Source of the DNA: a virus
IMG/VR virus record: IMGVR_UViG_3300025769_000095
Span: 4,902 to 68,901 of that record
Reading direction: 5' to 3' (one strand)
DNA: 64,000 bases
The notes below the pieces were generated by a model that had not been told where the DNA came from, did no database searches, and worked only from the letters and a program-made list of their open reading frames with translations. Below are positions 1 through 64,000 of this stretch, one piece after another (the stretch's first letter is position 1; every line of letters starts with the position of its first letter). The position numbers were made by a program, and so were the translations under genes.

Positions 1-16
1 TAACCAATACAGGATA

Positions 17-1291
17 ATGACATGGATAGATAAGAAAATTAAAGCAATGGACATTGTCCAAGATGAGGCAGTAAATACTTGGGCAAATAATAACTACAAA
101 GGTACTGTCGCTGCAACTACTGGGTCTGGTAAGTCTTTTATTGGTTGTAAAGCCATTATCAAAGCTTATGAAGATGGAGTTATTAAGAAAGGTAATAAGA
201 TTGGTTTCTTTGCAGAAACACAAGTAAGAGAAAATACCTTTCGTGAAGAAGAGTTTCCCAAGTTTAAGCAAGTAACAGGACATGATTTGGAAAAACTCTT
301 TGACGTACAATTCAGATGCTATCAAGGTAATCCTACCAAGAAGGAACAGTTTGATATGATTATATGCGATGAGATATCAGAAATGCTCACAGCAAAGTAT
401 CATGATCCTTTGTTCTTTGATGGGCCAAAGATTGGTCTGGATGCTACTGTCCCTGAAGCATTGTCTGTGTACAGAAATGAACTTCCTCACACAATGCTCA
501 ACAAAATAAATCAGGGCAAGAAAAAACGTGATGAGGGTATTATTACAGAGCTTATCAACAAGGGTGAGCTGCTTGATATGTACATGCCTGTTGTGTATGA
601 GTTGTCTTATGAGGATGCTGTAAGATTTGGTATTGTTGCTCCATCTAATGTCTTTGTGATAGACCATTCTTTGGACAACAATAAAAAGAACATGAAACCC
701 TTTAAGTCAAAAGATTTTTACACCACAGAGTTTGATTATTGGAATAGAAAGTTTAACTTGTCAAGAGATTTCACCAAGAGTCCCTTTGTAAGGCTTTCTC
801 AGGCAAGAGAACTGTCTGCTTTTATATCTACTATGCCATCCAAATTTGAAGCAATCAAAGGCATTGTAGCATCTTCTGTTAACAAGACTATTGTATTTAA
901 TCAAAAGCTTGAACCATTGAGGTTGATAAATCTCAACGTGGCAGAGAAAGACAACACTCAGTATTTAATTGACCAGTTTAATGATGATGAAATTACAAAC
1001 ATTGCATCTGCTATTAAACTAAAACGTGGTATTACGCTCAAGAAATGTACAAATGTGGTAATTGCAACACCTTACCAGAATTTTCATCATTTTGAGCAGA
1101 TGAGAGGACGTGCTGTAAGACTTGATTATGAAAACAAGATAGCCAATATCATTGTGTTCAGAACAAATGGAACATACGAGGAGAAATGGTTTGATAACAT
1201 GCAGAATGTATATAGTCTGGATGGTGACCTAAAACGAACAGTATATATGGGAGATGAAATTAAATTTGTATCATCTAAAAGATTTTTATGA
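17..1291 (+). CDS. Superfamily 2 (DEAD/DEAH-like) helicase
   Basis: Walker A TTGSGKS, motif II ICDEI, motif III-like LDAT, motif VI QMRGRAVR. Confidence 0.85.
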   Translation: MTWIDKKIKAMDIVQDEAVNTWANNNYKGTVAATTGSGKSFIGCKAIIKAYEDGVIKKGNKIGFFAETQVRENTFREEEFPKFKQVTGHDLEKLFDVQFRCYQGNPTKKEQFDMIICDEISEMLTAKYHDPLFFDGPKIGLDATVPEALSVYRNELPHTMLNKINQGKKKRDEGIITELINKGELLDMYMPVVYELSYEDAVRFGIVAPSNVFVIDHSLDNNKKNMKPFKSKDFYTTEFDYWNRKFNLSRDFTKSPFVRLSQARELSAFISTMPSKFEAIKGIVASSVNKTIVFNQKLEPLRLINLNVAEKDNTQYLIDQFNDDEITNIASAIKLKRGITLKKCTNVVIATPYQNFHHFEQMRGRAVRLDYENKIANIIVFRTNGTYEEKWFDNMQNVYSLDGDLKRTVYMGDEIKFVSSKRFL

Positions 1292-1914
1292 ATGCGTTTA
1301 ATTATGAGTTATTGCAAGGCTTGCCACCAAATGACATGGATTTGGCAAAGATTATTTTATTCACAATCAACCAAAATTTGAGAATCTATGATTACTTAGA
1401 AGTAGAAGATGGAAGAGTCGTTATGTGTAATGACTTAAAACAAGATGTAAACAGGATAGTACGTCAGCTTATTGATAATAATGTAATTGTGGCTGATTAT
1501 GAAGGTGAAATTAGATTGTCACCAATGATGCCATTATTTGCAACTGATGCTGTCAATAATAACCTTGATGTACAATCTATCCGTAAGTATTTCAAACACA
1601 CTTATCTTGAAGAAAACTTTGGGTTAAGTATTGCAGGTAAAATGGGTGATGTTAAAACCTGTCAAAGAAATTTGGAATATGTCAAACAAGATTATGCTGA
1701 GTTATTTAGGCATGTGACGAATGAATTACTAGAAGAAGCGTCTCGCAGGTATATTCAATCTTGTATTGACCAAGATAGATTTATACTTGATTGTGATAAC
1801 TTCATCTACAATGGAAAGAGTAAATTGTGTGAATTCATAGAAATGGTAATAGATGAAGGAATTAGAGAAGATACAATCAAACCAGGACAGGCTCAAGATT
1901 GGACTGAGGAATAG
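1288..1914 (+). CDS. Hypothetical protein, possible replication initiator or helicase loader
   Basis: 208-aa ORF with an ATGA overlap to the helicase, directly upstream of the DnaB-like gene; function inferred from position only. Confidence 0.4.
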   Translation: MNAFNYELLQGLPPNDMDLAKIILFTINQNLRIYDYLEVEDGRVVMCNDLKQDVNRIVRQLIDNNVIVADYEGEIRLSPMMPLFATDAVNNNLDVQSIRKYFKHTYLEENFGLSIAGKMGDVKTCQRNLEYVKQDYAELFRHVTNELLEEASRRYIQSCIDQDRFILDCDNFIYNGKSKLCEFIEMVIDEGIREDTIKPGQAQDWTEE

Positions 1915-2893
1915 TCTTATTCTTGATACTTACTTTCCTAAGCTCTCTCAATACGTTCCTGCAATTATTCCTAACGATTATATTATTCTTGCTGGCAGAA
2001 CTGGTACAGGTAAATCAAGAATGCTAAGAACATTTATTAAAGTTATTATTTCTGATGCTAAGAAATATAACTATCAAGCAAAAGTGTTCTTAAATGCATT
2101 AGAAGAAACACCTGAAAGAATCAGAGCTGCATGGGTTCTTCAAAAGCTTATTACTGATTACAACATTAATATGACATTTTATGACCTGATGGGTTATAAA
2201 GGAAGAATCCATACTTTAGAAGAATCTAAGGCTATTGAAAAATGCTATCAATCATTCTATGATGAGGTGCATCCTTATCTTGATATTGTAGCAATTAGAC
2301 AGCCATTTGGATTTTACAAGTATGTTCGTGAATGGGCATATGGCAAGGGTAAATTCTATTATGATCAAAGGGATAATGATAGAATTGTTTCAAGCAGGGA
2401 GGTTGATCCTAAAACTGAAGCATACAGTAGGTTTGAACCACATGATCCTAATCTAAAGGTATATGTGGCAACAGACCATATACTGTTCTATGCTCCTGAG
2501 AAAGGTAAAAGCAAGTGGGAAACTATTATTGATTATTCCAAGACGTATTGTCGTGGCATGCTTAATAATGTGTATAACTTTACTGTTATTAATCTTTCTC
2601 AGTTCTCAGCAGAAAGCGAGAAGAAGCAATTCAATCTCAAGGGTCAGAATATTGTAGAGAAGCTTGAACCAGACCTTACAAGTTTTGCAGAGGTAAAGCC
2701 TATTGTAGATGATGCAACCATTGTGTGGGGTATGTTCTATCCAAAGAGATATGGCATCAAAAAGCACAATGGATTTGAAGTATTTGATACAATGCGTTCT
2801 ATGCACTTGCTTAAAACTCGTGAGGGTAGGGCTGATGATATTATTTCTTTTCAAATGCTACCTGAAAAAGAATTGATGGTAGAATTAAAATGA
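1853..2893 (+). CDS. dnaB: DnaB-like (SF4) replicative helicase lacking the N-terminal domain
   Basis: Walker A AGRTGTGKS, ALEE, Walker B VATDHI, LSQ motif, DDATIVWG, LKTREG arginine finger. Confidence 0.85.
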   Translation: MKELEKIQSNQDRLKIGLRNSLILDTYFPKLSQYVPAIIPNDYIILAGRTGTGKSRMLRTFIKVIISDAKKYNYQAKVFLNALEETPERIRAAWVLQKLITDYNINMTFYDLMGYKGRIHTLEESKAIEKCYQSFYDEVHPYLDIVAIRQPFGFYKYVREWAYGKGKFYYDQRDNDRIVSSREVDPKTEAYSRFEPHDPNLKVYVATDHILFYAPEKGKSKWETIIDYSKTYCRGMLNNVYNFTVINLSQFSAESEKKQFNLKGQNIVEKLEPDLTSFAEVKPIVDDATIVWGMFYPKRYGIKKHNGFEVFDTMRSMHLLKTREGRADDIISFQMLPEKELMVELK

Positions 2894-3580
2894 TTGTTTA
2901 TGAAAATTAAATCTGTTGTCATTGACACACTTACTGGTCTCATGGAGCAAGAATATGCAGAGGCTGGTAGACGTAAAATGATTGATCGTGTAAAATGGAA
3001 AGATTGGGCATTAGATGTTGCCCATCTTGTAGATTTCCTTCGTAATGAGGGTTTTGTTTGTGTGCTTGTTGTAGGTTATCCTGGTTCAGGTAAATCCTAT
3101 GGCATAAAAACTTTACCTGAAGGTTCTAATGTATGGTATAATTGTGACAAAAAGAATCCTACTTGGCAAGGTGGTAAAGCTGTTTATGGCTCTATCAATA
3201 CACCTACTAAGTTTCATGTATTGCCTAAATCATATGATGATATTATGAATCATGTGAAGGTATTGAAGAGTAAGGATGTATTTGATGCAGAACCAATAGC
3301 ATTTCTTATTGGCCATATTGAGGACTTCAAAACAAAGGATGGTCAGATTAGACAGAAATTTAAAACTCTGGGTAGTTTGACTAACAAGCTTGATATAGAA
3401 GCAAAGATGACAGAGGTGTTGTATTCCGAAGTTATTATGGATGATAATGACACACGTAAGTATTTGTTTAGAACAGCTGCTCAACCTACTGACAGTTGTC
3501 GTTCTTCAGAAGGTATGTTTCCAACTGAGTATATCAGCAATGACTTTAGAGTTATAATCGAATCTATTAATAATTATTAA
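2894..3580 (+). CDS. Sak4/AAA_24-like P-loop ATPase with rearranged motif order
   Basis: GYPGSGKS Walker A; VVIDT Walker B-like strand lies N-terminal to it; GHIE and C-terminal RSSEGMF...ISND motifs. Confidence 0.75.
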   Translation: MFMKIKSVVIDTLTGLMEQEYAEAGRRKMIDRVKWKDWALDVAHLVDFLRNEGFVCVLVVGYPGSGKSYGIKTLPEGSNVWYNCDKKNPTWQGGKAVYGSINTPTKFHVLPKSYDDIMNHVKVLKSKDVFDAEPIAFLIGHIEDFKTKDGQIRQKFKTLGSLTNKLDIEAKMTEVLYSEVIMDDNDTRKYLFRTAAQPTDSCRSSEGMFPTEYISNDFRVIIESINNY

Positions 3581-3611
3581 CCTTTTTCTTAATTCTTAAA
3601 TCTTAAATGTT

Positions 3612-4169
3612 ATGTTGGATTTTTCAAAGATTTCTTACGTTGGTCAGTCCACAGGTTCTTCACGTTCAAAAAGTTCTGAGCCTAATTGGCCAGTAGTTCA
3701 ACTCCAAACTACAGGTTTTAAGCAGGCTCGTAGCCTTTGGTTTAGCAAACTTGCTCTCAAGGAGCTTGGTGTTGATCTTGAGCAGGATGCACGTCCTTTC
3801 GTGTCTTTCTGGTCTATGGATGGTCAAATGGGCTTCCTCTTGGCTGATGAGGATAACCACGTTGGTACATCTTTCAAGCTTGGTAAAGTTTCCCAAAAGG
3901 TAAACTGTAAGCCAGCATACAATGCGCTTTGCAAGCACTTTAATCTTCAGACTGAAGCCATCATGAATGAGAGTGAAGACACAGGTGATATTACACTTGT
4001 GCAAAATGAAGATTTTAGTTTCAATTTGGTAGGTGAACACGAAGGACGTAAGTATTATGTTCTTGAGTACAGTCCAAGTGAAGAAGCTCCTGAAGTAATT
4101 GAGGAGCAACGTGCTGATGCTCAAATGGCAACTATTGAGCAAGATAATGGCTATGACACTCCGTTCTAA
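3612..4169 (+). CDS. Hypothetical protein with SSB-like acidic tail
   Basis: 185-aa ORF ending in an acidic tail ...YDTPF; followed by a terminator hairpin. Confidence 0.45.
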   Translation: MLDFSKISYVGQSTGSSRSKSSEPNWPVVQLQTTGFKQARSLWFSKLALKELGVDLEQDARPFVSFWSMDGQMGFLLADEDNHVGTSFKLGKVSQKVNCKPAYNALCKHFNLQTEAIMNESEDTGDITLVQNEDFSFNLVGEHEGRKYYVLEYSPSEEAPEVIEEQRADAQMATIEQDNGYDTPF

Positions 4170-4181
4170 TTAATTTTTAAT

Positions 4182-4227
4182 GGGGGTTTGTTATTTATGG
4201 CAAACCCCCTATCTTTAACTTCTTTTC
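4182..4227 (+). terminator. Probable intrinsic terminator or stem-loop
   Basis: GGGGGTTTGTTAT/ATGGCAAACCCCC inverted repeat followed by a T-rich tract. Confidence 0.65.
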
Positions 4228-4247
4228 TTCATTACAAATTTTAACGT

Positions 4248-5096
4248 ATGAGTGATTTCTTAGGTGTAAATCAAGAGAGTAGAGCACCCTACACAGGCCC
4301 TGTTGTTGCACAAGTATTGGGAGTAAATCTCAATGAAGATCAACTTAAACAGTTGAATGCTTCAGAAAACTTTGCAAAAGCATTTGGTAATCCATTGGAA
4401 ACACCTCTGACTAACGAGGTAACACTTCCTGACGGCACAACTACAACAGTAGAGCTGCAAAGCCTTACTGTGTTCTTTCAGCCAAACAGAGAGGAAGTAA
4501 ATCAAATCTTTCCTGCTACATTGTATCTTGGTAATGCTGTTAGATATTCCCAAAGTGGGAATGCTCAGTATATTACTAAGCAAGGTGTAACTTCTTATCC
4601 TAAGAGGGACACAGGTAAGGTACCTGATTTTATTCTCAACATGGATCCAACTCCTCGTGAAGCTCGCATTGGTGAGGGTGAATACTATGACTTTCTTGAG
4701 AAAGCTCTTGGTTTTGATTCTGTCAAAGCAAAGGAACAAAATATTTACATTGTTCCGTGGGCAGAGCAGAATGGATTTGGCTTTACCCATGTTGTAGAAG
4801 GTAATGTTACTAAGCTGAATGAAATGCTGAATAAATTCAGCAAAGGCATGGTCATTACTATTGGTGTAAATCCTGACACATCTCAAATGAAGGTTATTCT
4901 TCGTCCTGAGTCTACTTACAAGAACTATAATGAGGTTCCAGCTGGTTTTGTAAGTAAGCTACAAAAGAAGATTACTGACCCTGACTATCCTTTGAGCAAA
5001 ACATTGGATGTCACATCTACTTTCCAGAAATATACTGGGGAGGATCAAAATACTTCTCCTCAAACAGGAGGTATTACTGATGATATAGGTTGGTAA
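4248..5096 (+). CDS. Putative crAss-type single-stranded DNA-binding protein
   Basis: YTG...VLGVN N-terminus, REARIGEGE motif, acidic-aromatic tail TDDIGW, lies just upstream of primase. Confidence 0.6.
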   Translation: MSDFLGVNQESRAPYTGPVVAQVLGVNLNEDQLKQLNASENFAKAFGNPLETPLTNEVTLPDGTTTTVELQSLTVFFQPNREEVNQIFPATLYLGNAVRYSQSGNAQYITKQGVTSYPKRDTGKVPDFILNMDPTPREARIGEGEYYDFLEKALGFDSVKAKEQNIYIVPWAEQNGFGFTHVVEGNVTKLNEMLNKFSKGMVITIGVNPDTSQMKVILRPESTYKNYNEVPAGFVSKLQKKITDPDYPLSKTLDVTSTFQKYTGEDQNTSPQTGGITDDIGW

Positions 5097-5103
5097 AAAA
5101 AGT

Positions 5104-5139
5104 AAGAGTCTTGGGGTAGCTCCCAAGACTCTTTTCTTT
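5104..5139 (+). terminator. Rho-independent terminator
   Basis: Perfect 12-bp stem AAGAGTCTTGGG/CCCAAGACTCTT followed by TTCTTT. Confidence 0.85.
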
Positions 5140-5166
5140 AAAAACTCGAATCTATATACAAATGTT

Positions 5167-6189
5167 ATGCAGAACTCTTACCTAGGTTGTATTCAAAATG
5201 AATACATAAACAAAGATACTCTTTTAACACAAATCAACCAAGAAAAAGTTTGGTCTGACTTACTTAATTTTGACGTAAGTGTAGGTAGACATTTTGTAAA
5301 TCCTTGGAGATCAGACAATTCACCTGGTTGTTATTTGTATGAAAGTAATGGAATTTTAAGACTTTGTGATTTTGGCTCAAGAGATATGTTTCACACAATG
5401 GATATTTGCTCTGTTATAATGTATCTGCATAATATATCTTTTGCAGAAAGTTTAGTGTATATAAAGAACAATTATCTATTTGCTAACTTCTCTTCTAATT
5501 CTTACGAACAAATTAAATCTACAAATAGTTTTGAATTCTTTCTACAAGTGATTCCACGAGCAAGTTTTGATTGTCCTATATGGAATAAAGCCGATGCAGA
5601 CTTATGGTCTGTTATAGATGTTACACGAGATGATTTATATGAAGAGGATATATGGCCTGTACATTCGTTTAGAATGAATAGTCATAAAGAACCTCATATC
5701 TTAAAAAAGTATTTTGCTCAAGCACCATCGTATGTTATATTCATAGATGGTAAAGCAAAGATTAGATTATATGGCAATGACAATATTAGATTTATCAGCA
5801 ATTTTGATGCTTCTACACTTGGTGGTAAATCTCCTATTTATAATCACAAGTTTTTAATTGTAACAAAGAGTCTTAAAGACTATTTTGTATTTACTAAACT
5901 TGGTTATCAATGTAGATATATCCACAATGAGGGTATTTTGCTTGATAGTAAGTTGATTAATTTCTTTAATAAGTTTGATGAAGTATTATTCTTTATGGAT
6001 AATGATCAAACAGGTATTTACAATGCAGCTCGTTATGCCCAACTTGTAAAGAATGGCAGAACTGGATATATTCCTGAGGTATTTGCTCTTCAAGGTATAA
6101 AAGATCCTTATGAATTTTGTGAAAAGTATTCAATGGATAAGTTTAATGAACTAATTACTCATCAGAATTTTAAAATTATTACAAAATGA
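5167..6189 (+). CDS. DNA primase (DnaG-like, crAss type)
   Basis: Degenerate zinc-binding-like N-terminus NPWRSDNSPGC...DFG; Toprim TKSLKD, FMDNDQTG, KDPYE. Confidence 0.85.
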   Translation: MQNSYLGCIQNEYINKDTLLTQINQEKVWSDLLNFDVSVGRHFVNPWRSDNSPGCYLYESNGILRLCDFGSRDMFHTMDICSVIMYLHNISFAESLVYIKNNYLFANFSSNSYEQIKSTNSFEFFLQVIPRASFDCPIWNKADADLWSVIDVTRDDLYEEDIWPVHSFRMNSHKEPHILKKYFAQAPSYVIFIDGKAKIRLYGNDNIRFISNFDASTLGGKSPIYNHKFLIVTKSLKDYFVFTKLGYQCRYIHNEGILLDSKLINFFNKFDEVLFFMDNDQTGIYNAARYAQLVKNGRTGYIPEVFALQGIKDPYEFCEKYSMDKFNELITHQNFKIITK

Positions 6190-6920
6190 ATGCACAGGTT
6201 GTAAGAAACCCTAAAATGCCCAAGGTCATACATGATTCTTGGGCATTTTTATTTAACAAAGTAATGGATGATCCAAGATGGCGTGAAATAGAAAGAGTAG
6301 TAGGGACAAACAAACACAACATCTGCCCTGAACCTCAGAATATATTCAAAGCCTTCTCTATTCCAAGAGATAAGGTACAAGCAGTATTTCTTGGTTTGTC
6401 TCCTTATCAAAACTACAAGAGCGGAATGCTCTTTGCAACAGGTCTTGCCTTTGGTGTACCTGACAGAACTATGGACACTCCATCATTGCAAATTATTCGT
6501 GATGAATTGGAAAGAACGTATCCTACTTTCAATGTAGATGATCCAAGGATATTTGACTATACACTTGAGCATTGGCACAATCAAGGTGTAATGCTTCTTA
6601 ATTCAGCATTGACTGTTATCAAAAGAGCTGATGCAAGATGTCATTTGCATTTATGGGATTGGTTTACTCAAGAAGTTTTATGGTATATATCCTATAATAC
6701 TGCTCCAAAACCTTTTGTTTTTATGGGTAGAGACGCACAAAAGTTTAATAAGCATGTAGATGACAGTCTGCATACTATTATCAATGTGTATCATCCTGCT
6801 GCTGAAGCAAGAAACAAAGGTGGTCAGTATAGATTTACTGGAAGTGATGTATTTATTAAAGTAAATAATGTACTAATCAATCTTTATAACGAAAAAATTA
6901 ACTGGCTTTATGAAAATTGA
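6186..6920 (+). CDS. ung: Uracil-DNA glycosylase (family 1-like) with atypical catalytic loop
   Basis: PEPQNIFKAF, GLSPY (cf. GQDPY), GLAF, QGVMLLNSALTV, HPAA. Confidence 0.8.
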   Translation: MNAQVVRNPKMPKVIHDSWAFLFNKVMDDPRWREIERVVGTNKHNICPEPQNIFKAFSIPRDKVQAVFLGLSPYQNYKSGMLFATGLAFGVPDRTMDTPSLQIIRDELERTYPTFNVDDPRIFDYTLEHWHNQGVMLLNSALTVIKRADARCHLHLWDWFTQEVLWYISYNTAPKPFVFMGRDAQKFNKHVDDSLHTIINVYHPAAEARNKGGQYRFTGSDVFIKVNNVLINLYNEKINWLYEN

Positions 6921-9171
6921 AACTAATTACAATGATTCAGTATCTACTCTGAGTGGCTTTGACATGAAGGTAGATGGTGAGTCAAATGAGCTGTTGATGT
7001 ATATTCTTTCTCAAGGCTATTCTGATCCTATTGGTAGTATTGTGAGAGAGTATTCTACAAATGCCATTGATGCCCACATTGAGGCTGGTAAGATGGATGA
7101 GCCTATTGTTATTCATGTTGATGACTCTGTCTTTCAAGTACAAGACTTTGGTACTGGCATGGATAAGGAAAGGATTACCAATGTGTTTTGTAAGTTTCTT
7201 GGTTCAACCAAGAGAGATACAAATGAAATACATGGTGGCTTTGGTCTGGGTGCAAAGTCTGCTTTGGCATACAGAGATCATTTTATGATTTATACTGTGA
7301 AAGATAACTATCATCACAGGCTTGTTATGCGTAAAGGCAATAATTCTATTCGTCTTGAAACAATCTCTGAAGGCTACACAGATGAGATTAATGGTACAAA
7401 GATTACAGTACCATTACTTAGTGTCTATGATAAGTCTAAGTTTGTTCAGGCCATGAAGGATCAATTGGCTTACTTTGATAATGTTACATTTACTCCATCA
7501 ACAAGAATCTCTAATGATTTTAAACTGTATGAGGGTAAGCATTTCAAAGTATCTTCTCTTGCAGAAGAAAACAAACCTACAATCTTGCTTGGTAGTGTAA
7601 ACTATCCTTCTTCTAATAAACTGTCAAGTTGGTATGGTTGGCCAATAGCTCTTAAGTTTGACATTGGAGATTTAAAAGTTACTCCTTACAGAGAAAGTAT
7701 CATTTATGATGATACGGCCATTGAAAAGATTAAAGAGAAGTTTGAATTAGCTAAGAAGGAAATTACAGAATATGCAATAGAATTGTATAATGAAAGTATT
7801 TCTGATGCTAAGGAATATATGATTCATTTGTTTCAGTATCAAAGAAAAGGTGTACAATTATTTGATAAAACCTTTCCTGAGTTATCTGTACCAAAGAAGA
7901 GGTATTCTAAGTTCAAGTACATCAAAAGTGCACACTTTTATCAGGATTCTGTAATAGGGCCTTTAGATGCTAAACTTCAGTCTTATTACACATTAGATCA
8001 TACTAATAATGGCAGACGTTCAAGAGAGTATGTTGTTTCTAAAAGTACCAAAGGATGGACTTTAAAGGATATGCTTCACAATAATGACTTAAACTTGATA
8101 TGTACTTATCCAAATACAAAATGGTCTACTGTGACAAATAAGTATTTGACAAGAACATTCAATAAAAGCATTAGGATTTTTAATATCAAGAGAAAGCGTA
8201 GTCTGTGGAAGCATTTTTATCTTCCTTTGCAACTAAATGAATATCCTCGTTCTCAATGGAGAGGTATTATCAATGAGTATCTTGAGTTTGAACGTGATTT
8301 GTTTAATGAGATTGTGTTTTATGATGACATCATAGTTCCAGAAGAGTTTAGAAAGCAGCTTAATAGTGAGAGGAAAAAGTCAATTCAAAAGAGAAAGACT
8401 TCTCCTAATGTAAAAATTAAAGTAGGTCGTAAGGGTCAAACATACCCTTATCTTCAGGTATTTGATATATCAATGAAGCTTGATGATGTTTATAATTTTA
8501 GAGAAGTCAGAAAGCATTCTCCTAAAGGCATTATTATTCATCATGATATAAATGTTCTTAGAAACCTACATTATCTTTTTACAACGCGTATTACCAATAG
8601 TCATGTTGAGAATTCTCATTTTGCTGTAGCTCTTGTAAATAAGAAAGTTTACAAACAACTTGAAACTTCTCAATTTCTGATTAAGTACGATGATTTTATA
8701 AGTAATTACTCCAGACATTTGAGTAAATTGTGCACAGCACTTATTATAAGCAATTGGTTTGGAAATATTTATAGAAAAATTCCTAACTTTAACAATAAAT
8801 TGTTTGAAGTTAGAATTCCTTTTTATAGTGATGAAACAAGAAAATTGCTTGATAAGCTACAAGACTATGTAAGGGATAATATGAATCATCGTATTTGTGA
8901 TATTGACAGCAGATTTATATACAATGGGAGAGAGTATCATTTTTCTCATTTATTAGACAAACACAAGGATCTTATTGATATTGCTGAAAAGAACAACTGG
9001 TGGGATAAAGCAGCACTTGATGATCTTAATAAATTTAAGAATTTAGTGTTTGACTTTTTACCTGTTGGCCAGACTAATTTTTCAGATCCTAATAGCACAA
9101 ACTGTGGATTTCTAGTAGAGTATTTTAAGTTAAAGAAAATTAAGTTAAATAAATCGTTCTATAACCTTTAA
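6910..9171 (+). CDS. rIIA: rIIA-like protein (GHKL/HSP90-like ATPase N-terminus)
   Basis: REYSTNAIDAH, DFGTGM, STK...GGFGLGAKS, NGTKIT; adjacent to an rIIB-like gene. Confidence 0.85.
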   Translation: MKIETNYNDSVSTLSGFDMKVDGESNELLMYILSQGYSDPIGSIVREYSTNAIDAHIEAGKMDEPIVIHVDDSVFQVQDFGTGMDKERITNVFCKFLGSTKRDTNEIHGGFGLGAKSALAYRDHFMIYTVKDNYHHRLVMRKGNNSIRLETISEGYTDEINGTKITVPLLSVYDKSKFVQAMKDQLAYFDNVTFTPSTRISNDFKLYEGKHFKVSSLAEENKPTILLGSVNYPSSNKLSSWYGWPIALKFDIGDLKVTPYRESIIYDDTAIEKIKEKFELAKKEITEYAIELYNESISDAKEYMIHLFQYQRKGVQLFDKTFPELSVPKKRYSKFKYIKSAHFYQDSVIGPLDAKLQSYYTLDHTNNGRRSREYVVSKSTKGWTLKDMLHNNDLNLICTYPNTKWSTVTNKYLTRTFNKSIRIFNIKRKRSLWKHFYLPLQLNEYPRSQWRGIINEYLEFERDLFNEIVFYDDIIVPEEFRKQLNSERKKSIQKRKTSPNVKIKVGRKGQTYPYLQVFDISMKLDDVYNFREVRKHSPKGIIIHHDINVLRNLHYLFTTRITNSHVENSHFAVALVNKKVYKQLETSQFLIKYDDFISNYSRHLSKLCTALIISNWFGNIYRKIPNFNNKLFEVRIPFYSDETRKLLDKLQDYVRDNMNHRICDIDSRFIYNGREYHFSHLLDKHKDLIDIAEKNNWWDKAALDDLNKFKNLVFDFLPVGQTNFSDPNSTNCGFLVEYFKLKKIKLNKSFYNL

Positions 9172-9181
9172 AATCTAAAGT

Positions 9182-10453
9182 ATGTTTAATTTCATTAAAT
9201 TAGGTGACCAGTACACTGTATTTGTAGGTGACAAAATCTATGAAGGTACACCTGAAGACCAAAGTGCTTTTATTGTAGATCTTCACAATGAAAATGAAGA
9301 TTTAGTTATCAAACATCTTTCTCCTGAGAGGTATTTTGAATCTGTAAAGAACAAGATTCTTGAGTCTATTGCTCAGTTTGATGAGTTTAGCTTAGAGAAT
9401 GGTTACTTGTTTTACAAGAACATTCCTTATGCATTACCTGATTTACTTGTTGATAAGATTGTAAAAGCTTATGATGGGCATCAGTCTTTGCTTCAGTTTG
9501 TGAAAGATATTACTCCTTATACAAACTTTTGGGGTTGGTGTGCATTGAATCCTAATGTTCATAGCAGAAAGCAACTGTTTAACTTTCTTGACAGGGCTGG
9601 TATTCAAATTACCAAAGATGGCATGCTTGTGTGTTACAGGAATGTCAATGTAAAACAAGAAGGTGATCTTGAATTGACAGAGTTTGTGTCTCAGCAGTAT
9701 ACTCGAATCAAGAAATGGAATAGTTCTCCAAAAGATTACATTATCCTTAGGGATAGTAGTGGTAATTTGCAATGTACAACAGTTACTCCATCCAATAATG
9801 ATATTGTATATGGTAACTTGCAGGGATTGTATGACAACATTGACAGGTTTGAATCTGTATTTACTGACAACTACACAGGTAAGTTTAGGATTGAACTAAA
9901 TAAGCCTGTTGTTATGGACAGGGAAAAGTGTGATCCTGACCCAGATTCTGATTGTTCTCATGGTTTGCATGTAGGTGGTGCATCATTTCTTAGAAGTGGA
10001 GACTTTGGTAATAAGCCAATAGCAGTATTGGTTAATCCAATGAATGTTGTTGCTGTTCCAGCATATAATCAATGGAAGATGCGCGTATGTGAGTATATGC
10101 CATTTGCTATTGTTGAGTATGATGAGGATAACAATATTAGGCCTATTGACACAGAAGTGATTGAGTTTGACTATAGTAAGTATTCAATTGATGAATTGTA
10201 TTCTGCTATTGATTATCCTCATGACCCTGATCATGCAGATGGAATTAGTGCCATTGCTGGAGATAAGAATGTTTATCTTAACTTTGTAGATAATATGCGA
10301 GAATTAATTGATAAACGAGTGACTTATTTATTCAAGCAGCAAGTAAACTATACTACCATTCAGAATGAAGAAGACAATTATTATACTGATGAGTATGATT
10401 ATGATGAGGATGCTGATGTTAATGAAGAATGGGTCTATGATGACACAATGTAA
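9182..10453 (+). CDS. rIIB: rIIB-like protein
   Basis: ITKDGMLVCYRNV, MDREKCDPD...CSHGLHVG, VNPMNVVAVP, KMRVCEY; acidic tail. Confidence 0.85.
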   Translation: MFNFIKLGDQYTVFVGDKIYEGTPEDQSAFIVDLHNENEDLVIKHLSPERYFESVKNKILESIAQFDEFSLENGYLFYKNIPYALPDLLVDKIVKAYDGHQSLLQFVKDITPYTNFWGWCALNPNVHSRKQLFNFLDRAGIQITKDGMLVCYRNVNVKQEGDLELTEFVSQQYTRIKKWNSSPKDYIILRDSSGNLQCTTVTPSNNDIVYGNLQGLYDNIDRFESVFTDNYTGKFRIELNKPVVMDREKCDPDPDSDCSHGLHVGGASFLRSGDFGNKPIAVLVNPMNVVAVPAYNQWKMRVCEYMPFAIVEYDEDNNIRPIDTEVIEFDYSKYSIDELYSAIDYPHDPDHADGISAIAGDKNVYLNFVDNMRELIDKRVTYLFKQQVNYTTIQNEEDNYYTDEYDYDEDADVNEEWVYDDTM

Positions 10454-10455
10454 TT

Positions 10456-10884
10456 ATGAATAACAGATCAGTTGGACACAGGACCGAGCGTACTTTTATT
10501 CGCAAATTTGCGGAAAGGCTCGGTCTTGTGCCTTTTAACAACAAGAATCACGCAGAAGCCGAAATAGGTTCTACAAGACAATTTTCACAGCAGTTGGATG
10601 CTATGAAGATAGATGTGTGGTTATCTGATAAGCTTGTTTGGTTAAGACATTTATTTATTCAAATTAAAAACAGACAGATTCAATCCAAGAATACATGGAC
10701 TATTGATGTAACTCCTATTAGAGATATGCCTAAAGACAAAGGTAAGTATCGTTGTGTTGTTACAAGGCTTACTTACAAGCCTAATAAGAAGCAACAAGAA
10801 ATAGGATGGTTTGTATCAATGCCATTAGAAGAATGGATGGATCTTGTTTCAAAAGCTAATTATCATGAATTATCAAGAGATTGA
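10456..10884 (+). CDS. Putative Holliday junction resolvase (PD-(D/E)xK fold)
   Basis: RSVGHRTER N-terminal helix, LDAMKID, IQIK, C-terminal MPLEEW. Confidence 0.6.
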   Translation: MNNRSVGHRTERTFIRKFAERLGLVPFNNKNHAEAEIGSTRQFSQQLDAMKIDVWLSDKLVWLRHLFIQIKNRQIQSKNTWTIDVTPIRDMPKDKGKYRCVVTRLTYKPNKKQQEIGWFVSMPLEEWMDLVSKANYHELSRD

Positions 10885-11983
10885 TGCAGCTAATCAAAGT
10901 TTAATTAAAGCCCTTTACTACAAAGGGCTTTCTGCTTTAAGAGAGAAAGAACCTGAATTGTTTTATCAGGAGAAAGAACATTTTCTGTTAGGAAATATGT
11001 TTGATACTATAATGACTGATCCATCAAACTTTCGTAAGAAGTTTTATGTGTCTGAACTTGACAGTAAACCATCTCCAACATTGATGTCCATAATCAACAA
11101 AGCATTTGCACTTCGTAAGGATAATATATTTCATTATAATGATCCTAAGTTCTTGCAATACATGGATGAAGAAGGATGGCATGTTGGTAAAGGTGAGAAG
11201 AGATTGACGTACAAAGCATGGCTTGAATCTAATGTAAGAGAGTATTGGAATGCTCTTGTAGAATCTGAAGGTAAAGAAACTGTAACTATAGAAGAATATG
11301 AAAAAGTTATGAATGCATCTCAAAAAGTTATAAAGTCAATACCTTTTGTTACTATGATACCAGAATTAAATGTACATAATCAGTTGTCTCTTGAAGCTAC
11401 ATATACTCTTGACAAAGACACAAAAATACCTATCAAAGGTCTGCTTGATCAAGTTATATTTAGAAATGAGAATGAAGGTAAATGGGATGAGATTTGTGAG
11501 AGTTTACAAATTGAGAATAACCATGATGCCATCATTATTGATTATAAGACATTCTCTGGATTATCTATGAAATACAGGTATTCTATTCGTAAATTTAGAT
11601 ATGATGTGCAAGCTTCATTTTATCAGTTATTACTTGAAGAGAATTATGCTAACTATCTTCAAATAGGGAATATGCCTGTCAAAGAACTGTATAAAATAGC
11701 TGTAGTAAATGTAGTTGCCAATCTAAATACTGATGAACCTTCTTTTGTATGGAAGTATAGTCAAGAAGATTTGGATATTGCTGAGTTTGGTGCATGGCAC
11801 ACAACTCCACATGAATATCATATTGCAGATCCACATTATGTTAATGATTTGGACATTGATGAAGTAGATATACCAGGTTTTAGACAGATGTTACAAAGAT
11901 ACCATTGGTATAAAATGAACAACTTTGAAACTGAGTATGGTTTTGAAAATAACATTTTAAATAACAATGCATGGAACTACTAA
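10844..11983 (+). CDS. PD-(D/E)xK exonuclease (exonuclease VIII/Cas4-like)
   Basis: NQSLIK, LGNMFD, IKGLLD, IIDYKT, FRYDVQASFY; start may be the later ATG (MNYQEI). Confidence 0.8.
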   Translation: MFQKLIIMNYQEIDAANQSLIKALYYKGLSALREKEPELFYQEKEHFLLGNMFDTIMTDPSNFRKKFYVSELDSKPSPTLMSIINKAFALRKDNIFHYNDPKFLQYMDEEGWHVGKGEKRLTYKAWLESNVREYWNALVESEGKETVTIEEYEKVMNASQKVIKSIPFVTMIPELNVHNQLSLEATYTLDKDTKIPIKGLLDQVIFRNENEGKWDEICESLQIENNHDAIIIDYKTFSGLSMKYRYSIRKFRYDVQASFYQLLLEENYANYLQIGNMPVKELYKIAVVNVVANLNTDEPSFVWKYSQEDLDIAEFGAWHTTPHEYHIADPHYVNDLDIDEVDIPGFRQMLQRYHWYKMNNFETEYGFENNILNNNAWNY

Positions 11984-12636
11984 CAGAAGATAACTTACAA
12001 GAAAAGATTATTGATGCTAGAGAAAAGCTCATAATCAATAACAGAACAAGAAAGTTCCTGCTCCCCTTATTGGGGAGTATGGATCCTTCTTGGATTGCTG
12101 AGGTAAATAAATTTTACAGCGTTGCTGTTGGCTTGGCAGATGGAAAGTATTATCCTTATCTAGAAGAACCTTCTATTCTTTTATTGAAGAATGTAAAGTC
12201 CTCTAGAATTGATTCTTTTAATGAGTCTTTAGACATTATTAAAGAGAATCAATATTTTATTAAGGATTATATCTTTGCTGATGCTATTGACAGCTGGTTG
12301 CATATGTTTGTAGTAAGGATACCTAAGAATTTTGAGAATGCATATAATTACTTTTTGCAAAGTAAGTATTCTATGATGTATAATGATACTCAAAAGAAAA
12401 GATTCTTTACTCCTAATCGAACTAAACTTAACTGGCAAGCCAAGAAGAAAGTCAGAGAAATCTTAGATAAAAGCCCTTCTGCAAAAACTGAATTGGAATT
12501 GAAGCTTAATGTAGCTATTCCAGAACAAGCAGAATTGGACAGTAAGATTGACTTAAACTACGAAGTATTTAATTATGAGGATAATACATTTATTTCTGTA
12601 AACCAACAAAAATTAGAATTCAATGAGCAACAATAG
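11971..12636 (+). CDS. Hypothetical phage protein
   Basis: 221-aa ORF overlapping both neighbours in an operon-like run. Confidence 0.6.
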   Translation: MELLTEDNLQEKIIDAREKLIINNRTRKFLLPLLGSMDPSWIAEVNKFYSVAVGLADGKYYPYLEEPSILLLKNVKSSRIDSFNESLDIIKENQYFIKDYIFADAIDSWLHMFVVRIPKNFENAYNYFLQSKYSMMYNDTQKKRFFTPNRTKLNWQAKKKVREILDKSPSAKTELELKLNVAIPEQAELDSKIDLNYEVFNYEDNTFISVNQQKLEFNEQQ

Positions 12637-13285
12637 AGAAGCTGAAGAAAGAAGTGTCATTAAATGGCTTGAAACTATTGGAGGACTTAATTATAAGTTT
12701 GAAAAAGATTTGTATGAATCTCTGATAAAAGAAGAGTTATCAGAATATTTAGAAGCTTCTGAACGTCATGAGCAGGTCAAGGAAATCCTTGACTTGCTAT
12801 GGGTTGTTATTGGACATTATGCCAATATAGACTATGGACATAAGGAAGAAATGTTTAATGAATTTATTATGATTGAACAAGGTATTATAATGCCTTATAA
12901 GTTTAATTATCATAATAGATATACTGTTAGCAATGCAAGTCTTATAAAAGCTGTAGATTTATATCTTGAACATCCAACAATGCTTAATTATGTGTATGTC
13001 AAGAATATAATTTTCCTTACAGTTATTTATAAACTTGATTGTGATTATGAAAAAGCTTGGAATGAGTTGTGTCGTAGTAACTATTCTAAGTTTATTCCTA
13101 TTGATAGTGATCCTACAGTTGTAACAGAAAGTTTAATGAAAATTGACAAGGATAGATATAGTCCTGTTGTTGCAACTACAGATACTCATTATCTTATTAG
13201 AGATAAGAATACAAAAAAGTTGTTAAAACCTATTACTTACAGCAAAGCTAATATGAAGTCTGTTAGTAAACCTGCTATTATGTAA
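12623..13285 (+). CDS. MazG-like all-alpha NTP pyrophosphohydrolase (possible dUTPase)
   Basis: LIKEELSEY...EILDLLWV acidic motif, AWNELCRSNYSK, KLLKP. Confidence 0.7.
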   Translation: MSNNREAEERSVIKWLETIGGLNYKFEKDLYESLIKEELSEYLEASERHEQVKEILDLLWVVIGHYANIDYGHKEEMFNEFIMIEQGIIMPYKFNYHNRYTVSNASLIKAVDLYLEHPTMLNYVYVKNIIFLTVIYKLDCDYEKAWNELCRSNYSKFIPIDSDPTVVTESLMKIDKDRYSPVVATTDTHYLIRDKNTKKLLKPITYSKANMKSVSKPAIM

Positions 13286-13307
13286 ATATATTTTGTTTGT
13301 TGTTGTG

Positions 13308-13340
13308 ACCCCGTGGAGTTAATTCTTCATGGGGTTTTTT
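13308..13340 (+). terminator. Rho-independent terminator
   Basis: ACCCCGTGGAG-TTAATT-CTTCATGGGGT followed by a T run. Confidence 0.8.
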
Positions 13341-13366
13341 ATTTTTCATTATTAAATAAAATTATT

Positions 13367-13837
13367 ATGGGACTTGATATGTATTTGCACAGAGGTTATG
13401 TTAGAAAGTGTGAATTTAAAACTGATTATGTTGATGATAAGCCTGAACTTAATATTAAAGTTACTGATCTTGAATCAGAAGAAGTAGGTTATTGGCGTAA
13501 AGCCAATCATATCCACAATTGGTTTGTACAAAATGTTCAAGGTGGTAAAGATGATTGTAATGACTATGCTGTTACTTTGTCTGAACTAAGAAATTTGAGA
13601 AATCTTTGTGAACACATTCTGCATTTTTATAACAATGATAAACTTAAGAAAGCTGAAGAAGAAGCTTTATTATTGTTACCTCCTGTTTCAGGATTTTTCT
13701 TTGGTAGTACAGAGATAGATGAGTATTATTACAATGAGCTACAATATACTATAAAGACAATTGATGGTATATTAGAGAGTCATGCTGATGAAAATAATGA
13801 CTGCCCGATTGTTTATGTTTATCATGCTTCGTGGTGA
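13367..13837 (+). CDS. Conserved hypothetical phage protein (MGLDMYL...YWRKANHIHNWF type)
   Basis: Start moved to ATG 13367 because the track start lies inside the terminator; GFFFGSTE and terminal ASW motifs. Confidence 0.7.
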   Translation: MGLDMYLHRGYVRKCEFKTDYVDDKPELNIKVTDLESEEVGYWRKANHIHNWFVQNVQGGKDDCNDYAVTLSELRNLRNLCEHILHFYNNDKLKKAEEEALLLLPPVSGFFFGSTEIDEYYYNELQYTIKTIDGILESHADENNDCPIVYVYHASW

Positions 13838-14691
13838 TTACTTACAGCAAAAGAAAAGCTCTCTCTATTCGGGATAATGGCAGGTCATCTGATTTTGTTA
13901 CACCCTCCATTATATGGGGTTGTGGGTATAGGTGTTCTTATTGTACAATGAGAAGACACAAACCAGAAGGTGTTGATGTAGCAACAAACATTGATACTAT
14001 ACTTGACAAGATTAATGACCATGCCTTATCCCTACCTATTAAAAAACCCAATCAGGTTGATGACACCTATTGGGTATATGAGATAGGAATGAATAGTGAT
14101 TTGTCACTACATGCTAAACATTTTGATTGGCAGAAGGTTTTTAGGTTCTTTTTAGATCATAAAACAGCAAAAGCAACCTTCGCCACAAAACGGTATTACG
14201 TTCCCCTAACTAAAAGTTATTACTTTAACAAGAAAGTTAGGATAAGGTTTAGCATAATGCCAGAAAATTTAAGAAAAATTTACGAGCCCTATACGGACAG
14301 CATTGAAAGACGACTTGAAGGTGTAAATTATCACATTGAATCTGGTTATGATGTGCATTTGAACTTCTCTCCTGTAATTGTTTCTAAGAATGGTTTGGTA
14401 GAATATGAAAAGCTTTTTAACTTAGTGGACAAATATGTTCATCCTGAGTATAAACCTTCAGTTAAAGCTGAGGTTATATTTCTTACCCACAATGAAAAGC
14501 TTCACAACTACAACGTTCAGAACAATATACCAGGAGAAGATTTACTTTGGAATCCACAATACCAAGAGAAAAAAGTGTCTCAGTATGGTGGCACCAATGT
14601 AAGATATAAGAACAAAGCAAAGCTTATATCTCAATGGACTGCACTTCATAACCAATGTATACCTTGGAACACCATTAGGTATATATTTTAA
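13831..14691 (+). CDS. splB: Spore photoproduct lyase-like radical SAM protein
   Basis: CxxxCxxC (GCGYRCSYC), NSDL, FATK, RIRFS, HLNFSPV, EVIFLTHN, SQYGG.NVRY. Confidence 0.8.
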   Translation: MVITYSKRKALSIRDNGRSSDFVTPSIIWGCGYRCSYCTMRRHKPEGVDVATNIDTILDKINDHALSLPIKKPNQVDDTYWVYEIGMNSDLSLHAKHFDWQKVFRFFLDHKTAKATFATKRYYVPLTKSYYFNKKVRIRFSIMPENLRKIYEPYTDSIERRLEGVNYHIESGYDVHLNFSPVIVSKNGLVEYEKLFNLVDKYVHPEYKPSVKAEVIFLTHNEKLHNYNVQNNIPGEDLLWNPQYQEKKVSQYGGTNVRYKNKAKLISQWTALHNQCIPWNTIRYIF

Positions 14692-14699
14692 ATTGCAAC

Positions 14700-14924
14700 A
14701 TGCGATATTTAAGATTCAAAACTGTGATGGGTGAAATTAAGACAGTACCTTATGTCCTTTGTGATGAAGGTGTAAGGATTACTATCGACAAATCTATTGA
14801 AATTATAATACCTCCTAATCATGAAAGAATCATTTTTGCTCCAAATTTTAAGAAGGATAATGTACACGCAAGGAAAAAAAGTGACTTTGAAAAGTCCAAC
14901 AGAAAGAATAGTAGTAAAGCATAA
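14700..14924 (+). CDS. Hypothetical protein
   Basis: Small ORF in the co-oriented run. Confidence 0.45.
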   Translation: MRYLRFKTVMGEIKTVPYVLCDEGVRITIDKSIEIIIPPNHERIIFAPNFKKDNVHARKKSDFEKSNRKNSSKA

Positions 14925-15057
14925 GGAGTTTCTTAACAAAATTGACAGGCTTACCGAGCAATTATGTAAAGATTTTGAACACTCCATTAAGCAATGGAAT
15001 GATGAACCTGATTTATTAATTAAAACAGTAAATTATGAAAAAGCCAATAGTAATTAG
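14860..15057 (+). CDS. Hypothetical protein
   Basis: Small ORF; start set to the MYTQG ATG to reduce overlap. Confidence 0.4.
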   Translation: MYTQGKKVTLKSPTERIVVKHKEFLNKIDRLTEQLCKDFEHSIKQWNDEPDLLIKTVNYEKANSN

Positions 15058-15247
15058 AAGCATTGGTGAGTTTAGATCAAGTTATTTCCATATGAGAAGA
15101 AGTGAAGATAAAGTATGGTATGGTTGGCAAGTAATGGAACCTACTCGTATGTTATCTTTACTGGAAGCTTATCGAAAGAAAGAGAATGATGATATAATGA
15201 GGGAAAAAGCTTTTAAGATTATGGAACAACTTACAGCAACTAATTAA
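15035..15247 (+). CDS. Hypothetical protein
   Basis: 70-aa ORF followed by a terminator. Confidence 0.55.
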   Translation: MKKPIVIRSIGEFRSSYFHMRRSEDKVWYGWQVMEPTRMLSLLEAYRKKENDDIMREKAFKIMEQLTATN

Positions 15248-15251
15248 TAAC

Positions 15252-15283
15252 GAGTGCACCTCATTAATTTGGGGTGCACTTTT
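15252..15283 (+). terminator. Rho-independent terminator
   Basis: GAGTGCACCTCA-TTAATT-TGGGGTGCACTT followed by T residues. Confidence 0.75.
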
Positions 15284-15294
15284 AATTTAAAACT

Positions 15295-15870
15295 ATGAAA
15301 AAATTATCTTTTTTAAAAATATTGTTCTCTCCATTTAAGAAATTCAAATTAGAGTTTTACTTTGGTAGAGTAGCTATTGGAACTCCTTACTTTTTCCCTA
15401 GAAAGTTTGTAAGAATTTCTAAGAAAGAAGCTCATGTAAAAACTCAATTGTTAGTAGAGCTTCGTGGTAATGCAGATGAGAATCACAAAAAAGAACTTTA
15501 TGAAAGACTGTATTCTATTCAAAAGAATATGAAAAAGTCAGTTCCTAAGTTAATAGGCTTTGATTTTACACCTTTAGGATGGAAGCTTAAGTGGGATGAT
15601 AATGACTTTAGACATGAGTATAATCCTGTATGGTCTTTTGTGTTCTTTGGATTTCAAATAGCTGTAAGATTCCACGCGCCTATTGAACATCAAGATTCTT
15701 ATTGGACAGCTTGGTTGTATTATGAACTACGAACTGCTAAAATTCTAACTAAAGCTGAACGTATTAAACAATGCAGAGAAAGATTTCCAGTAACTTATAT
15801 GGTTAAACAAGATAGTGATTATGTAGAAACAGATTATTATCAACAAATACTTAAACCTAAATACTTATAG
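15295..15870 (+). CDS. Hypothetical phage protein
   Basis: 191-aa ORF with an AT-rich leader. Confidence 0.65.
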   Translation: MKKLSFLKILFSPFKKFKLEFYFGRVAIGTPYFFPRKFVRISKKEAHVKTQLLVELRGNADENHKKELYERLYSIQKNMKKSVPKLIGFDFTPLGWKLKWDDNDFRHEYNPVWSFVFFGFQIAVRFHAPIEHQDSYWTAWLYYELRTAKILTKAERIKQCRERFPVTYMVKQDSDYVETDYYQQILKPKYL

Positions 15871-15871
15871 T

Positions 15872-16132
15872 ATGGAATATAAGAATAGATACGGATTGAC
15901 GTATCATTTTGATCACAATGATGATGGTAATATTGATTGGAAAGGTAACTTTCGATATACCAGATTTGGATTTGATGAAATAGATGACAAAGAAATCATC
16001 AATTTTATTGATCCAAGTGGAGGACCATTTATTCGTGTGGGTATGGATATGTCAGAGTTTGGATTTGAAGGTACAGTAACTGGCTTTGTAAACCACAAAG
16101 ATCATTATGAAATTGTAATAGATAAAGAATAA
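15872..16132 (+). CDS. Hypothetical phage protein
   Basis: 86-aa ORF with NRYG...FIDPSGGPFI motif. Confidence 0.65.
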   Translation: MEYKNRYGLTYHFDHNDDGNIDWKGNFRYTRFGFDEIDDKEIINFIDPSGGPFIRVGMDMSEFGFEGTVTGFVNHKDHYEIVIDKE

Positions 16133-16143
16133 AATAAAGAGAA

Positions 16144-16575
16144 ATGAAGACAACATTGCGAGAATTATTAGATTGGATTAGAACAACCTTACCAATGGAT
16201 TTAAATACACCCAGATTGATTGAAGAAAAGATACAATCAATGCTTGAGAAGGAGAAAAAACAGATGATTGATTTTGCCGAACAATATTTCGTAAGTTTAG
16301 GGCATAAGTCAGCAGAAGATTATTTTAATAAAGTATATAATATAGAAATTACAGTACATGAATTTATAGAGTTGACTGTTGAATGTCTTGAAGCTTTACT
16401 TGATCGAGGTCACAATCATGATTATGCAGTAAAAACTATTCAGGATGCATACTATCCATACAAACCAGAAATGGCTAAAGGGAATTATGATGAGGTTGCA
16501 GAGATGTTATCATTAACTTTCCTAAATAGAAAGTATCAAACTCCTAATATTATTCCAAGATATCAAAACAGTTAA
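16144..16575 (+). CDS. Hypothetical phage protein
   Basis: 143-aa ORF, LEKEKKQMIDF...AEDYF motif. Confidence 0.6.
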   Translation: MKTTLRELLDWIRTTLPMDLNTPRLIEEKIQSMLEKEKKQMIDFAEQYFVSLGHKSAEDYFNKVYNIEITVHEFIELTVECLEALLDRGHNHDYAVKTIQDAYYPYKPEMAKGNYDEVAEMLSLTFLNRKYQTPNIIPRYQNS

Positions 16576-16577
16576 TA

Positions 16578-17012
16578 ATGACTACATTACATTTAACAGA
16601 AGAACAACTGCGACTCGTACAACAAGCATTAGATTTGTACACTCGCATTGGTATTGGCCAGTTTGAACGTATCAAAGACCATCCGACATTCGAAAAACAT
16701 CTTTGGAACAAACTAAAGGATGAAGATGGTAAAACTGATTTTACTCAGTTTCATAAAATTCGTGAAGAGGTTGATATAAAATTGGCAGAGGCTCGCAATA
16801 TGCTTATTCAAGAAAATTTGCCTCCAAATGGAGGTTGGGGAATTGGTATGCCAAAGGTCGATGAATCTTGTAGAGTTGCCTATGACATAGTTCAAGTAAT
16901 TCGCCATGAATTTTGGAAAGCAAATCCTGAACGCAGTAATTTGACCGTAGATTCCAATGTATCTTTACTAGCAGAAAATAGTGATAAGATTCTGTGTAAG
17001 TTGAGTATTTAA
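16578..17012 (+). CDS. Hypothetical phage protein
   Basis: 144-aa ORF, LTEEQL...ALDLYTRIGIGQF...AYDIVQVIRH. Confidence 0.65.
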   Translation: MTTLHLTEEQLRLVQQALDLYTRIGIGQFERIKDHPTFEKHLWNKLKDEDGKTDFTQFHKIREEVDIKLAEARNMLIQENLPPNGGWGIGMPKVDESCRVAYDIVQVIRHEFWKANPERSNLTVDSNVSLLAENSDKILCKLSI

Positions 17013-17026
17013 GATTAAAATAAATT

Positions 17027-17650
17027 ATGTATAATAACAAAGTAGAACTAATCGGATATTATGGTAGTGACCTAACCCATGCACAATCTGCATGGACATC
17101 TACCAGCAGAGAGCTTACTGAGGACAAATTAAACCGTGTGGACAAACTACTTAAAATGTTAGCTGAGAATGGCCACCATACACCATTTGAGAAATCCTCA
17201 CTGCACTTTCTTGTTACTTGTGACCAAGCCTCACATATTCATTTATTGAAGCACAGGATTGGTGTAAGCATCAATGGAGAATCAGCACGGTACAAAGAGC
17301 TGAAAGATGATAAGTTTTATGTACCTGAAGATTGGCCAGACACATTTCAACAAGATTTGATAGAATTTACTGAACAAGCTAATGAATTCTATCATACTTA
17401 TCTTGATATACTTATACCTATTGTTGGGAGAAAGAGAGCTAAAGAATCAGCTCGTTTGTTTAAAACAATGAACTCCCAAATTACAATGGACGTTATGTTT
17501 AACTGGAGGTCGTTCTATCATTTTCTAAATTTAAGAAATAAACCTGACGCTCAAATGGAGATTAGGCAAATTGCAAGTCAAATGTTGGATTTGGTAGTAG
17601 GCATTGAAGGTAACCCATTTCAACATACTATTAAAGCGTTTGGTCTGTGA
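17027..17650 (+). CDS. thyX: FAD-dependent thymidylate synthase
   Basis: HHTPFE, KHRIGVSINGESARY (ThyX signature variant), AKESAR, NWRS..HFL.LR, AQMEIR. Confidence 0.93.
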   Translation: MYNNKVELIGYYGSDLTHAQSAWTSTSRELTEDKLNRVDKLLKMLAENGHHTPFEKSSLHFLVTCDQASHIHLLKHRIGVSINGESARYKELKDDKFYVPEDWPDTFQQDLIEFTEQANEFYHTYLDILIPIVGRKRAKESARLFKTMNSQITMDVMFNWRSFYHFLNLRNKPDAQMEIRQIASQMLDLVVGIEGNPFQHTIKAFGL

Positions 17651-17970
17651 CAATTAAGAATCTTACTGATCATCCTATTGTAATATTAAATAGCGACAAT
17701 AAAAGGATTATGTACCTTCATCCTGAAGGCGAACCTGCAAGAGTAAAAAAGATAGTGGAACAAGTAGATTATTTAGGTGCTATTCCTTTATCTGAAGCAA
17801 GGTTTGGTAAGATTAAAAACCTCCCACCACCAAGTCCCAATGTGATATATATTGTATCTAAGATGGTCTTTGAAGCAGCAAAGGATAGGTACGATTTGTA
17901 CTACCCTGCTGAGAAGGTAAGAGATAATAAAGGAAGGGTCCTAGGCTGTAAAAGCTTAGGACTCTCCTAA
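17647..17970 (+). CDS. Conserved hypothetical phage protein
   Basis: NLTDHPI...NLPPP...YIVS...RD..GRVLGC; last gene of the + strand block. Confidence 0.65.
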   Translation: MTIKNLTDHPIVILNSDNKRIMYLHPEGEPARVKKIVEQVDYLGAIPLSEARFGKIKNLPPPSPNVIYIVSKMVFEAAKDRYDLYYPAEKVRDNKGRVLGCKSLGLS

Positions 17971-17983
17971 CAAAAAAATTTCC

Positions 17984-18133
17984 TTAACCTTTCTTTTTCT
18001 TAGTCTTAGCTTTAATCTTACGTTCTTGCTTAAGCATTTCTTGAGTTGGTGCTTTACCACTACCTCTTTTTGCACGGATATTATTCCATAAACTATTTTC
18101 TACTCCAAGTTTATTAAGCTTCTTCTTTGGCAT
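17984..18133 (-). CDS. Small, highly basic protein (49 aa), not in the ORF track
   Basis: Manual translation MPKKKLNKLGVENSLWNNIRAKRGSGKAPTQEMLKQERKIKAKTKKKKG*; overlaps the end of 18114-18314 and fills the gap. Confidence 0.65.
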   Translation of the reverse strand: MPKKKLNKLGVENSLWNNIRAKRGSGKAPTQEMLKQERKIKAKTKKKKG

Positions 18134-18314
18134 GATCATTTGCTTTATTGAGGGATTCTAATGTTCTTAAAACTTCACCAGTAATAATATTGTTTGCTTC
18201 ATCTAACACCAAATGGATAGGATAAGTTTTAGCAATGTTTAGCACTTCTTCCATTGTTTCACACATGAAACTTACTTTTTCAGAGGCTGGGTTAACATAA
18301 ATTACATCATACAT
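18114..18314 (-). CDS. Hypothetical protein
   Basis: 66-aa ORF in the - strand run. Confidence 0.5.
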   Translation of the reverse strand: MYDVIYVNPASEKVSFMCETMEEVLNIAKTYPIHLVLDEANNIITGEVLRTLESLNKANDHAKEEA

Positions 18315-18341
18315 GATTAAGGTTTTTGATTAAAAAATTTC

Positions 18342-18485
18342 TTATAGTTTATCTATCTTCCAAAGATAAACTTGAATTGTAAAAAAAGGTATTTCAATAC
18401 AAAAGTATGCACGTTTAGGTATTACTGCTTTACCCCATGATATTCCTATGCAAATTTGATTAGAGGTATATGTTACAACTTTCAT
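18342..18485 (-). CDS. Small hydrophobic hypothetical protein (47 aa), not in the ORF track
   Basis: Manual translation MKVVTYTSNQICIGISWGKAVIPKRAYFCIEIPFFTIQVYLWKIDKL*; fills the gap downstream of the tRNA. Confidence 0.45.
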   Translation of the reverse strand: MKVVTYTSNQICIGISWGKAVIPKRAYFCIEIPFFTIQVYLWKIDKL

Positions 18486-18549
18486 ATTTTAATATTTGTA
18501 CTCGGAGCGGGGCTTGAACCCGCACGGCCATTACTGGCCACAGGATTTT

Positions 18550-19216
18550 CTTACCACTATAGTTTTCACTACCATTAAGCGCATAATGTTTGTGGTCTGG
18601 ACTTTCTCTTCATCATATCATTTCTGACTTAGATGCCTTCCGTCAAGTCTCTACACGTTCTCCTCTTTTGGAGCTTCGCTCGGGATTGCCATTTTACAGG
18701 TTTCCCCGAATTTGAAAGGTTCTACTCCTGAAATTTCTTTCAAGGCACTCTTTGGTTTGTATGAATCTTTTTTCAAATTCATTTTAGTTTTTAATGGAAT
18801 GCCTCCGTTTTGTACAAAAGCTCCATATTGACCAGTGCATTTTTTAGAACAAAAGCCAGAAGACTTTCTTCTGTTTCTCTGTCCTAATTTATTGCCTTTA
18901 ATAACAAACTCACTATTACACCAAACACAAATATGTTTTTCATCTTTATATTTTAATGCGTCTTGATAAGAATGAGTTTTTCGGTCAATAACTCTTAAAT
19001 TTGAAAGTTCGTTATTTGTAAAATCACCATCAATATGATCAATGGTTTCATTATCGCTCAAATAACGATTTAAATACATCTCTACTAAATACTTAGGGTA
19101 AGAAATGGTTTGTTTCCTGCCATCAGGATGTTTTAAAACCATTCTTTTCCTACCATCTTGTTTAGATGTATAAGGCCCATACGTTTTGCAATTATTATAC
19201 ATAATAATTACTCTTA
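18550..19216 (-). mobile_element. Group I intron (IC3, trnL/Azoarcus-like) carrying a homing endonuclease
   Basis: P AAATTCGGGGAAA (18701-13), Q AATCCCGAGC (18678-87), R GTGTAGAGACTTGAC (18642-56), S AAGAGAAAGTCC (18599-610); P3 CCUUUC/GGAAGG, P4 UUCGGG/CCCGAG, P7 G(A)GACU/AGUCC; terminal G at 18550; U.G pair at the 5' splice site. Confidence 0.93.
18651..19202 (-). CDS. Intron-encoded HNH homing endonuclease with C-terminal zinc finger
   Basis: ETIDHIDGDFTNNELSNL HNH motif; CVWC...FCSKKC; lies wholly inside the intron. Confidence 0.88.
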   Translation of the reverse strand: MYNNCKTYGPYTSKQDGRKRMVLKHPDGRKQTISYPKYLVEMYLNRYLSDNETIDHIDGDFTNNELSNLRVIDRKTHSYQDALKYKDEKHICVWCNSEFVIKGNKLGQRNRRKSSGFCSKKCTGQYGAFVQNGGIPLKTKMNLKKDSYKPKSALKEISGVEPFKFGETCKMAIPSEAPKEENV

Positions 19217-19250
19217 AAGTCCTGCGTGTCTACCAATTCCACCATCCGAG

Positions 19251-19694
19251 CTATTGTTGAGGTATAAAAACAACATTCACATCTGCTTCATCAAACATTT
19301 CTAATGCTGCAGCAAAGCTTTCAGTGTATCTTTCAGGAACTTTGTTAAACTCCCAAGTACATACTTTCTTAATTCCACATTGGATTATAGCTCTTGCACA
19401 ATCAGCACAAGTCATAAGAGTGGTATATATTGTCCCTCCTATTGGTGAAGCATTTGTTCTATGAGCATTGTAAATAGCATTGCGTTCTGCATGCTCAGTA
19501 TACAAGTACTTTTGTGGTCTTTCATACCTCCAAGTTTTGTCATCATCTACTTCTGATGGAAATCCATTGTATCCAATAGAAACAATACGATTTGTAGAGT
19601 CAACAATTACTGCACCTACTTGAGTATGTGGGTCTTTTGACCAAGTTTTAATATGCTCAGCAAGATGTAAAAAGCGAAGATCCCAATCAGCCAT
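19251..19694 (-). CDS. dCMP deaminase
   Basis: SKDPHTQVGA, GYNG, HAERNAI, TCADC; start set to MADWD (TAATG overlap with the upstream gene). Confidence 0.9.
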   Translation of the reverse strand: MADWDLRFLHLAEHIKTWSKDPHTQVGAVIVDSTNRIVSIGYNGFPSEVDDDKTWRYERPQKYLYTEHAERNAIYNAHRTNASPIGGTIYTTLMTCADCARAIIQCGIKKVCTWEFNKVPERYTESFAAALEMFDEADVNVVFIPQQ

Positions 19695-20740
19695 TATGGT
19701 GTTTCTTGTAAAGTTAAAGCTTTCCAATGTTTTATACTAATGAATGGAGCAATAATTTTTTCATTGGGATGCAAAACCATACAGGGGTATACAGGGCTTG
19801 TAAGAATAGAAAACCAAGTAGCAGCATATTCGTCATGGGTTTTTAATGTAGCACTATTCAAATATACTTTGAGCTTACCACTTTCCCAATCAAATGCACC
19901 TCCTGGTCTATGTGTATGAGCACCTAAATAAATATCTCCCTCAGGATATTGCATTGCGCTGTACTTTTTATTTGCATGGTTTACATTCCACATTGAATGA
20001 CCTGGGAATTTATGTGCAGCTGCTATCTTATACAAGACATCACCTACTTGCAAATTAACATGACAAATACCTGTACTGTAAGGCACTACTTTGGTAATAA
20101 TATTTCTTGGTACATCAACTCCAGAGAATTGTTTAATTCGAGCATCATGATTACCCTGAACTGCAAACAACACTTTATGCTTAATGTCATTTAGCCATGA
20201 CTTCATAAACTGTATTTGCAATTCAGGGGTCAATACGGAGGTCAATACTTCTGCTATAGACCTCAATTTTATGGCGAGATCAATCTCGTCTCCCATTAGA
20301 ATGATATATAGATTCGGAGTTTTTATTATTTCGTCAGTAATCTTTTGAAACAATTCATAATCAGTACCAATAGCACCAATGTGTACGTCTCCAAAAGGAA
20401 TAATACAGATTGGATTCTTTGTACTAACTGATACATCTATAAAGTGAGATGATGCATTATTCCTCCCTCTGAGTTTTTTCATTTGCTCAATAGCAGGAAT
20501 CATATCTCTCCATGAAATGTCATCAATAGATACTGTGTCTTCAAGTACTGTTGGACTTTCAATAAGTAACCTTACACCATTAACTCCTTGTGGAAGGTTA
20601 TTCTTTTTGAGAAGTCTTTTAATTCTACTACCAGCTGCAATGCTGCTGATATCAAGTAGAGTTCCTATTTTTTCAAAATAGCTTTCTGAGGTATCCTCTT
20701 CTGAAGGATTGTTAGTTTTTAGTAGTTGTAGTAGTTCCAT
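19694..20740 (-). CDS. Calcineurin-like metallophosphoesterase
   Basis: GDVH, GDEID, GNHD, AH and AHTH metal-binding motifs. Confidence 0.85.
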   Translation of the reverse strand: MELLQLLKTNNPSEEDTSESYFEKIGTLLDISSIAAGSRIKRLLKKNNLPQGVNGVRLLIESPTVLEDTVSIDDISWRDMIPAIEQMKKLRGRNNASSHFIDVSVSTKNPICIIPFGDVHIGAIGTDYELFQKITDEIIKTPNLYIILMGDEIDLAIKLRSIAEVLTSVLTPELQIQFMKSWLNDIKHKVLFAVQGNHDARIKQFSGVDVPRNIITKVVPYSTGICHVNLQVGDVLYKIAAAHKFPGHSMWNVNHANKKYSAMQYPEGDIYLGAHTHRPGGAFDWESGKLKVYLNSATLKTHDEYAATWFSILTSPVYPCMVLHPNEKIIAPFISIKHWKALTLQETP

Positions 20741-23700
20741 TAGTTACTTGTTAAGTATTCTCCCATAGCAAAAGGAGCATTGTTAAGTTGTTTATTAACA
20801 ATAAATTGATTAATTGATTTTGGATCTCTTAAGTTAAACAGTCCTTTGATAACAGGAATAAAACGAATTATAAATCTTTCTCTTTCCGTCATTCCTTCAA
20901 ATGGACCTCTTGATATTTCTTCACCTGAAAATAACTGTGTGATATCTAACATATACTCAGCATATTTTAATGATGCAACAGGATTTTGTAACACAGTAAT
21001 AAATTCACCAGGGTTGAGAATTGGTAATGAACTACCTATCTCAACAGCTGCTTTGTTGGTAAGATAAGAAAGTAATTCAAGATCTTCATCATCATCTGCC
21101 ATACCATGAATCATACCAGCTAACATAAATATTCCAATTGCCCTAACAGTATCAGTTAAAACCATTTTAACTCCATACTTTTCAGAAGGAGTTAATTGTT
21201 CCCACATTTCTAATTGTGCAGCAGATCTTAATAAATTACCTCTAAAAAACATTCCTAGTTTTTTCAATGTAGGTTTACCAGATTCCCTGTCTCTAAATGC
21301 AGATAACCAATATCCTTCATCATAATCACCTGTCATTGGATCATATCCTCTTTTTTTAAGACGATCATAAAACACTCTAAACAAAAAACTTCTATGTAAT
21401 GTTAAAGATGCCAATGCATAATGTTGGTGAAGATACGTTTTATCTTGAGGAGATAACTGTCCTTCTACTCTAGCTACTAAATCTTGAGCTCTTAAAGATA
21501 CTTGATTCCATATTTTTTCTGCACCTTTTGGTAAAACCATTTTACCTGTCTTGTCAACTGTTATATTTTCATAAAGGTTAGGTAAGTTATCCCAGTTATC
21601 ACCTTTGTAAAATGCTTTACTTACCCAATTTCCATTTTCATCTTTTTTAATATCTAAGGTCAAAGCTATCAATAATCTTGAACTTAAAATGTGTGAAGGT
21701 ATTGTATATGGAGCCCATCCTAAACTTTCTCTTAAAAGAACACCTCTATCAAAGTTTTTAGTTATTTCCATCAACCCTGCACTTTCAGCCATTACATTAA
21801 GCTTTGCTTTTTTTACCTTGCTTAAGCCATCCATTCCGTTCTTTACCATTTCTGCCATTTGGATTTTCATGGCTCTAGTTTGCAATCCTCTACTGATATA
21901 ATAATCCATTATACCTTCTTGCAAAGCATTGACTCTAGCTGTAACAGCAGAAGAAAATATACTACCTAAGTTGCCCATAAGGTTAACTGATCGAGTATAG
22001 CTATTAATCTTTTCAAAGGCTTTAGTTATATTAAAGCCCATAAACTCAACTTTTTTCTTAGGTTTGTCAGAAAGATTTATATCTAATCCAGTCTGAAGTA
22101 ATTTGTAAGCATTTGTTTCTACGCCTTTTTTACCATCAACTGTACGCCTTGCATATTGCTGTTCAATTACTTGTATTTTTTTAATAATCTTTTTTCTATT
22201 TTGATAAGTCTTACCAACTCTTGCGTATTCTACTAAGGCACCTACTAAATCTCTACTAATTAAATTAGGGTCTTTAAGTTTTTTATTATGGTGTACAGGA
22301 ACTCCTCGCATTACAAACTCAGTATCTGCATTTTGTATAGATTCAGGATCTCCAAACATTAAAGTATCATCTTCATCAGTAAAGAACTCAGATTTAATAC
22401 CTCCTTTAATTCTTTGGAATAAGTGTTTATTCCTATGAATAACAGCTCCCATCATATCTTCACGAATAGGAATCATCATATCAGAAGGAGTATTTCCTGG
22501 AAGCACATCATCAATTTTCTTTTTTTCATTTTTGTAAAACTCAATAAAATCTCTTTGTTCTTGACTTAAAGAATTCCATTTTTTATTAGTATAATCATTA
22601 GTTTTAATTGACCCATACTTATCATGTTTAATAGTTGAACCATCACTAGGTTCAACCATATCACCTTTCCAATATTTCTTAAGTTGTCCGTTGTGATAAT
22701 AATATCCTATGTTTTGTTTTTTCCATTCTGCAAAAGCATAAGGATTTAATTCTTTTTGAGCAAGAGCCATTATTTTGTTAGCATCCTTTTTAGGCATTGT
22801 ATTTTGAGAATACCATTTGTTAAGTTTGCTTTTATATTCTTTATAATTTTTAAGTTCAGCTTTTTGACTTTCCAATAAAGAATCAGGATCAGCTCTGTTT
22901 ATATCTTCCATTCTTTCTTTGTAAAGCATTCTTTCTTCACCACTTTTAGGAATGTTGTGTTCATTATATAATTTTTCAAAAAACTCAGCTTTTGCTTTTT
23001 CAAACTTACCTTTATGGATTCTACCCATTAAATATCCAGTAGCTTTTCCATCATCTAATGTTTCTAATGCAAAATCATAATTGTTAAACTTAAACTGCTT
23101 AAGTTTAGCATCAAGATCTTTAACAAAATTAGATGTCTCACGAGTAGATTGTATTTTTGCTTGACCTAAAATAGAGTTTACTAACCTTAAAATAGGATCA
23201 GATGCGTATCTACCTGACCCAGTATATCTTTCAACTGAATATACATCTTTTGTACCTTTTATAATTTCCCTGTAATCAATGTAATCTTTAGATGATTCAT
23301 CCTCTCCAAATAGGATTTTATTAATTTCCCTATCAATAGAATCGTTGTTCTTTTTAAGAACCTGACCTGATGGAGTAACTGTTTCAGTAGAAATAGAAAG
23401 CTCTTCAATATAAGATTGGCGTACTGTATCTATTGCTAAGTTTTGTAGCTTCCAATTTAAAGAAGCTTCAGCAGATGCAAAAGCATTTAATGCTTGTTGA
23501 GTTAACTCTAAAAGTTCTCTTTCTCCTACAAGTGGAAGATCATTTTTAGTTCTTTTAATAGTATCATTTTCAAGCTCATTAATCCTAATATTTAAATACT
23601 CTTGAAGATCTTTTAAAATAGGTTTGTAATGACCATAAAATTCCATAATTTGATTAAGTGTCTCATCAGTAAGTTTGTACTTACCTGTTGTATCAGTTAA

Positions 23701-24858
23701 ATAACTTAATACTTTTTGAGAATCTTGCATTACATGGGTGATAAATTGAGATAACCCTACACCTCTTTGAATAGATATTTTTTCTAAATCTAAATCTTGT
23801 AACTGTGTTTTAATAGATTGTTTAATAGTATCAGTAAGTTCTTGTCTACGAGCTAGTTTTCTAGATCTAGCTCTTAATTTTTGTTTTATAAGCCTTACTT
23901 TACCCATAAAAGCAGGGTCAACAGCAATAGTGTTTTTGTATTGATTTTTAATATAATCTTTTAAATCTGTCTCATTATAAAATTTTACTTTACCATTACT
24001 GTCTTTACGTTTATAAATAGTTTCTTGATCAAAATTATCTAAATAAGATTCTGCAATTTCTCTTTCAGCCTCTGACAAAAATCTCATGCCTCTTTTAATA
24101 TCATTTTTAGAAGCAGTTTTTATGTCACCAGATTTAATTTCATTTTCTATTTGAACATCAGCTAAAGAATAATAAATATTTTTATCTTGAACTGGATTTT
24201 TTAAATCAACCTCGTTTAAAATATCTTCTAAATATAATTCCAATCTAATATTTACATCAAACAATGCTAAAAATTTATTCCAAAGTTTTTTTAAATACTT
24301 TGACAGTAAAGTACCTTTTTGGACTTTCATATCTTTAAGTAAAACTCTAGACCCTATTTGATGAAGTATTTCCTTTTTAGCTTTTATTTCATCACCTTCG
24401 TACTTCTCTAAATATTTAGCATAGTTTTTCTTATATTGATCTGTTCTTTCTACATAACTAAGAATTTTATCAAAGTCAGGATCTTTTTCATACTCACTAT
24501 GAGCTAACATAATATGAACAAGTTCTTCTGATAACATTTCTTTAGTAAGATTACCTTTTCTATAAGCAATAGCATTTCTCATAGGATCGGCTAATGCTTG
24601 CACATCATCTGCTAATTTGTTACCAGTAACTTCTTGCCACCATTCAAGAGATTCTAATCGAATACCTGATTGTCTAGTAAAGTTTATTAAATTACCCAAA
24701 TCAGTATCTATCATTTCAATGACAGGATAAGTTTCTACTTTGTTTTTGTTTTGCCAAATAGCAGTTTCCATTTCAAACAAAGCAGGGGCATACCCATACT
24801 TTTCAGCTTCCTTTAATTTTCTTTGATAATCAGGGTGTGATATGTTAACACATTTCAT
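20740..24858 (-). CDS. Large virion cargo/ejected protein (crAss-like, RNAP-associated locus)
   Basis: 1372 aa, helical, hydrophobic C-terminal helices, degenerate zincin-like EELVH; position downstream of the virion RNAP. Confidence 0.55.
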   Translation of the reverse strand: MKCVNISHPDYQRKLKEAEKYGYAPALFEMETAIWQNKNKVETYPVIEMIDTDLGNLINFTRQSGIRLESLEWWQEVTGNKLADDVQALADPMRNAIAYRKGNLTKEMLSEELVHIMLAHSEYEKDPDFDKILSYVERTDQYKKNYAKYLEKYEGDEIKAKKEILHQIGSRVLLKDMKVQKGTLLSKYLKKLWNKFLALFDVNIRLELYLEDILNEVDLKNPVQDKNIYYSLADVQIENEIKSGDIKTASKNDIKRGMRFLSEAEREIAESYLDNFDQETIYKRKDSNGKVKFYNETDLKDYIKNQYKNTIAVDPAFMGKVRLIKQKLRARSRKLARRQELTDTIKQSIKTQLQDLDLEKISIQRGVGLSQFITHVMQDSQKVLSYLTDTTGKYKLTDETLNQIMEFYGHYKPILKDLQEYLNIRINELENDTIKRTKNDLPLVGERELLELTQQALNAFASAEASLNWKLQNLAIDTVRQSYIEELSISTETVTPSGQVLKKNNDSIDREINKILFGEDESSKDYIDYREIIKGTKDVYSVERYTGSGRYASDPILRLVNSILGQAKIQSTRETSNFVKDLDAKLKQFKFNNYDFALETLDDGKATGYLMGRIHKGKFEKAKAEFFEKLYNEHNIPKSGEERMLYKERMEDINRADPDSLLESQKAELKNYKEYKSKLNKWYSQNTMPKKDANKIMALAQKELNPYAFAEWKKQNIGYYYHNGQLKKYWKGDMVEPSDGSTIKHDKYGSIKTNDYTNKKWNSLSQEQRDFIEFYKNEKKKIDDVLPGNTPSDMMIPIREDMMGAVIHRNKHLFQRIKGGIKSEFFTDEDDTLMFGDPESIQNADTEFVMRGVPVHHNKKLKDPNLISRDLVGALVEYARVGKTYQNRKKIIKKIQVIEQQYARRTVDGKKGVETNAYKLLQTGLDINLSDKPKKKVEFMGFNITKAFEKINSYTRSVNLMGNLGSIFSSAVTARVNALQEGIMDYYISRGLQTRAMKIQMAEMVKNGMDGLSKVKKAKLNVMAESAGLMEITKNFDRGVLLRESLGWAPYTIPSHILSSRLLIALTLDIKKDENGNWVSKAFYKGDNWDNLPNLYENITVDKTGKMVLPKGAEKIWNQVSLRAQDLVARVEGQLSPQDKTYLHQHYALASLTLHRSFLFRVFYDRLKKRGYDPMTGDYDEGYWLSAFRDRESGKPTLKKLGMFFRGNLLRSAAQLEMWEQLTPSEKYGVKMVLTDTVRAIGIFMLAGMIHGMADDDEDLELLSYLTNKAAVEIGSSLPILNPGEFITVLQNPVASLKYAEYMLDITQLFSGEEISRGPFEGMTERERFIIRFIPVIKGLFNLRDPKSINQFIVNKQLNNAPFAMGEYLTSN

Positions 24859-24868
24859 GATGATTTAT

Positions 24869-27028
24869 TTAATCTACTTGGTAGTTTACAACGTTAGCTA
24901 AAACATTATTACTGTAATCCCAATCAAAATTCTTTAAATTCTTAAGGTTAGTCATATTTCCTTTAGAATCTTTAAGCAATGCTTTGTTTGGTGATTGCCA
25001 GCTGTTAGTTAAGGCATACCAAAATAACTCTGGATCATTACCATATCGTTCAGGGTTTCTAGCAAATGTTCTGTAATTCTCTGCCATAAAAGCAAATGAT
25101 AATTGACCTTGAAGTTTTTTATCTTTATTTAATGCATTTTCCATTTTAAGTAAGAGCCTTCTTTCAATTTCTTTATCTGAAAAAATATTTTTCTTTTTAA
25201 GCTCTTTTGCTTCTTTTATTAACTCTGGAAAATATTGATCTCTTAATTTAGGTGATAATGATGATACATTAAGTTGAGAAACTCCTAAACTTAAAGTTTT
25301 ACTTGGAGAAGTACCTCTTGTAATTTGTCGATATGATTTAGCAAGACCTGGTGCTGCAGATTCAGCTCTATATGTAGGACTATAACCTTCATTTGTTTCA
25401 GCATGAGGAATGGCAGCTGTTATTGCACCTATCTTCTTTAGATCTTCTATTGGAATATCACTATAATTAGTTAAGTCTACTGAGTTAATACCTTCTAAAT
25501 AAGACCTCATTGCAGGTGTTTTCTTTGCTTGACTTTTGTAAGAATCATCTTCAGATAAAGCTAAGTCAGCATACTCACTTTCAGGTACAGGAGAAATATT
25601 TAAAGTTTGACCTGAATGATCATACCTTTCACCTTTTAATTCTTCAGGAATATTTAATGGTTTTTCAGCTTCAATAGCATTTAAGTTTCTTGCTCTTTCT
25701 GCAACATCAACATCTCCAAATCTTGTCCTTCTGTAAAATCCAACTTTTCCATTGTTAGATGAAAAACGTTTCATAGCATCTTCTATAGAATTAAAGGTTC
25801 TTATTCTTCCTTGCTTGTCACCTGTATTGTCTAAAATAGTAATCTTAGATTGCATTGGGTCATCTTCATCCTTTTCTAAATCTACAACTACTAATGCATG
25901 ACTACCTCTAGAACTAGTACCATCTTCATTCATATAATTAACACGAATAATATCTCCAACATCAGGTGTTGTTATTGAAGTATCAGAGTGATATTGCCAC
26001 CCTTCTTTTTCAGCAGCTTTTGCAAAATCATAATTAGAAAAATAAATACCTTCTGAAAATCCTGTGTCAGTATATCCTCCTTTAAATAATCCAGGCTCTA
26101 CTTGTTCATCTAAGAAAGTACAAACTCCTCCAATACATTGAGATACAGCTCCATATTCAGAACCTGCTTCTAATCGTTTGTTTACACTTTCTTTCATTGC
26201 AAAATCAGAACCTGGTTTATAATTTTTACCTGCTGCTCTGACTTTATCTTGATAATCTTGTCTTATACTTCTACCTTCTTCTACACTTGTTCTTGCTTCA
26301 TTCATTCTTTGTTGATACTCTTCATCTAACCCTCCTTGACTTCTTAAATGAAGTACTGTTTTTTCATCTAATGCTCCTGTTACAGGCAAGTTATTTTGTT
26401 GTTGGTAAGTTTTAATATTTTCAACTGACTGAGGAACTTCAAATGATGAAAAGTTTAAACCTCTAACAGGATCACTTACAGGAGTTTTTCTTGGAGCTGT
26501 AACTGATACTTCTGGTAAATTTTGAATAGACTCGTCATATCCACCTTTAAATATATAATCTAATGTCCCAAATATACTTGCTTCTTCTGTTGGTAAAGTA
26601 GGACCTAATGGTTCTGACGAAATTGGTGTAGTTGTTTTAATAGCAGTTGGCTCAGCAGAAGTTGGCTCAGTAGTTGGAGTATTCCTAAAGTTATAATCAT
26701 TAATTAATTTTTCCTTTAATCTTAAATTAGCTTCTGCTGATCCATCAGTTAATCCTTCTGCTTTAGCAGTATCCCACGATTTACCTGTAAGAGTGGTGTA
26801 TACTTCATAAGGTTTCATATTAGCATATAATCCACCATCAGGTGCATAGTCAGGTGCTGCAGGTAATGTATCCACTAACTCATCAATACAGCCATAACAA
26901 CCCTCTTGTAATTTTTGCTGTACAAAATTTCTTTTATTAGCAGGTATAATTACTTTATCCCCAAAATCATTTTCAAGGATAAGCTCATTATGTTCAGCTT
27001 CTACTTCTATATTTCTATACATAATCAT
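24869..27028 (-). CDS. Multi-domain virion-associated peptidoglycan hydrolase
   Basis: PG-binding-like YQQQNNLPVTGALD; CHAP/NlpC-like QC...VGDII...SHALVV; lysozyme/SLT-like HAETN...SLGVSQL. Confidence 0.6.
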   Translation of the reverse strand: MIMYRNIEVEAEHNELILENDFGDKVIIPANKRNFVQQKLQEGCYGCIDELVDTLPAAPDYAPDGGLYANMKPYEVYTTLTGKSWDTAKAEGLTDGSAEANLRLKEKLINDYNFRNTPTTEPTSAEPTAIKTTTPISSEPLGPTLPTEEASIFGTLDYIFKGGYDESIQNLPEVSVTAPRKTPVSDPVRGLNFSSFEVPQSVENIKTYQQQNNLPVTGALDEKTVLHLRSQGGLDEEYQQRMNEARTSVEEGRSIRQDYQDKVRAAGKNYKPGSDFAMKESVNKRLEAGSEYGAVSQCIGGVCTFLDEQVEPGLFKGGYTDTGFSEGIYFSNYDFAKAAEKEGWQYHSDTSITTPDVGDIIRVNYMNEDGTSSRGSHALVVVDLEKDEDDPMQSKITILDNTGDKQGRIRTFNSIEDAMKRFSSNNGKVGFYRRTRFGDVDVAERARNLNAIEAEKPLNIPEELKGERYDHSGQTLNISPVPESEYADLALSEDDSYKSQAKKTPAMRSYLEGINSVDLTNYSDIPIEDLKKIGAITAAIPHAETNEGYSPTYRAESAAPGLAKSYRQITRGTSPSKTLSLGVSQLNVSSLSPKLRDQYFPELIKEAKELKKKNIFSDKEIERRLLLKMENALNKDKKLQGQLSFAFMAENYRTFARNPERYGNDPELFWYALTNSWQSPNKALLKDSKGNMTNLKNLKNFDWDYSNNVLANVVNYQVD

Positions 27029-30000
27029 CTAAGTTTTGATTGTTATTAGATGCTACACTATTTAATAATTGTCCAATATCAGTGCCTTGTTTTAAATTAA
27101 GTTGAATAAGCTCTCTAATATTAGGATCATTTATAATATTAGGATTTTGTAACATTTGTTGTATATGCTCAGGAGTTGCTGATTCTATCATAGGATTGTA
27201 AATACCTTCATCTTGCATTAACTTTTTAAGAGTCGTCAGCTGAGAATGAATTCTTGTAGGATTATCAAAAGCAGAATAAGTTTTATTCAATTCTAAATCT
27301 TTTTTTACAGGTAGCTCAGCTTTAGCATTAAGATCTGCTACATCAGTAGCATTCATTAGTTTTTCTCTTGTGCTACTGACCAATCCTTTATTACCAGCAG
27401 TAGATGCTTTGGCCAGTTCTCTAATAACATCACTTTGATTTGATCCAATTAAGTCAGGATTTACTGATAGATTTGATGAAGGAGTTGGTGACAAACCAAG
27501 TGTTTCATTTATTCCTTGAGGTAAAAAATCTGCAGGATTTAAACTAAAATAATCATTAACAGGTTTGTTTGTATCTGCATATACTTCATTAGGATTAGCT
27601 TCATTAATTAAGCTTGAAGCTGATACACCAATAGAAGGATCTTCTTCTATTGAAACATTTGAAACCCTGCCTGCACGTCTTGCTATTTCTTTATCAACTA
27701 AGTTTGGATCCATGCCTGACTCTGTAAATTCATTAGTAAGAATTTGTTTGTATTGAGGAGAGTTAATATAATCTAATTGCCAATCTTGTTGATTTTGATA
27801 ATTACTAGGAGGGTCACCTATAACCATACCTTGTTGAGCTTTGGGTAAAACTAATCCGTACTCAGCTTTAAAATTAGATTGACCACTTGTAATACTAACA
27901 CCATCCTTACCTATCATAAGATCTACTCCGCCTTTTTCATGCGTAGGATAACCTTGTAAATCTTTAATAAGTCTCCATTTACCACCTTTAGTAAACTTAG
28001 AAGATTTCATTCCTTGCTCAGCTTTTGGAAGACTTGAAGTATTTATATTAGCTTTGTTTGTAGACCTACCTTTTAAACAATTGTTTATCCAATTTTCAAT
28101 ATCACTTATTGAATTTTTATTTTTAGATATAGATTTGATTAGCATTTCTGCTGTAATACCTTCACTTTCCAACAATTCTTTATTTTCTTCAAACACTTCA
28201 TACACACCTTTTTGACCTTCTTTAAATCCTTCTAATGACATTTCATTATTTGGATTGGTAGGTTTGGTAAGTTCCGATCCTTTGTAAATTTTTTTATACT
28301 TAGTTGGATCTTCAACTTCAGGTTGAGTATTTTCTTTATTTAAATTTATATTATTATAAGTAAATTCATTTAAATCTTGTCTGTTAAGAAAACTATCAGT
28401 AAGAATTTGTAATAACTGTCTGTCAGATAATAAATTTAATATCCAATTAGTAAACTTTTTCCACCAATTATATGCTTCACCTTTTTGTTTTACTACTTGT
28501 TCTCCAATAGCTTGTACTAATGCTTCTTCACTGCCAAACCTTTTAATACCTTCTTGTACAATTGGAGTATCTCTAAACCAAGAAATATAATGATGTGCGT
28601 ATTCATGAGGTATTGTATCTGCCTTCTTATTTACAGCATCTACAAGTACAGTCATAGCTTTAATATTAGCTTGACCTATTATTTGGTTAGCTTCATTTCT
28701 TTGAAGCATTATTTCAGATAATACCTCTGGAGTTATAGTAATTTCATTCCATTTATTACCATACTCATCAGTAATTTCTTTTACATCATATAATTTGTTA
28801 AGAGTATTAGTAACTCTGTTTTCATAAAAATCATATATAGGTCTTAAAGCACCAAATCCTTCTTCTTCAACTCTTTTGATTTCTTGTTTGAGTTGGTTTA
28901 TTTCATTATTTAATCTTTCTCTGTTAAAAAGTAATATATAACTCCCCTCTACATCTTCTGGTAATTTAGCATTTTCTATTTTTACATAATCTTTAGCTTC
29001 TTGTTCTGTTTCAAATATAATGTTTTCATCACCATATCCTGAAGTATCTAACCAATCAACTACATATTTAGGTTTTTCTAATTGTTTTTCAATTTCTTTA
29101 ATCCTATCTTCTTTCTGCTTCTTAAACTCTTCTAAAGTTGTGTGACCTTCAATTTTACTAATAGTATCCCCTTTAGGAAATAATACTTTTTCATATCCTT
29201 TCTTAGCACTGTCTTGAATAATAGATTGTATAAAGAAGTTAACCCAATTACCTTTTTTATTTAGTAACTGTAAAAATTTATTTTCATTAAATCCTTCTTT
29301 TGAAGAACTTAATCCAAGTAATCTTTTTCTTTCTTTACTTACTAATTCATCTGCTTCTTCTTTAGTTTTATTTTCATATTCAATTAAACTGTACTCATAA
29401 GCAGATAACATTTCTTCCATATTAGTCACTCCCCTCATACCAGAGGTGTTTAAAGCATTGACTTCAGGATTTGTAATTAAATCTTTTCTATTTCTACCTT
29501 TCTGAAATAAATCAGATTGTAACTCAAGTATTCTGCGAGTTTTAGTATCTTTTCCTCCTATAGTAACATTATCTGGGTTTATTTTTCGACCGTTAGGACC
29601 TTCTATAAAATCATCTGCTCCCATTTCTGTAGCAGTTTTACCTCCTACTCTTTGCTCATCACTTCTAAACCACCCAATACCATTATCTGTAGCAAATTGA
29701 GCATGTCCTTTAATAGCAGGTTTAATAGCTGGTGTGACTATTTCATTTTCTGTGTAATTAGCACCTCCTGGAACTGTTAAATAAGAATAGTATTGAGATT
29801 CTTTTTCTAATACTACATTATTAAATTCTTCTTCTGATATTTTATTTCCATTTTTATAATGTACATATTCAAATTCAGGAGTAACAATTCTTTTATAAAC
29901 ATCATTACCTATTTTATACTCATCTTCTTCTGAGGGAAGTTGTTGTAAATTAATTTTAGATTTAGCAGTATTAATCTCAACAACAAAGCTATTATCAGCT

Positions 30001-30488
30001 AATAAAGATGCAATTATTTCTTCTCTATCAGTAATATCTTTATCTAATATGATTTGTTTTTGCTCTTTAGATATTTGAAGTTCTGTAAGTATTTTATTTA
30101 AACCCCAATTATTATTTTTACCTTTTTCAAATATTTGTTTAGCTTTATCAGAAACTAATGTGTTAACTGCTTTTAATCTATATTGAACTTGATTATTATA
30201 TTCTTTTTGATTAAATACATTATCACCTTGTTCCCATACAGGATTATTAGAAATCTCTAATTTAATCTCAGGATATTTTTCTTTAAGATACTCAATAAGT
30301 TCTTGTTCAGTCCTACCTTTATTTCTTGAAGTAGGTTGTAAATTGATTGGAACTTCTTTAGATTTAGTATAATTATCCACTTTAGATTGACTATCTAAAC
30401 CTGCCATCCAATACCTAAAAGCTTGGGTAGTTCCATAAGTAGCTTCTAAAGCTTTCCAATCTGGGTGGTTTTTATTTGGACACATCAT
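27015..30488 (-). CDS. Large polyvalent-type virion protein with zincin (MPTase-like) domain
   Basis: PGGANYTE...GH...RILELQSD domain, HEYAHH zincin motif, THEKGGVD motif; start set to ATG 30488 (ATGA overlap). Confidence 0.6.
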   Translation of the reverse strand: MMCPNKNHPDWKALEATYGTTQAFRYWMAGLDSQSKVDNYTKSKEVPINLQPTSRNKGRTEQELIEYLKEKYPEIKLEISNNPVWEQGDNVFNQKEYNNQVQYRLKAVNTLVSDKAKQIFEKGKNNNWGLNKILTELQISKEQKQIILDKDITDREEIIASLLADNSFVVEINTAKSKINLQQLPSEEDEYKIGNDVYKRIVTPEFEYVHYKNGNKISEEEFNNVVLEKESQYYSYLTVPGGANYTENEIVTPAIKPAIKGHAQFATDNGIGWFRSDEQRVGGKTATEMGADDFIEGPNGRKINPDNVTIGGKDTKTRRILELQSDLFQKGRNRKDLITNPEVNALNTSGMRGVTNMEEMLSAYEYSLIEYENKTKEEADELVSKERKRLLGLSSSKEGFNENKFLQLLNKKGNWVNFFIQSIIQDSAKKGYEKVLFPKGDTISKIEGHTTLEEFKKQKEDRIKEIEKQLEKPKYVVDWLDTSGYGDENIIFETEQEAKDYVKIENAKLPEDVEGSYILLFNRERLNNEINQLKQEIKRVEEEGFGALRPIYDFYENRVTNTLNKLYDVKEITDEYGNKWNEITITPEVLSEIMLQRNEANQIIGQANIKAMTVLVDAVNKKADTIPHEYAHHYISWFRDTPIVQEGIKRFGSEEALVQAIGEQVVKQKGEAYNWWKKFTNWILNLLSDRQLLQILTDSFLNRQDLNEFTYNNINLNKENTQPEVEDPTKYKKIYKGSELTKPTNPNNEMSLEGFKEGQKGVYEVFEENKELLESEGITAEMLIKSISKNKNSISDIENWINNCLKGRSTNKANINTSSLPKAEQGMKSSKFTKGGKWRLIKDLQGYPTHEKGGVDLMIGKDGVSITSGQSNFKAEYGLVLPKAQQGMVIGDPPSNYQNQQDWQLDYINSPQYKQILTNEFTESGMDPNLVDKEIARRAGRVSNVSIEEDPSIGVSASSLINEANPNEVYADTNKPVNDYFSLNPADFLPQGINETLGLSPTPSSNLSVNPDLIGSNQSDVIRELAKASTAGNKGLVSSTREKLMNATDVADLNAKAELPVKKDLELNKTYSAFDNPTRIHSQLTTLKKLMQDEGIYNPMIESATPEHIQQMLQNPNIINDPNIRELIQLNLKQGTDIGQLLNSVASNNNQNLDDYV

Positions 30489-33400
30489 AATCCGCAAAGC
30501 TTTTGATGGAATGAAATTACATCTTCATTCCCTGATGAAAGGAATAATTCTTTTTGTAAATCAGGATCCATATTTTCACCATACTCAAATTCTGAAGTGT
30601 GTAAAAACTTTACTACACCTTGATATGGGTCTAATAATACTGCATAAGGTCTTCCTTCAAATTCAAAATCCATAATGTTTTCTTTTGCTTCAATTGGCGA
30701 TGTTATAGCCCAACGATTATACTCTAAGGCAAATTTGTTTATTTTTAATTCAGAAGGTTCATTTTCATTTTGGTCTAATAATTTTAACATAGAAGGATTC
30801 TGATCTGATTTAAGTAAAGTTATGTATTCTTCATTAATAGTAACTCCAAATATTGGTGAATAATCTTTAAGTGTTGCAAAACCAGTATTCTTTGGAGCTT
30901 TTTCAGCTTGATCTATAATAGTTTGTTTTTGTTTTTTACTAGAATCATCAAGTCCTTCATAAACTTTTTTACCTGTTGCAGTAGAATATATTGTATTGTT
31001 ATCAGTTACAATATACTTTGTACCATTGTACATAGTAGTTTTGTATCCGCCTATAACTTGTAACTTACTAGTACTTGGTGTACCACTAAACTTACTTCCA
31101 TCTATACCTATTAACTGAGCTTTACCTGAATTATTTATATTCCAAAGTAAATAAGTTTTACCATTATATTTTACAACAGCTCCTGGCCTAATACTTCTAT
31201 CATTAGGATCAAACATTTTAGATTGAGTAGTAGGTTGTTGCACCTGTTGTGTTGGTTGGGTAGTTTTAGACCACCTTGAATAACCATTCATTTTTTCTTC
31301 TATATATCCTTTTGTAGATAAATAATCTGCAACTAGTTTATCTGATAAATTACCTTTAGCATATTGATTACCTACTCTAAATGATGCACCTGCTTCAATA
31401 GCTTGTTCTAATAATGGTTTGTATTTTTCTTTTAAAGTTTTAAGAATTTGCGCTTCTGTTACACCTCTAAATGTTCCACTACCAGAAACCATAACTACAT
31501 CAGAAGATGTATAATTTCCAGTATTAGCTTTATCTCCCCAAGCTAATCTATATTTATTAGTAGAACTTACAGTAGCTGAGCCTGATTGAAACCCAATAAA
31601 TTGAGTAGATTCAGAAGCCATTTGAATATCTTTAGCAGCATTACCATACATGTCTGTAGGTTTTACACCTGCTTGACTTAATGGATTTACTGCTTGTTGT
31701 GACCCACCTGTTTCAATTGCAGGTGAAGTAGAAGGTGTAGGAATAGGCAAGTTTCTAAGAATAGAATTGGTATTATTTAAAAATTTCTCAAAAATTTCAA
31801 ATTCTTTTTGTGCTTTAGTTTCATCACCTAACGCTATTTCTAAAGACTCTAAATGAGAAGCTTTAGCTTTGTCAGTAAGGTTATAATCTAAAGCTTCCAA
31901 AGCAGTACCTTCTCCATCTAATACCCATCCTAAATACTCACTAGCCCAATTTTTAGCTTGCTTAAGACTTGTAAACTCAGGCATTCTATTGTTTTTAGCA
32001 AGGACATTAATATCATTTAAAGTTAATGAGTCAATACCACTATCAAATGAGCTTTTTACATCTTTATAAGTTATCTTTAATTTTATTGTAGGAGCTGCTT
32101 TGGCTTTTGCAGTTTTTTCTAAAGGTCTAAATTGTCTTAACCCTCCTGTGTAAGGAGTTGCAGTATCGTACTGATGAGGTTGTTTACTTCCATCAAAAGT
32201 AACAATATCTCCATGTTCATTAGTTACTGAATCTAAAAGTTTATGTTTTATAAAATACTCACCCTTAGAAAAGTCATTTGTACGATCTCCTTTTAAAGTT
32301 AAACTTTTTACTCTTGTATCATTTGCATTATAAACATTTAATACAACAGGCATAATATAACCTGTTCTATTATATTTTCTTCCATGAGAATTAAAAGCTG
32401 TTATTCTAATTATTGAAAGTTGTTTTTGATGCTTAGCTCTATCATATTGTTCATAACGCCCATCACTTATCTTATCTCCTCTCATTGTTTTAATATCATA
32501 CACTCTTTCTTCACCAGCTTCATCTACAGTTACTAAGTCTAAAGTAGTACCTATTCCATTATAAAGATCAATGAAAGTACTTTCTAAAGCAATAGGTGTT
32601 TCACCTTTAGATTCAAGGTACTTTGAAAATTGATCTAATTGTCTTATTAAACCATTTAATGCCCCTTCATTACCTTTTTCTACAATTTCATAAGTGCTTA
32701 AATCCTTTGATAATACCCCACTAAAATAGTCTCTTAAAAATCTATCTACTTTAGTACCTATTGTAGTAGCTGTTTCACTAAGTTGACTTTTGTTAGCATT
32801 GACATACATTCCTAATCCATCATGCTCATAGTAGCTAACTCCTTTAGAATATAAATATCTTATCAAATCTTTTTCATAAGGAGTTCCTTCTTTTGTAAGA
32901 CCAGCTATTGTTTTAAATACAAATGTAACTGACTTCTGCCATCCTCCTGCACCCATTGCTTTGTCAATCAATGCCTTTATTTCTGCTAACTCTTCTTGTG
33001 AATTAACACTTAGCATGATTGTTTCATCGCCATTAAAGTTTTTAGTAACCCCACCAAAAGCAGCAGCTAAAGGATTATTAGAAGCACTAACAATACCATT
33101 TGAATAATTAGCCATCCTTTGTTCTAACTCAGAAGCATTAGTAAGTTGAACAGGAGAAGTTAGTTTTTCAAATTTAGGCTTACTTATAAAGTGAGTATTA
33201 CGCATTACCGTATTAGATCCATCAACATAAGAGGTTTTGTCTTTACTAATTTTAACATTCTTAGTAGCTTCAGGAAGTTCTTTAGTATAAAAATCAAGAG
33301 CTTGCTCTTTTGGACTTTTTACAGTTTGACCATTTGGATTTACCTTACCATTTAAAGTAGAGCTTATAAAAACTCTATCTGAAAATCTTGTAATAGCTGT

Positions 33401-36400
33401 GTACATTGATTTAGATAAATTATCTGGATCATCCTTTGTTACACTATAAATATCATCTTCTAATACAAGACCTTCTGCATAAGTAGAACCTTGAGATTGG
33501 TGAGAATTAATAGCATATGCATAATCAAATCTTACATAGGCATCACTTATATCTCTAAAAACACCTCCTAATTGTCTGTGTGCAGAAGGATTACTAAACT
33601 TTAATTTATTTCTTTCTTGCTTTAAAGCTTTACGGAATTGCATTATAATATTATAATCCTCAGGGAAAGGAACCCTTTGTGTAGTAGATTCACCATATAT
33701 TTTTAAAGGAAGTTGATGGCTTCTTATTTTTACTTTACTCCATTGCTCATAGAAAGTTTTAGGTAACAAACCAGCTACTTCTAATCTATCAATAACATTT
33801 TTGAAAAAGTAATCTTCTCTTTCTTCAGGCCTCCCTACAATTTGAGCAGCTGTATTTTTAGTAATAGCTATTGCTTGACCATCTACCATTAATCTAAATG
33901 GATCTAAAACTCTAAGTAGTTCACCCTTATAATAAGGTTTTGGATTATCTCCAAATATAGTTTGTCTAACCCTTGCATTTGTTTTATTTACTGTAGCATT
34001 TCTATATCCAATAATTCTAAACAAATTAGGATTATTCTCTTTAATAGCTTTTTTATACCTTTCTATAGCATAATTAAATAAGTTATTTTTTTCTTCTTCT
34101 TTTATAAATACTAATTCTTCAGTATCAATACGTTGGAGACTACTGTAAGGATTTTTAGGTTTATTTTTTTTATCAGAATGAGAACTATCCCAAGCATGAT
34201 CTGCCCAAGGAAGAATAGAACTGTCTTCTCCTTGTCTTACTCTTTCAAACAATTTGACTGATGAACTATCATTATCTTTTAATTCTAAGAAAGGTCTTGA
34301 CAAATAACTTCCTAATTTATGTTTTTTAACAAAATCATTAAGTTTAGCTTCAGCTATTGTTTTAGCTTGACCTCTAGAAGTATCAACTTCAGTATTAATA
34401 TTTTCTAATTCAGAAATAATAAAAGGATCTAATTTTAAATATTTAGCTAACAACAAATAATCTTTACCTTCTCTTACAGGAATTAATTGTCCACTATCAC
34501 CAGCAAATAAAATCTTAGCAGTAGGATTTTGTTCCCTAATTTTAGCATATGTACTTTCACTTATCATAGAAGCTTCATCTATAATAATGTAAGTAGCTTC
34601 TTCTATTGCAGTTGTTTTTTTACCTCTTTTAAAATTATTAGAAGTTGGATCATATTCTTCACCTAAACCAGAACTAATAGTAGAAACTTTAATAGTTTCT
34701 TCTTTTTCTACTCCTGCGTTCTTAAGATTATTAGCCGCTTGATTAGTAGGAGCTAATACTAAAATAGGTTTTTGCATATAGCTAGCCGAGGCAGCTAATT
34801 TCTGAGTTATAAACTTAATAATTGTAGTCTTACCTGTACCTGCTTTACCTTGTAATAAAAAGTCAACACCTTTATTATTACCCATAAAAAAGTCAAGAAT
34901 TCTATTATGAGCATTCTTTTGACGATCATTTAAATTTTCATAACTAACTGCTGATATGTCTTTACGACCTTCTTGTTCAACAGGTTGTTGCTGTTCAGTA
35001 GAAGGTTGTTCAGTAGGGGTTGGCTTTTGATCTGTTTCTTCTTCTTTAGAAATTAACTGAGGAGGAATATTACTAGATGAAGGAATTGAAGAATCACCAT
35101 CTTCAAATTCTGAGTCAAAGAAATCTTCTCCAAAAGATTCACCACTACCAGTAGTACCCATTGGAGGAGCATCACTTGCAGATGGGGGTGGAATGAATTC
35201 TTGTCTTGTGAAAGTTTTTAAAGTGGGTTTACTGCTATACACATCTTCAGCATGTTCTCCAAAGAAATATCTTTGTACTCTCTTTGTGTTATCTTCATAA
35301 GTACTCAGTTCACTAACACTTACCCATTTTTTAATGTTATAATAATACTTAAACAACATATTACCATATCCAGGAACATATGTTTTAAGATAAGGAAACC
35401 TAATCCCTCTTTGTCTTTTATGTTCATTTATATATAGTACTGAAGGATTATTAGGATCTGCGTAAGGACTATAAATTGGTTCTGGAATATAATCCAAATC
35501 TCTAAAGTTATTTCTTATAAACTGGTCTAAGAAATTATTTACATGGCTATCACCTTTATCAAAATATTCTAACTGAGATTTTAATGTTTCAAAATCTTTC
35601 TTGTTAGCCCATGTTTTTAAAGGTAATAATTGATTAAACCCTCCCATAGTAAATCTAAATCCACTTGCATAGAAAGAATAAACTTTTAAAAATTCAAGTA
35701 CATCTGATGGTAATTTCTTAACATCATTTTTTATATCTTGAACTTCATTCCTATCCATATTAATATTACCTTGATAGATAATATATCCAGCTTTAGTAAA
35801 TTCAAGTTTCTTTAAAAATTTATTGTTAGGGTTTGACTTTTGAAGAGCCATTAGTTTTTTTCTATTCTCCGCGTAAGACTTTTTAAACATGTCATAATCA
35901 TACAACACAGAACCTAAGTACTCAAAATACTGCCTGTAAAGAGAATCTATTTGATCATTAGTAAGGTCCCACTTTTCATAAATGTTTTTCTTTAGTCTTT
36001 CAGCCTTATTTAGAATTTTTTTAAAGGTCTCACCTTTTATATTTGGAAACCCAATTTGATTTACAATAGTATCTAGTGGTAAAGAAATACCATACTCTAC
36101 AAGAGTCTCCATGTAGAAAGGTATTTCTAAAGAAGATTCAAACATCTCTTTAGCTCCTACAAAATAAGCATCAAAAGATGCTTTTTGATACCTTCTTTCA
36201 GAACCAGCACTTTCACTTAGATTAGCTCCTAATCCACCATCTCCAATTTTAGTATTAGTAATAAGATCTGAAATATTACTTACTAAATCTTTCATACCAA
36301 AAAGAGTACCAATAATACTTTCACTACTATTTAATACATTACCATCAGCATCAAAATATAAAATTGAACTACCTGCTTTTGGTAAAACATTAGCTAGTTT

Positions 36401-39400
36401 ACTTTTACTAAGCAAAGCATCTTCAGTATATTGTAATACTAAAGGATCATTAAGAACTGATATTGCTTGAGGAATACTATAACCAAGAGACAACAACCCA
36501 AACAAATAATCACTTGTAGCAGAGTTAACATTAATATATCCAGCTAATGGATTCTTTCCATTATCCACAGCAGCAGCTAAAAACTCTGCCATGTTTTGAA
36601 TTTTAGAAACACCTGTATTGTCAAATTCTTTTGACAAGTTTGTTAATTCTTCAATTTCAATATTAGTAGTTCCATTTTTAAAAGTTAAATTATTAATCAT
36701 TGAGTTAAAAATAGAATCTATTTCTTCTTGAGTAAAGCTAATAGATTGTTTTTCTTCTAATCTACTTTTTTCTTTTTTTGCAAATGCTGCTTCTGAAATA
36801 GCTAGTTTTATTAAATTTTGTATTACAGCATAAGCATTTGCATTAGAAGATGTATTAATTAAATCTTTTGCAAGATTAGGGTAATTGTAAGATTGTTTAT
36901 TGTCAATATTTTCAGAAAAAGATTTATAGAATTTTAAAACCTCTTCTATTATTTTAGTATGATTAGATGGGTTACCTAATAATTCTCTAAATACTTCTTG
37001 TACAGCACCATTTGCTTCAAATTTAGCATCAAAGTTTTTAATTGAATTTAATAATTTTTCATTAAAGAAATTATCATTTTTTATATTATTTGTTATTTCA
37101 ACAGGTAACTTAACTATTCTAGTTAAAAATCCATCTTTATGTTGAATATTATAATGTTGCCACAACGCATTTGATGCTAAAGCATTAGCTGCAATACCAG
37201 TCAATGCTTTACCTTGATTCATTCGTTGAGCAATATTAACAGTGGTAACAGGGTCTAACATTAGCAATTTAACATCACCCTCCTTGTATTTATTTGCTAA
37301 TCTTTCAACAGTAGCAAAACCTCCAGGCTTAAGTTGTTTAGATGCAACACTAGAATCTCCTAAAATATCATTCCACATTAAATTAAATAATGTCTTTTCA
37401 TTAGCTCTTTTAGTTTGAATCCTTTCTGTTTGTTGTACAACTTCAAAATCTGTTAATAATAAATCATCTCTTTCAGCAACTAAATCTTTTATGTTTTGAT
37501 AAAGAGTGTCTTTATAATTATAAAGGTCACCTAATCTTTTTTTAAGTTCTTTATATTCTTCTGAGTTAAGACTTTCAAGAAGTTGTTTTTCAGCTTCTTT
37601 AGGATCACTAGACAATGATAAATCTGAAATCTTTGAGCTTAAAGTAGCTAACTCTAACTTTAATTCAGGTATTGATTCTTTAGTATTTACTAAATTCTCA
37701 TATAACTTCTCTATTCTTTTATTATAATCTTCTACTATTTTTCTACCTGCATTAGTTCTTTTTGCTATTTGTAAAGCTGTCTGTACTTTAGAAGGTGCGC
37801 CAAAACCTTTTACCTTATCAATGTCAAAGTCAAGACCTGCAATAGCAGTAATCTCATGAGGCAATGTCATTGTATCTGAAAATGGATCAAATGCAATAGC
37901 TTTGATTTTAAAATCAGAATAGAAATATTCATTAGGAATACGATACCCTATTGATTCTTTTAAAGACTCAGGCATTGTATTAAATGCTTCTTGATCAATA
38001 AAGCCTTCATCATTAATGTATTCTGCTATTTCCTTATTTGTTACAGGAAGAATAGCTTCCATATAAGCTATTGACTTAGGTACTGATTTAGTATCATTAG
38101 CTTTTATAATCTTACCATCAGCATCTTTAAATACAATGCGAGGTTTCTTTGCAAAACCTACAGCTGAACGGTTAATTAAAGAATACCCATTAGAAAACTT
38201 TTGATCACTAACTCCTTTTCTATACATACTTGATAGTAAAGACTCAATGGTTTTACTATTTACAGGATGCCATAAAGGAACTGTTGGATCTCCATTTTCA
38301 TCAAGTTGAAGCATTTCTAAAAAGTCATCTCCTAACCCTCTGTTAATTACATCTTCTCTTAATTTTTTAATAAGATCATTCCAATTAGAAATTTCATCTG
38401 TAAGCTCTGCATATGAAATCTTAATATTATCTATAATAAGTTGTTGGTAAGCTTTTACAATTTTATCGTAGTTAGGATGATTATTTTTTAAATCAACAAT
38501 AATAAGCTTTTGAATCTGTGTTCCAAATAATTCACTTGATTCATAATAGTGGCTTGGATTTTCTTGTTGCTTACCCCAAGCATCATAACTAAGTGAAACT
38601 ATAGGAGCACCTTCACCAAGATAAGAATCAATGCTTTCTTCAACATTGTATTCATCACTAAGATTTAAGTTTGGCTTGTATGCTTTTAAAGTAGAATCAA
38701 AAGTATATACGCCATTGTCAACTTCAGTATCTACATTTGAATAATCAACCGTACCATCAGGGTTAAACACATAACCTGATTCTTCTAATAATCTTTTATA
38801 GAAAGGATTGTACAAAGGGTTATCTACTTCACCTTTTTCAGTTTTTATTTTTTTCAATCCATAAAATGGAATCATTAATATTTCAGAATCTTTCTTTTGG
38901 AAAGGTGTAAGCTTAGAAGTGTTAGGGTCATTTAAAACCTTTTGAAGTACCATTGTATAAACATATGGTTTGATAGTTTCAAAAGATCTTATACTCTTAA
39001 GCTCTTCTATTATTGGAGAGTTTTCAGGTAGTGCTTTAACAATAGCATCTATATGTTTTTTAGAAGGTAATTTACCTGAACTAATAAGTTTCCAAACAAG
39101 ATCTTTAGCTTCTGTCCATTCTCCCATAGCTATCATTCGATACTTATAACTATGAGGAGTAAGAAGAGTCATACCATCAGTTAAAGAAACGCCCTGTTCA
39201 TAAGCTGATAAGTTTTCATCTCCTAATATTTTACCTAACTGATTTAACTGAGGAGCAGGTGTTTCAATATCAGGAAGAATCCTGATGTTCATTGTACTAG
39301 GTACTTTAGTAACTTCTCCTTTTGAATTAGACCAAAATGCATCAGAAGAAGCATATGTTACAGGGGAGTATAACTCTTTAACTCTCTTAAAGAAATCATC

Positions 39401-42400
39401 TACTACATTCCCAACTCCTTTAGACTTATAAAAAGCAGGGTCTCCTGCTGTAATTAAAATCATTTGACCTTGCCAAGCAACATGATTTAATACAAAATTA
39501 GTTAGGTAATCTTGTAGCTTTTCAGGGTCTAATTCAATTCCTTCATGAAGTTGAATGTTAGGATCTGATATTAATTTTTCTGCTAAGTCACTAGCTGTTT
39601 TTCTAGCCCATGCTTCAAACTCTTTAACATCAGATCCCATTTCTTGAGGTACTAATAATCTAGATGAGGCATTTTTTGCAAAGTTAGAAGGTGCATTTGC
39701 AACAGTACCATTCTTATCAACTTGTTGAATTCGATTTGATTCAAAATCAAAAACCTCTTTTATTAAACCAAGAGCTTCTTCGTTATTAAGTTTATTGACC
39801 TCCATCATTTCATTTACTGGAGAGTCTGAATAAATTGGTAAAGAAATATGACCTTTAGATTTGCTATCATTATTAAACCAGCTGTTAATCATTATATTAT
39901 AATGATCAGCTGTAGTTAGTTTATCATAACTAGTTCCTTTTTTATCTCCCTTATACTTAATACCTCCATTACTAGAGATAGTAATCTGCTTTAAATATTT
40001 AAAAACAGAAAGGTTTTTATATAAAGGATCTTTAAAGTAAAACTCTTGGAAAGTTCTAGGATCATTTTTAGCCTTGTTTAATAAATTACTTAAAAATCCT
40101 GGCTTGCCCCATTCAAATAACTTTTCACCCTCTACACTAAAAGTAGTATCTTGAAAATCCTGAACATAAAAATCAGCTAAAGTATCTGTCAAGAAACCCA
40201 AGTGGGTTTTAAGTTGCAATTCCCTTTGTAATGTTATAGCAGGGCTTTCTTTAGGATTCGCTTCTTCAGATTCTTTTAATAATTTTTTAGCTTCTAACCA
40301 ATGGCTTTCTAACAAGGAAAGTAATCTTTCATTTCTTTTGTTTCCTAACTCAGCTTTTGCTTCTTTAGTTAAAGGAAGATCTAAAATACTCTGACCCCCT
40401 TCTTTATACAAGTTTTTTAAGTTGTTAGTAATGTATTTGTTAATTGTAAACCTATTAGCTTTTATGTATAAAGGCTTATTAGCTTCTCTATTTGACCCAG
40501 GTAGATAAACCATTACATGGGTGTTAGAATTTTTCTGTTGAGCCAATTTAAATAGTTGAACAACAAACTTATTAGCTCTTGCATTTTTCTTTAATTCTTC
40601 TACATTAGTAACTTGATTATTATTCCATCCTTCGTAATATTCTTTTAATTGTTTAAATATAGGATGAGCATCAAGTTTCTTTAACATAGCAGGTATGTTA
40701 TGAGCTCCACCAATAACCCTTTGTAATTCTGGATATAATTGATGATGATCATAATATAAAGGCATACCATGAAAACCAATCTTTCCTTCTTTTTTTATTA
40801 AAGACAAAGCCCTTTTAATAAAATACCCCATGTTTTCTTTTGGAGAAATCTTTGATTGATCATAACTCCATGCATCACGAGGATTTTCTTCTTTATCTTT
40901 ATTGATAGAATCTTGCTCATCAGTTGTATCATCTGTGTCTTTTTCAATTAAAGAACTAGTATCTAACTTAATTGAGTATCCTCTTGAAGCAAGACCTTTT
41001 AAAAATTCAATGTACAATGGCCCTTTAACAGGTTCTATTTCATATATTATTATATCGTCAATCTTTCCATCTTCATTAAAACTAAATTCTTTAATGTCAG
41101 GTCTTAAAGCTTTAAGCACCTTTAATATGCCTTCTTGATGGGATGGGTTACTTTTTGCATACTCAATAAATGCATTTACTACTGAATTTGTATCAGGGTC
41201 TATTGAAGTAATTAAATCTAACTCAGGATCTTCATTTAAAGCATTAGCATAAATAGACATTAAAGAATCAGGGTTGTTTTTATATTCTTTAGTTAAGAGA
41301 ATATCTAAAGCTGCAAGACCTGATGATACAGACTGTTGTATTTGAAGAGTTGTAAGTTCAAATGGTTGGAATGCATCATTAAAATTATTAGCAACAATAC
41401 CTTCTTTGTATTCTCCTCTGTCTAACTTTCTAAATACTGTATCTATTTGTTTCCAATTACCACTAATCTTTTTTATAAAATTCTTTAACACTCTAAAGAA
41501 TTTTCTTAAAGCTCCTTTTACCCCAGTATCAGCTATTCTATATTCTTGAAACTCATTAGCCATTTTTTCTTCAAGAGCTATTTCTTCAATAGTAGACTCA
41601 GGAAGATTTTTATATTTCTTTCTAAGATTGTCATATATCATTCTAGCCTCTTGCATTTCAGCTTCAGTAAGATTATATCTTTCTTTGGCTTCTGCTAAAA
41701 GAGTTTGTCTTGTCTCATCAGAAAGCATTCCTCTAAACACAATATGAAATGCCTCATGATACAAGGTTTTATTACTAGCTTGATTTGATAACTTAATTAA
41801 ACTTCTCTTTGCTACTCCATAAGCTTGGAAAGAACCTACATCAATTAGACCATCTACAATCTGAAGAGGAAAATCTCCAAGAAGCTCTTTCATTTCTTTA
41901 CGAGCTTGCTCCTCATTTAAACGGAATTTTTTACCTCTAAAAGGTGAAGTTGTTTCATCATCAAATATATTTCCACCTAATTTTCTGCTACCTCTTTTTC
42001 CGCTACCTCTTTTTTTTGAGGATGGTTCTTGAGTTGGTTCTTGAGTTGGTTCAATAGCTTCTGAAGCACCTTCACCTGTAGGAGTTGGTTGTGAAGGGGG
42101 AGGTGTTGATTTACTTTCCCTACTTCGTTGAGATGGACCAAAAGGACTTTTTGAAGAAGGTTTTTGTTCTTCAGAAACATCTTCTGAAGATCCTTGAGCC
42201 TCATAACCTTTAAATCTAAAAGCAGGGTACACATAAAAATCTCCATCAAGTAATGAAGTTTCCATTCTATCTAAAACACTTTCTACATAAACGTCATTTG
42301 ACAATTTAGTATAGTCTACTTGACAAGGTCTATTATAAAGGTTATGACTTTCTATAAATGCTTCAGGTGAAAAGAATCCATTTTCATCTAAATATTCTTT

Positions 42401-45400
42401 TTCAAAAAGAGTATTTTGTTTAATATTAGGTTCATAACTATAATTTCCATTTTCATCAAACTTCTTATACCTAACAAGACTTATTAACTCAGCTTTATAA
42501 GCTTTAAGTTTTTGTTGCCATTCTCTAAACTCAGGGGTACTTGTTTTTCTAGTACCTGACTTTCTAATAGCAATTGAATGTTCTCTTATTTTATTTAAAA
42601 TATCATCTACTTTAGCTTTTACTTCAGCATGCTTACCTACATTTACTTCATATACTCTAACCCATCTATATTCACCAGAAGTATCTTGAGCAAGAATAAA
42701 TAAGTTATCTTCATTTTTTCTTAACCTGTCACTTTGAATCTGAATGTCTGCAGTAATTCTATCTGTAGTACCTTGAAGGTTACTCATTTTTAAATCAAAA
42801 GCAGCTTTACCTTTTATAGGTAAAGCAACAGCTATGCCTTTTACAGATAACTTATCCCATATTTCAGATACTCTTCTTCTTTTAGCTCTAGTTGAATTAT
42901 TAACTCGACCTGGCCTTATTTGATCAAAAATAGCAAACCCACTAGACTCAATATATTTACCTGAAAAGTTTTTATCTAACAATGCTTTTTTATAAGCTTT
43001 AAATAATTCGTTTCTAATTTCAAAAGTTTGACTTCCAATTTCAGATTCTTTATTTAAGAAACCTATGTGATGTTCTTTTCCACTATTGTCTATTACTGTT
43101 ACTAGTATATATAGATCTTTAGGCTCTGGATTAGTTTGACTTGCATTTCTTTTAAAGTTAACAGGTACTTTAAACTTTATTTTAAATTCAAATGGGTCTC
43201 CATATAAATGCATATTTCTTAGAAAATGAACATCAACCTCATACCCATCTTGTTTTAATTCACTTATAAAATTATTTTCCCAAGGATTACCAGTTTTAAA
43301 GTTCCTTCGTAAAGTAAAAAGTTCTGTTCCTGGAATCCTGTCAACCCAAGAATCTAAAGTCATTATTTTTTCTCCAAAACCACTAGTTTCTAATGCAGGT
43401 GATTCATCTACATTTTCTTTATTACCAAAATCATCTCGATGTATTTGTAACTGATCAAAAATGTAATAAATTATATCACTTGGGTCAACTTTTTTTAAGG
43501 CATCTTTTGAAATATTTATTTTCTTTAAAATACCTTCTACCAATTTATTAAAATCATCTCGATCTAATGATTCAAAATAATTTCTAAACTCCTCACTTTT
43601 AAAATCTCTTAAAAGAGCTGTCTTTGCTCCTTTGTATTCTTGATTATTTAGAAGTTTAAAAATTGAGTTTAAATGATTTTCATTTGGGTTTGTAGTTATC
43701 TCAAATAATAACTTATCTATCTGCTCAGATAATTTTTCAATAGGAGTTTTTGTTTCTTCTTCTTTACCTTCTTTTTGCTGGCTTTCTTTTTTAGGTTCTC
43801 CTTTAACAATCTCTGTATTAGAAGCCAATACAGTTTTAGTAATACCAGTGTTACCTTTTGATTTATCTATTTTTACAACTACTCTATTACCTTTAAACTC
43901 TGTAACTACACCTTCTATTTCATCTCTAAGTCCAACTTTAGTGAGTACTTTAACACGGTCACCTTTCTTTATAGGATTTCCATTTTTATCTAACTTACCT
44001 TCTGATTTTTTACCTTCTTTTTCCTCAGTACTAGGTTTATCTTTTGAAGCTTCTACTTCTGCTTTTATACGTTCTTTTAACTCAGGAGTAATATATTTAT
44101 TAACTAAAGCTTGATGAGGTGGAATCATATCTTCAATAGATTCTCCAGCTAATAATGCTTTTTTATAAATAGCTATAGCTAATTCTTCTTCACTAGAAGG
44201 TAATGAACTCGGATCTTCTTCAGTATCTGTTTCTTCTTTTATTACTGTTGAGGTTAAATCTTTGGGTACTTCATTTTTAATGTCACCTATATAAGCACTA
44301 AGCTCATCATGAGTAACAAAAAAAGCTGTATCTGAACCTAATTCTTTTTCTAATATAGCTCCTGCAGAATCAATATCTTCTCCTGTTGGAGATACTGTTA
44401 TTAATGGTCCATAGTAATTACCTTCTAAATCAGTAACTCTTTGAAATGTAAAAACCTTTGCTATTGTAACAGTTTGAACAATTCCCCCTTCATAAAATTC
44501 TAATTGAATACTTCCATTAGAACTATCAATAGATTTACTACTATGAAACTTACCTATAAGAGCTTCCCTTTTATCAGGATCTTCTATAAGTTGTTTTACA
44601 TCATCAGGTGTAAGATTCTCTACGCCTTTGTAATCTCTTCCTTCGGCTTGTTCTTTCTTTTGTTGATCAGTAGTCTTTTTTTGTTTTGGTTTAGTAGTAA
44701 CTTCAATCTTTTCAAGCTTACTAATATCTTCTTCAATTAACTTATCATATTTGTCATTGATTTCATCTAAAATAATTTCATCAATAAAGCCATCAATAAG
44801 TTCATTTTGTATTTCTTTTTCTCTTTCAGCATTTCTTTTTTCAACTATATCTATAATTTTTAAAGCTCTTTCTAAATGAGCTTCTTGTTCTTTAAGTTTA
44901 TTAAGTTTAGCTTCAGGATCATTTTCATCAAAAATATCTTCTTCATCAGAAAACTCTTCATCTATTTCACTATCTACTCCAGACTCATCAATAACAGCTC
45001 CTTCAGAAGGATCTGGTGCAGCAGATTGATCTTCAACAGCTTTGTTAAACATATCAACTGAAGTATTAAAATCTTCAACCTTTGTACTGTTGTTGAGTAG
45101 ATCAAAACCCTCAGCTACTAAATCATAATAAGTAGTAGGAAATCCTATAAGCTTTAAAATTCCCTGAATAATTCTTTCAAAGAAATTAGCTTTACCTGCT
45201 ACTTTTTTATTTTTAAGTTTATTGACAAATCTTTGATCTGTCAAAGCAGCTAACATTTCTCTTGTATTAGTTAAAGCAAACTCATTTGCAAATTCAGGGT
45301 CTCTAACTAAATCTTGTCTTATTAATTCTAAATCATAAATAACATCCATTTGCTCTTCTGTAAGAGCTTCAGGGTTGGTATTTAATAAATGAAACATGTA

Positions 45401-48400
45401 ATCTAATGTACCATGAACCATTTCATGTACAATAGCCTTGCTGACATCACCAGATTGAAATAATGCAGGTATATTAATGTATATCTTTTTGTTAGCATGA
45501 TCATAAATACCACCTAACATTTGTCTACCTGTACCAAATACTATACTATCTGGAGAAGGGAATATTATTTTTAATCCAAACTTTTTAGCATTCTCTTTTA
45601 GCTTTTCAAAAATATTTCTAGTAGCATCATCTACATCAAGTTGATCAAGAATAGCATCTAATTCTTCAATAGTATATTCCTTATCATATTCTAACTTTGA
45701 TTTTTTTACATGCCTTCTTTTTCTTGATGCAAGTTTTCCTCTTCGATTATTTTTAATTAAAGCATCATGCCTTTCTTGAACATCTGTTAAAGTAATTTCT
45801 ACTCCTAATTCTTTTTTAACTTTTCTTTGAAACTTTTTAAAAGAGTTTTTATAATCATAATCATTAATAAACTCAGACAAAAGCTTTTTAAATAATGGAT
45901 TTTTATTATAAAGCTCAGAGTGTCTACTTGCTAAATCAATAACAGCAATATAAAAGTCATTATATGAAGTACTTCTTCCTTCGTTTATAAGATCTTGTAG
46001 TTCTCTTCTTACCTGTTCTAATTGTTGTTGAACAGAAGTCCTAGCAGCCTCTACATCAAAATCAGCATATGAACCTTCCTCTTGCTCAGGATCTTGTAAT
46101 TCAATTGCTGGAGCCTCACTATTAACCTCCTCAGTACCAGACGATGTATCATCATTATTAGCACTTGTATCTTCTTCAGCTGTTTCAGCTTCAGGTGTTT
46201 CTTCTAAGATAGGAACATCTCCTTTTTCAGAATTATTAATTAACTCTTCAGCTTGCTCTTTTGGTAAAGTTGTTTCTTCTTCTGTTCTAGAATCTTTAAT
46301 AGTATAAGTGTTACCTTCAGGATCAATATTAGATACTATTGCAGTGCCACCATTTGGAGTTGCAAATACTTTACCTATATTATATTTATACTTAGCTTCT
46401 TTTGGGGATTTGTTATTTGGATTTGCTTTGTCCCATTTTTCAGCTTGAGTAGCTTCTAATTTTGTTTTAGCATCATTGTCCATTCCACTAATAAATGGAC
46501 TACTCATTACATCTGTCATGTACTCTCCAAAACTATTATAATCACTCATGTTTAATGACTGCAATTCTTCAGCTACTCTAGCATCTCTTTGAGCAATAGC
46601 TCTATTTTTAATAGTTTGGAAAAAGTCTCTAGCTTTTTTATCTTGATTAGCATCTTTAGAAAAACTAGGGTTATCTAAATTCTCTTCAGCATCTTTAATT
46701 ATACTTTGATAAGAATCATAATTACTTGCTTTTTTTAATTTATCATTGTATATCATTTCACGAGTTTTTATATACTCGTCTGAAATGTTACCATTTTTTA
46801 AATCTTGCTCTTCTAAAAATGTACTTTTGTGATTAATTTCATGTCCTACTTTTTCATTAGACAATTTTTGAATATCTGTCCAATACTCTTCATTAATTTT
46901 GTAATCTTCAGCATTAAAACCTTCTTTAGATTCTATTTCAGATAGTTTTTTCTTTTCTTCATTAAGTAAATCTTGTATAGCATTTTGTTGATAAGGAGTT
47001 AAAGTTGGATCTTTACTTCTTTCTTCTAAATTTGAAATTCTTTTTTTAGTAACATTATAATTTACTACTTCAGAAGAACCTAGTCCTGAAACAAGAGTAT
47101 TAATTTTATTTTGAGCAGTATTAATAAGATTATTATAAAAAGCTCTCATTCCCCTTGCTACACTTACTCTTTGTTGATTAGGACCATTAGGATCTTCACT
47201 ATTAGAAGGATTACTAGCATCAATCGCTGCATTAATAGCTTCTATATTACTGTCTTGAGCATTATCAGGATTTGCAGCATTAAGCTCATCATTAAGAGCA
47301 TTTAATGTCTTTTTTAAAGCTTCTTGATCTCCACTTTTAACACCTTCTTCAATTATATTTCGAGCAGCTTCTACTTCAGGATCTTTACTTTGAAAAATAT
47401 CATTTATTTTTTGACCAAAGTTTTTAATCTTTTCTCTTGCTCCACCAATACCACCATAAAATACTCCACCTCCAAGAGCTCCAAAAAAACCAGAAGTATA
47501 TAACGCAGGATCTTTAAAGTATTTTTCTAAAGGTGCTTGACCTAATCTATAATTCTCTGTATCTTTTCCATATCTTCTAGCTTCTTCCCCTAATATATAT
47601 TGGAATACTTCTTCCCCACCTTCACCTAACATATTAGCTATAAGACCTTTAAAAGATTTTGCAGCAGCTTTTCCTAATTTCTTACCCATTAATCCCATCA
47701 TAAACTGAGGAGCGTCTGTAAGCATAGCTACATAACCAGTTCCATAATGAGCCATTGCTGCTTCACCTGCTAATTTTCTTGCATCTTCTTCACTTAAGTT
47801 TTTTTCTTCTATTCCATATTTATAGATTTCATCAAATGTTTCTTTTCCTTCCATCATCATTTCAAAGTGACGAGAAACAAGAGCTTGACCAAATCCAGCA
47901 GCAGCTTGCCTAGATATACCTTTAGCTGCTAATCCTTGACCTATTTTTTTAGTAAAATCTGTAATTCTAAAACCTCTACTTAATTTTCCAAACCTTGCTA
48001 AATTACCAAGTGCTCCTAATGTTCTAATTGTACCAACCGCAGGAATAGCTAATGAAATAGCAGATGCAATTGAACCTACATTTAATGCCCACCATTCTCC
48101 ATCAAAAAATCTAAACCCTTGTTGGGCTTGTTGACTAGCATATATTTTTCCAAAGGCATCCGTCTCTCTAATGTTTTCTCCCAATTTCATTAAAGCATTA
48201 TCAAAGTCAGTGTAACCTTGAGTTATCATTTCAGGTATTTCCCCCAAAGAACCAATAGCATATACTACATCTCCTAAAAACTCAGGAATAATCTTAGCAA
48301 CACCTATACCAAAAGCAACAAGGTCATTTTGATTAGCAGCCCTTACTTCGTTTTGGTCCATTCCTCTAAGTAGACCTATGTCATACTTATTTAGCTCCTC

Positions 48401-48658
48401 AAAGTTTAAAGCTTTTTCTTCAACTTTAAAAGCCATGTCTCCATAGTCAGGCTCAGGTACAGAACTTCTAATCTTACCCAATTCCTTAAAATGCTTAGAC
48501 GCAGCATTTAAATCAATAGTATTAGACAAATCTTTAAATCCATCTCCATTTTTATCAACATTAGTATTTTGTTGAGGAGTAGATTGTGGATCTGTATTTG
48601 CACCTTGAGGGTTTGTACCTTGTGGATCTGGTGGCAGATTAGAATTATTTTGGCTCAT
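30485..48658 (-). CDS. Giant virion RNA polymerase polyprotein (crAss-type double-psi beta-barrel RNAP) fused to zincins, SF1 helicase and PD-(D/E)xK nuclease
   Basis: GLDFDID (37817-37831), YRIP, AVDNGK; HEMVH (45413-27), HEAFH (41744-58); GKAGTGKT, DEASM, GDSGQL, SHQSQGST; LDL...YDIKT...KQLS. Confidence 0.88.
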   Translation of the reverse strand: MSQNNSNLPPDPQGTNPQGANTDPQSTPQQNTNVDKNGDGFKDLSNTIDLNAASKHFKELGKIRSSVPEPDYGDMAFKVEEKALNFEELNKYDIGLLRGMDQNEVRAANQNDLVAFGIGVAKIIPEFLGDVVYAIGSLGEIPEMITQGYTDFDNALMKLGENIRETDAFGKIYASQQAQQGFRFFDGEWWALNVGSIASAISLAIPAVGTIRTLGALGNLARFGKLSRGFRITDFTKKIGQGLAAKGISRQAAAGFGQALVSRHFEMMMEGKETFDEIYKYGIEEKNLSEEDARKLAGEAAMAHYGTGYVAMLTDAPQFMMGLMGKKLGKAAAKSFKGLIANMLGEGGEEVFQYILGEEARRYGKDTENYRLGQAPLEKYFKDPALYTSGFFGALGGGVFYGGIGGAREKIKNFGQKINDIFQSKDPEVEAARNIIEEGVKSGDQEALKKTLNALNDELNAANPDNAQDSNIEAINAAIDASNPSNSEDPNGPNQQRVSVARGMRAFYNNLINTAQNKINTLVSGLGSSEVVNYNVTKKRISNLEERSKDPTLTPYQQNAIQDLLNEEKKKLSEIESKEGFNAEDYKINEEYWTDIQKLSNEKVGHEINHKSTFLEEQDLKNGNISDEYIKTREMIYNDKLKKASNYDSYQSIIKDAEENLDNPSFSKDANQDKKARDFFQTIKNRAIAQRDARVAEELQSLNMSDYNSFGEYMTDVMSSPFISGMDNDAKTKLEATQAEKWDKANPNNKSPKEAKYKYNIGKVFATPNGGTAIVSNIDPEGNTYTIKDSRTEEETTLPKEQAEELINNSEKGDVPILEETPEAETAEEDTSANNDDTSSGTEEVNSEAPAIELQDPEQEEGSYADFDVEAARTSVQQQLEQVRRELQDLINEGRSTSYNDFYIAVIDLASRHSELYNKNPLFKKLLSEFINDYDYKNSFKKFQRKVKKELGVEITLTDVQERHDALIKNNRRGKLASRKRRHVKKSKLEYDKEYTIEELDAILDQLDVDDATRNIFEKLKENAKKFGLKIIFPSPDSIVFGTGRQMLGGIYDHANKKIYINIPALFQSGDVSKAIVHEMVHGTLDYMFHLLNTNPEALTEEQMDVIYDLELIRQDLVRDPEFANEFALTNTREMLAALTDQRFVNKLKNKKVAGKANFFERIIQGILKLIGFPTTYYDLVAEGFDLLNNSTKVEDFNTSVDMFNKAVEDQSAAPDPSEGAVIDESGVDSEIDEEFSDEEDIFDENDPEAKLNKLKEQEAHLERALKIIDIVEKRNAEREKEIQNELIDGFIDEIILDEINDKYDKLIEEDISKLEKIEVTTKPKQKKTTDQQKKEQAEGRDYKGVENLTPDDVKQLIEDPDKREALIGKFHSSKSIDSSNGSIQLEFYEGGIVQTVTIAKVFTFQRVTDLEGNYYGPLITVSPTGEDIDSAGAILEKELGSDTAFFVTHDELSAYIGDIKNEVPKDLTSTVIKEETDTEEDPSSLPSSEEELAIAIYKKALLAGESIEDMIPPHQALVNKYITPELKERIKAEVEASKDKPSTEEKEGKKSEGKLDKNGNPIKKGDRVKVLTKVGLRDEIEGVVTEFKGNRVVVKIDKSKGNTGITKTVLASNTEIVKGEPKKESQQKEGKEEETKTPIEKLSEQIDKLLFEITTNPNENHLNSIFKLLNNQEYKGAKTALLRDFKSEEFRNYFESLDRDDFNKLVEGILKKINISKDALKKVDPSDIIYYIFDQLQIHRDDFGNKENVDESPALETSGFGEKIMTLDSWVDRIPGTELFTLRRNFKTGNPWENNFISELKQDGYEVDVHFLRNMHLYGDPFEFKIKFKVPVNFKRNASQTNPEPKDLYILVTVIDNSGKEHHIGFLNKESEIGSQTFEIRNELFKAYKKALLDKNFSGKYIESSGFAIFDQIRPGRVNNSTRAKRRRVSEIWDKLSVKGIAVALPIKGKAAFDLKMSNLQGTTDRITADIQIQSDRLRKNEDNLFILAQDTSGEYRWVRVYEVNVGKHAEVKAKVDDILNKIREHSIAIRKSGTRKTSTPEFREWQQKLKAYKAELISLVRYKKFDENGNYSYEPNIKQNTLFEKEYLDENGFFSPEAFIESHNLYNRPCQVDYTKLSNDVYVESVLDRMETSLLDGDFYVYPAFRFKGYEAQGSSEDVSEEQKPSSKSPFGPSQRSRESKSTPPPSQPTPTGEGASEAIEPTQEPTQEPSSKKRGSGKRGSRKLGGNIFDDETTSPFRGKKFRLNEEQARKEMKELLGDFPLQIVDGLIDVGSFQAYGVAKRSLIKLSNQASNKTLYHEAFHIVFRGMLSDETRQTLLAEAKERYNLTEAEMQEARMIYDNLRKKYKNLPESTIEEIALEEKMANEFQEYRIADTGVKGALRKFFRVLKNFIKKISGNWKQIDTVFRKLDRGEYKEGIVANNFNDAFQPFELTTLQIQQSVSSGLAALDILLTKEYKNNPDSLMSIYANALNEDPELDLITSIDPDTNSVVNAFIEYAKSNPSHQEGILKVLKALRPDIKEFSFNEDGKIDDIIIYEIEPVKGPLYIEFLKGLASRGYSIKLDTSSLIEKDTDDTTDEQDSINKDKEENPRDAWSYDQSKISPKENMGYFIKRALSLIKKEGKIGFHGMPLYYDHHQLYPELQRVIGGAHNIPAMLKKLDAHPIFKQLKEYYEGWNNNQVTNVEELKKNARANKFVVQLFKLAQQKNSNTHVMVYLPGSNREANKPLYIKANRFTINKYITNNLKNLYKEGGQSILDLPLTKEAKAELGNKRNERLLSLLESHWLEAKKLLKESEEANPKESPAITLQRELQLKTHLGFLTDTLADFYVQDFQDTTFSVEGEKLFEWGKPGFLSNLLNKAKNDPRTFQEFYFKDPLYKNLSVFKYLKQITISSNGGIKYKGDKKGTSYDKLTTADHYNIMINSWFNNDSKSKGHISLPIYSDSPVNEMMEVNKLNNEEALGLIKEVFDFESNRIQQVDKNGTVANAPSNFAKNASSRLLVPQEMGSDVKEFEAWARKTASDLAEKLISDPNIQLHEGIELDPEKLQDYLTNFVLNHVAWQGQMILITAGDPAFYKSKGVGNVVDDFFKRVKELYSPVTYASSDAFWSNSKGEVTKVPSTMNIRILPDIETPAPQLNQLGKILGDENLSAYEQGVSLTDGMTLLTPHSYKYRMIAMGEWTEAKDLVWKLISSGKLPSKKHIDAIVKALPENSPIIEELKSIRSFETIKPYVYTMVLQKVLNDPNTSKLTPFQKKDSEILMIPFYGLKKIKTEKGEVDNPLYNPFYKRLLEESGYVFNPDGTVDYSNVDTEVDNGVYTFDSTLKAYKPNLNLSDEYNVEESIDSYLGEGAPIVSLSYDAWGKQQENPSHYYESSELFGTQIQKLIIVDLKNNHPNYDKIVKAYQQLIIDNIKISYAELTDEISNWNDLIKKLREDVINRGLGDDFLEMLQLDENGDPTVPLWHPVNSKTIESLLSSMYRKGVSDQKFSNGYSLINRSAVGFAKKPRIVFKDADGKIIKANDTKSVPKSIAYMEAILPVTNKEIAEYINDEGFIDQEAFNTMPESLKESIGYRIPNEYFYSDFKIKAIAFDPFSDTMTLPHEITAIAGLDFDIDKVKGFGAPSKVQTALQIAKRTNAGRKIVEDYNKRIEKLYENLVNTKESIPELKLELATLSSKISDLSLSSDPKEAEKQLLESLNSEEYKELKKRLGDLYNYKDTLYQNIKDLVAERDDLLLTDFEVVQQTERIQTKRANEKTLFNLMWNDILGDSSVASKQLKPGGFATVERLANKYKEGDVKLLMLDPVTTVNIAQRMNQGKALTGIAANALASNALWQHYNIQHKDGFLTRIVKLPVEITNNIKNDNFFNEKLLNSIKNFDAKFEANGAVQEVFRELLGNPSNHTKIIEEVLKFYKSFSENIDNKQSYNYPNLAKDLINTSSNANAYAVIQNLIKLAISEAAFAKKEKSRLEEKQSISFTQEEIDSIFNSMINNLTFKNGTTNIEIEELTNLSKEFDNTGVSKIQNMAEFLAAAVDNGKNPLAGYINVNSATSDYLFGLLSLGYSIPQAISVLNDPLVLQYTEDALLSKSKLANVLPKAGSSILYFDADGNVLNSSESIIGTLFGMKDLVSNISDLITNTKIGDGGLGANLSESAGSERRYQKASFDAYFVGAKEMFESSLEIPFYMETLVEYGISLPLDTIVNQIGFPNIKGETFKKILNKAERLKKNIYEKWDLTNDQIDSLYRQYFEYLGSVLYDYDMFKKSYAENRKKLMALQKSNPNNKFLKKLEFTKAGYIIYQGNINMDRNEVQDIKNDVKKLPSDVLEFLKVYSFYASGFRFTMGGFNQLLPLKTWANKKDFETLKSQLEYFDKGDSHVNNFLDQFIRNNFRDLDYIPEPIYSPYADPNNPSVLYINEHKRQRGIRFPYLKTYVPGYGNMLFKYYYNIKKWVSVSELSTYEDNTKRVQRYFFGEHAEDVYSSKPTLKTFTRQEFIPPPSASDAPPMGTTGSGESFGEDFFDSEFEDGDSSIPSSSNIPPQLISKEEETDQKPTPTEQPSTEQQQPVEQEGRKDISAVSYENLNDRQKNAHNRILDFFMGNNKGVDFLLQGKAGTGKTTIIKFITQKLAASASYMQKPILVLAPTNQAANNLKNAGVEKEETIKVSTISSGLGEEYDPTSNNFKRGKKTTAIEEATYIIIDEASMISESTYAKIREQNPTAKILFAGDSGQLIPVREGKDYLLLAKYLKLDPFIISELENINTEVDTSRGQAKTIAEAKLNDFVKKHKLGSYLSRPFLELKDNDSSSVKLFERVRQGEDSSILPWADHAWDSSHSDKKNKPKNPYSSLQRIDTEELVFIKEEEKNNLFNYAIERYKKAIKENNPNLFRIIGYRNATVNKTNARVRQTIFGDNPKPYYKGELLRVLDPFRLMVDGQAIAITKNTAAQIVGRPEEREDYFFKNVIDRLEVAGLLPKTFYEQWSKVKIRSHQLPLKIYGESTTQRVPFPEDYNIIMQFRKALKQERNKLKFSNPSAHRQLGGVFRDISDAYVRFDYAYAINSHQSQGSTYAEGLVLEDDIYSVTKDDPDNLSKSMYTAITRFSDRVFISSTLNGKVNPNGQTVKSPKEQALDFYTKELPEATKNVKISKDKTSYVDGSNTVMRNTHFISKPKFEKLTSPVQLTNASELEQRMANYSNGIVSASNNPLAAAFGGVTKNFNGDETIMLSVNSQEELAEIKALIDKAMGAGGWQKSVTFVFKTIAGLTKEGTPYEKDLIRYLYSKGVSYYEHDGLGMYVNANKSQLSETATTIGTKVDRFLRDYFSGVLSKDLSTYEIVEKGNEGALNGLIRQLDQFSKYLESKGETPIALESTFIDLYNGIGTTLDLVTVDEAGEERVYDIKTMRGDKISDGRYEQYDRAKHQKQLSIIRITAFNSHGRKYNRTGYIMPVVLNVYNANDTRVKSLTLKGDRTNDFSKGEYFIKHKLLDSVTNEHGDIVTFDGSKQPHQYDTATPYTGGLRQFRPLEKTAKAKAAPTIKLKITYKDVKSSFDSGIDSLTLNDINVLAKNNRMPEFTSLKQAKNWASEYLGWVLDGEGTALEALDYNLTDKAKASHLESLEIALGDETKAQKEFEIFEKFLNNTNSILRNLPIPTPSTSPAIETGGSQQAVNPLSQAGVKPTDMYGNAAKDIQMASESTQFIGFQSGSATVSSTNKYRLAWGDKANTGNYTSSDVVMVSGSGTFRGVTEAQILKTLKEKYKPLLEQAIEAGASFRVGNQYAKGNLSDKLVADYLSTKGYIEEKMNGYSRWSKTTQPTQQVQQPTTQSKMFDPNDRSIRPGAVVKYNGKTYLLWNINNSGKAQLIGIDGSKFSGTPSTSKLQVIGGYKTTMYNGTKYIVTDNNTIYSTATGKKVYEGLDDSSKKQKQTIIDQAEKAPKNTGFATLKDYSPIFGVTINEEYITLLKSDQNPSMLKLLDQNENEPSELKINKFALEYNRWAITSPIEAKENIMDFEFEGRPYAVLLDPYQGVVKFLHTSEFEYGENMDPDLQKELFLSSGNEDVISFHQKLCGL
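42023..42052. repeat. Short 12-bp coding tandem repeat (EPTQ)
   Basis: ggttcttgagtt units in a low-complexity linker of the polyprotein. Confidence 0.6.
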
Positions 48659-50768
48659 AATAATCTTTTAATAAAAGGCGATATTCATCTGTTGTAAGAA
48701 TACTACCATCATTTTTATAAATAGGTTGATTATTACCATTATACATATGACCTATTCGAGTTTCAAACTTATTTAAATAAGGATCTTTTTTTATCTTTTC
48801 TATTTGCGAATTAATATCATTTAATTTTTCTTGATCTACCTGTGTAAAATTACCACTTGCTCTGTTTCTTAATATATCAGCTCTCTGTTCTTTTAATTGA
48901 TCTAATGTATAAACATCAACTCCCCTACTATAAATTTTACCATATTTTTGATCCCACCCAGGAAGAGTTGATTGAATAGGAGTTGTCTTTTCAACACCTC
49001 CTTTTAAAGCTGCTTGAGAAATGTGATGAAATTCTCCTTGATAAGGATGGTGGGTTCTATTAGGATCTGGAATATAAAAAGTTACTCTTTTACTAGAATT
49101 AGCTTTATTTATATAAACTCCTTGTATTCCACCAATTAACAATTCGTTATCAGGTCTTACTTCTCCTAAAAGAGTAGCGTTTGCTAAAAATTCAGCATAC
49201 GATTGCTTTGATGTAGCATCAATTAAATCATCTACAGTTCCTTTACGAGGTGGTTTACCAGGTTCTATTATCCAAGCACCTAAATCTTTTATAGATCCCA
49301 TTCTAGCAGTTTGATTAGTTCCACTACCTAAAAGAGTACCTAAATAAGATTCAGTCCTTTCTTCTCTTAAATCATTGTTATAAGCATACATTGTATCTGT
49401 TGTAGATGACAACTGTTCTTTCTTTTCTTCGTATTTAGTTTTAATAAATTTATATGCTTCAGCAGAACTCATTCCATCAACTTGACTTTTAAGGCTTTGA
49501 TACACTTGATAAATTAAAGGATTTTCTTCTTGAGCTCTAGTATTTAAATAATCTTTAAAATCAATTTGTCCTGTTAAAGGTATTACTTCACCTGCTTCAT
49601 TTGTAAGTCCTGTAATAACACCTGTATATTCAGATACTTTTAAATCCCAATCTGGCAACCCACTATTTTTTGTATAAACAGCTGTTTCTATAGCAGTATG
49701 AGGATCGTCTAATTCTTTTTCATAATCTTTTAATGCTTTGCCTACAGCTAAGGTATTAAATTTAAAAGTTTTATCTACATACTTGTACCCTAATTTTTTA
49801 ACTACTGGTTTTAAATAATTACTTTTAATTTCATTATAAGCTATTGCATTAGGGTCTCTAGCTAATAAATCTTTTTCATATTCAGATATAGCATTTTGAA
49901 GATCTGTATTATTTGTTCCATCAACAGCTCCTTTATAATAACCTGCAGTAAGAAGCATTTGTTGAACTTCTTTTGTTTTACCATCTGCTATTGAATCTTT
50001 TAAACCATTAATAAAAGTTTCTGTGCTTGTTTTAATTGTGTCTTGTGTATAACCTAATAATCCAGCTTCAATTCTTAATTGTTGTTTGTATTTAGGTTGA
50101 CTTAAAATTGATTCAGCAGCTTCTAAAACTTCTTTTTCAGTAAGTTGTTCTATTGTTTCACCAATAACCATAAAACCTTTCTGATCATCATAGATATAGG
50201 TTCCCCTATCACCTTTCATTCCATTCAACTGCTCTAAAATATCTTTTGTAATATCTTGATACTTACCCCAAGTAGGTGAGTTTACTGAACCTACAACATA
50301 ATTACCATCAGCATCTATAGTAGAACCTTTAGTTTTTATAGCAGCTCGTGCAGCTTGTTTCCAATGCACAGGGTCATCTTTTAATAATTCATCTTGGTCT
50401 GCAATAACCTTTTGTGCTTTTTTATATAAAGATTCTTCTTCAGCAAACCATCCTCCAGGTTGTACAGCTCTTTTAACTTCACCAACTAATTCACTTTGTA
50501 ATTGTAACCCAGCAGCTAAGTTTCCATTTTTATAAGCATCTACTATTTTGTCACGGGAATCTCTAATTTTTCCCATTTGTGTTTCAACAGCATCTTTACT
50601 TTCACTAATATGTTGAGGTGTTCTTAAATCTCTAATAAGATTAAGCTCCTGTTGTTTTTGACCCAATACTTTTCCCCACAACTCCATATTGGGTTGCCAC
50701 TCCATTGGAGTGTACATTTGAAAAGATACATCTTTTCTAGTAGGAGTATAAAATCTATTTATAGCCAT
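48645..50768 (-). CDS. Virion cargo protein upstream of RNAP, with a PG-binding-like segment
   Basis: MAINRF N-terminus; VQQMLLTAGYYKGAVDG...NAISEYE resembles PG_binding_1; synteny with the crAss cargo locus. Confidence 0.55.
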   Translation of the reverse strand: MAINRFYTPTRKDVSFQMYTPMEWQPNMELWGKVLGQKQQELNLIRDLRTPQHISESKDAVETQMGKIRDSRDKIVDAYKNGNLAAGLQLQSELVGEVKRAVQPGGWFAEEESLYKKAQKVIADQDELLKDDPVHWKQAARAAIKTKGSTIDADGNYVVGSVNSPTWGKYQDITKDILEQLNGMKGDRGTYIYDDQKGFMVIGETIEQLTEKEVLEAAESILSQPKYKQQLRIEAGLLGYTQDTIKTSTETFINGLKDSIADGKTKEVQQMLLTAGYYKGAVDGTNNTDLQNAISEYEKDLLARDPNAIAYNEIKSNYLKPVVKKLGYKYVDKTFKFNTLAVGKALKDYEKELDDPHTAIETAVYTKNSGLPDWDLKVSEYTGVITGLTNEAGEVIPLTGQIDFKDYLNTRAQEENPLIYQVYQSLKSQVDGMSSAEAYKFIKTKYEEKKEQLSSTTDTMYAYNNDLREERTESYLGTLLGSGTNQTARMGSIKDLGAWIIEPGKPPRKGTVDDLIDATSKQSYAEFLANATLLGEVRPDNELLIGGIQGVYINKANSSKRVTFYIPDPNRTHHPYQGEFHHISQAALKGGVEKTTPIQSTLPGWDQKYGKIYSRGVDVYTLDQLKEQRADILRNRASGNFTQVDQEKLNDINSQIEKIKKDPYLNKFETRIGHMYNGNNQPIYKNDGSILTTDEYRLLLKDYYEPK

Positions 50769-50777
50769 ATCTATAAT

Positions 50778-53453
50778 TTATTGCCCAGCAGCAGCTGGGT
50801 TTGCCTGTTCAAGAAAAGCCTGTAATTCTTTATCTGTTAATTCACCTAACGTTTTAAATACATTTGCAAAGTCAGGGTTTTGAATTCCTAATGCTGCAGC
50901 AAATTCTTTGACAGTCATTCTTGCTAACTCATTTTTATTTTTAATAGCATCTTTCATATACTGCATCTGATTAAGAGTTGATCCAGTATCCATCATTATA
51001 TTCATTAAATTGTCTCTAGCTGCTGCTTGAGCAGCTCTGTTTTGAGCATTAAGTACATCAGCTTGTTGTTGCATCTGAGAAGTAATACCTACATTTCTAT
51101 CACCTCTTGACCCTCTTGCCATAGACATTTGGTCATTGTATTGCTGAGCTGATAATAATGATTGTGACTGAGCATCTTGAGTACCTCGCATAATAGCATT
51201 AGCTCTATTTAAAAATTGACCATAACTACCTGCTCCTTGAGAAGCTGCTTGCATTGCAGCATTCTTTTGAAGGTTAGCTTGGTTAAGCATAAACTGTGGA
51301 TCAATTCCTGTTTCAGAAAAATATTGGTCCTGTGCTGCAAAGTTAGGTAATCTTGGATCTACTACTTCAGGTTTTTGAAATGCATCAATAGCAGATCCTA
51401 AAATACCTGCTCCTTTTAAAGCTAATGCTGCAGTATTCAATCCTCCTAAATCATCAACAGTTTTAGTTATAGCTGCACCAACACCTTTTCTACCTTGTGG
51501 AGCTACAGCAGGTTTAACTAATGAAGCAGCTGCTTGTTGACTAGCTGCAAGTTGAGCTGCTTGTACTTGACTAGGATCAACTCCTTGATTTTTATTAAAA
51601 GCAGCACCAATAGCAGGTAATGTAGTTGTCCAACGAGCAGGTTTATTAGCAGCAGCAGAAGGAGTAGTAGTAGAAGAAGTAGCAGCAGAAGGAGGCGAAC
51701 TTGTTGCTGCATTTCCACTTGCACTTGTCCCTCTATTTCCTCCACTTCCTTGACTAGCTCCTTGTGATGAAGATGATGAAGGTGGTGAAGATGATGTTGC
51801 ATCTACAGGATTAGTTAAAATAGCTTGTTGTAAATTTGGAGCAAAAAAATCGTATGAAGGAGCATAAGGAGTAGTTGAATTATTAGTTGTTCCCGCAGCT
51901 AATTGTTTTAAAGATTCAGCTTCTGCGTCTTTCATAGCTTGTGTAGATCCACCATATGCTTTATATACATTATCTAGCCTAGTACCTCTAATAGGTTTAA
52001 AACCTGAATCATATATATAAGAGTATGGATATTTCATTCCCCAAGTTTCAAGAGCAGTTTTATATTCGTCACTACTAGAATAATCACTTCTGCGAGGTGC
52101 TGGAGGAGGATCACCTCCTGAAACAAGACCATTACTAGCTTTTAACTTTCCACCGTATTGTCTTTTAGAAAACATTTTTTTTTGATCAGCATAAAAGTTA
52201 TTAGGTTGGCTATCATCCATAAAATTATTAGCCATGTTATAAGCGTCATTTAAATTAGAAACAAAATCTATTCCTTTACCAAATATTCTTGCTATTTTAG
52301 TACCCGTTCCAACAATAGGAATAGCTGATGTTAAATCTGATATTTCACTTAATGTAGGTAATGTTTGTGGAAAATTTTTAAGTGGTCCCATATCTCCTTT
52401 ACCCCTGCCAATCCAACTTTGATATGCTCTATGTGCATCATCCCATGATGATACTCCAGTTGGGTCTGCTAATTCAATAAGATTTTCTAAAAGAGTATCT
52501 TCTTTAAGTACAGCTTTATTAAGATAGTCATCAATATCTTGGTTGACTTGAGCTCTTTGTGTTTTAACAGGAGGTTCTTGCATAACACCCCCAAACGGCA
52601 TCATAGGCATTTGACCTTGTTGCATTTGTTGTTGAGGCATGCCTTGCTGCTGTTGCATCATTTGTTGCTGTTGTATTTGCTCTTCTGTAGGAGCACCTGC
52701 TTGCATTCTTTGAGAAGCTTGCATTTGTTGTTGAGCAGCTTGTTCTTGCATTTGTTTTTTCATTGCTTCTCCATACTCAGCAAGTTTCTTTAACTCTCTT
52801 TCTTTAGTAGCCATTGAAATAGAGTCTGTATATTTTCCAAACTTCTTTTCTATTTCAGCAGCTTTCTGAGCTAATGTCATACCGTTAGGTAATGTAATTG
52901 CATCAGAAAAAACAAATCCATCTCCAGGGCCAGCTGAAGAATACATTTCTTGTTTTTCTATTTCAGCAGCACCTTGTTGTGGGTTCATTGTAGGATTACC
53001 ATTTGCATCAACAGCTTGTCCACCCATTGAATGAGGAGGAGCATTGTATTGTTTCATTGGACCACCAAACTGATAACTCTTTAATTTACCCCCACACATA
53101 TAAGGATTAGAAACTTGTGGTAATACTTGCCCAGGTTTAAATTCTTCTTGTTTATTACCTAAGCCTTGTAGAACAGAACCAAGGATATTAGTACCTGCAC
53201 TTGCAATAGTACCAACTCCAGGAATCATATTTAAAGCAGGAGAAGCACCTTGCAAAACACTTCCTATATCACCTACATTAAATTTTTCTCCACTTGCAAG
53301 TTTAGTAGCAACTGTACCTAATGCTGGTGTAGCACTGCTTAATAAATTATTAGCAAGGCTTTCTTGAGTATCTTGTTGTTGCGTATTTTGCTGTTGACCA
53401 CCAGATGCATTACTAAACATCTGCATCATCATTCGCATCATTAACTCATTCAT
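50778..53453 (-). CDS. Low-complexity virion cargo (ejection) protein
   Basis: Q/M-rich and S/A-rich tracts, glycine-rich amphipathic helices, PHSMGG...EIEKQE...VFSD motif; directly after the muzzle gene. Confidence 0.6.
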   Translation of the reverse strand: MNELMMRMMMQMFSNASGGQQQNTQQQDTQESLANNLLSSATPALGTVATKLASGEKFNVGDIGSVLQGASPALNMIPGVGTIASAGTNILGSVLQGLGNKQEEFKPGQVLPQVSNPYMCGGKLKSYQFGGPMKQYNAPPHSMGGQAVDANGNPTMNPQQGAAEIEKQEMYSSAGPGDGFVFSDAITLPNGMTLAQKAAEIEKKFGKYTDSISMATKERELKKLAEYGEAMKKQMQEQAAQQQMQASQRMQAGAPTEEQIQQQQMMQQQQGMPQQQMQQGQMPMMPFGGVMQEPPVKTQRAQVNQDIDDYLNKAVLKEDTLLENLIELADPTGVSSWDDAHRAYQSWIGRGKGDMGPLKNFPQTLPTLSEISDLTSAIPIVGTGTKIARIFGKGIDFVSNLNDAYNMANNFMDDSQPNNFYADQKKMFSKRQYGGKLKASNGLVSGGDPPPAPRRSDYSSSDEYKTALETWGMKYPYSYIYDSGFKPIRGTRLDNVYKAYGGSTQAMKDAEAESLKQLAAGTTNNSTTPYAPSYDFFAPNLQQAILTNPVDATSSSPPSSSSSQGASQGSGGNRGTSASGNAATSSPPSAATSSTTTPSAAANKPARWTTTLPAIGAAFNKNQGVDPSQVQAAQLAASQQAAASLVKPAVAPQGRKGVGAAITKTVDDLGGLNTAALALKGAGILGSAIDAFQKPEVVDPRLPNFAAQDQYFSETGIDPQFMLNQANLQKNAAMQAASQGAGSYGQFLNRANAIMRGTQDAQSQSLLSAQQYNDQMSMARGSRGDRNVGITSQMQQQADVLNAQNRAAQAAARDNLMNIMMDTGSTLNQMQYMKDAIKNKNELARMTVKEFAAALGIQNPDFANVFKTLGELTDKELQAFLEQANPAAAGQ

Positions 53454-56400
53454 AAGCTTCTATTTCTGTGCAAGGTTCTGATTAAGTCTACAATAATTTT
53501 ACTTGAAGAACTGTAAAACAATCTGACTTTCCAAAATCTGCTTTTTATTGGGGCTAAATAATATTGTGATAAATTAGGGTTAATACCAATTGGTACTTTG
53601 TCAATAAAATATTGTCCTTTAATTGAGTTCCAATCAGACGTAAAAACAATATTACTCACAGCCATATTATAAATTTGATTAACTCTATAATGATCTGTGG
53701 CATATGCAACTGTTGCTTGGAATCCAGAAAAGAACCTAAAGTGATCTTGCTTTCCAGTTAAAAATAATTCTCCAGTAGATTGATTGTCCGTATAAACTAT
53801 CATTTTGTCAAACGTAGGAAATATAGATCTTGACCAAGTTTTAGTACTTTCAACCCATTGTCTTGTATATGCATAATAGTCTACATGGTCTATGTCTGAT
53901 GGTTCAAAGTTTTGTGCTGTTGCTATAAACTCAATAATGAAGGAATGTGGTTCATTAAAGAAGGTATTAAATGTTTTACTGTCATGCCTCCATACATCCT
54001 TTCCTTGACAAGAGTAAATATGCATTGCATCATTAAAAGTCCATGATGGAAACCAAGAATGAAATGATGCCCATGCCATTAACTCAAATGAAAATGAAAT
54101 AGAAAAAGATCTATTTTCAAAATAGTCAGGATTACCTAATTTAACAAAAGTGTAGTCCTGAGTTTTAGCATCAATCCACACAAAAGAATTATAACGAGTT
54201 GAATAATACAATCCTGTATTTTTAACTAAATAAGGATTACCGTATATAATTCCTCCACCATTAAGATTTTCTAATATTCCTACATAGTTTATTGGATAAT
54301 AATCTCGTTTATAAATAAATACTCTTTTATGAAACGGATCGTAGGTGCATTTAATTCCCACACCTGATACAATACTATCAGTAGCAACATACGGATGAAG
54401 CTCTTTAGGTAAAGCTAAAGGAAGATTATTTCTTAAAAACTTTTGATTTCCAAACTTCTTTGAAGATAATTCTTGAACCCCTTGACTTATAAGGAATACT
54501 GTACCATTGTCACCATCTACATAAACTCTTCCAAACTCAGTATCACAATGAGCAAATCTTCCTTGCGAACCTGCATATCCATAATCAGTTTTTGAAAACT
54601 CACTTGGTGGAATTGCTAAGAAATCTCCTGTACCTAAATAAACAGTATTTACATCTGTTTGGAGTTGTTGGGGATTAGGATATAAGGCATGGAGAGACTC
54701 CCATGTATGCACCCACAATGTTTTACCATCATAGTAGAGTCCTGATATTTCTCCTTTGTCTTCTCCAACAATTGTATAATTTTCATTAAGGTAAGTCCTA
54801 AATTCATCACTAATACTTTCTACAAATTGTTTATCTGACCATACAATATGATTAGGATAATAACCTATACAATCTTTGCAATAATTATATGATAATGGTA
54901 GACTTACAAATGTTGTAATATTTAAAGTAGAGAAATCATTATTGTAATAAAACTGAATTGGTTTAGGATCTAATTGGTAATTTCCTTCATCTGTAATGTT
55001 TCCAAATTTGGAAAGTATAAAATCCGGAGGAAGAGGATCTACACCTGTATAAATAGTATTGCTAGGTATTGTACCTCCATGTCTAAGAGCTACATTTATT
55101 TCAGAAGAAAAGAATAGGTTTTTAATTTGACGAGCTTCTATATTATAAGGGTCATTATTATAATCTGTATAGTGAGTATGTTTTATTGAAAAGAAAGATA
55201 AAGGTCCAACATATACATCCCCTCCTATAACTGTGTTGGGCGCATCGTTTGTAAGTAAATCACTTTGTACTTTTACATAAGGTATAGTAAATAAGTTACT
55301 GTGTACATTAGGATTATCTTGTTTTAATAATCCCATTCTTATTTTAGTAGTAGAAACAAATTCATCTTCTCCATACGCAGGAATTAAAGGTACAGGTTCT
55401 GATGTATGAGCTACCGTAAATTTATTATATTGACTTTCATTATTTACAGCATATGGATAAAATGCACTTCCTGCAGCAATAGTCTCTTTAGGTCTTACAT
55501 TAACTGTTTGTTGTAATTTAAAAGTATTAGGTACATAAACAGAATTAATTTTAGCATAGTTAAACCTATCTCCACTAATAGAAATGTCATTATTTTCTAT
55601 TGTTTTCCAATTATCAGATACTGCTTGATTAGGATCATATCCTTGAGTATCAGTAGTAACATAACAAAAAGTTTCTACTGTTTTACCTATCATTGTTTGT
55701 TTTTCAAACAATAATTTAGGACTAAATATTTGTATTTGATCACTAAACCAATCAGGATCTCCTTCATCTACAAAAGGATCAGATGGATTATAATCTTGAT
55801 TTAAGAAATCAAGTTTTGTAATATCTTCACCCCTAGGTGATATTCTTGTATAAGCTACTGTATCAAGGACAGTTCTATTTATAAAATCTCTTTTACCATA
55901 TACTATATAATGACCTGTAATATCTGGATGTGGGTATTCAACTTTTGAAACAGTAATACCTAGTCCTCGACTAAATACTTTTTGATTTGGAAATTCCCCT
56001 TCAACTCTAAATAAACTTGTTGGGCTTGGAAACCTATGATGTTTAATTGGTTGACCTGTTAAGTCTCCAAAAATATGTTTACCATTACATGATATGTCAG
56101 GATAAGTTGATTCAATATTTTCATTACCTGGAATATGAAACACAGGAGAATAAAATCCTTGTTTAAATACATATACAATCCCTAATGCATATATTTCTCC
56201 ATATTGAAAATAGGAGTGATTGATTGCATTTTTACTATTGCCAATAGGAGCTCCATAAGTAACAAGTAAATCAATGTCATAGATAATCTTATGCAAAGGA
56301 TTAGGATCATTAGTAATTGTATCTGATACAAAAGTTATGTTTACTGGTCTTACCCAATAAGTACCTTCTTGAATCCAACCTTCACCTAATGGTTTGCCAG

Positions 56401-57685
56401 GCCCTTCTACTTTTTCTCTTGCATAAAATTTCTTTTCTAACCATTCTCCCTCTGGAGTAGCTTTACCTTCATACTCATAATATGTCCACCCACTACCTGT
56501 TAAACACAATGGAATATTATCAGGCCCTAATTTTGTAGGGCCTAAATTTGAACATACATCAAATTCAATGTTTTCTAAAATGTTGTTAAAGTTTTGAAAT
56601 ACTCTTGCTTCTTTAACAAAAGGTTCTACTTTAACTTTATTAGCAGACTTTTGAAATTCACTATAATCAATATCAGCAAGACCTCTAAGATTAGCTCTTA
56701 CTAATCTACTTTGGACAATCTTCATATCTTGAGAAGTAGTCCATACAGGATCTCGTGTTGTTACTTTTGCTAAATCAGATTGAATATCTGAAGCAATATT
56801 TACACCTCTGTAAATATATTCTTTATAATTGTCACCTTCAATAGGGATTAATTCTCCTGTTTCATAGACAGCTGCTGTTGTAGAATCTCCTGTATTGTAT
56901 ACAATAGTGTATAATCTGACATAAGCATAATCAGGATCTAAGTTTGAAAATGCAAGTTTGATACTTTTATCAGCAGGAGGTACTCCACCATCAGCAGGTA
57001 ATGTGTGTCTTATATTTTCATTACCTGTAATAGAATCCCATGTATCTTGAAAAGAAGAGGCATAAATATTTACACCATCTGAAAGTATTGACTTTTGTAC
57101 GGTATTAAGTTCTTTGTCTAAAATTTCAATAACAAAAAAATACTTCCCTAATTCTAAACTACCTCCAGAATCATATACTTCAACTGCTTGCACAGTTGGC
57201 ATTTGAATAACTCTTTGTAATCTGAGTTTTTCAATATTCCAAGAATCATCTAAGTTTTTATATTCTTTAAGATTATCAATATTAACAACTCTATCAGGAT
57301 TTACACCATCTTGAAAATATACATATGTCTCACAACCATTAAGTGTTTTGTATAAACCTTTGATTGGATGATCAGTATTAAACCTTAAATCTATGTCATT
57401 GATAAGAGTAGTATACTTGTCATCTTCTACAATACCTATTTCAGATTGATTTTCAACACTAGTAGAAAATACAATAGTTTTTCTACGACCAATATTAACA
57501 GTGCCTATTACAGTATAAGGAGCTGAATAAACATATTGATTTCCTTCCTCATTTTGTACTTTAAATGAGTCTCCATCAATATTGTCATAAGTACCATTAA
57601 GAACAAAACTAGAAGATTGATCTAGCCGACTTGTTTCAAAGTCGTCCGTTCTTAATCCCCTCGTAAGTGTATCTTGTGAAATCAT
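53450..57685 (-). CDS. Tail stabilization (muzzle) protein, crAss-like
   Basis: 1411 aa, beta-rich; NEEGN, GEIYALGIVY...SPVFHIPG, IVWS, GEI, GSQ, SFSISFS...WASFHSW.P motifs. Confidence 0.8.
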   Translation of the reverse strand: MISQDTLTRGLRTDDFETSRLDQSSSFVLNGTYDNIDGDSFKVQNEEGNQYVYSAPYTVIGTVNIGRRKTIVFSTSVENQSEIGIVEDDKYTTLINDIDLRFNTDHPIKGLYKTLNGCETYVYFQDGVNPDRVVNIDNLKEYKNLDDSWNIEKLRLQRVIQMPTVQAVEVYDSGGSLELGKYFFVIEILDKELNTVQKSILSDGVNIYASSFQDTWDSITGNENIRHTLPADGGVPPADKSIKLAFSNLDPDYAYVRLYTIVYNTGDSTTAAVYETGELIPIEGDNYKEYIYRGVNIASDIQSDLAKVTTRDPVWTTSQDMKIVQSRLVRANLRGLADIDYSEFQKSANKVKVEPFVKEARVFQNFNNILENIEFDVCSNLGPTKLGPDNIPLCLTGSGWTYYEYEGKATPEGEWLEKKFYAREKVEGPGKPLGEGWIQEGTYWVRPVNITFVSDTITNDPNPLHKIIYDIDLLVTYGAPIGNSKNAINHSYFQYGEIYALGIVYVFKQGFYSPVFHIPGNENIESTYPDISCNGKHIFGDLTGQPIKHHRFPSPTSLFRVEGEFPNQKVFSRGLGITVSKVEYPHPDITGHYIVYGKRDFINRTVLDTVAYTRISPRGEDITKLDFLNQDYNPSDPFVDEGDPDWFSDQIQIFSPKLLFEKQTMIGKTVETFCYVTTDTQGYDPNQAVSDNWKTIENNDISISGDRFNYAKINSVYVPNTFKLQQTVNVRPKETIAAGSAFYPYAVNNESQYNKFTVAHTSEPVPLIPAYGEDEFVSTTKIRMGLLKQDNPNVHSNLFTIPYVKVQSDLLTNDAPNTVIGGDVYVGPLSFFSIKHTHYTDYNNDPYNIEARQIKNLFFSSEINVALRHGGTIPSNTIYTGVDPLPPDFILSKFGNITDEGNYQLDPKPIQFYYNNDFSTLNITTFVSLPLSYNYCKDCIGYYPNHIVWSDKQFVESISDEFRTYLNENYTIVGEDKGEISGLYYDGKTLWVHTWESLHALYPNPQQLQTDVNTVYLGTGDFLAIPPSEFSKTDYGYAGSQGRFAHCDTEFGRVYVDGDNGTVFLISQGVQELSSKKFGNQKFLRNNLPLALPKELHPYVATDSIVSGVGIKCTYDPFHKRVFIYKRDYYPINYVGILENLNGGGIIYGNPYLVKNTGLYYSTRYNSFVWIDAKTQDYTFVKLGNPDYFENRSFSISFSFELMAWASFHSWFPSWTFNDAMHIYSCQGKDVWRHDSKTFNTFFNEPHSFIIEFIATAQNFEPSDIDHVDYYAYTRQWVESTKTWSRSIFPTFDKMIVYTDNQSTGELFLTGKQDHFRFFSGFQATVAYATDHYRVNQIYNMAVSNIVFTSDWNSIKGQYFIDKVPIGINPNLSQYYLAPIKSRFWKVRLFYSSSSKIIVDLIRTLHRNRSL

Positions 57686-58439
57686 CCCTTAAGGCTTGTG
57701 GTACACCAATTCTTCTTGCTGTCTTTAGAACGATGTCCTTGTTTAATTTATAATTAAATGCTGTCAATCGCAATATACTACGCGCTTCTCTAATTCTTAG
57801 CAAAGCATCCATTTCTAATTGCTTAGGATTAATCTGCATTCTTTCTCCATATAACATTCTATTCTCAACATGCTTCCATTTAGCCCAGTCAGCAAGTGCC
57901 TCCCAAAGTTCAACTGGGTATTCTGGAATCATAATATCTCCTTCACTATCTTCCTCTTCCCTGTAATATTCAAGTGCAATTACACCTTCTTCAAAAGACG
58001 CTTGTTTTATATTAGCAGAACCTTCTACATCCATATAAACATGAGTGCATGTACTCACATTAATTTTAGAAGTATAGTTCTTATCACCAGAACCAAAGTA
58101 TTCCATTGGAATCCAAAATGAGTTCCAATGCTTTGACTCTATCCATGTTTCATAATTAATAGTACCATCATCATTAAAGATACTTGTTGATTCTTCCTCA
58201 GTTAAAGGTGTTCCTGTCCATACTTTGATACTGTTAATCTTTCTTACATTATCTGGTATTTGAAACTTATGATTATTTACAGGTATAAAGCATATGTCCT
58301 TTACCCACAGAAGAGAAGGATAATTAAACTTCTTAAATGCTTGAGCAGCCCATGATAACAACTGATCATCATCTCCTTCAAGTTTTCTAATTGCATTAGG
58401 CAAATAGTTAAACACATGCTTTAATGGGAACTTTCTCAT
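57636..58439 (-). CDS. Tail ring/tubular protein
   Basis: V.NHK.QIP, SFEEG...LEY...EGDIMIP...EAL; directly upstream of the muzzle gene as in crAss-like phages. Confidence 0.65.
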   Translation of the reverse strand: MRKFPLKHVFNYLPNAIRKLEGDDDQLLSWAAQAFKKFNYPSLLWVKDICFIPVNNHKFQIPDNVRKINSIKVWTGTPLTEEESTSIFNDDGTINYETWIESKHWNSFWIPMEYFGSGDKNYTSKINVSTCTHVYMDVEGSANIKQASFEEGVIALEYYREEEDSEGDIMIPEYPVELWEALADWAKWKHVENRMLYGERMQINPKQLEMDALLRIREARSILRLTAFNYKLNKDIVLKTARRIGVPQALRDDFTRYTYEGIKNGRL

Positions 58440-59026
58440 TTTGATATATTATCTAAATTATGAATCTTGTGAGGATTATCCATAAGTATTTTACTAATTA
58501 ACTTTTTTGTACTCCTTACAAATCTAAAATGCCAGAACTCTGCAAAATAAACACTTCCTGTTTTATACCATTTTAACAAGGGGGAATAATTGTCAGTATG
58601 TCTATTATCAATTTTTGTAATAGGTACTTTATTCTTTTTCCCATAATCAAGAGATTCTCTAATAGATAGATTTTCATTCCCTTTTATACGTTTAATCTTT
58701 TGTACTTGATTATACAAATCCATCCTTCCATTCTTAGGTTTCCACTTATACATTTTTAAATCTCCTAGTCTGTTAGACATTCTGTATGAAGAACCTTCCA
58801 TTAAATATGGAATAAGATGTTTATAAAATGATTTTACTATTTCTGAATATTGATAATAATCAAGTGAATATTTATGATCTTCTACTAAGTTTTTAGTTGG
58901 AACATAAGGTCTTGGTATAACACCATCAGGAGACTTATAATTCTTTTTGTATGGATACATCAAGAATAAATCAATCATCCCTCTTACCTTTCTATATCCC
59001 AACTTCGGGATTTCCTTCTTGGACAT
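58436..59026 (-). CDS. IHF/HU-like protein of the crAss tail module
   Basis: Basic; Y.MSNRLGDL.M.K and NRHTD motifs; sits between the ring protein genes. Confidence 0.55.
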   Translation of the reverse strand: MSKKEIPKLGYRKVRGMIDLFLMYPYKKNYKSPDGVIPRPYVPTKNLVEDHKYSLDYYQYSEIVKSFYKHLIPYLMEGSSYRMSNRLGDLKMYKWKPKNGRMDLYNQVQKIKRIKGNENLSIRESLDYGKKNKVPITKIDNRHTDNYSPLLKWYKTGSVYFAEFWHFRFVRSTKKLISKILMDNPHKIHNLDNISK

Positions 59027-59669
59027 CTGCTTGTTCTCTTTGTAACATTCCTGGTAATGTAGCTGCTACCTGATTAAAAATAATATTATTTATCTCAGCA
59101 GGAATTTTAATATCTACATCATACATATCAACACATCCACTAGGTTCTCCTTCAGTTCCTCCTGAATCATCACAATACTGGATACCTTCCCATTGGGTAA
59201 TATCTTGAAACACACCTTCTATTTGAATAGCCTTAAGAGTAATACCTGCTGGTACATTCCAAATAAGAATCTTACCATTCTTCTGAGTAGCTCTTAATCT
59301 TTTACCTTTTATATAATCTGTCATTTCTGACATAATAGCTTCCTCAGTAGTAAGACCTATAATCCTACCATCTAAAGTTCTAATGCGTCTTGAATCAGCA
59401 GCTCTTAATGAAAGTGTTTCTGGTATAGGATAAAGTGTTTTAAATACTAAACAACCATGAGGAATACATCCACACTCATGGGAGAGACCTTCTTCAAGTT
59501 CTACACAAAAAGTATTATACACCCATTCAGGTAAATATCTTTCTTGCTTTAGCTTTTGTGCTAAAACTTGATTCTTTACTCTGTTCCATTCAGCATAAAT
59601 TAAACTTGGTGAGTAGTTGTCTAATTTATACTTATCCCTTAGTTCTGAAATAATTTTTCCCAATTTCAT
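58992..59669 (-). CDS. Tail ring protein
   Basis: TFCVELE...C.C...KT..PIPE, IEGVFQD, C...YD....IP pattern; synteny. Confidence 0.6.
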   Translation of the reverse strand: MKLGKIISELRDKYKLDNYSPSLIYAEWNRVKNQVLAQKLKQERYLPEWVYNTFCVELEEGLSHECGCIPHGCLVFKTLYPIPETLSLRAADSRRIRTLDGRIIGLTTEEAIMSEMTDYIKGKRLRATQKNGKILIWNVPAGITLKAIQIEGVFQDITQWEGIQYCDDSGGTEGEPSGCVDMYDVDIKIPAEINNIIFNQVAATLPGMLQREQADVQEGNPEVGI

Positions 59670-60456
59670 GGAGTGGTAATTTAGGTATTATGTATGTGGT
59701 GTATGTTTCATCATGAAAATGGTCTACAAATAAATCTTTAATCTCTATATCAATATACTTTTCTATACACCATGTATAAATGTTTAACTGTATTGTATAT
59801 TTAGAAAAATTTGTATTGTCTAAAAAATCAAAAGGATAAAGCATTGTTTCATAAGGATTTTCAATCTTAATTTCTTTGTCTGTTTTATTATCTCTCATCT
59901 GATAGCATTGTTTCTTTTTATTCCAAAACAATCCATCTGTCATTCCACAAATCCCTAAATCAAAGTCTGCTACAATTCCTTCTATATAAACTGGTTTTAA
60001 ATACTTTTTCTTTTCTTTAATAAACTCATCTAAATACTCAATAGTTTCTTTATTCTTTTGACCTATCCAAGCATTCTCTAAATAATCATGTATTCTATTC
60101 CCTCTTGCTAATCCTTTGTCTTTGGCACTTTCCCATTGATTACTTAATTCAGATACATCAATTTCTACTTCTGTAAAATGGACTTTCTTACCGTCTATTA
60201 CATAACTAAGTTCTTCTTTGACAGGATAAATTTTAACATTATTATTCTTTAGAGTCTTGTATTTAAGCCAATACTCCTTATGGAATTTTGGTGTAAAAGA
60301 CTCTTTAATAAACTTTGTTACAGAATGTAACTCTCTATCTCCGTAAAAATATCTATGTTGGTCAGGATCAAATCGAATATTTTCAAATACCGAGAACAGA
60401 TTGTCTTCTTCCTCCGAACTTATCTTTGAACCCAGGAACCCAGAATATGTATCCAT
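59632..60456 (-). CDS. PD-(D/E)xK nuclease (Cas4/RecB-like)
   Basis: HRY...SVTKFI, RGNRIH, GICGMTD, DNKT, YTIQLNIY. Confidence 0.8.
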   Translation of the reverse strand: MDTYSGFLGSKISSEEEDNLFSVFENIRFDPDQHRYFYGDRELHSVTKFIKESFTPKFHKEYWLKYKTLKNNNVKIYPVKEELSYVIDGKKVHFTEVEIDVSELSNQWESAKDKGLARGNRIHDYLENAWIGQKNKETIEYLDEFIKEKKKYLKPVYIEGIVADFDLGICGMTDGLFWNKKKQCYQMRDNKTDKEIKIENPYETMLYPFDFLDNTNFSKYTIQLNIYTWCIEKYIDIEIKDLFVDHFHDETYTTYIIPKLPLHEIGKNYFRTKG

Positions 60457-60835
60457 GTGACTTTTTTAAAGCTTTGTAAGAATGTAATGAATTGGCTTGA
60501 AGGATATGGTAATCTCCAGGCTTTATAGTCTTTGTATTACCATTCTCACCATGTTCAATCAAACCTTCATTTAAAATAAGAATCTCATACTTCACATTAT
60601 CTTCATACAAATGATCTGAAATATAAGAATCTTTTTCCGCAACAAAACGAATCAAAGTCAAATACTTACTTTGGTGAGCAAGATAATGAATGCCAAACTC
60701 TGGATGTTCATCATTGAATGGTTTCCATTCATTATAAACTACAGATGCAGAAGTTACTTGTCCTGACTTGTTGATAATAGGTACAGCAAGTTCATTGTGT
60801 AATTCTGTTTTTACACTCATTATTTGTGTTTCCAT
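60383..60835 (-). CDS. Cupin-like protein
   Basis: DH...E...LNEG...IKPGDYH.L..N.LHSY; start set to METQIM. Confidence 0.55.
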   Translation of the reverse strand: METQIMSVKTELHNELAVPIINKSGQVTSASVVYNEWKPFNDEHPEFGIHYLAHQSKYLTLIRFVAEKDSYISDHLYEDNVKYEILILNEGLIEHGENGNTKTIKPGDYHILQANSLHSYKALKKSHGYIFWVPGFKDKFGGRRQSVLGI

Positions 60836-60863
60836 TGTTCGCCTTTCTAAGACTCTCTCTTTT

Positions 60864-61169
60864 TTACTTTTGGTTATTCCTAAGAAAGTCTTCAAGCCTT
60901 TCCATAAGTCGAGATCCCCAATCATCAATTTTAGATTGTAAATCATTGTCGTTACTATTTAATACTTTTAAAACTGTAAGCATTTCATGATAACTTACGA
61001 GATAGTCCTTATTGACTTTCATCAAATCATTATGATATTTATTCTCAATCCTATTGGCTCTTACCCATAGAGCTACAATAGCAATCATCATAATGATTAA
61101 ACAAAATCCAAATATATAACCAGGTTGTATCCCCCAAGTGTCATTTATAATATTGGATAATAATATCAT
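60864..61169 (-). CDS. Single-TM membrane protein, putative holin
   Basis: Hydrophobic helix YIFGFCLIIMMIAIVALW followed by a coiled coil; ATGA overlap start at 61169. Confidence 0.45.
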   Translation of the reverse strand: MILLSNIINDTWGIQPGYIFGFCLIIMMIAIVALWVRANRIENKYHNDLMKVNKDYLVSYHEMLTVLKVLNSNDNDLQSKIDDWGSRLMERLEDFLRNNQK

Positions 61170-63154
61170 GGAGCTGTAATTGTAGTGCTTGTTTGAATTA
61201 AATTGCCACATATAGAAGTGGCTGTAAGGGTTACCACATTACTTCCAGGGTCTGTATCATAAGCTGCTGTGAATACACCAGTTTCATTTAAAGTATCATA
61301 CACTACACTACTAAGTAAATTAGCTAATGAACCATTTACTAAAACAGTCAATGTATTTGTTTGAATACTTGCATATGAGAAGTTTAGTGTAAATGATGCA
61401 TTAGGATCATTGTCTGTAGGAACTCCTACAATAGTAATATTAGGAGCTGCATTCTTTAAGATAGCAATTTCTTGAACATCACTTACAGCATTACTTGTAG
61501 CTGTTAAAGTAAATGTATATGTGTCATCTGCAACAGAAGTAAAGTCAACAGTACCTAATCCAGTAGCATCAGTTAATGGTACAGTATCTACATTTGTAGA
61601 ACTTTGTACAAACTGATAACTACCAACTACCCCTGTAAAGAATGATTTCAAATTAAATATCTTTCCTTTACAAGTAAGGTCGTATGTAGATGCTACAAGA
61701 TTACCTGCAAACACACAATTAAAAGTAATTGTACCTTCTGCTGTTTCTTGACCTACTGTACTTAATGCTTTGAATCGAAGTGTTTCTGTACTTGATGCTC
61801 CTGATAATGCAGTAAAACTAAATTGTGAACCTGCCTTTATGTAATTCATATCAGCATTGATGCTACTAATTGTAATGCTGTTAGGATCAAAATCTCCTGT
61901 AAAATAAGTAGCTAAATCAATAAAGTCAGAAGCTTCACCAATAACCAAATCAACTGCAAAGTCTGTAACAGAAGCAGGAGTTACAATATTATAATCTACA
62001 TAATCAGTAACTCTTTTTGTAGAAATACCATTATGGTCTTTGGCTACCCAATCAATTGAATCTACCATTGGACTTTCAGGAATACTAGATACAGTATATA
62101 CTAATTGTCTTTCTGCATTTAAAGCTACTGTACCTTGAGTGGGACTTTTTACTACTTGGAAAGTATCCCAATCTATATCTACACTTGGTGAGAATCTACC
62201 TTCTATATTAAATGTATAAGTTGTTCCTGCACCTGCTCCACTTAGTACTCTAATTGTTTGATTACCTTTTGTAGTTAATTCTGTAACTGGCCCTCCACCT
62301 GTTAAGCAAGTAGGTATTGTAACATTGATTGTACCAGATGGAGTTTTAGTAGCTGATGTAATTCTTTCAAAGTAATATTCTAATGTAAGGTCACCAGTAG
62401 ATTGTAATGCTGTAATTAAACCATATGCTACATATCCTCCATTCTGATATATACTTCCATATGACTCAGCAGTTACTAATGGATTGGTACTAATCATAGT
62501 TAATTTATCAGGATCATAATCTCCTGTTAAATCAATCTCAGTTGGATCAAAAAATATAAGTGCGGAAGCATATTCATCTGGACTTGTTGAACAGAGTAAT
62601 GTTAAATCTACATCTGGAATATTGACATCATCATAGATGTAAGTTTTTTCTTTTACAACTGTACAACCTAACTCTTTGTCTGTAAGAGTAAGTTTAACAT
62701 ACAACTTTAATACATCACTCTGAACTGTAGGTACAGTAAATTGTTCTGAAGTTGTTGTATCATATTGAGCTCCAGATTTAAATGTACGTCCTACTCCCCA
62801 TGAGTAAGCATAGTTACCTGAGCCACCAGTAGGATTAGCAGATACTTTTAACAACCCATCCTCAAATACTATTATAAAATCATTGCCAATACTTAGATTA
62901 GATGAGATACAAGGGTTAATAATTGTTACAGGTTGAGAATGGTAACATCCTTTTGTATCTACTACAATCAAATTAATAATAGCATTAACTATTGTAGCTT
63001 CACTTGCATAGTTAATGTTAGTGGTAATAATCTCATCATCCTGAGTAGTTACACCATTCTGATTAGAAAATGTAACACCACTAGTAGCAGTTTCAAAGTA
63101 CCATGATACTCCTGCTTTGTTGATTGTAAATTGTCTGTTATAATCGACTATCAT
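61166..63154 (-). CDS. Ig-like repeat structural protein (tail fibre/spike or decoration)
   Basis: T/S/V-rich beta composition; ANPTGGSGNYAYSW and PTQGTV...LVYT resemble Ig/cadherin-like repeats. Confidence 0.55.
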   Translation of the reverse strand: MIVDYNRQFTINKAGVSWYFETATSGVTFSNQNGVTTQDDEIITTNINYASEATIVNAIINLIVVDTKGCYHSQPVTIINPCISSNLSIGNDFIIVFEDGLLKVSANPTGGSGNYAYSWGVGRTFKSGAQYDTTTSEQFTVPTVQSDVLKLYVKLTLTDKELGCTVVKEKTYIYDDVNIPDVDLTLLCSTSPDEYASALIFFDPTEIDLTGDYDPDKLTMISTNPLVTAESYGSIYQNGGYVAYGLITALQSTGDLTLEYYFERITSATKTPSGTINVTIPTCLTGGGPVTELTTKGNQTIRVLSGAGAGTTYTFNIEGRFSPSVDIDWDTFQVVKSPTQGTVALNAERQLVYTVSSIPESPMVDSIDWVAKDHNGISTKRVTDYVDYNIVTPASVTDFAVDLVIGEASDFIDLATYFTGDFDPNSITISSINADMNYIKAGSQFSFTALSGASSTETLRFKALSTVGQETAEGTITFNCVFAGNLVASTYDLTCKGKIFNLKSFFTGVVGSYQFVQSSTNVDTVPLTDATGLGTVDFTSVADDTYTFTLTATSNAVSDVQEIAILKNAAPNITIVGVPTDNDPNASFTLNFSYASIQTNTLTVLVNGSLANLLSSVVYDTLNETGVFTAAYDTDPGSNVVTLTATSICGNLIQTSTTITAP

Positions 63155-63414
63155 AATATTTCAGTTATAATAATTGTATCAGGAGTAGTTACTACAATCT
63201 CACCTTCATCACTTTCTATTCCACATTCTAAAGTTGTAATCTCTAAGCATTCATCGTCATCACACGGCTTAAAATGAGGAACACCACATAAATGAAACTT
63301 CATGTGTTGCCACAATAATTCTTTATAGTCACACGAACATACTTCAAGACCATAATCCATCTTGTTAAAATATTCAGCAACCTTTCTTACAAGTTCACAA
63401 TTAACAATCGCCAT
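63151..63414 (-). CDS. Small Cys-rich protein, putative tail hub subunit
   Basis: 87 aa with several Cys; YGL..C motif; synteny with the crAss tail module. Confidence 0.4.
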   Translation of the reverse strand: MAIVNCELVRKVAEYFNKMDYGLEVCSCDYKELLWQHMKFHLCGVPHFKPCDDDECLEITTLECGIESDEGEIVVTTPDTIIITEIL

Positions 63415-63838
63415 AAAGCAGTTTCTTTAATCTTGCCCATAAAGAACAAAAATGTTCTGGTGTACAGCTGCATGCAGCTTCATTTAAAATATAAAACCAC
63501 AGATACGCATTCTCATAATCTAGATTTAACACGTCACATGCTAATGCTTTTTTAGCTTCAGCTTCATTTTCACCAGCTTTTCCATTCTTAAAAAACACAT
63601 ATCTTTCCTGAGTAATTTCAGTTCCTTTGTTAATATTTAAAATGAAATCATGAACTCCTTGCTCTAAAGTAATAGCTAAAGTAATAGAATCTACAACAAC
63701 TGTATTTTCTTCTAATTCTACTGTTGTAGTTTCTCCACAATCTAAAGCTCGTGATAATGATACTACATTATAACCTGTCCAATCAACAAGATTATCAGAT
63801 TGTATTGTAACGCTATTTTCATTAAATGTGACTATCAT
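63401..63838 (-). CDS. Putative tail hub protein
   Basis: 145 aa, Cys-containing helical C-terminus ending GDC; overlaps the 87-aa gene. Confidence 0.4.
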   Translation of the reverse strand: MIVTFNENSVTIQSDNLVDWTGYNVVSLSRALDCGETTTVELEENTVVVDSITLAITLEQGVHDFILNINKGTEITQERYVFFKNGKAGENEAEAKKALACDVLNLDYENAYLWFYILNEAACSCTPEHFCSLWARLKKLLYGDC

Positions 63839-63873
63839 AATATATTTATTGTGTATGGTTTTTGTGACACCCT

Positions 63874-63999
63874 TTATCTGCGCCTGCGAAGAATGAATCT
63901 GCCCTTACTACCATCGCCTACCCAAAGATCTCCACGAACTTTGAATATCTCAATCTTCTCATTTCCATTCTGACGGTCAATCACAACCGACCAGGTCGA
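63874..63999 (-). CDS. C-terminal fragment of a gene cut by the window edge
   Basis: Open frame STWSVVIDRQNGNEKIEIFKVRGDLWVGDGSKGRFILRRRR*. Confidence 0.5.
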   Translation of the reverse strand, partial: STWSVVIDRQNGNEKIEIFKVRGDLWVGDGSKGRFILRRRR

Positions 64000-64000
64000 T

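Follow-up and report, generated by a model that had tools for sequence, protein, structure and literature searches.

The locus described here raises the question of how the trnL(UAA) intron, the textbook case of a group I intron that is old, has no ORF, and descends mostly vertically, comes to lie in the tRNA gene of a phage with a protein-coding gene inside it. The tRNA gene, the intron, the ORF, and the occurrence of each in other phages were analyzed within the window, i.e. the whole 64-kb stretch of viral DNA that was examined, and in related sequences. The features of the locus are collected in Table 1.

The tRNA-Leu(UAA) gene is interrupted in its anticodon

The minus strand of the window from 19251 to 18499 holds a class II tRNA-Leu(UAA) gene that is interrupted by a group I intron at U34^A35. 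A preliminary description of the locus had proposed a tRNA-Leu(UAA) split at this position by 667 nt, and its coordinates proved exact, with ARAGORN reporting i(36,667). Joining of the exons in silico gives the class II tRNA-Leu(UAA) fold with the junction CUU/AAAAUCC; every tRNA stem is intact, and CCA is not encoded in the 3' exon (18499–18549). According to ARAGORN with introns allowed, this is the sole tRNA of the whole 68.9-kb virus record, and it matches the commonest leucine codon of the phage, TTA (829 of 1697 leucine codons). Default ARAGORN missed the gene and called zero tRNAs in the 64-kb window. Because default tRNA finders miss intron-split genes, phage tRNA inventories are undercounted.

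Table 1. Coordinates of the features of the interrupted tRNA-Leu(UAA) locus (positions in the window)
Feature	Position	Strand	Basis
Interrupted tRNA-Leu(UAA) gene, pre-tRNA of 753 nt	18499–19251	-	ARAGORN, introns allowed: tRNA-Leu(taa) i(36,667)
5' exon, 35 nt: acceptor strand, D arm, 5' anticodon stem, C32 U33 U34	19217–19251	-	
Group I intron, 667 nt, trnL(UAA)/IC3 family, 3' end ...GGUAAG	18550–19216	-	Rfam and nhmmer
3' exon, 51 nt: A35 A36, 3' anticodon stem, long variable arm, T arm, acceptor strand, discriminator A	18499–18549	-	
P1, 5' strand: C19219, U19218, U19217 (last exon base), U19216 (first intron base)	19216–19219	-	Consensus mapping
P1 loop (L1), 464 nt, holding most of the HNH gene	18752–19215	-	Alignment to ORF-less introns
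Predicted 10-bp A/U-rich hairpin around the AUG start (19202–19200)	19188–19211	-	MFE and centroid folds
Predicted HNH homing-endonuclease ORF, 183 aa	18651–19202	-	Pfam, PHROG, alignment
HNH_3 motif region, residues 50–78 (including D55-H56 and N68)	18969–19055	-	PF13392; invariant columns in alignment A2
Internal guide sequence AGAG, P1 3' strand, directly 5' of P2	18748–18751	-	Aligned with relatives
P2 hairpin, GAAA tetraloop at 18737–18734	18727–18744	-	
P3, 18719–18714 with 18641–18636, enclosing P4, P5, P6, and J6/7	18636–18719	-	Consensus pairs and covariation
P4	18709–18704/18685–18680	-	Consensus pairs and covariation
P5	18700–18699/18690–18689	-	Consensus pairs and covariation
P6	18679–18670/18662–18655	-	Consensus pairs and covariation
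P7, 5' strand: G18651, bulged A18650, G-A-C-U 18649–18646	18646–18651	-	Pairs with 18603–18599
P8 hairpin	18611–18635	-	
P7, 3' strand, AGUCC	18599–18603	-	
P9 domain: closing helix 18596–18592/18557–18553 and two inner hairpins	18553–18596	-	
Terminal guanosine (omega G), 3' splice site	18550	-	Sequence

The insertion has the structure of a group I ribozyme

A covariance search with Rfam matched RF00028 on the minus strand at 18762–18580 over the full model (positions 1–253) with a score of 58.3 bits (E = 3.2e-12), above the gathering score of 50 bits, which upholds the group I assignment made in the preliminary description. This was the only above-threshold Rfam match in the 64 kb. Against a consensus derived from 29 ORF-less phage relatives, 64 of 68 consensus base pairs are standard in the phage intron. 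Among these relatives 99.2% of the cells are paired, compared with 31–39% when the partners are slid as a control, and 46 of the 73 pairs are compensatory, P7 included; one relative (L195) has compensatory changes in two P7 pairs. The core helices P3–P8, including the P3/P7 pseudoknot, are thus present and backed by covariation across the 29 relatives. The pre-tRNA folds to -214 kcal/mol, compared with a mean of -156 kcal/mol for 20 shuffled sequences (z = -10.3), and the second inner hairpin of P9 has a GAAA loop at 18567–18564.

The splice-site wobble in P1 is formed by U19217 and G18750, and this U·G is invariant in 29/29 relatives. The guide sequence AGAG aligns with a GAG that is invariant among the 29 ORF-less relatives, and the U19216-A18751 pair stands where the ORF-less introns have an A-U pair. 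With the wobble pair, the consensus pairs, and G18550 in place, the earlier claim of pairable P1, P3, P4, and P7 and a terminal G is confirmed. The loop of P1 measures only ~8–11 nt in the ORF-less relatives and appears in the alignment with the phage intron as one big insertion. P1 comprises only 4 bp, yet has to close the 464-nt loop. In RNAfold predictions the exon end pairs with the P7 3' strand rather than with the P1 guide; pseudoknots are beyond RNAfold. Two points led to rejection of a second candidate for the guide, AAGAGU at 19214–19209, directly after the splice site: its loop would be 3 nt or less, and the guides of all relatives align with the distal AGAG.

Kinship with bacterial trnL(UAA) introns

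On sequence comparison, the phage intron is a homologue of the trnL(UAA) introns of bacteria, cyanobacteria included, which are the archetype of IC3. In nhmmer searches a profile of 68 bacterial trnL(UAA) introns matched 18750–18550 with E = 4.1e-45, and a profile of 8 cyanobacterial introns alone matched the intron core with E = 5.2e-11. The ribozyme core is 88% identical (177/202) to a chromosomal intron of a Bacteroidia MAG, and the exons are 92% identical to a gene of a Bacteroidetes MAG that is sited among housekeeping genes. In the intron tree, which like the HNH tree discussed below is a quick search on a short alignment, the phage intron groups with the cyanobacterial clade and three introns from Bacteroidota, with weak support (SH-aLRT 88). 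The IC3 subgroup is marked by a compact core without P5abc or P7.1/P7.2 extensions. The phage intron has such a core, as the 202 nt from the guide to the omega G align collinearly with ORF-less introns of ~200 nt and P6 is separated from P3' by only 12 model positions in the Rfam alignment. Together with the profile matches and the tree placement, this agrees with the IC3 type proposed earlier.

The insertion site U34^A35, the GAG guide, P2–P9, and the 3' end ...GUGGUAAG, also common to the phage relatives, are all shared with the trnL(UAA) IC3 introns of bacteria and plastids. In contrast, all of the sampled bacterial examples (68/68) are ORF-less and 194–411 nt long, whereas the phage intron holds a 183-codon HNH gene, and in this comparison the long L1 and the location in a phage genome are peculiar to the present intron. 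The phage intron therefore lacks the usual ORF-less trait of the family; the ORF in L1 is a point of difference and does not by itself exclude homology to the IC3 family.

Phage identity, assembly, and RNA evidence

The window derives from a freshwater phage whose host is probably a member of the Bacteroidota. A megablast search of positions 8000–32000 against the phage collection gave no match, which indicates that no cultured phage is closely related. The best cultured matches of a virion protein are to phages of Flavobacterium (Fipvunavirus) and Cellulophaga, with amino-acid identities of ~26%, and Crassvirales is absent from the NCBI taxonomy entry for FpV4. The phage had been called crAss-like in the preliminary description, a label left unconfirmed by this comparison; no capsid or terminase was recognized in the window.

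Conserved tRNA and intron sequence can draw misassembly, and depth spikes at the conserved core are seen in metagenome contigs, so the joining of a host tRNA intron to phage DNA in a chimeric assembly has to be considered. This is scarcely credible given that at least 81% of the words of 17900–19900 are present in each of 14 DNA runs. In addition, two contigs of DNA run X14, which was not flagged as a source, match the window with zero differences: one spans 17900–18702, bridging the 3' splice junction, and the other 18686–19246. The same architecture is furthermore repeated in 29 other viral contigs, in which the product spliced in silico is tRNA-Leu(UAA) by ARAGORN.

Contigs identical to the ORF region were present in the RNA libraries of three runs (X15, X16, and X18). 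A ligated-exon junction was found neither in these RNA contigs nor in the DNA contigs of X14; stretches without RNA cover are uninformative in this regard. Joints at 18526/19224 and similar positions were rejected as spliced product, as 25–30 foreign letters lie between the two sides; they contain an intact ...GATTTTAAGTC... anticodon loop and represent intron-less tRNA-Leu genes of other organisms. It is very improbable that the tRNA gene is a pseudogene whose insertion no longer splices, despite the large loop and shortness of P1 and the lack of a spliced product in the RNA contigs, because the core helices, the splice-site G·U, the omega G, and the tRNA stems are all intact. The recurrence of the architecture in the 29 further phage contigs also speaks against a pseudogene, as does the position of this tRNA as the only one of the phage and the one reading its most used leucine codon.

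The intron carries a predicted HNH endonuclease gene

The HNH ORF, whose place within the intron structure the preliminary description left unspecified, sits in L1 and then runs through P1'–P6 of the ribozyme. Residues ~1–137 make up the conserved protein, residues ~151–183 are encoded by P1'–P6, and the UAG stop codon (18653–18651) is the conserved UAG of J6/7. Residues 2–126 match phrog_14913, annotated as 'HNH endonuclease', with E = 8e-24, and the match to PF13392 (HNH_3) is marginal, with 25.6 bits against a cut-off of 24.8. Asp-55, His-56, Asn-68, Cys-92, Cys-95, Cys-118, and Cys-122 are invariant in a five-sequence alignment (A2), so that the catalytic His, the structural Asn, and the Cys ligands expected of an HNH enzyme are all present. 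The intact frame, the two profile matches, and the invariant motif residues argue for the HNH endonuclease that had been placed inside the intron.

The C-terminal tail of ~45 residues, 33 of which come from the ribozyme core, has no homologues, and the native stop may thus be lost. Translation through P1'–P6 would compete with ribozyme folding. Among the viral loci examined, the nearest HNH relative is 60% identical and no closer copy was found, which gives no hint that the gene spread very recently; nor was a near-identical second copy of the intron found. These observations bear on the alternative that the intron splices while its HNH gene is a passenger, inactive or in decay, in which case the element would now be vertically inherited and would no longer home. 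The tail reading into the ribozyme core, with the conserved UAG serving fortuitously as the stop, and the distance to the nearest relative would fit a passenger, as would locus L125, where a 110-nt ORF-less expansion of the same loop resembles a decayed insert. We nevertheless consider a passenger unlikely, as the ORF is uninterrupted across 183 codons in sequence of 29.5% GC and the catalytic D-H...N residues and four cysteines are invariant with the homologues. Moreover, the ORF as a rule also overlaps P1'/P2 in the other intron-borne members, of which 18 were examined, so overlap alone is no mark of decay.

The HNH lineage is associated with phage tRNA-Leu(UAA) genes

The HNH lineage was surveyed in the best 80 viral (IMG/VR) loci, which were classified by in-silico splicing with the ARAGORN labels set aside. 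At many loci the ARAGORN labels tRNA-Tyr(ata), Ser(aga), Phe(gaa), and Ser(tga) were rejected as tRNA-Leu(UAA) with misplaced intron boundaries, and with wide intron limits halves of adjacent tRNAs were fused, e.g. at the locus of PVP-SE1 (L372). The HNH gene lies in or directly beside tRNA-Leu(UAA) in 66 of the best 80 loci, being inside the trnL(UAA) intron in 29 and free-standing beside an intron-less tRNA-Leu(UAA) in 37 (30 directly 5' and 7 directly 3'). One of the best 80 (L410) has a free-standing HNH gene beside a trnL with an ORF-less intron, and three stages are therefore found in the lineage: beside an intron-less trnL, beside a trnL with an ORF-less intron, and inside the intron. 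In the HNH tree, members inside introns are interspersed with free-standing ones. An ORF-less intron of ~200 nt occupies the same trnL site in many IMG/VR phage contigs; the present element is one of many such phage introns and not a singleton. At the gathering threshold, Rfam gave zero matches for the Kolpuevirus (L001) and LR756501 (L002) loci, the trnL intron of the latter being seen by ARAGORN though below the Rfam threshold.

The closest cultured homologues, those of PVP-SE1, SSE-121 (gp002), and KP13-16 (ORF 49), belong to the same protein lineage at 43–44% identity (44% for PVP-SE1). Unlike the present gene, which lies inside an intron, each is free-standing directly 5' of an intron-less tRNA-Leu(UAA), and in Salmonella phage PVP-SE1 the unannotated HNH ORF overlaps the tRNA gene by 38 nt. 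Free-standing HNH endonucleases of this kind from phage tRNA clusters also include the T5 F-Tfl type, a name met only in an annotation note to PA11. The proposal of the preliminary description that the intron-less trnL is the likely target of the enzyme is strengthened by the 66 loci in or directly beside tRNA-Leu(UAA). It had also called for a survey of related phages for intron-less alleles, and one such allele is present in phage L330 (exonuclease 75% identical), with a tRNA-Leu(UAA) in the same neighborhood. The differences between L330 and the present exons cluster in the anticodon and D arms; as it differs in the anticodon stem-loop, the L330 allele may not be a substrate of the endonuclease. 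Another intron-less phage allele, that of L076, shares the anticodon arm of the present gene.

The 37 free-standing members beside intron-less trnL(UAA) genes are also what might be expected if the HNH enzyme served mainly in competition between phages or in gene conversion of the locus, by marker exclusion or tRNA-locus amplification in the manner of the free-standing endonucleases of tRNA clusters, with the intron as a safe harbor only. A tRNA-locus endonuclease of phage T6, SegB, is reported to drive segmental amplification (PMC13096335). Such a role is, however, compatible with homing, because repair of any cut intron-less trnL from the present allele would co-convert the intron, and we regard it as quite improbable that competition or conversion is the main function of the enzyme.

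Comparison with other systems

A chromosomal tRNA-fMet intron of a cyanobacterium resembles the present intron in being of the bacterial type, in lying in the anticodon loop, and in encoding an endonuclease directed against the tRNA gene. It differs in that the tRNA is fMet and not Leu and the location is chromosomal and not in a phage, and its nuclease is not known to belong to the HNH family. The introns of T4 td and nrdB, the SPO1-type introns, and those of crAss-like DnaB, MCP, and PolB genes likewise combine a self-splicing-type intron with a homing endonuclease in a phage, but these group I introns with HNH or GIY-YIG endonucleases lie in protein-coding genes, whereas the present one lies in a tRNA gene. 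The Kolpuevirus 'frurule' DnaB intron, which has a GIY endonuclease, shows ~78% identity over ~100 nt of the core.

A 2014 review states that all phage introns observed at that time were in protein-coding genes, despite the many tRNA genes of phages (PMC3984707). The models of collaborative homing and endonuclease-gene invasion treated there also have a free-standing endonuclease and an ORF-less intron converging on one site (PMC3984707). The published cases given in that source are in phage protein-coding genes, whereas the site here is a tRNA anticodon loop. Enigmatic introns in tRNA-Thr, Phe, Gly, and Tyr genes have been described in Lak megaphages, whose authors know of no earlier report (10.1101/356790). 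These share with the present intron their location in phage tRNA genes; the account considered here mentions neither a group I assignment nor an endonuclease. Our literature search found no description of a trnL(UAA) intron with an HNH endonuclease in a phage.

Proposed mechanism and implications

Taken together, the locus is probably a composite mobile element made up of an IC3 trnL ribozyme and an HNH homing endonuclease in the phage's sole tRNA, for which we infer self-splicing, endonuclease activity, a cleavage site, and homing. The transcript would fold into P2–P9, with P1 formed by the exon end CUU and the first intron U pairing with AGAG at 18751–18748, while the tRNA body and the anticodon stem would hold the exons together. 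The intron would then be excised through two guanosine-initiated transesterifications, and the released tRNA would read UUA. The HNH gene appears to have been inserted into the P1 loop and belongs to a lineage that is tied to phage tRNA-Leu(UAA), whether free-standing or intronic. Its product would most likely act by nicking or cutting the DNA of intron-less tRNA-Leu(UAA) genes close to the anticodon arm, and repair from the intron-bearing copy would spread the intron and its ORF during co-infection. The presence of the intron would shield the carrier's own tRNA gene from cutting.

The trnL(UAA) intron is thus found here in a phage tRNA gene with a predicted homing endonuclease, in an architecture that recurs in uncultured phages. 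For an uncharacterized HNH family, including the unannotated gene of PVP-SE1, this offers a concrete target, and the loci provide a natural series for testing the merger of endonuclease genes with introns. The endonuclease-armed form could explain how the trnL(UAA) intron spreads, and it offers a plausible route by which the intron may pass horizontally from phages to Bacteroidota or other hosts and back. It is possible, although we put this forward only tentatively, that the loci of the HNH lineage and of the trnL(UAA) intron record how a mobile intron arises at a single target, stage by stage and without a gap, with several switches of state. If so, the armed phage copies would be the long-missing horizontal vehicle for an intron regarded as ancient and vertically inherited, carrying it among phages and across bacterial phyla, including Bacteroidota and perhaps cyanobacteria.

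Structure of the interrupted tRNA-Leu(UAA) gene

ARAGORN at default settings found no tRNA in the whole window; with introns permitted it reported tRNA-Leu(taa) i(36,667), in which a 667-nt insert separates U34 from A35. The joined exons form a class II tRNA-Leu with the anticodon UAA, and the tRNA spliced in silico folds into a normal cloverleaf (ARAGORN). The interrupted gene is real, and the preliminary description, in which two tRNA halves broken between U34 and A35 rejoin as a class II tRNA-Leu(UAA), is correct. It is the sole tRNA of the 68.9-kb IMG/VR virus record, the completeness of which is estimated at 68%. TTA makes up 829 of the 1697 leucine codons in 37 ORFs.

Features of the interrupted tRNA-Leu(UAA) gene and its intron (window positions)
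Feature	Position	Strand	Basis or remark
Interrupted tRNA-Leu(UAA) gene	19251-18499	minus	ARAGORN, introns allowed
5' exon, 35 nt	19251-19217	minus
3' exon, 51 nt	18549-18499	minus
P1	C19219-G18748, U19218-A18749, U19217.G18750, U19216-A18751	minus	mapped consensus
P2	18744-18727	minus	GAAA loop
HNH ORF, 183 aa	19202-18651	minus	Pfam and PHROG matches
RNA-library contig matches	18744-18894, 18755-18905, 18966-19178, 18962-19192		3 metatranscriptome runs

The insert matches the Rfam group I intron model with 58.3 bits (gathering score 50; E 3.2e-12; 18762-18580, minus strand), the only Rfam family over threshold in the 64-kb window, confirming by covariance model the group I intron that had been proposed. 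An alignment of 29 distinct pre-tRNAs of this type without an ORF, taken from viral contigs, gave an RNAalifold consensus comprising P1, P2, P3, P4, P5, P6, P8, a three-helix P9 domain and the tRNA stems, into which P7 was put by hand. With P7 included, standard pairs occupy 99.2% of cells and compensatory changes occur at 46 of the 73 pairs; in a control with partners shifted by 1-3 columns, pairing falls to 31-39%. Of the 68 consensus pairs, 64 are standard when transferred to the window, the other four lying at tips where the alignment is ambiguous, and the last intron base is G18550, in agreement with the pairable P1, P3, P4 and P7 and the terminal G noted previously. The U19217.G18750 wobble pair is positioned at the 5' splice site, and the GAAA loop of P2 recurs in the last P9 hairpin.

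A profile made only from 68 bacterial trnL(UAA) introns, which were drawn from a motif scan (at least 120 loci) as a sample rather than a census, covering Pseudomonadota, Acidobacteriota, Cyanobacteriota, Bacteroidota and others, matches exactly 18750-18550 (E 4.1e-45). The window match to a profile from 8 cyanobacterial introns alone has E 5.2e-11. Sequence evidence from both profiles places the core in the trnL(UAA) intron family, the IC3 archetype, a subgroup named in the title of Ikawa et al. 2000, and the kinship to the cyanobacterial intron claimed earlier holds.

Compared with its ORF-less relatives, the intron is enlarged by a single long insertion that lies downstream of the 5' splice site and upstream of the guide sequence, with an L1 (the P1 loop) of 464 nt (19215-18752) as opposed to ~8-11 nt. 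The HNH ORF starts 14 nt past the 5' splice site. Its Pfam HNH_3 match is marginal (25.6 bits, cut-off 24.8) and its match to phrog_14913 'HNH endonuclease' is strong (E 8e-24, residues 2-126), so that the endonuclease ORF described within the intron is borne out. An alignment of the protein with four homologues shows Asp-55, His-56, Asn-68 and four cysteines to be invariant. The likeness to other proteins stops at about residue 137, and from about residue 151 on the reading frame is encoded by P1', P2, P3, P4, P5 and P6, ending at a UAG that forms part of the invariant J6/7 sequence GUGUAGAGAC. In the RNAfold prediction, the insert folds on itself and a 10-bp hairpin spans the AUG of the ORF.

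Fourteen DNA runs from freshwater metagenomes, 7 of them possible source runs, hold at least 81% of the words of the stretch. Three metatranscriptome runs from three studies gave contigs identical to parts of the intron ORF region, for which DNA carry-over is possible; no exon-exon junction was seen in these contigs, the matches of which lie within the ORF region.

Association of the HNH lineage with tRNA-Leu(UAA)

The nearest cultured homologues of the HNH protein (43-44% identity) are free-standing genes in tRNA clusters of the Salmonella phages PVP-SE1 and SSE-121 and the Klebsiella phage KP13-16, each immediately 5' to a tRNA-Leu(UAA) that lacks an intron. The PVP-SE1 ORF (L324:2480-2974, corresponding to NC_016071 65914-66408) is intact with 164 codons, is unannotated in RefSeq and overlaps the 5' 38 nt of the tRNA; SSE-121 has the identical arrangement, there annotated. 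Remoter homologues are found between other tRNAs in RaK2 and away from tRNAs in PA11 and Kuravirus.

An alignment-based scan of viral contigs gave 185 HNH relatives, the best 80 of which were kept and sorted by in-silico splicing and adjacency. Among these 80, the gene lies inside a trnL(UAA) intron at 29 loci (class A), is free-standing and immediately 5' to a tRNA-Leu(UAA) without an intron at 30 (class B; gap -37 to +17 nt) or immediately 3' to one at 7 (class C), adjoins another tRNA at 5 (class D), has tRNAs near but not adjacent at 3 (class E) and is without a tRNA within 1.2 kb at 6 (class F). A direct tie to tRNA-Leu(UAA) exists at 66 of the 80, class counts being raised by near-duplicates, as the 81 proteins including that of the window represent 71 distinct sequences. 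In class A the ORF begins 8-39 nt past the 5' splice site of introns of 626-720 nt, and its overlap with P1'/P2 is usual among the 18 loci inspected. At one class E locus (L410), a free-standing HNH gene lies 6 nt upstream of a tRNA-Leu(UAA) with an ORF-less intron of ~190 nt, a layout termed collaborative homing in a 2014 review (PMC3984707). The closest relative of the window protein among the best 80 of 185 is intron-borne (L340, 60% identity). A rapidly built HNH tree does not separate intron-borne from free-standing members: they are interspersed, and 8-9 state changes are needed, at least two of them forced by well-supported branches. The HNH gene most likely derives from a pool of phage endonucleases associated with tRNA-Leu.

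On another viral contig (L388:1650-1990), an HNH gene of this lineage is followed by a tRNA-Leu(UAA) with its group I intron elsewhere, between the D arm and the anticodon stem, the anticodon loop CAGACTTAAAATCTG being intact downstream of the intron.

Relatives of the intron in phages

A 5'-exon pattern scan of viral contigs gave at least 120 loci; 12 of the matches listed have other than AAAA after GGACTT, and in at least 6 of these 12 a trnL intron was confirmed by ARAGORN or Rfam. A protein-based scan with the ORF, in which mostly the translated ribozyme core was matched (query residues ~144-183), led to dozens of further intron loci. Loci L004-L203 together include 41 distinct ORF-less trnL-type pre-tRNAs with introns below 230 nt, and the GenBank megaphage records LR756501 and LR756503 contain an unannotated trnL-type pre-tRNA with a 205-nt intron. 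The intron in phage tRNA genes is a widespread phage phenomenon, and the window element is far from alone. Other phage introns also bear ORFs, in L1 (L036, L061, L130) or in the P6 region (L008, L077); their HNH type, with a motif close to the C-terminus, is unlike that of the window.

The window intron pairs with that of L077 (support 95) in a rapidly built tree of 117 introns (209 columns; SH-aLRT as the sole support measure). Around it, a weakly supported group (88) brings together introns of Bacteroidota (three) and of phages (two) with the cyanobacterial clade.

Of the unannotated megaphage genomes, LR756501 (735 kb) has its tRNA-Leu(UAA) with the 205-nt intron at L002:1960-2250, and LR756511 (595 kb) has one with a longer insert of ~700 nt at 409214-409949. 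Three phage tRNA-Arg(UCU) genes (L148, L162, L174) contain an intron of ~201 nt after position 34 that likewise ends in ...GUGGUAAG and has a core akin to that of the trnL intron; the intron family in phages is therefore not limited to tRNA-Leu. Anticodon-UAA phage tRNAs with a short variable arm (L126, L154, L161, L167 and others in A1, an alignment of relatives, and L124:1408-1973) have a class I shape and ~72-76 nt when mature, and many are intron-bearing; a long variable arm is expected of bacterial tRNA-Leu. A partial GOLLD RNA match (L077:429-913; 81 bits, under the gathering score of 150) precedes an intron-containing tRNA-Leu(UAA) by a few hundred bases on an 81-kb viral contig, and a tmRNA match (L057:1750-2287; 66 bits, gathering score 47) adjoins an intron-containing tRNA-Leu on a 174-kb viral contig. 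In Kolpuevirus 'frurule' (OQ198718; L001:2470-3550), the replicative helicase is annotated as two pieces flanking a GIY endonuclease gene, and the gap has a group I core ~78% identical over ~100 nt to the window intron; this Kolpuevirus core does not reach the Rfam gathering score.

Probable origin of the element and an intron-less allele

A Bacteroidetes MAG (L231, 248-nt intron) has a mature tRNA that shares 92% identity with that of the window; the context of this MAG gene is chromosomal, its neighbours being the genes for lumazine synthase, pyruvate dehydrogenase E1 and the like. Over its 202 nt, the intron core of the window matches the intron of a Bacteroidia MAG at 177 positions (88% identity). 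Bacteroidota hosts look like the source of both the ribozyme and the exons. The phage virion protein is most like Flavobacterium and Cellulophaga phage proteins (~26% identity), which makes a Bacteroidota host likely. The earlier designation of the phage as crAss-like is not confirmed. The nearest cultured relatives of the phage infect Flavobacteriia. The window also contains RIIA-like and RIIB-like genes (6910-10453, plus strand; phrog_612, E 2e-56, and phrog_609, E 8e-28) and, amid large virion-protein genes, one ORF of 6057 codons (30485-48658, minus strand), the first 4500 residues of which (35159-48658) have no PHROG match at E 1e-5.

An intron-less allele, of the kind for which the preliminary description proposed a survey, is present on a related viral contig (L330): its exonuclease is 75% identical to that of the window, and its tRNA-Leu(UAA), which lacks the intron, occupies the same neighbourhood, locally somewhat rearranged. 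The two tRNAs are identical at 67 of 86 positions; the variable arm is kept save one change, and substitutions are most concentrated in the D arm and the stem-loop of the anticodon. This pattern would fit intron gain with co-conversion and intron loss equally well. Between window 18342-18485 and L330:4529-4656 the gene order around the tRNA is rearranged, involving a dCMP deaminase, the exonuclease, a small conserved segment and the tRNA.

Proposed mechanism and relation to known introns

We infer splicing, cleavage, the target site and homing as follows. The pre-tRNA would be transcribed and its L1 insert would fold on itself, with the tRNA body and anticodon stem keeping the exons together, as they reportedly do in Anabaena. 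P1 would be formed with the distal AGAG, and the IC3 core would excise the intron to give the phage tRNA-Leu(UAA); the HNH enzyme would be translated from the same precursor transcript or from the intron once excised. Since the association with tRNA-Leu(UAA) extends across the lineage, intron-less tRNA-Leu(UAA) DNA is most likely what the enzyme recognises, and the intron with its ORF would be copied when repair uses the intron-bearing allele as template.

The element is akin to two known kinds, the mobile group I intron and the trnL IC3 intron. It looks like a merger of material from two sources, since the ribozyme and exons appear host-derived (Bacteroidota) and the HNH gene appears to stem from the phage endonuclease pool. 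All phage introns seen as of 2014 were in protein-coding genes, according to the review (PMC3984707), and the 2018 Lak megaphage preprint (10.1101/356790) presents tRNA introns, termed 'enigmatic', as new to phages. Neither a phage tRNA-Leu gene interrupted by a group I intron nor a trnL(UAA) intron that bears an endonuclease was found described in the openly available full-text literature searched. The phenomenon, for which that literature yielded no description, is widespread among phages.
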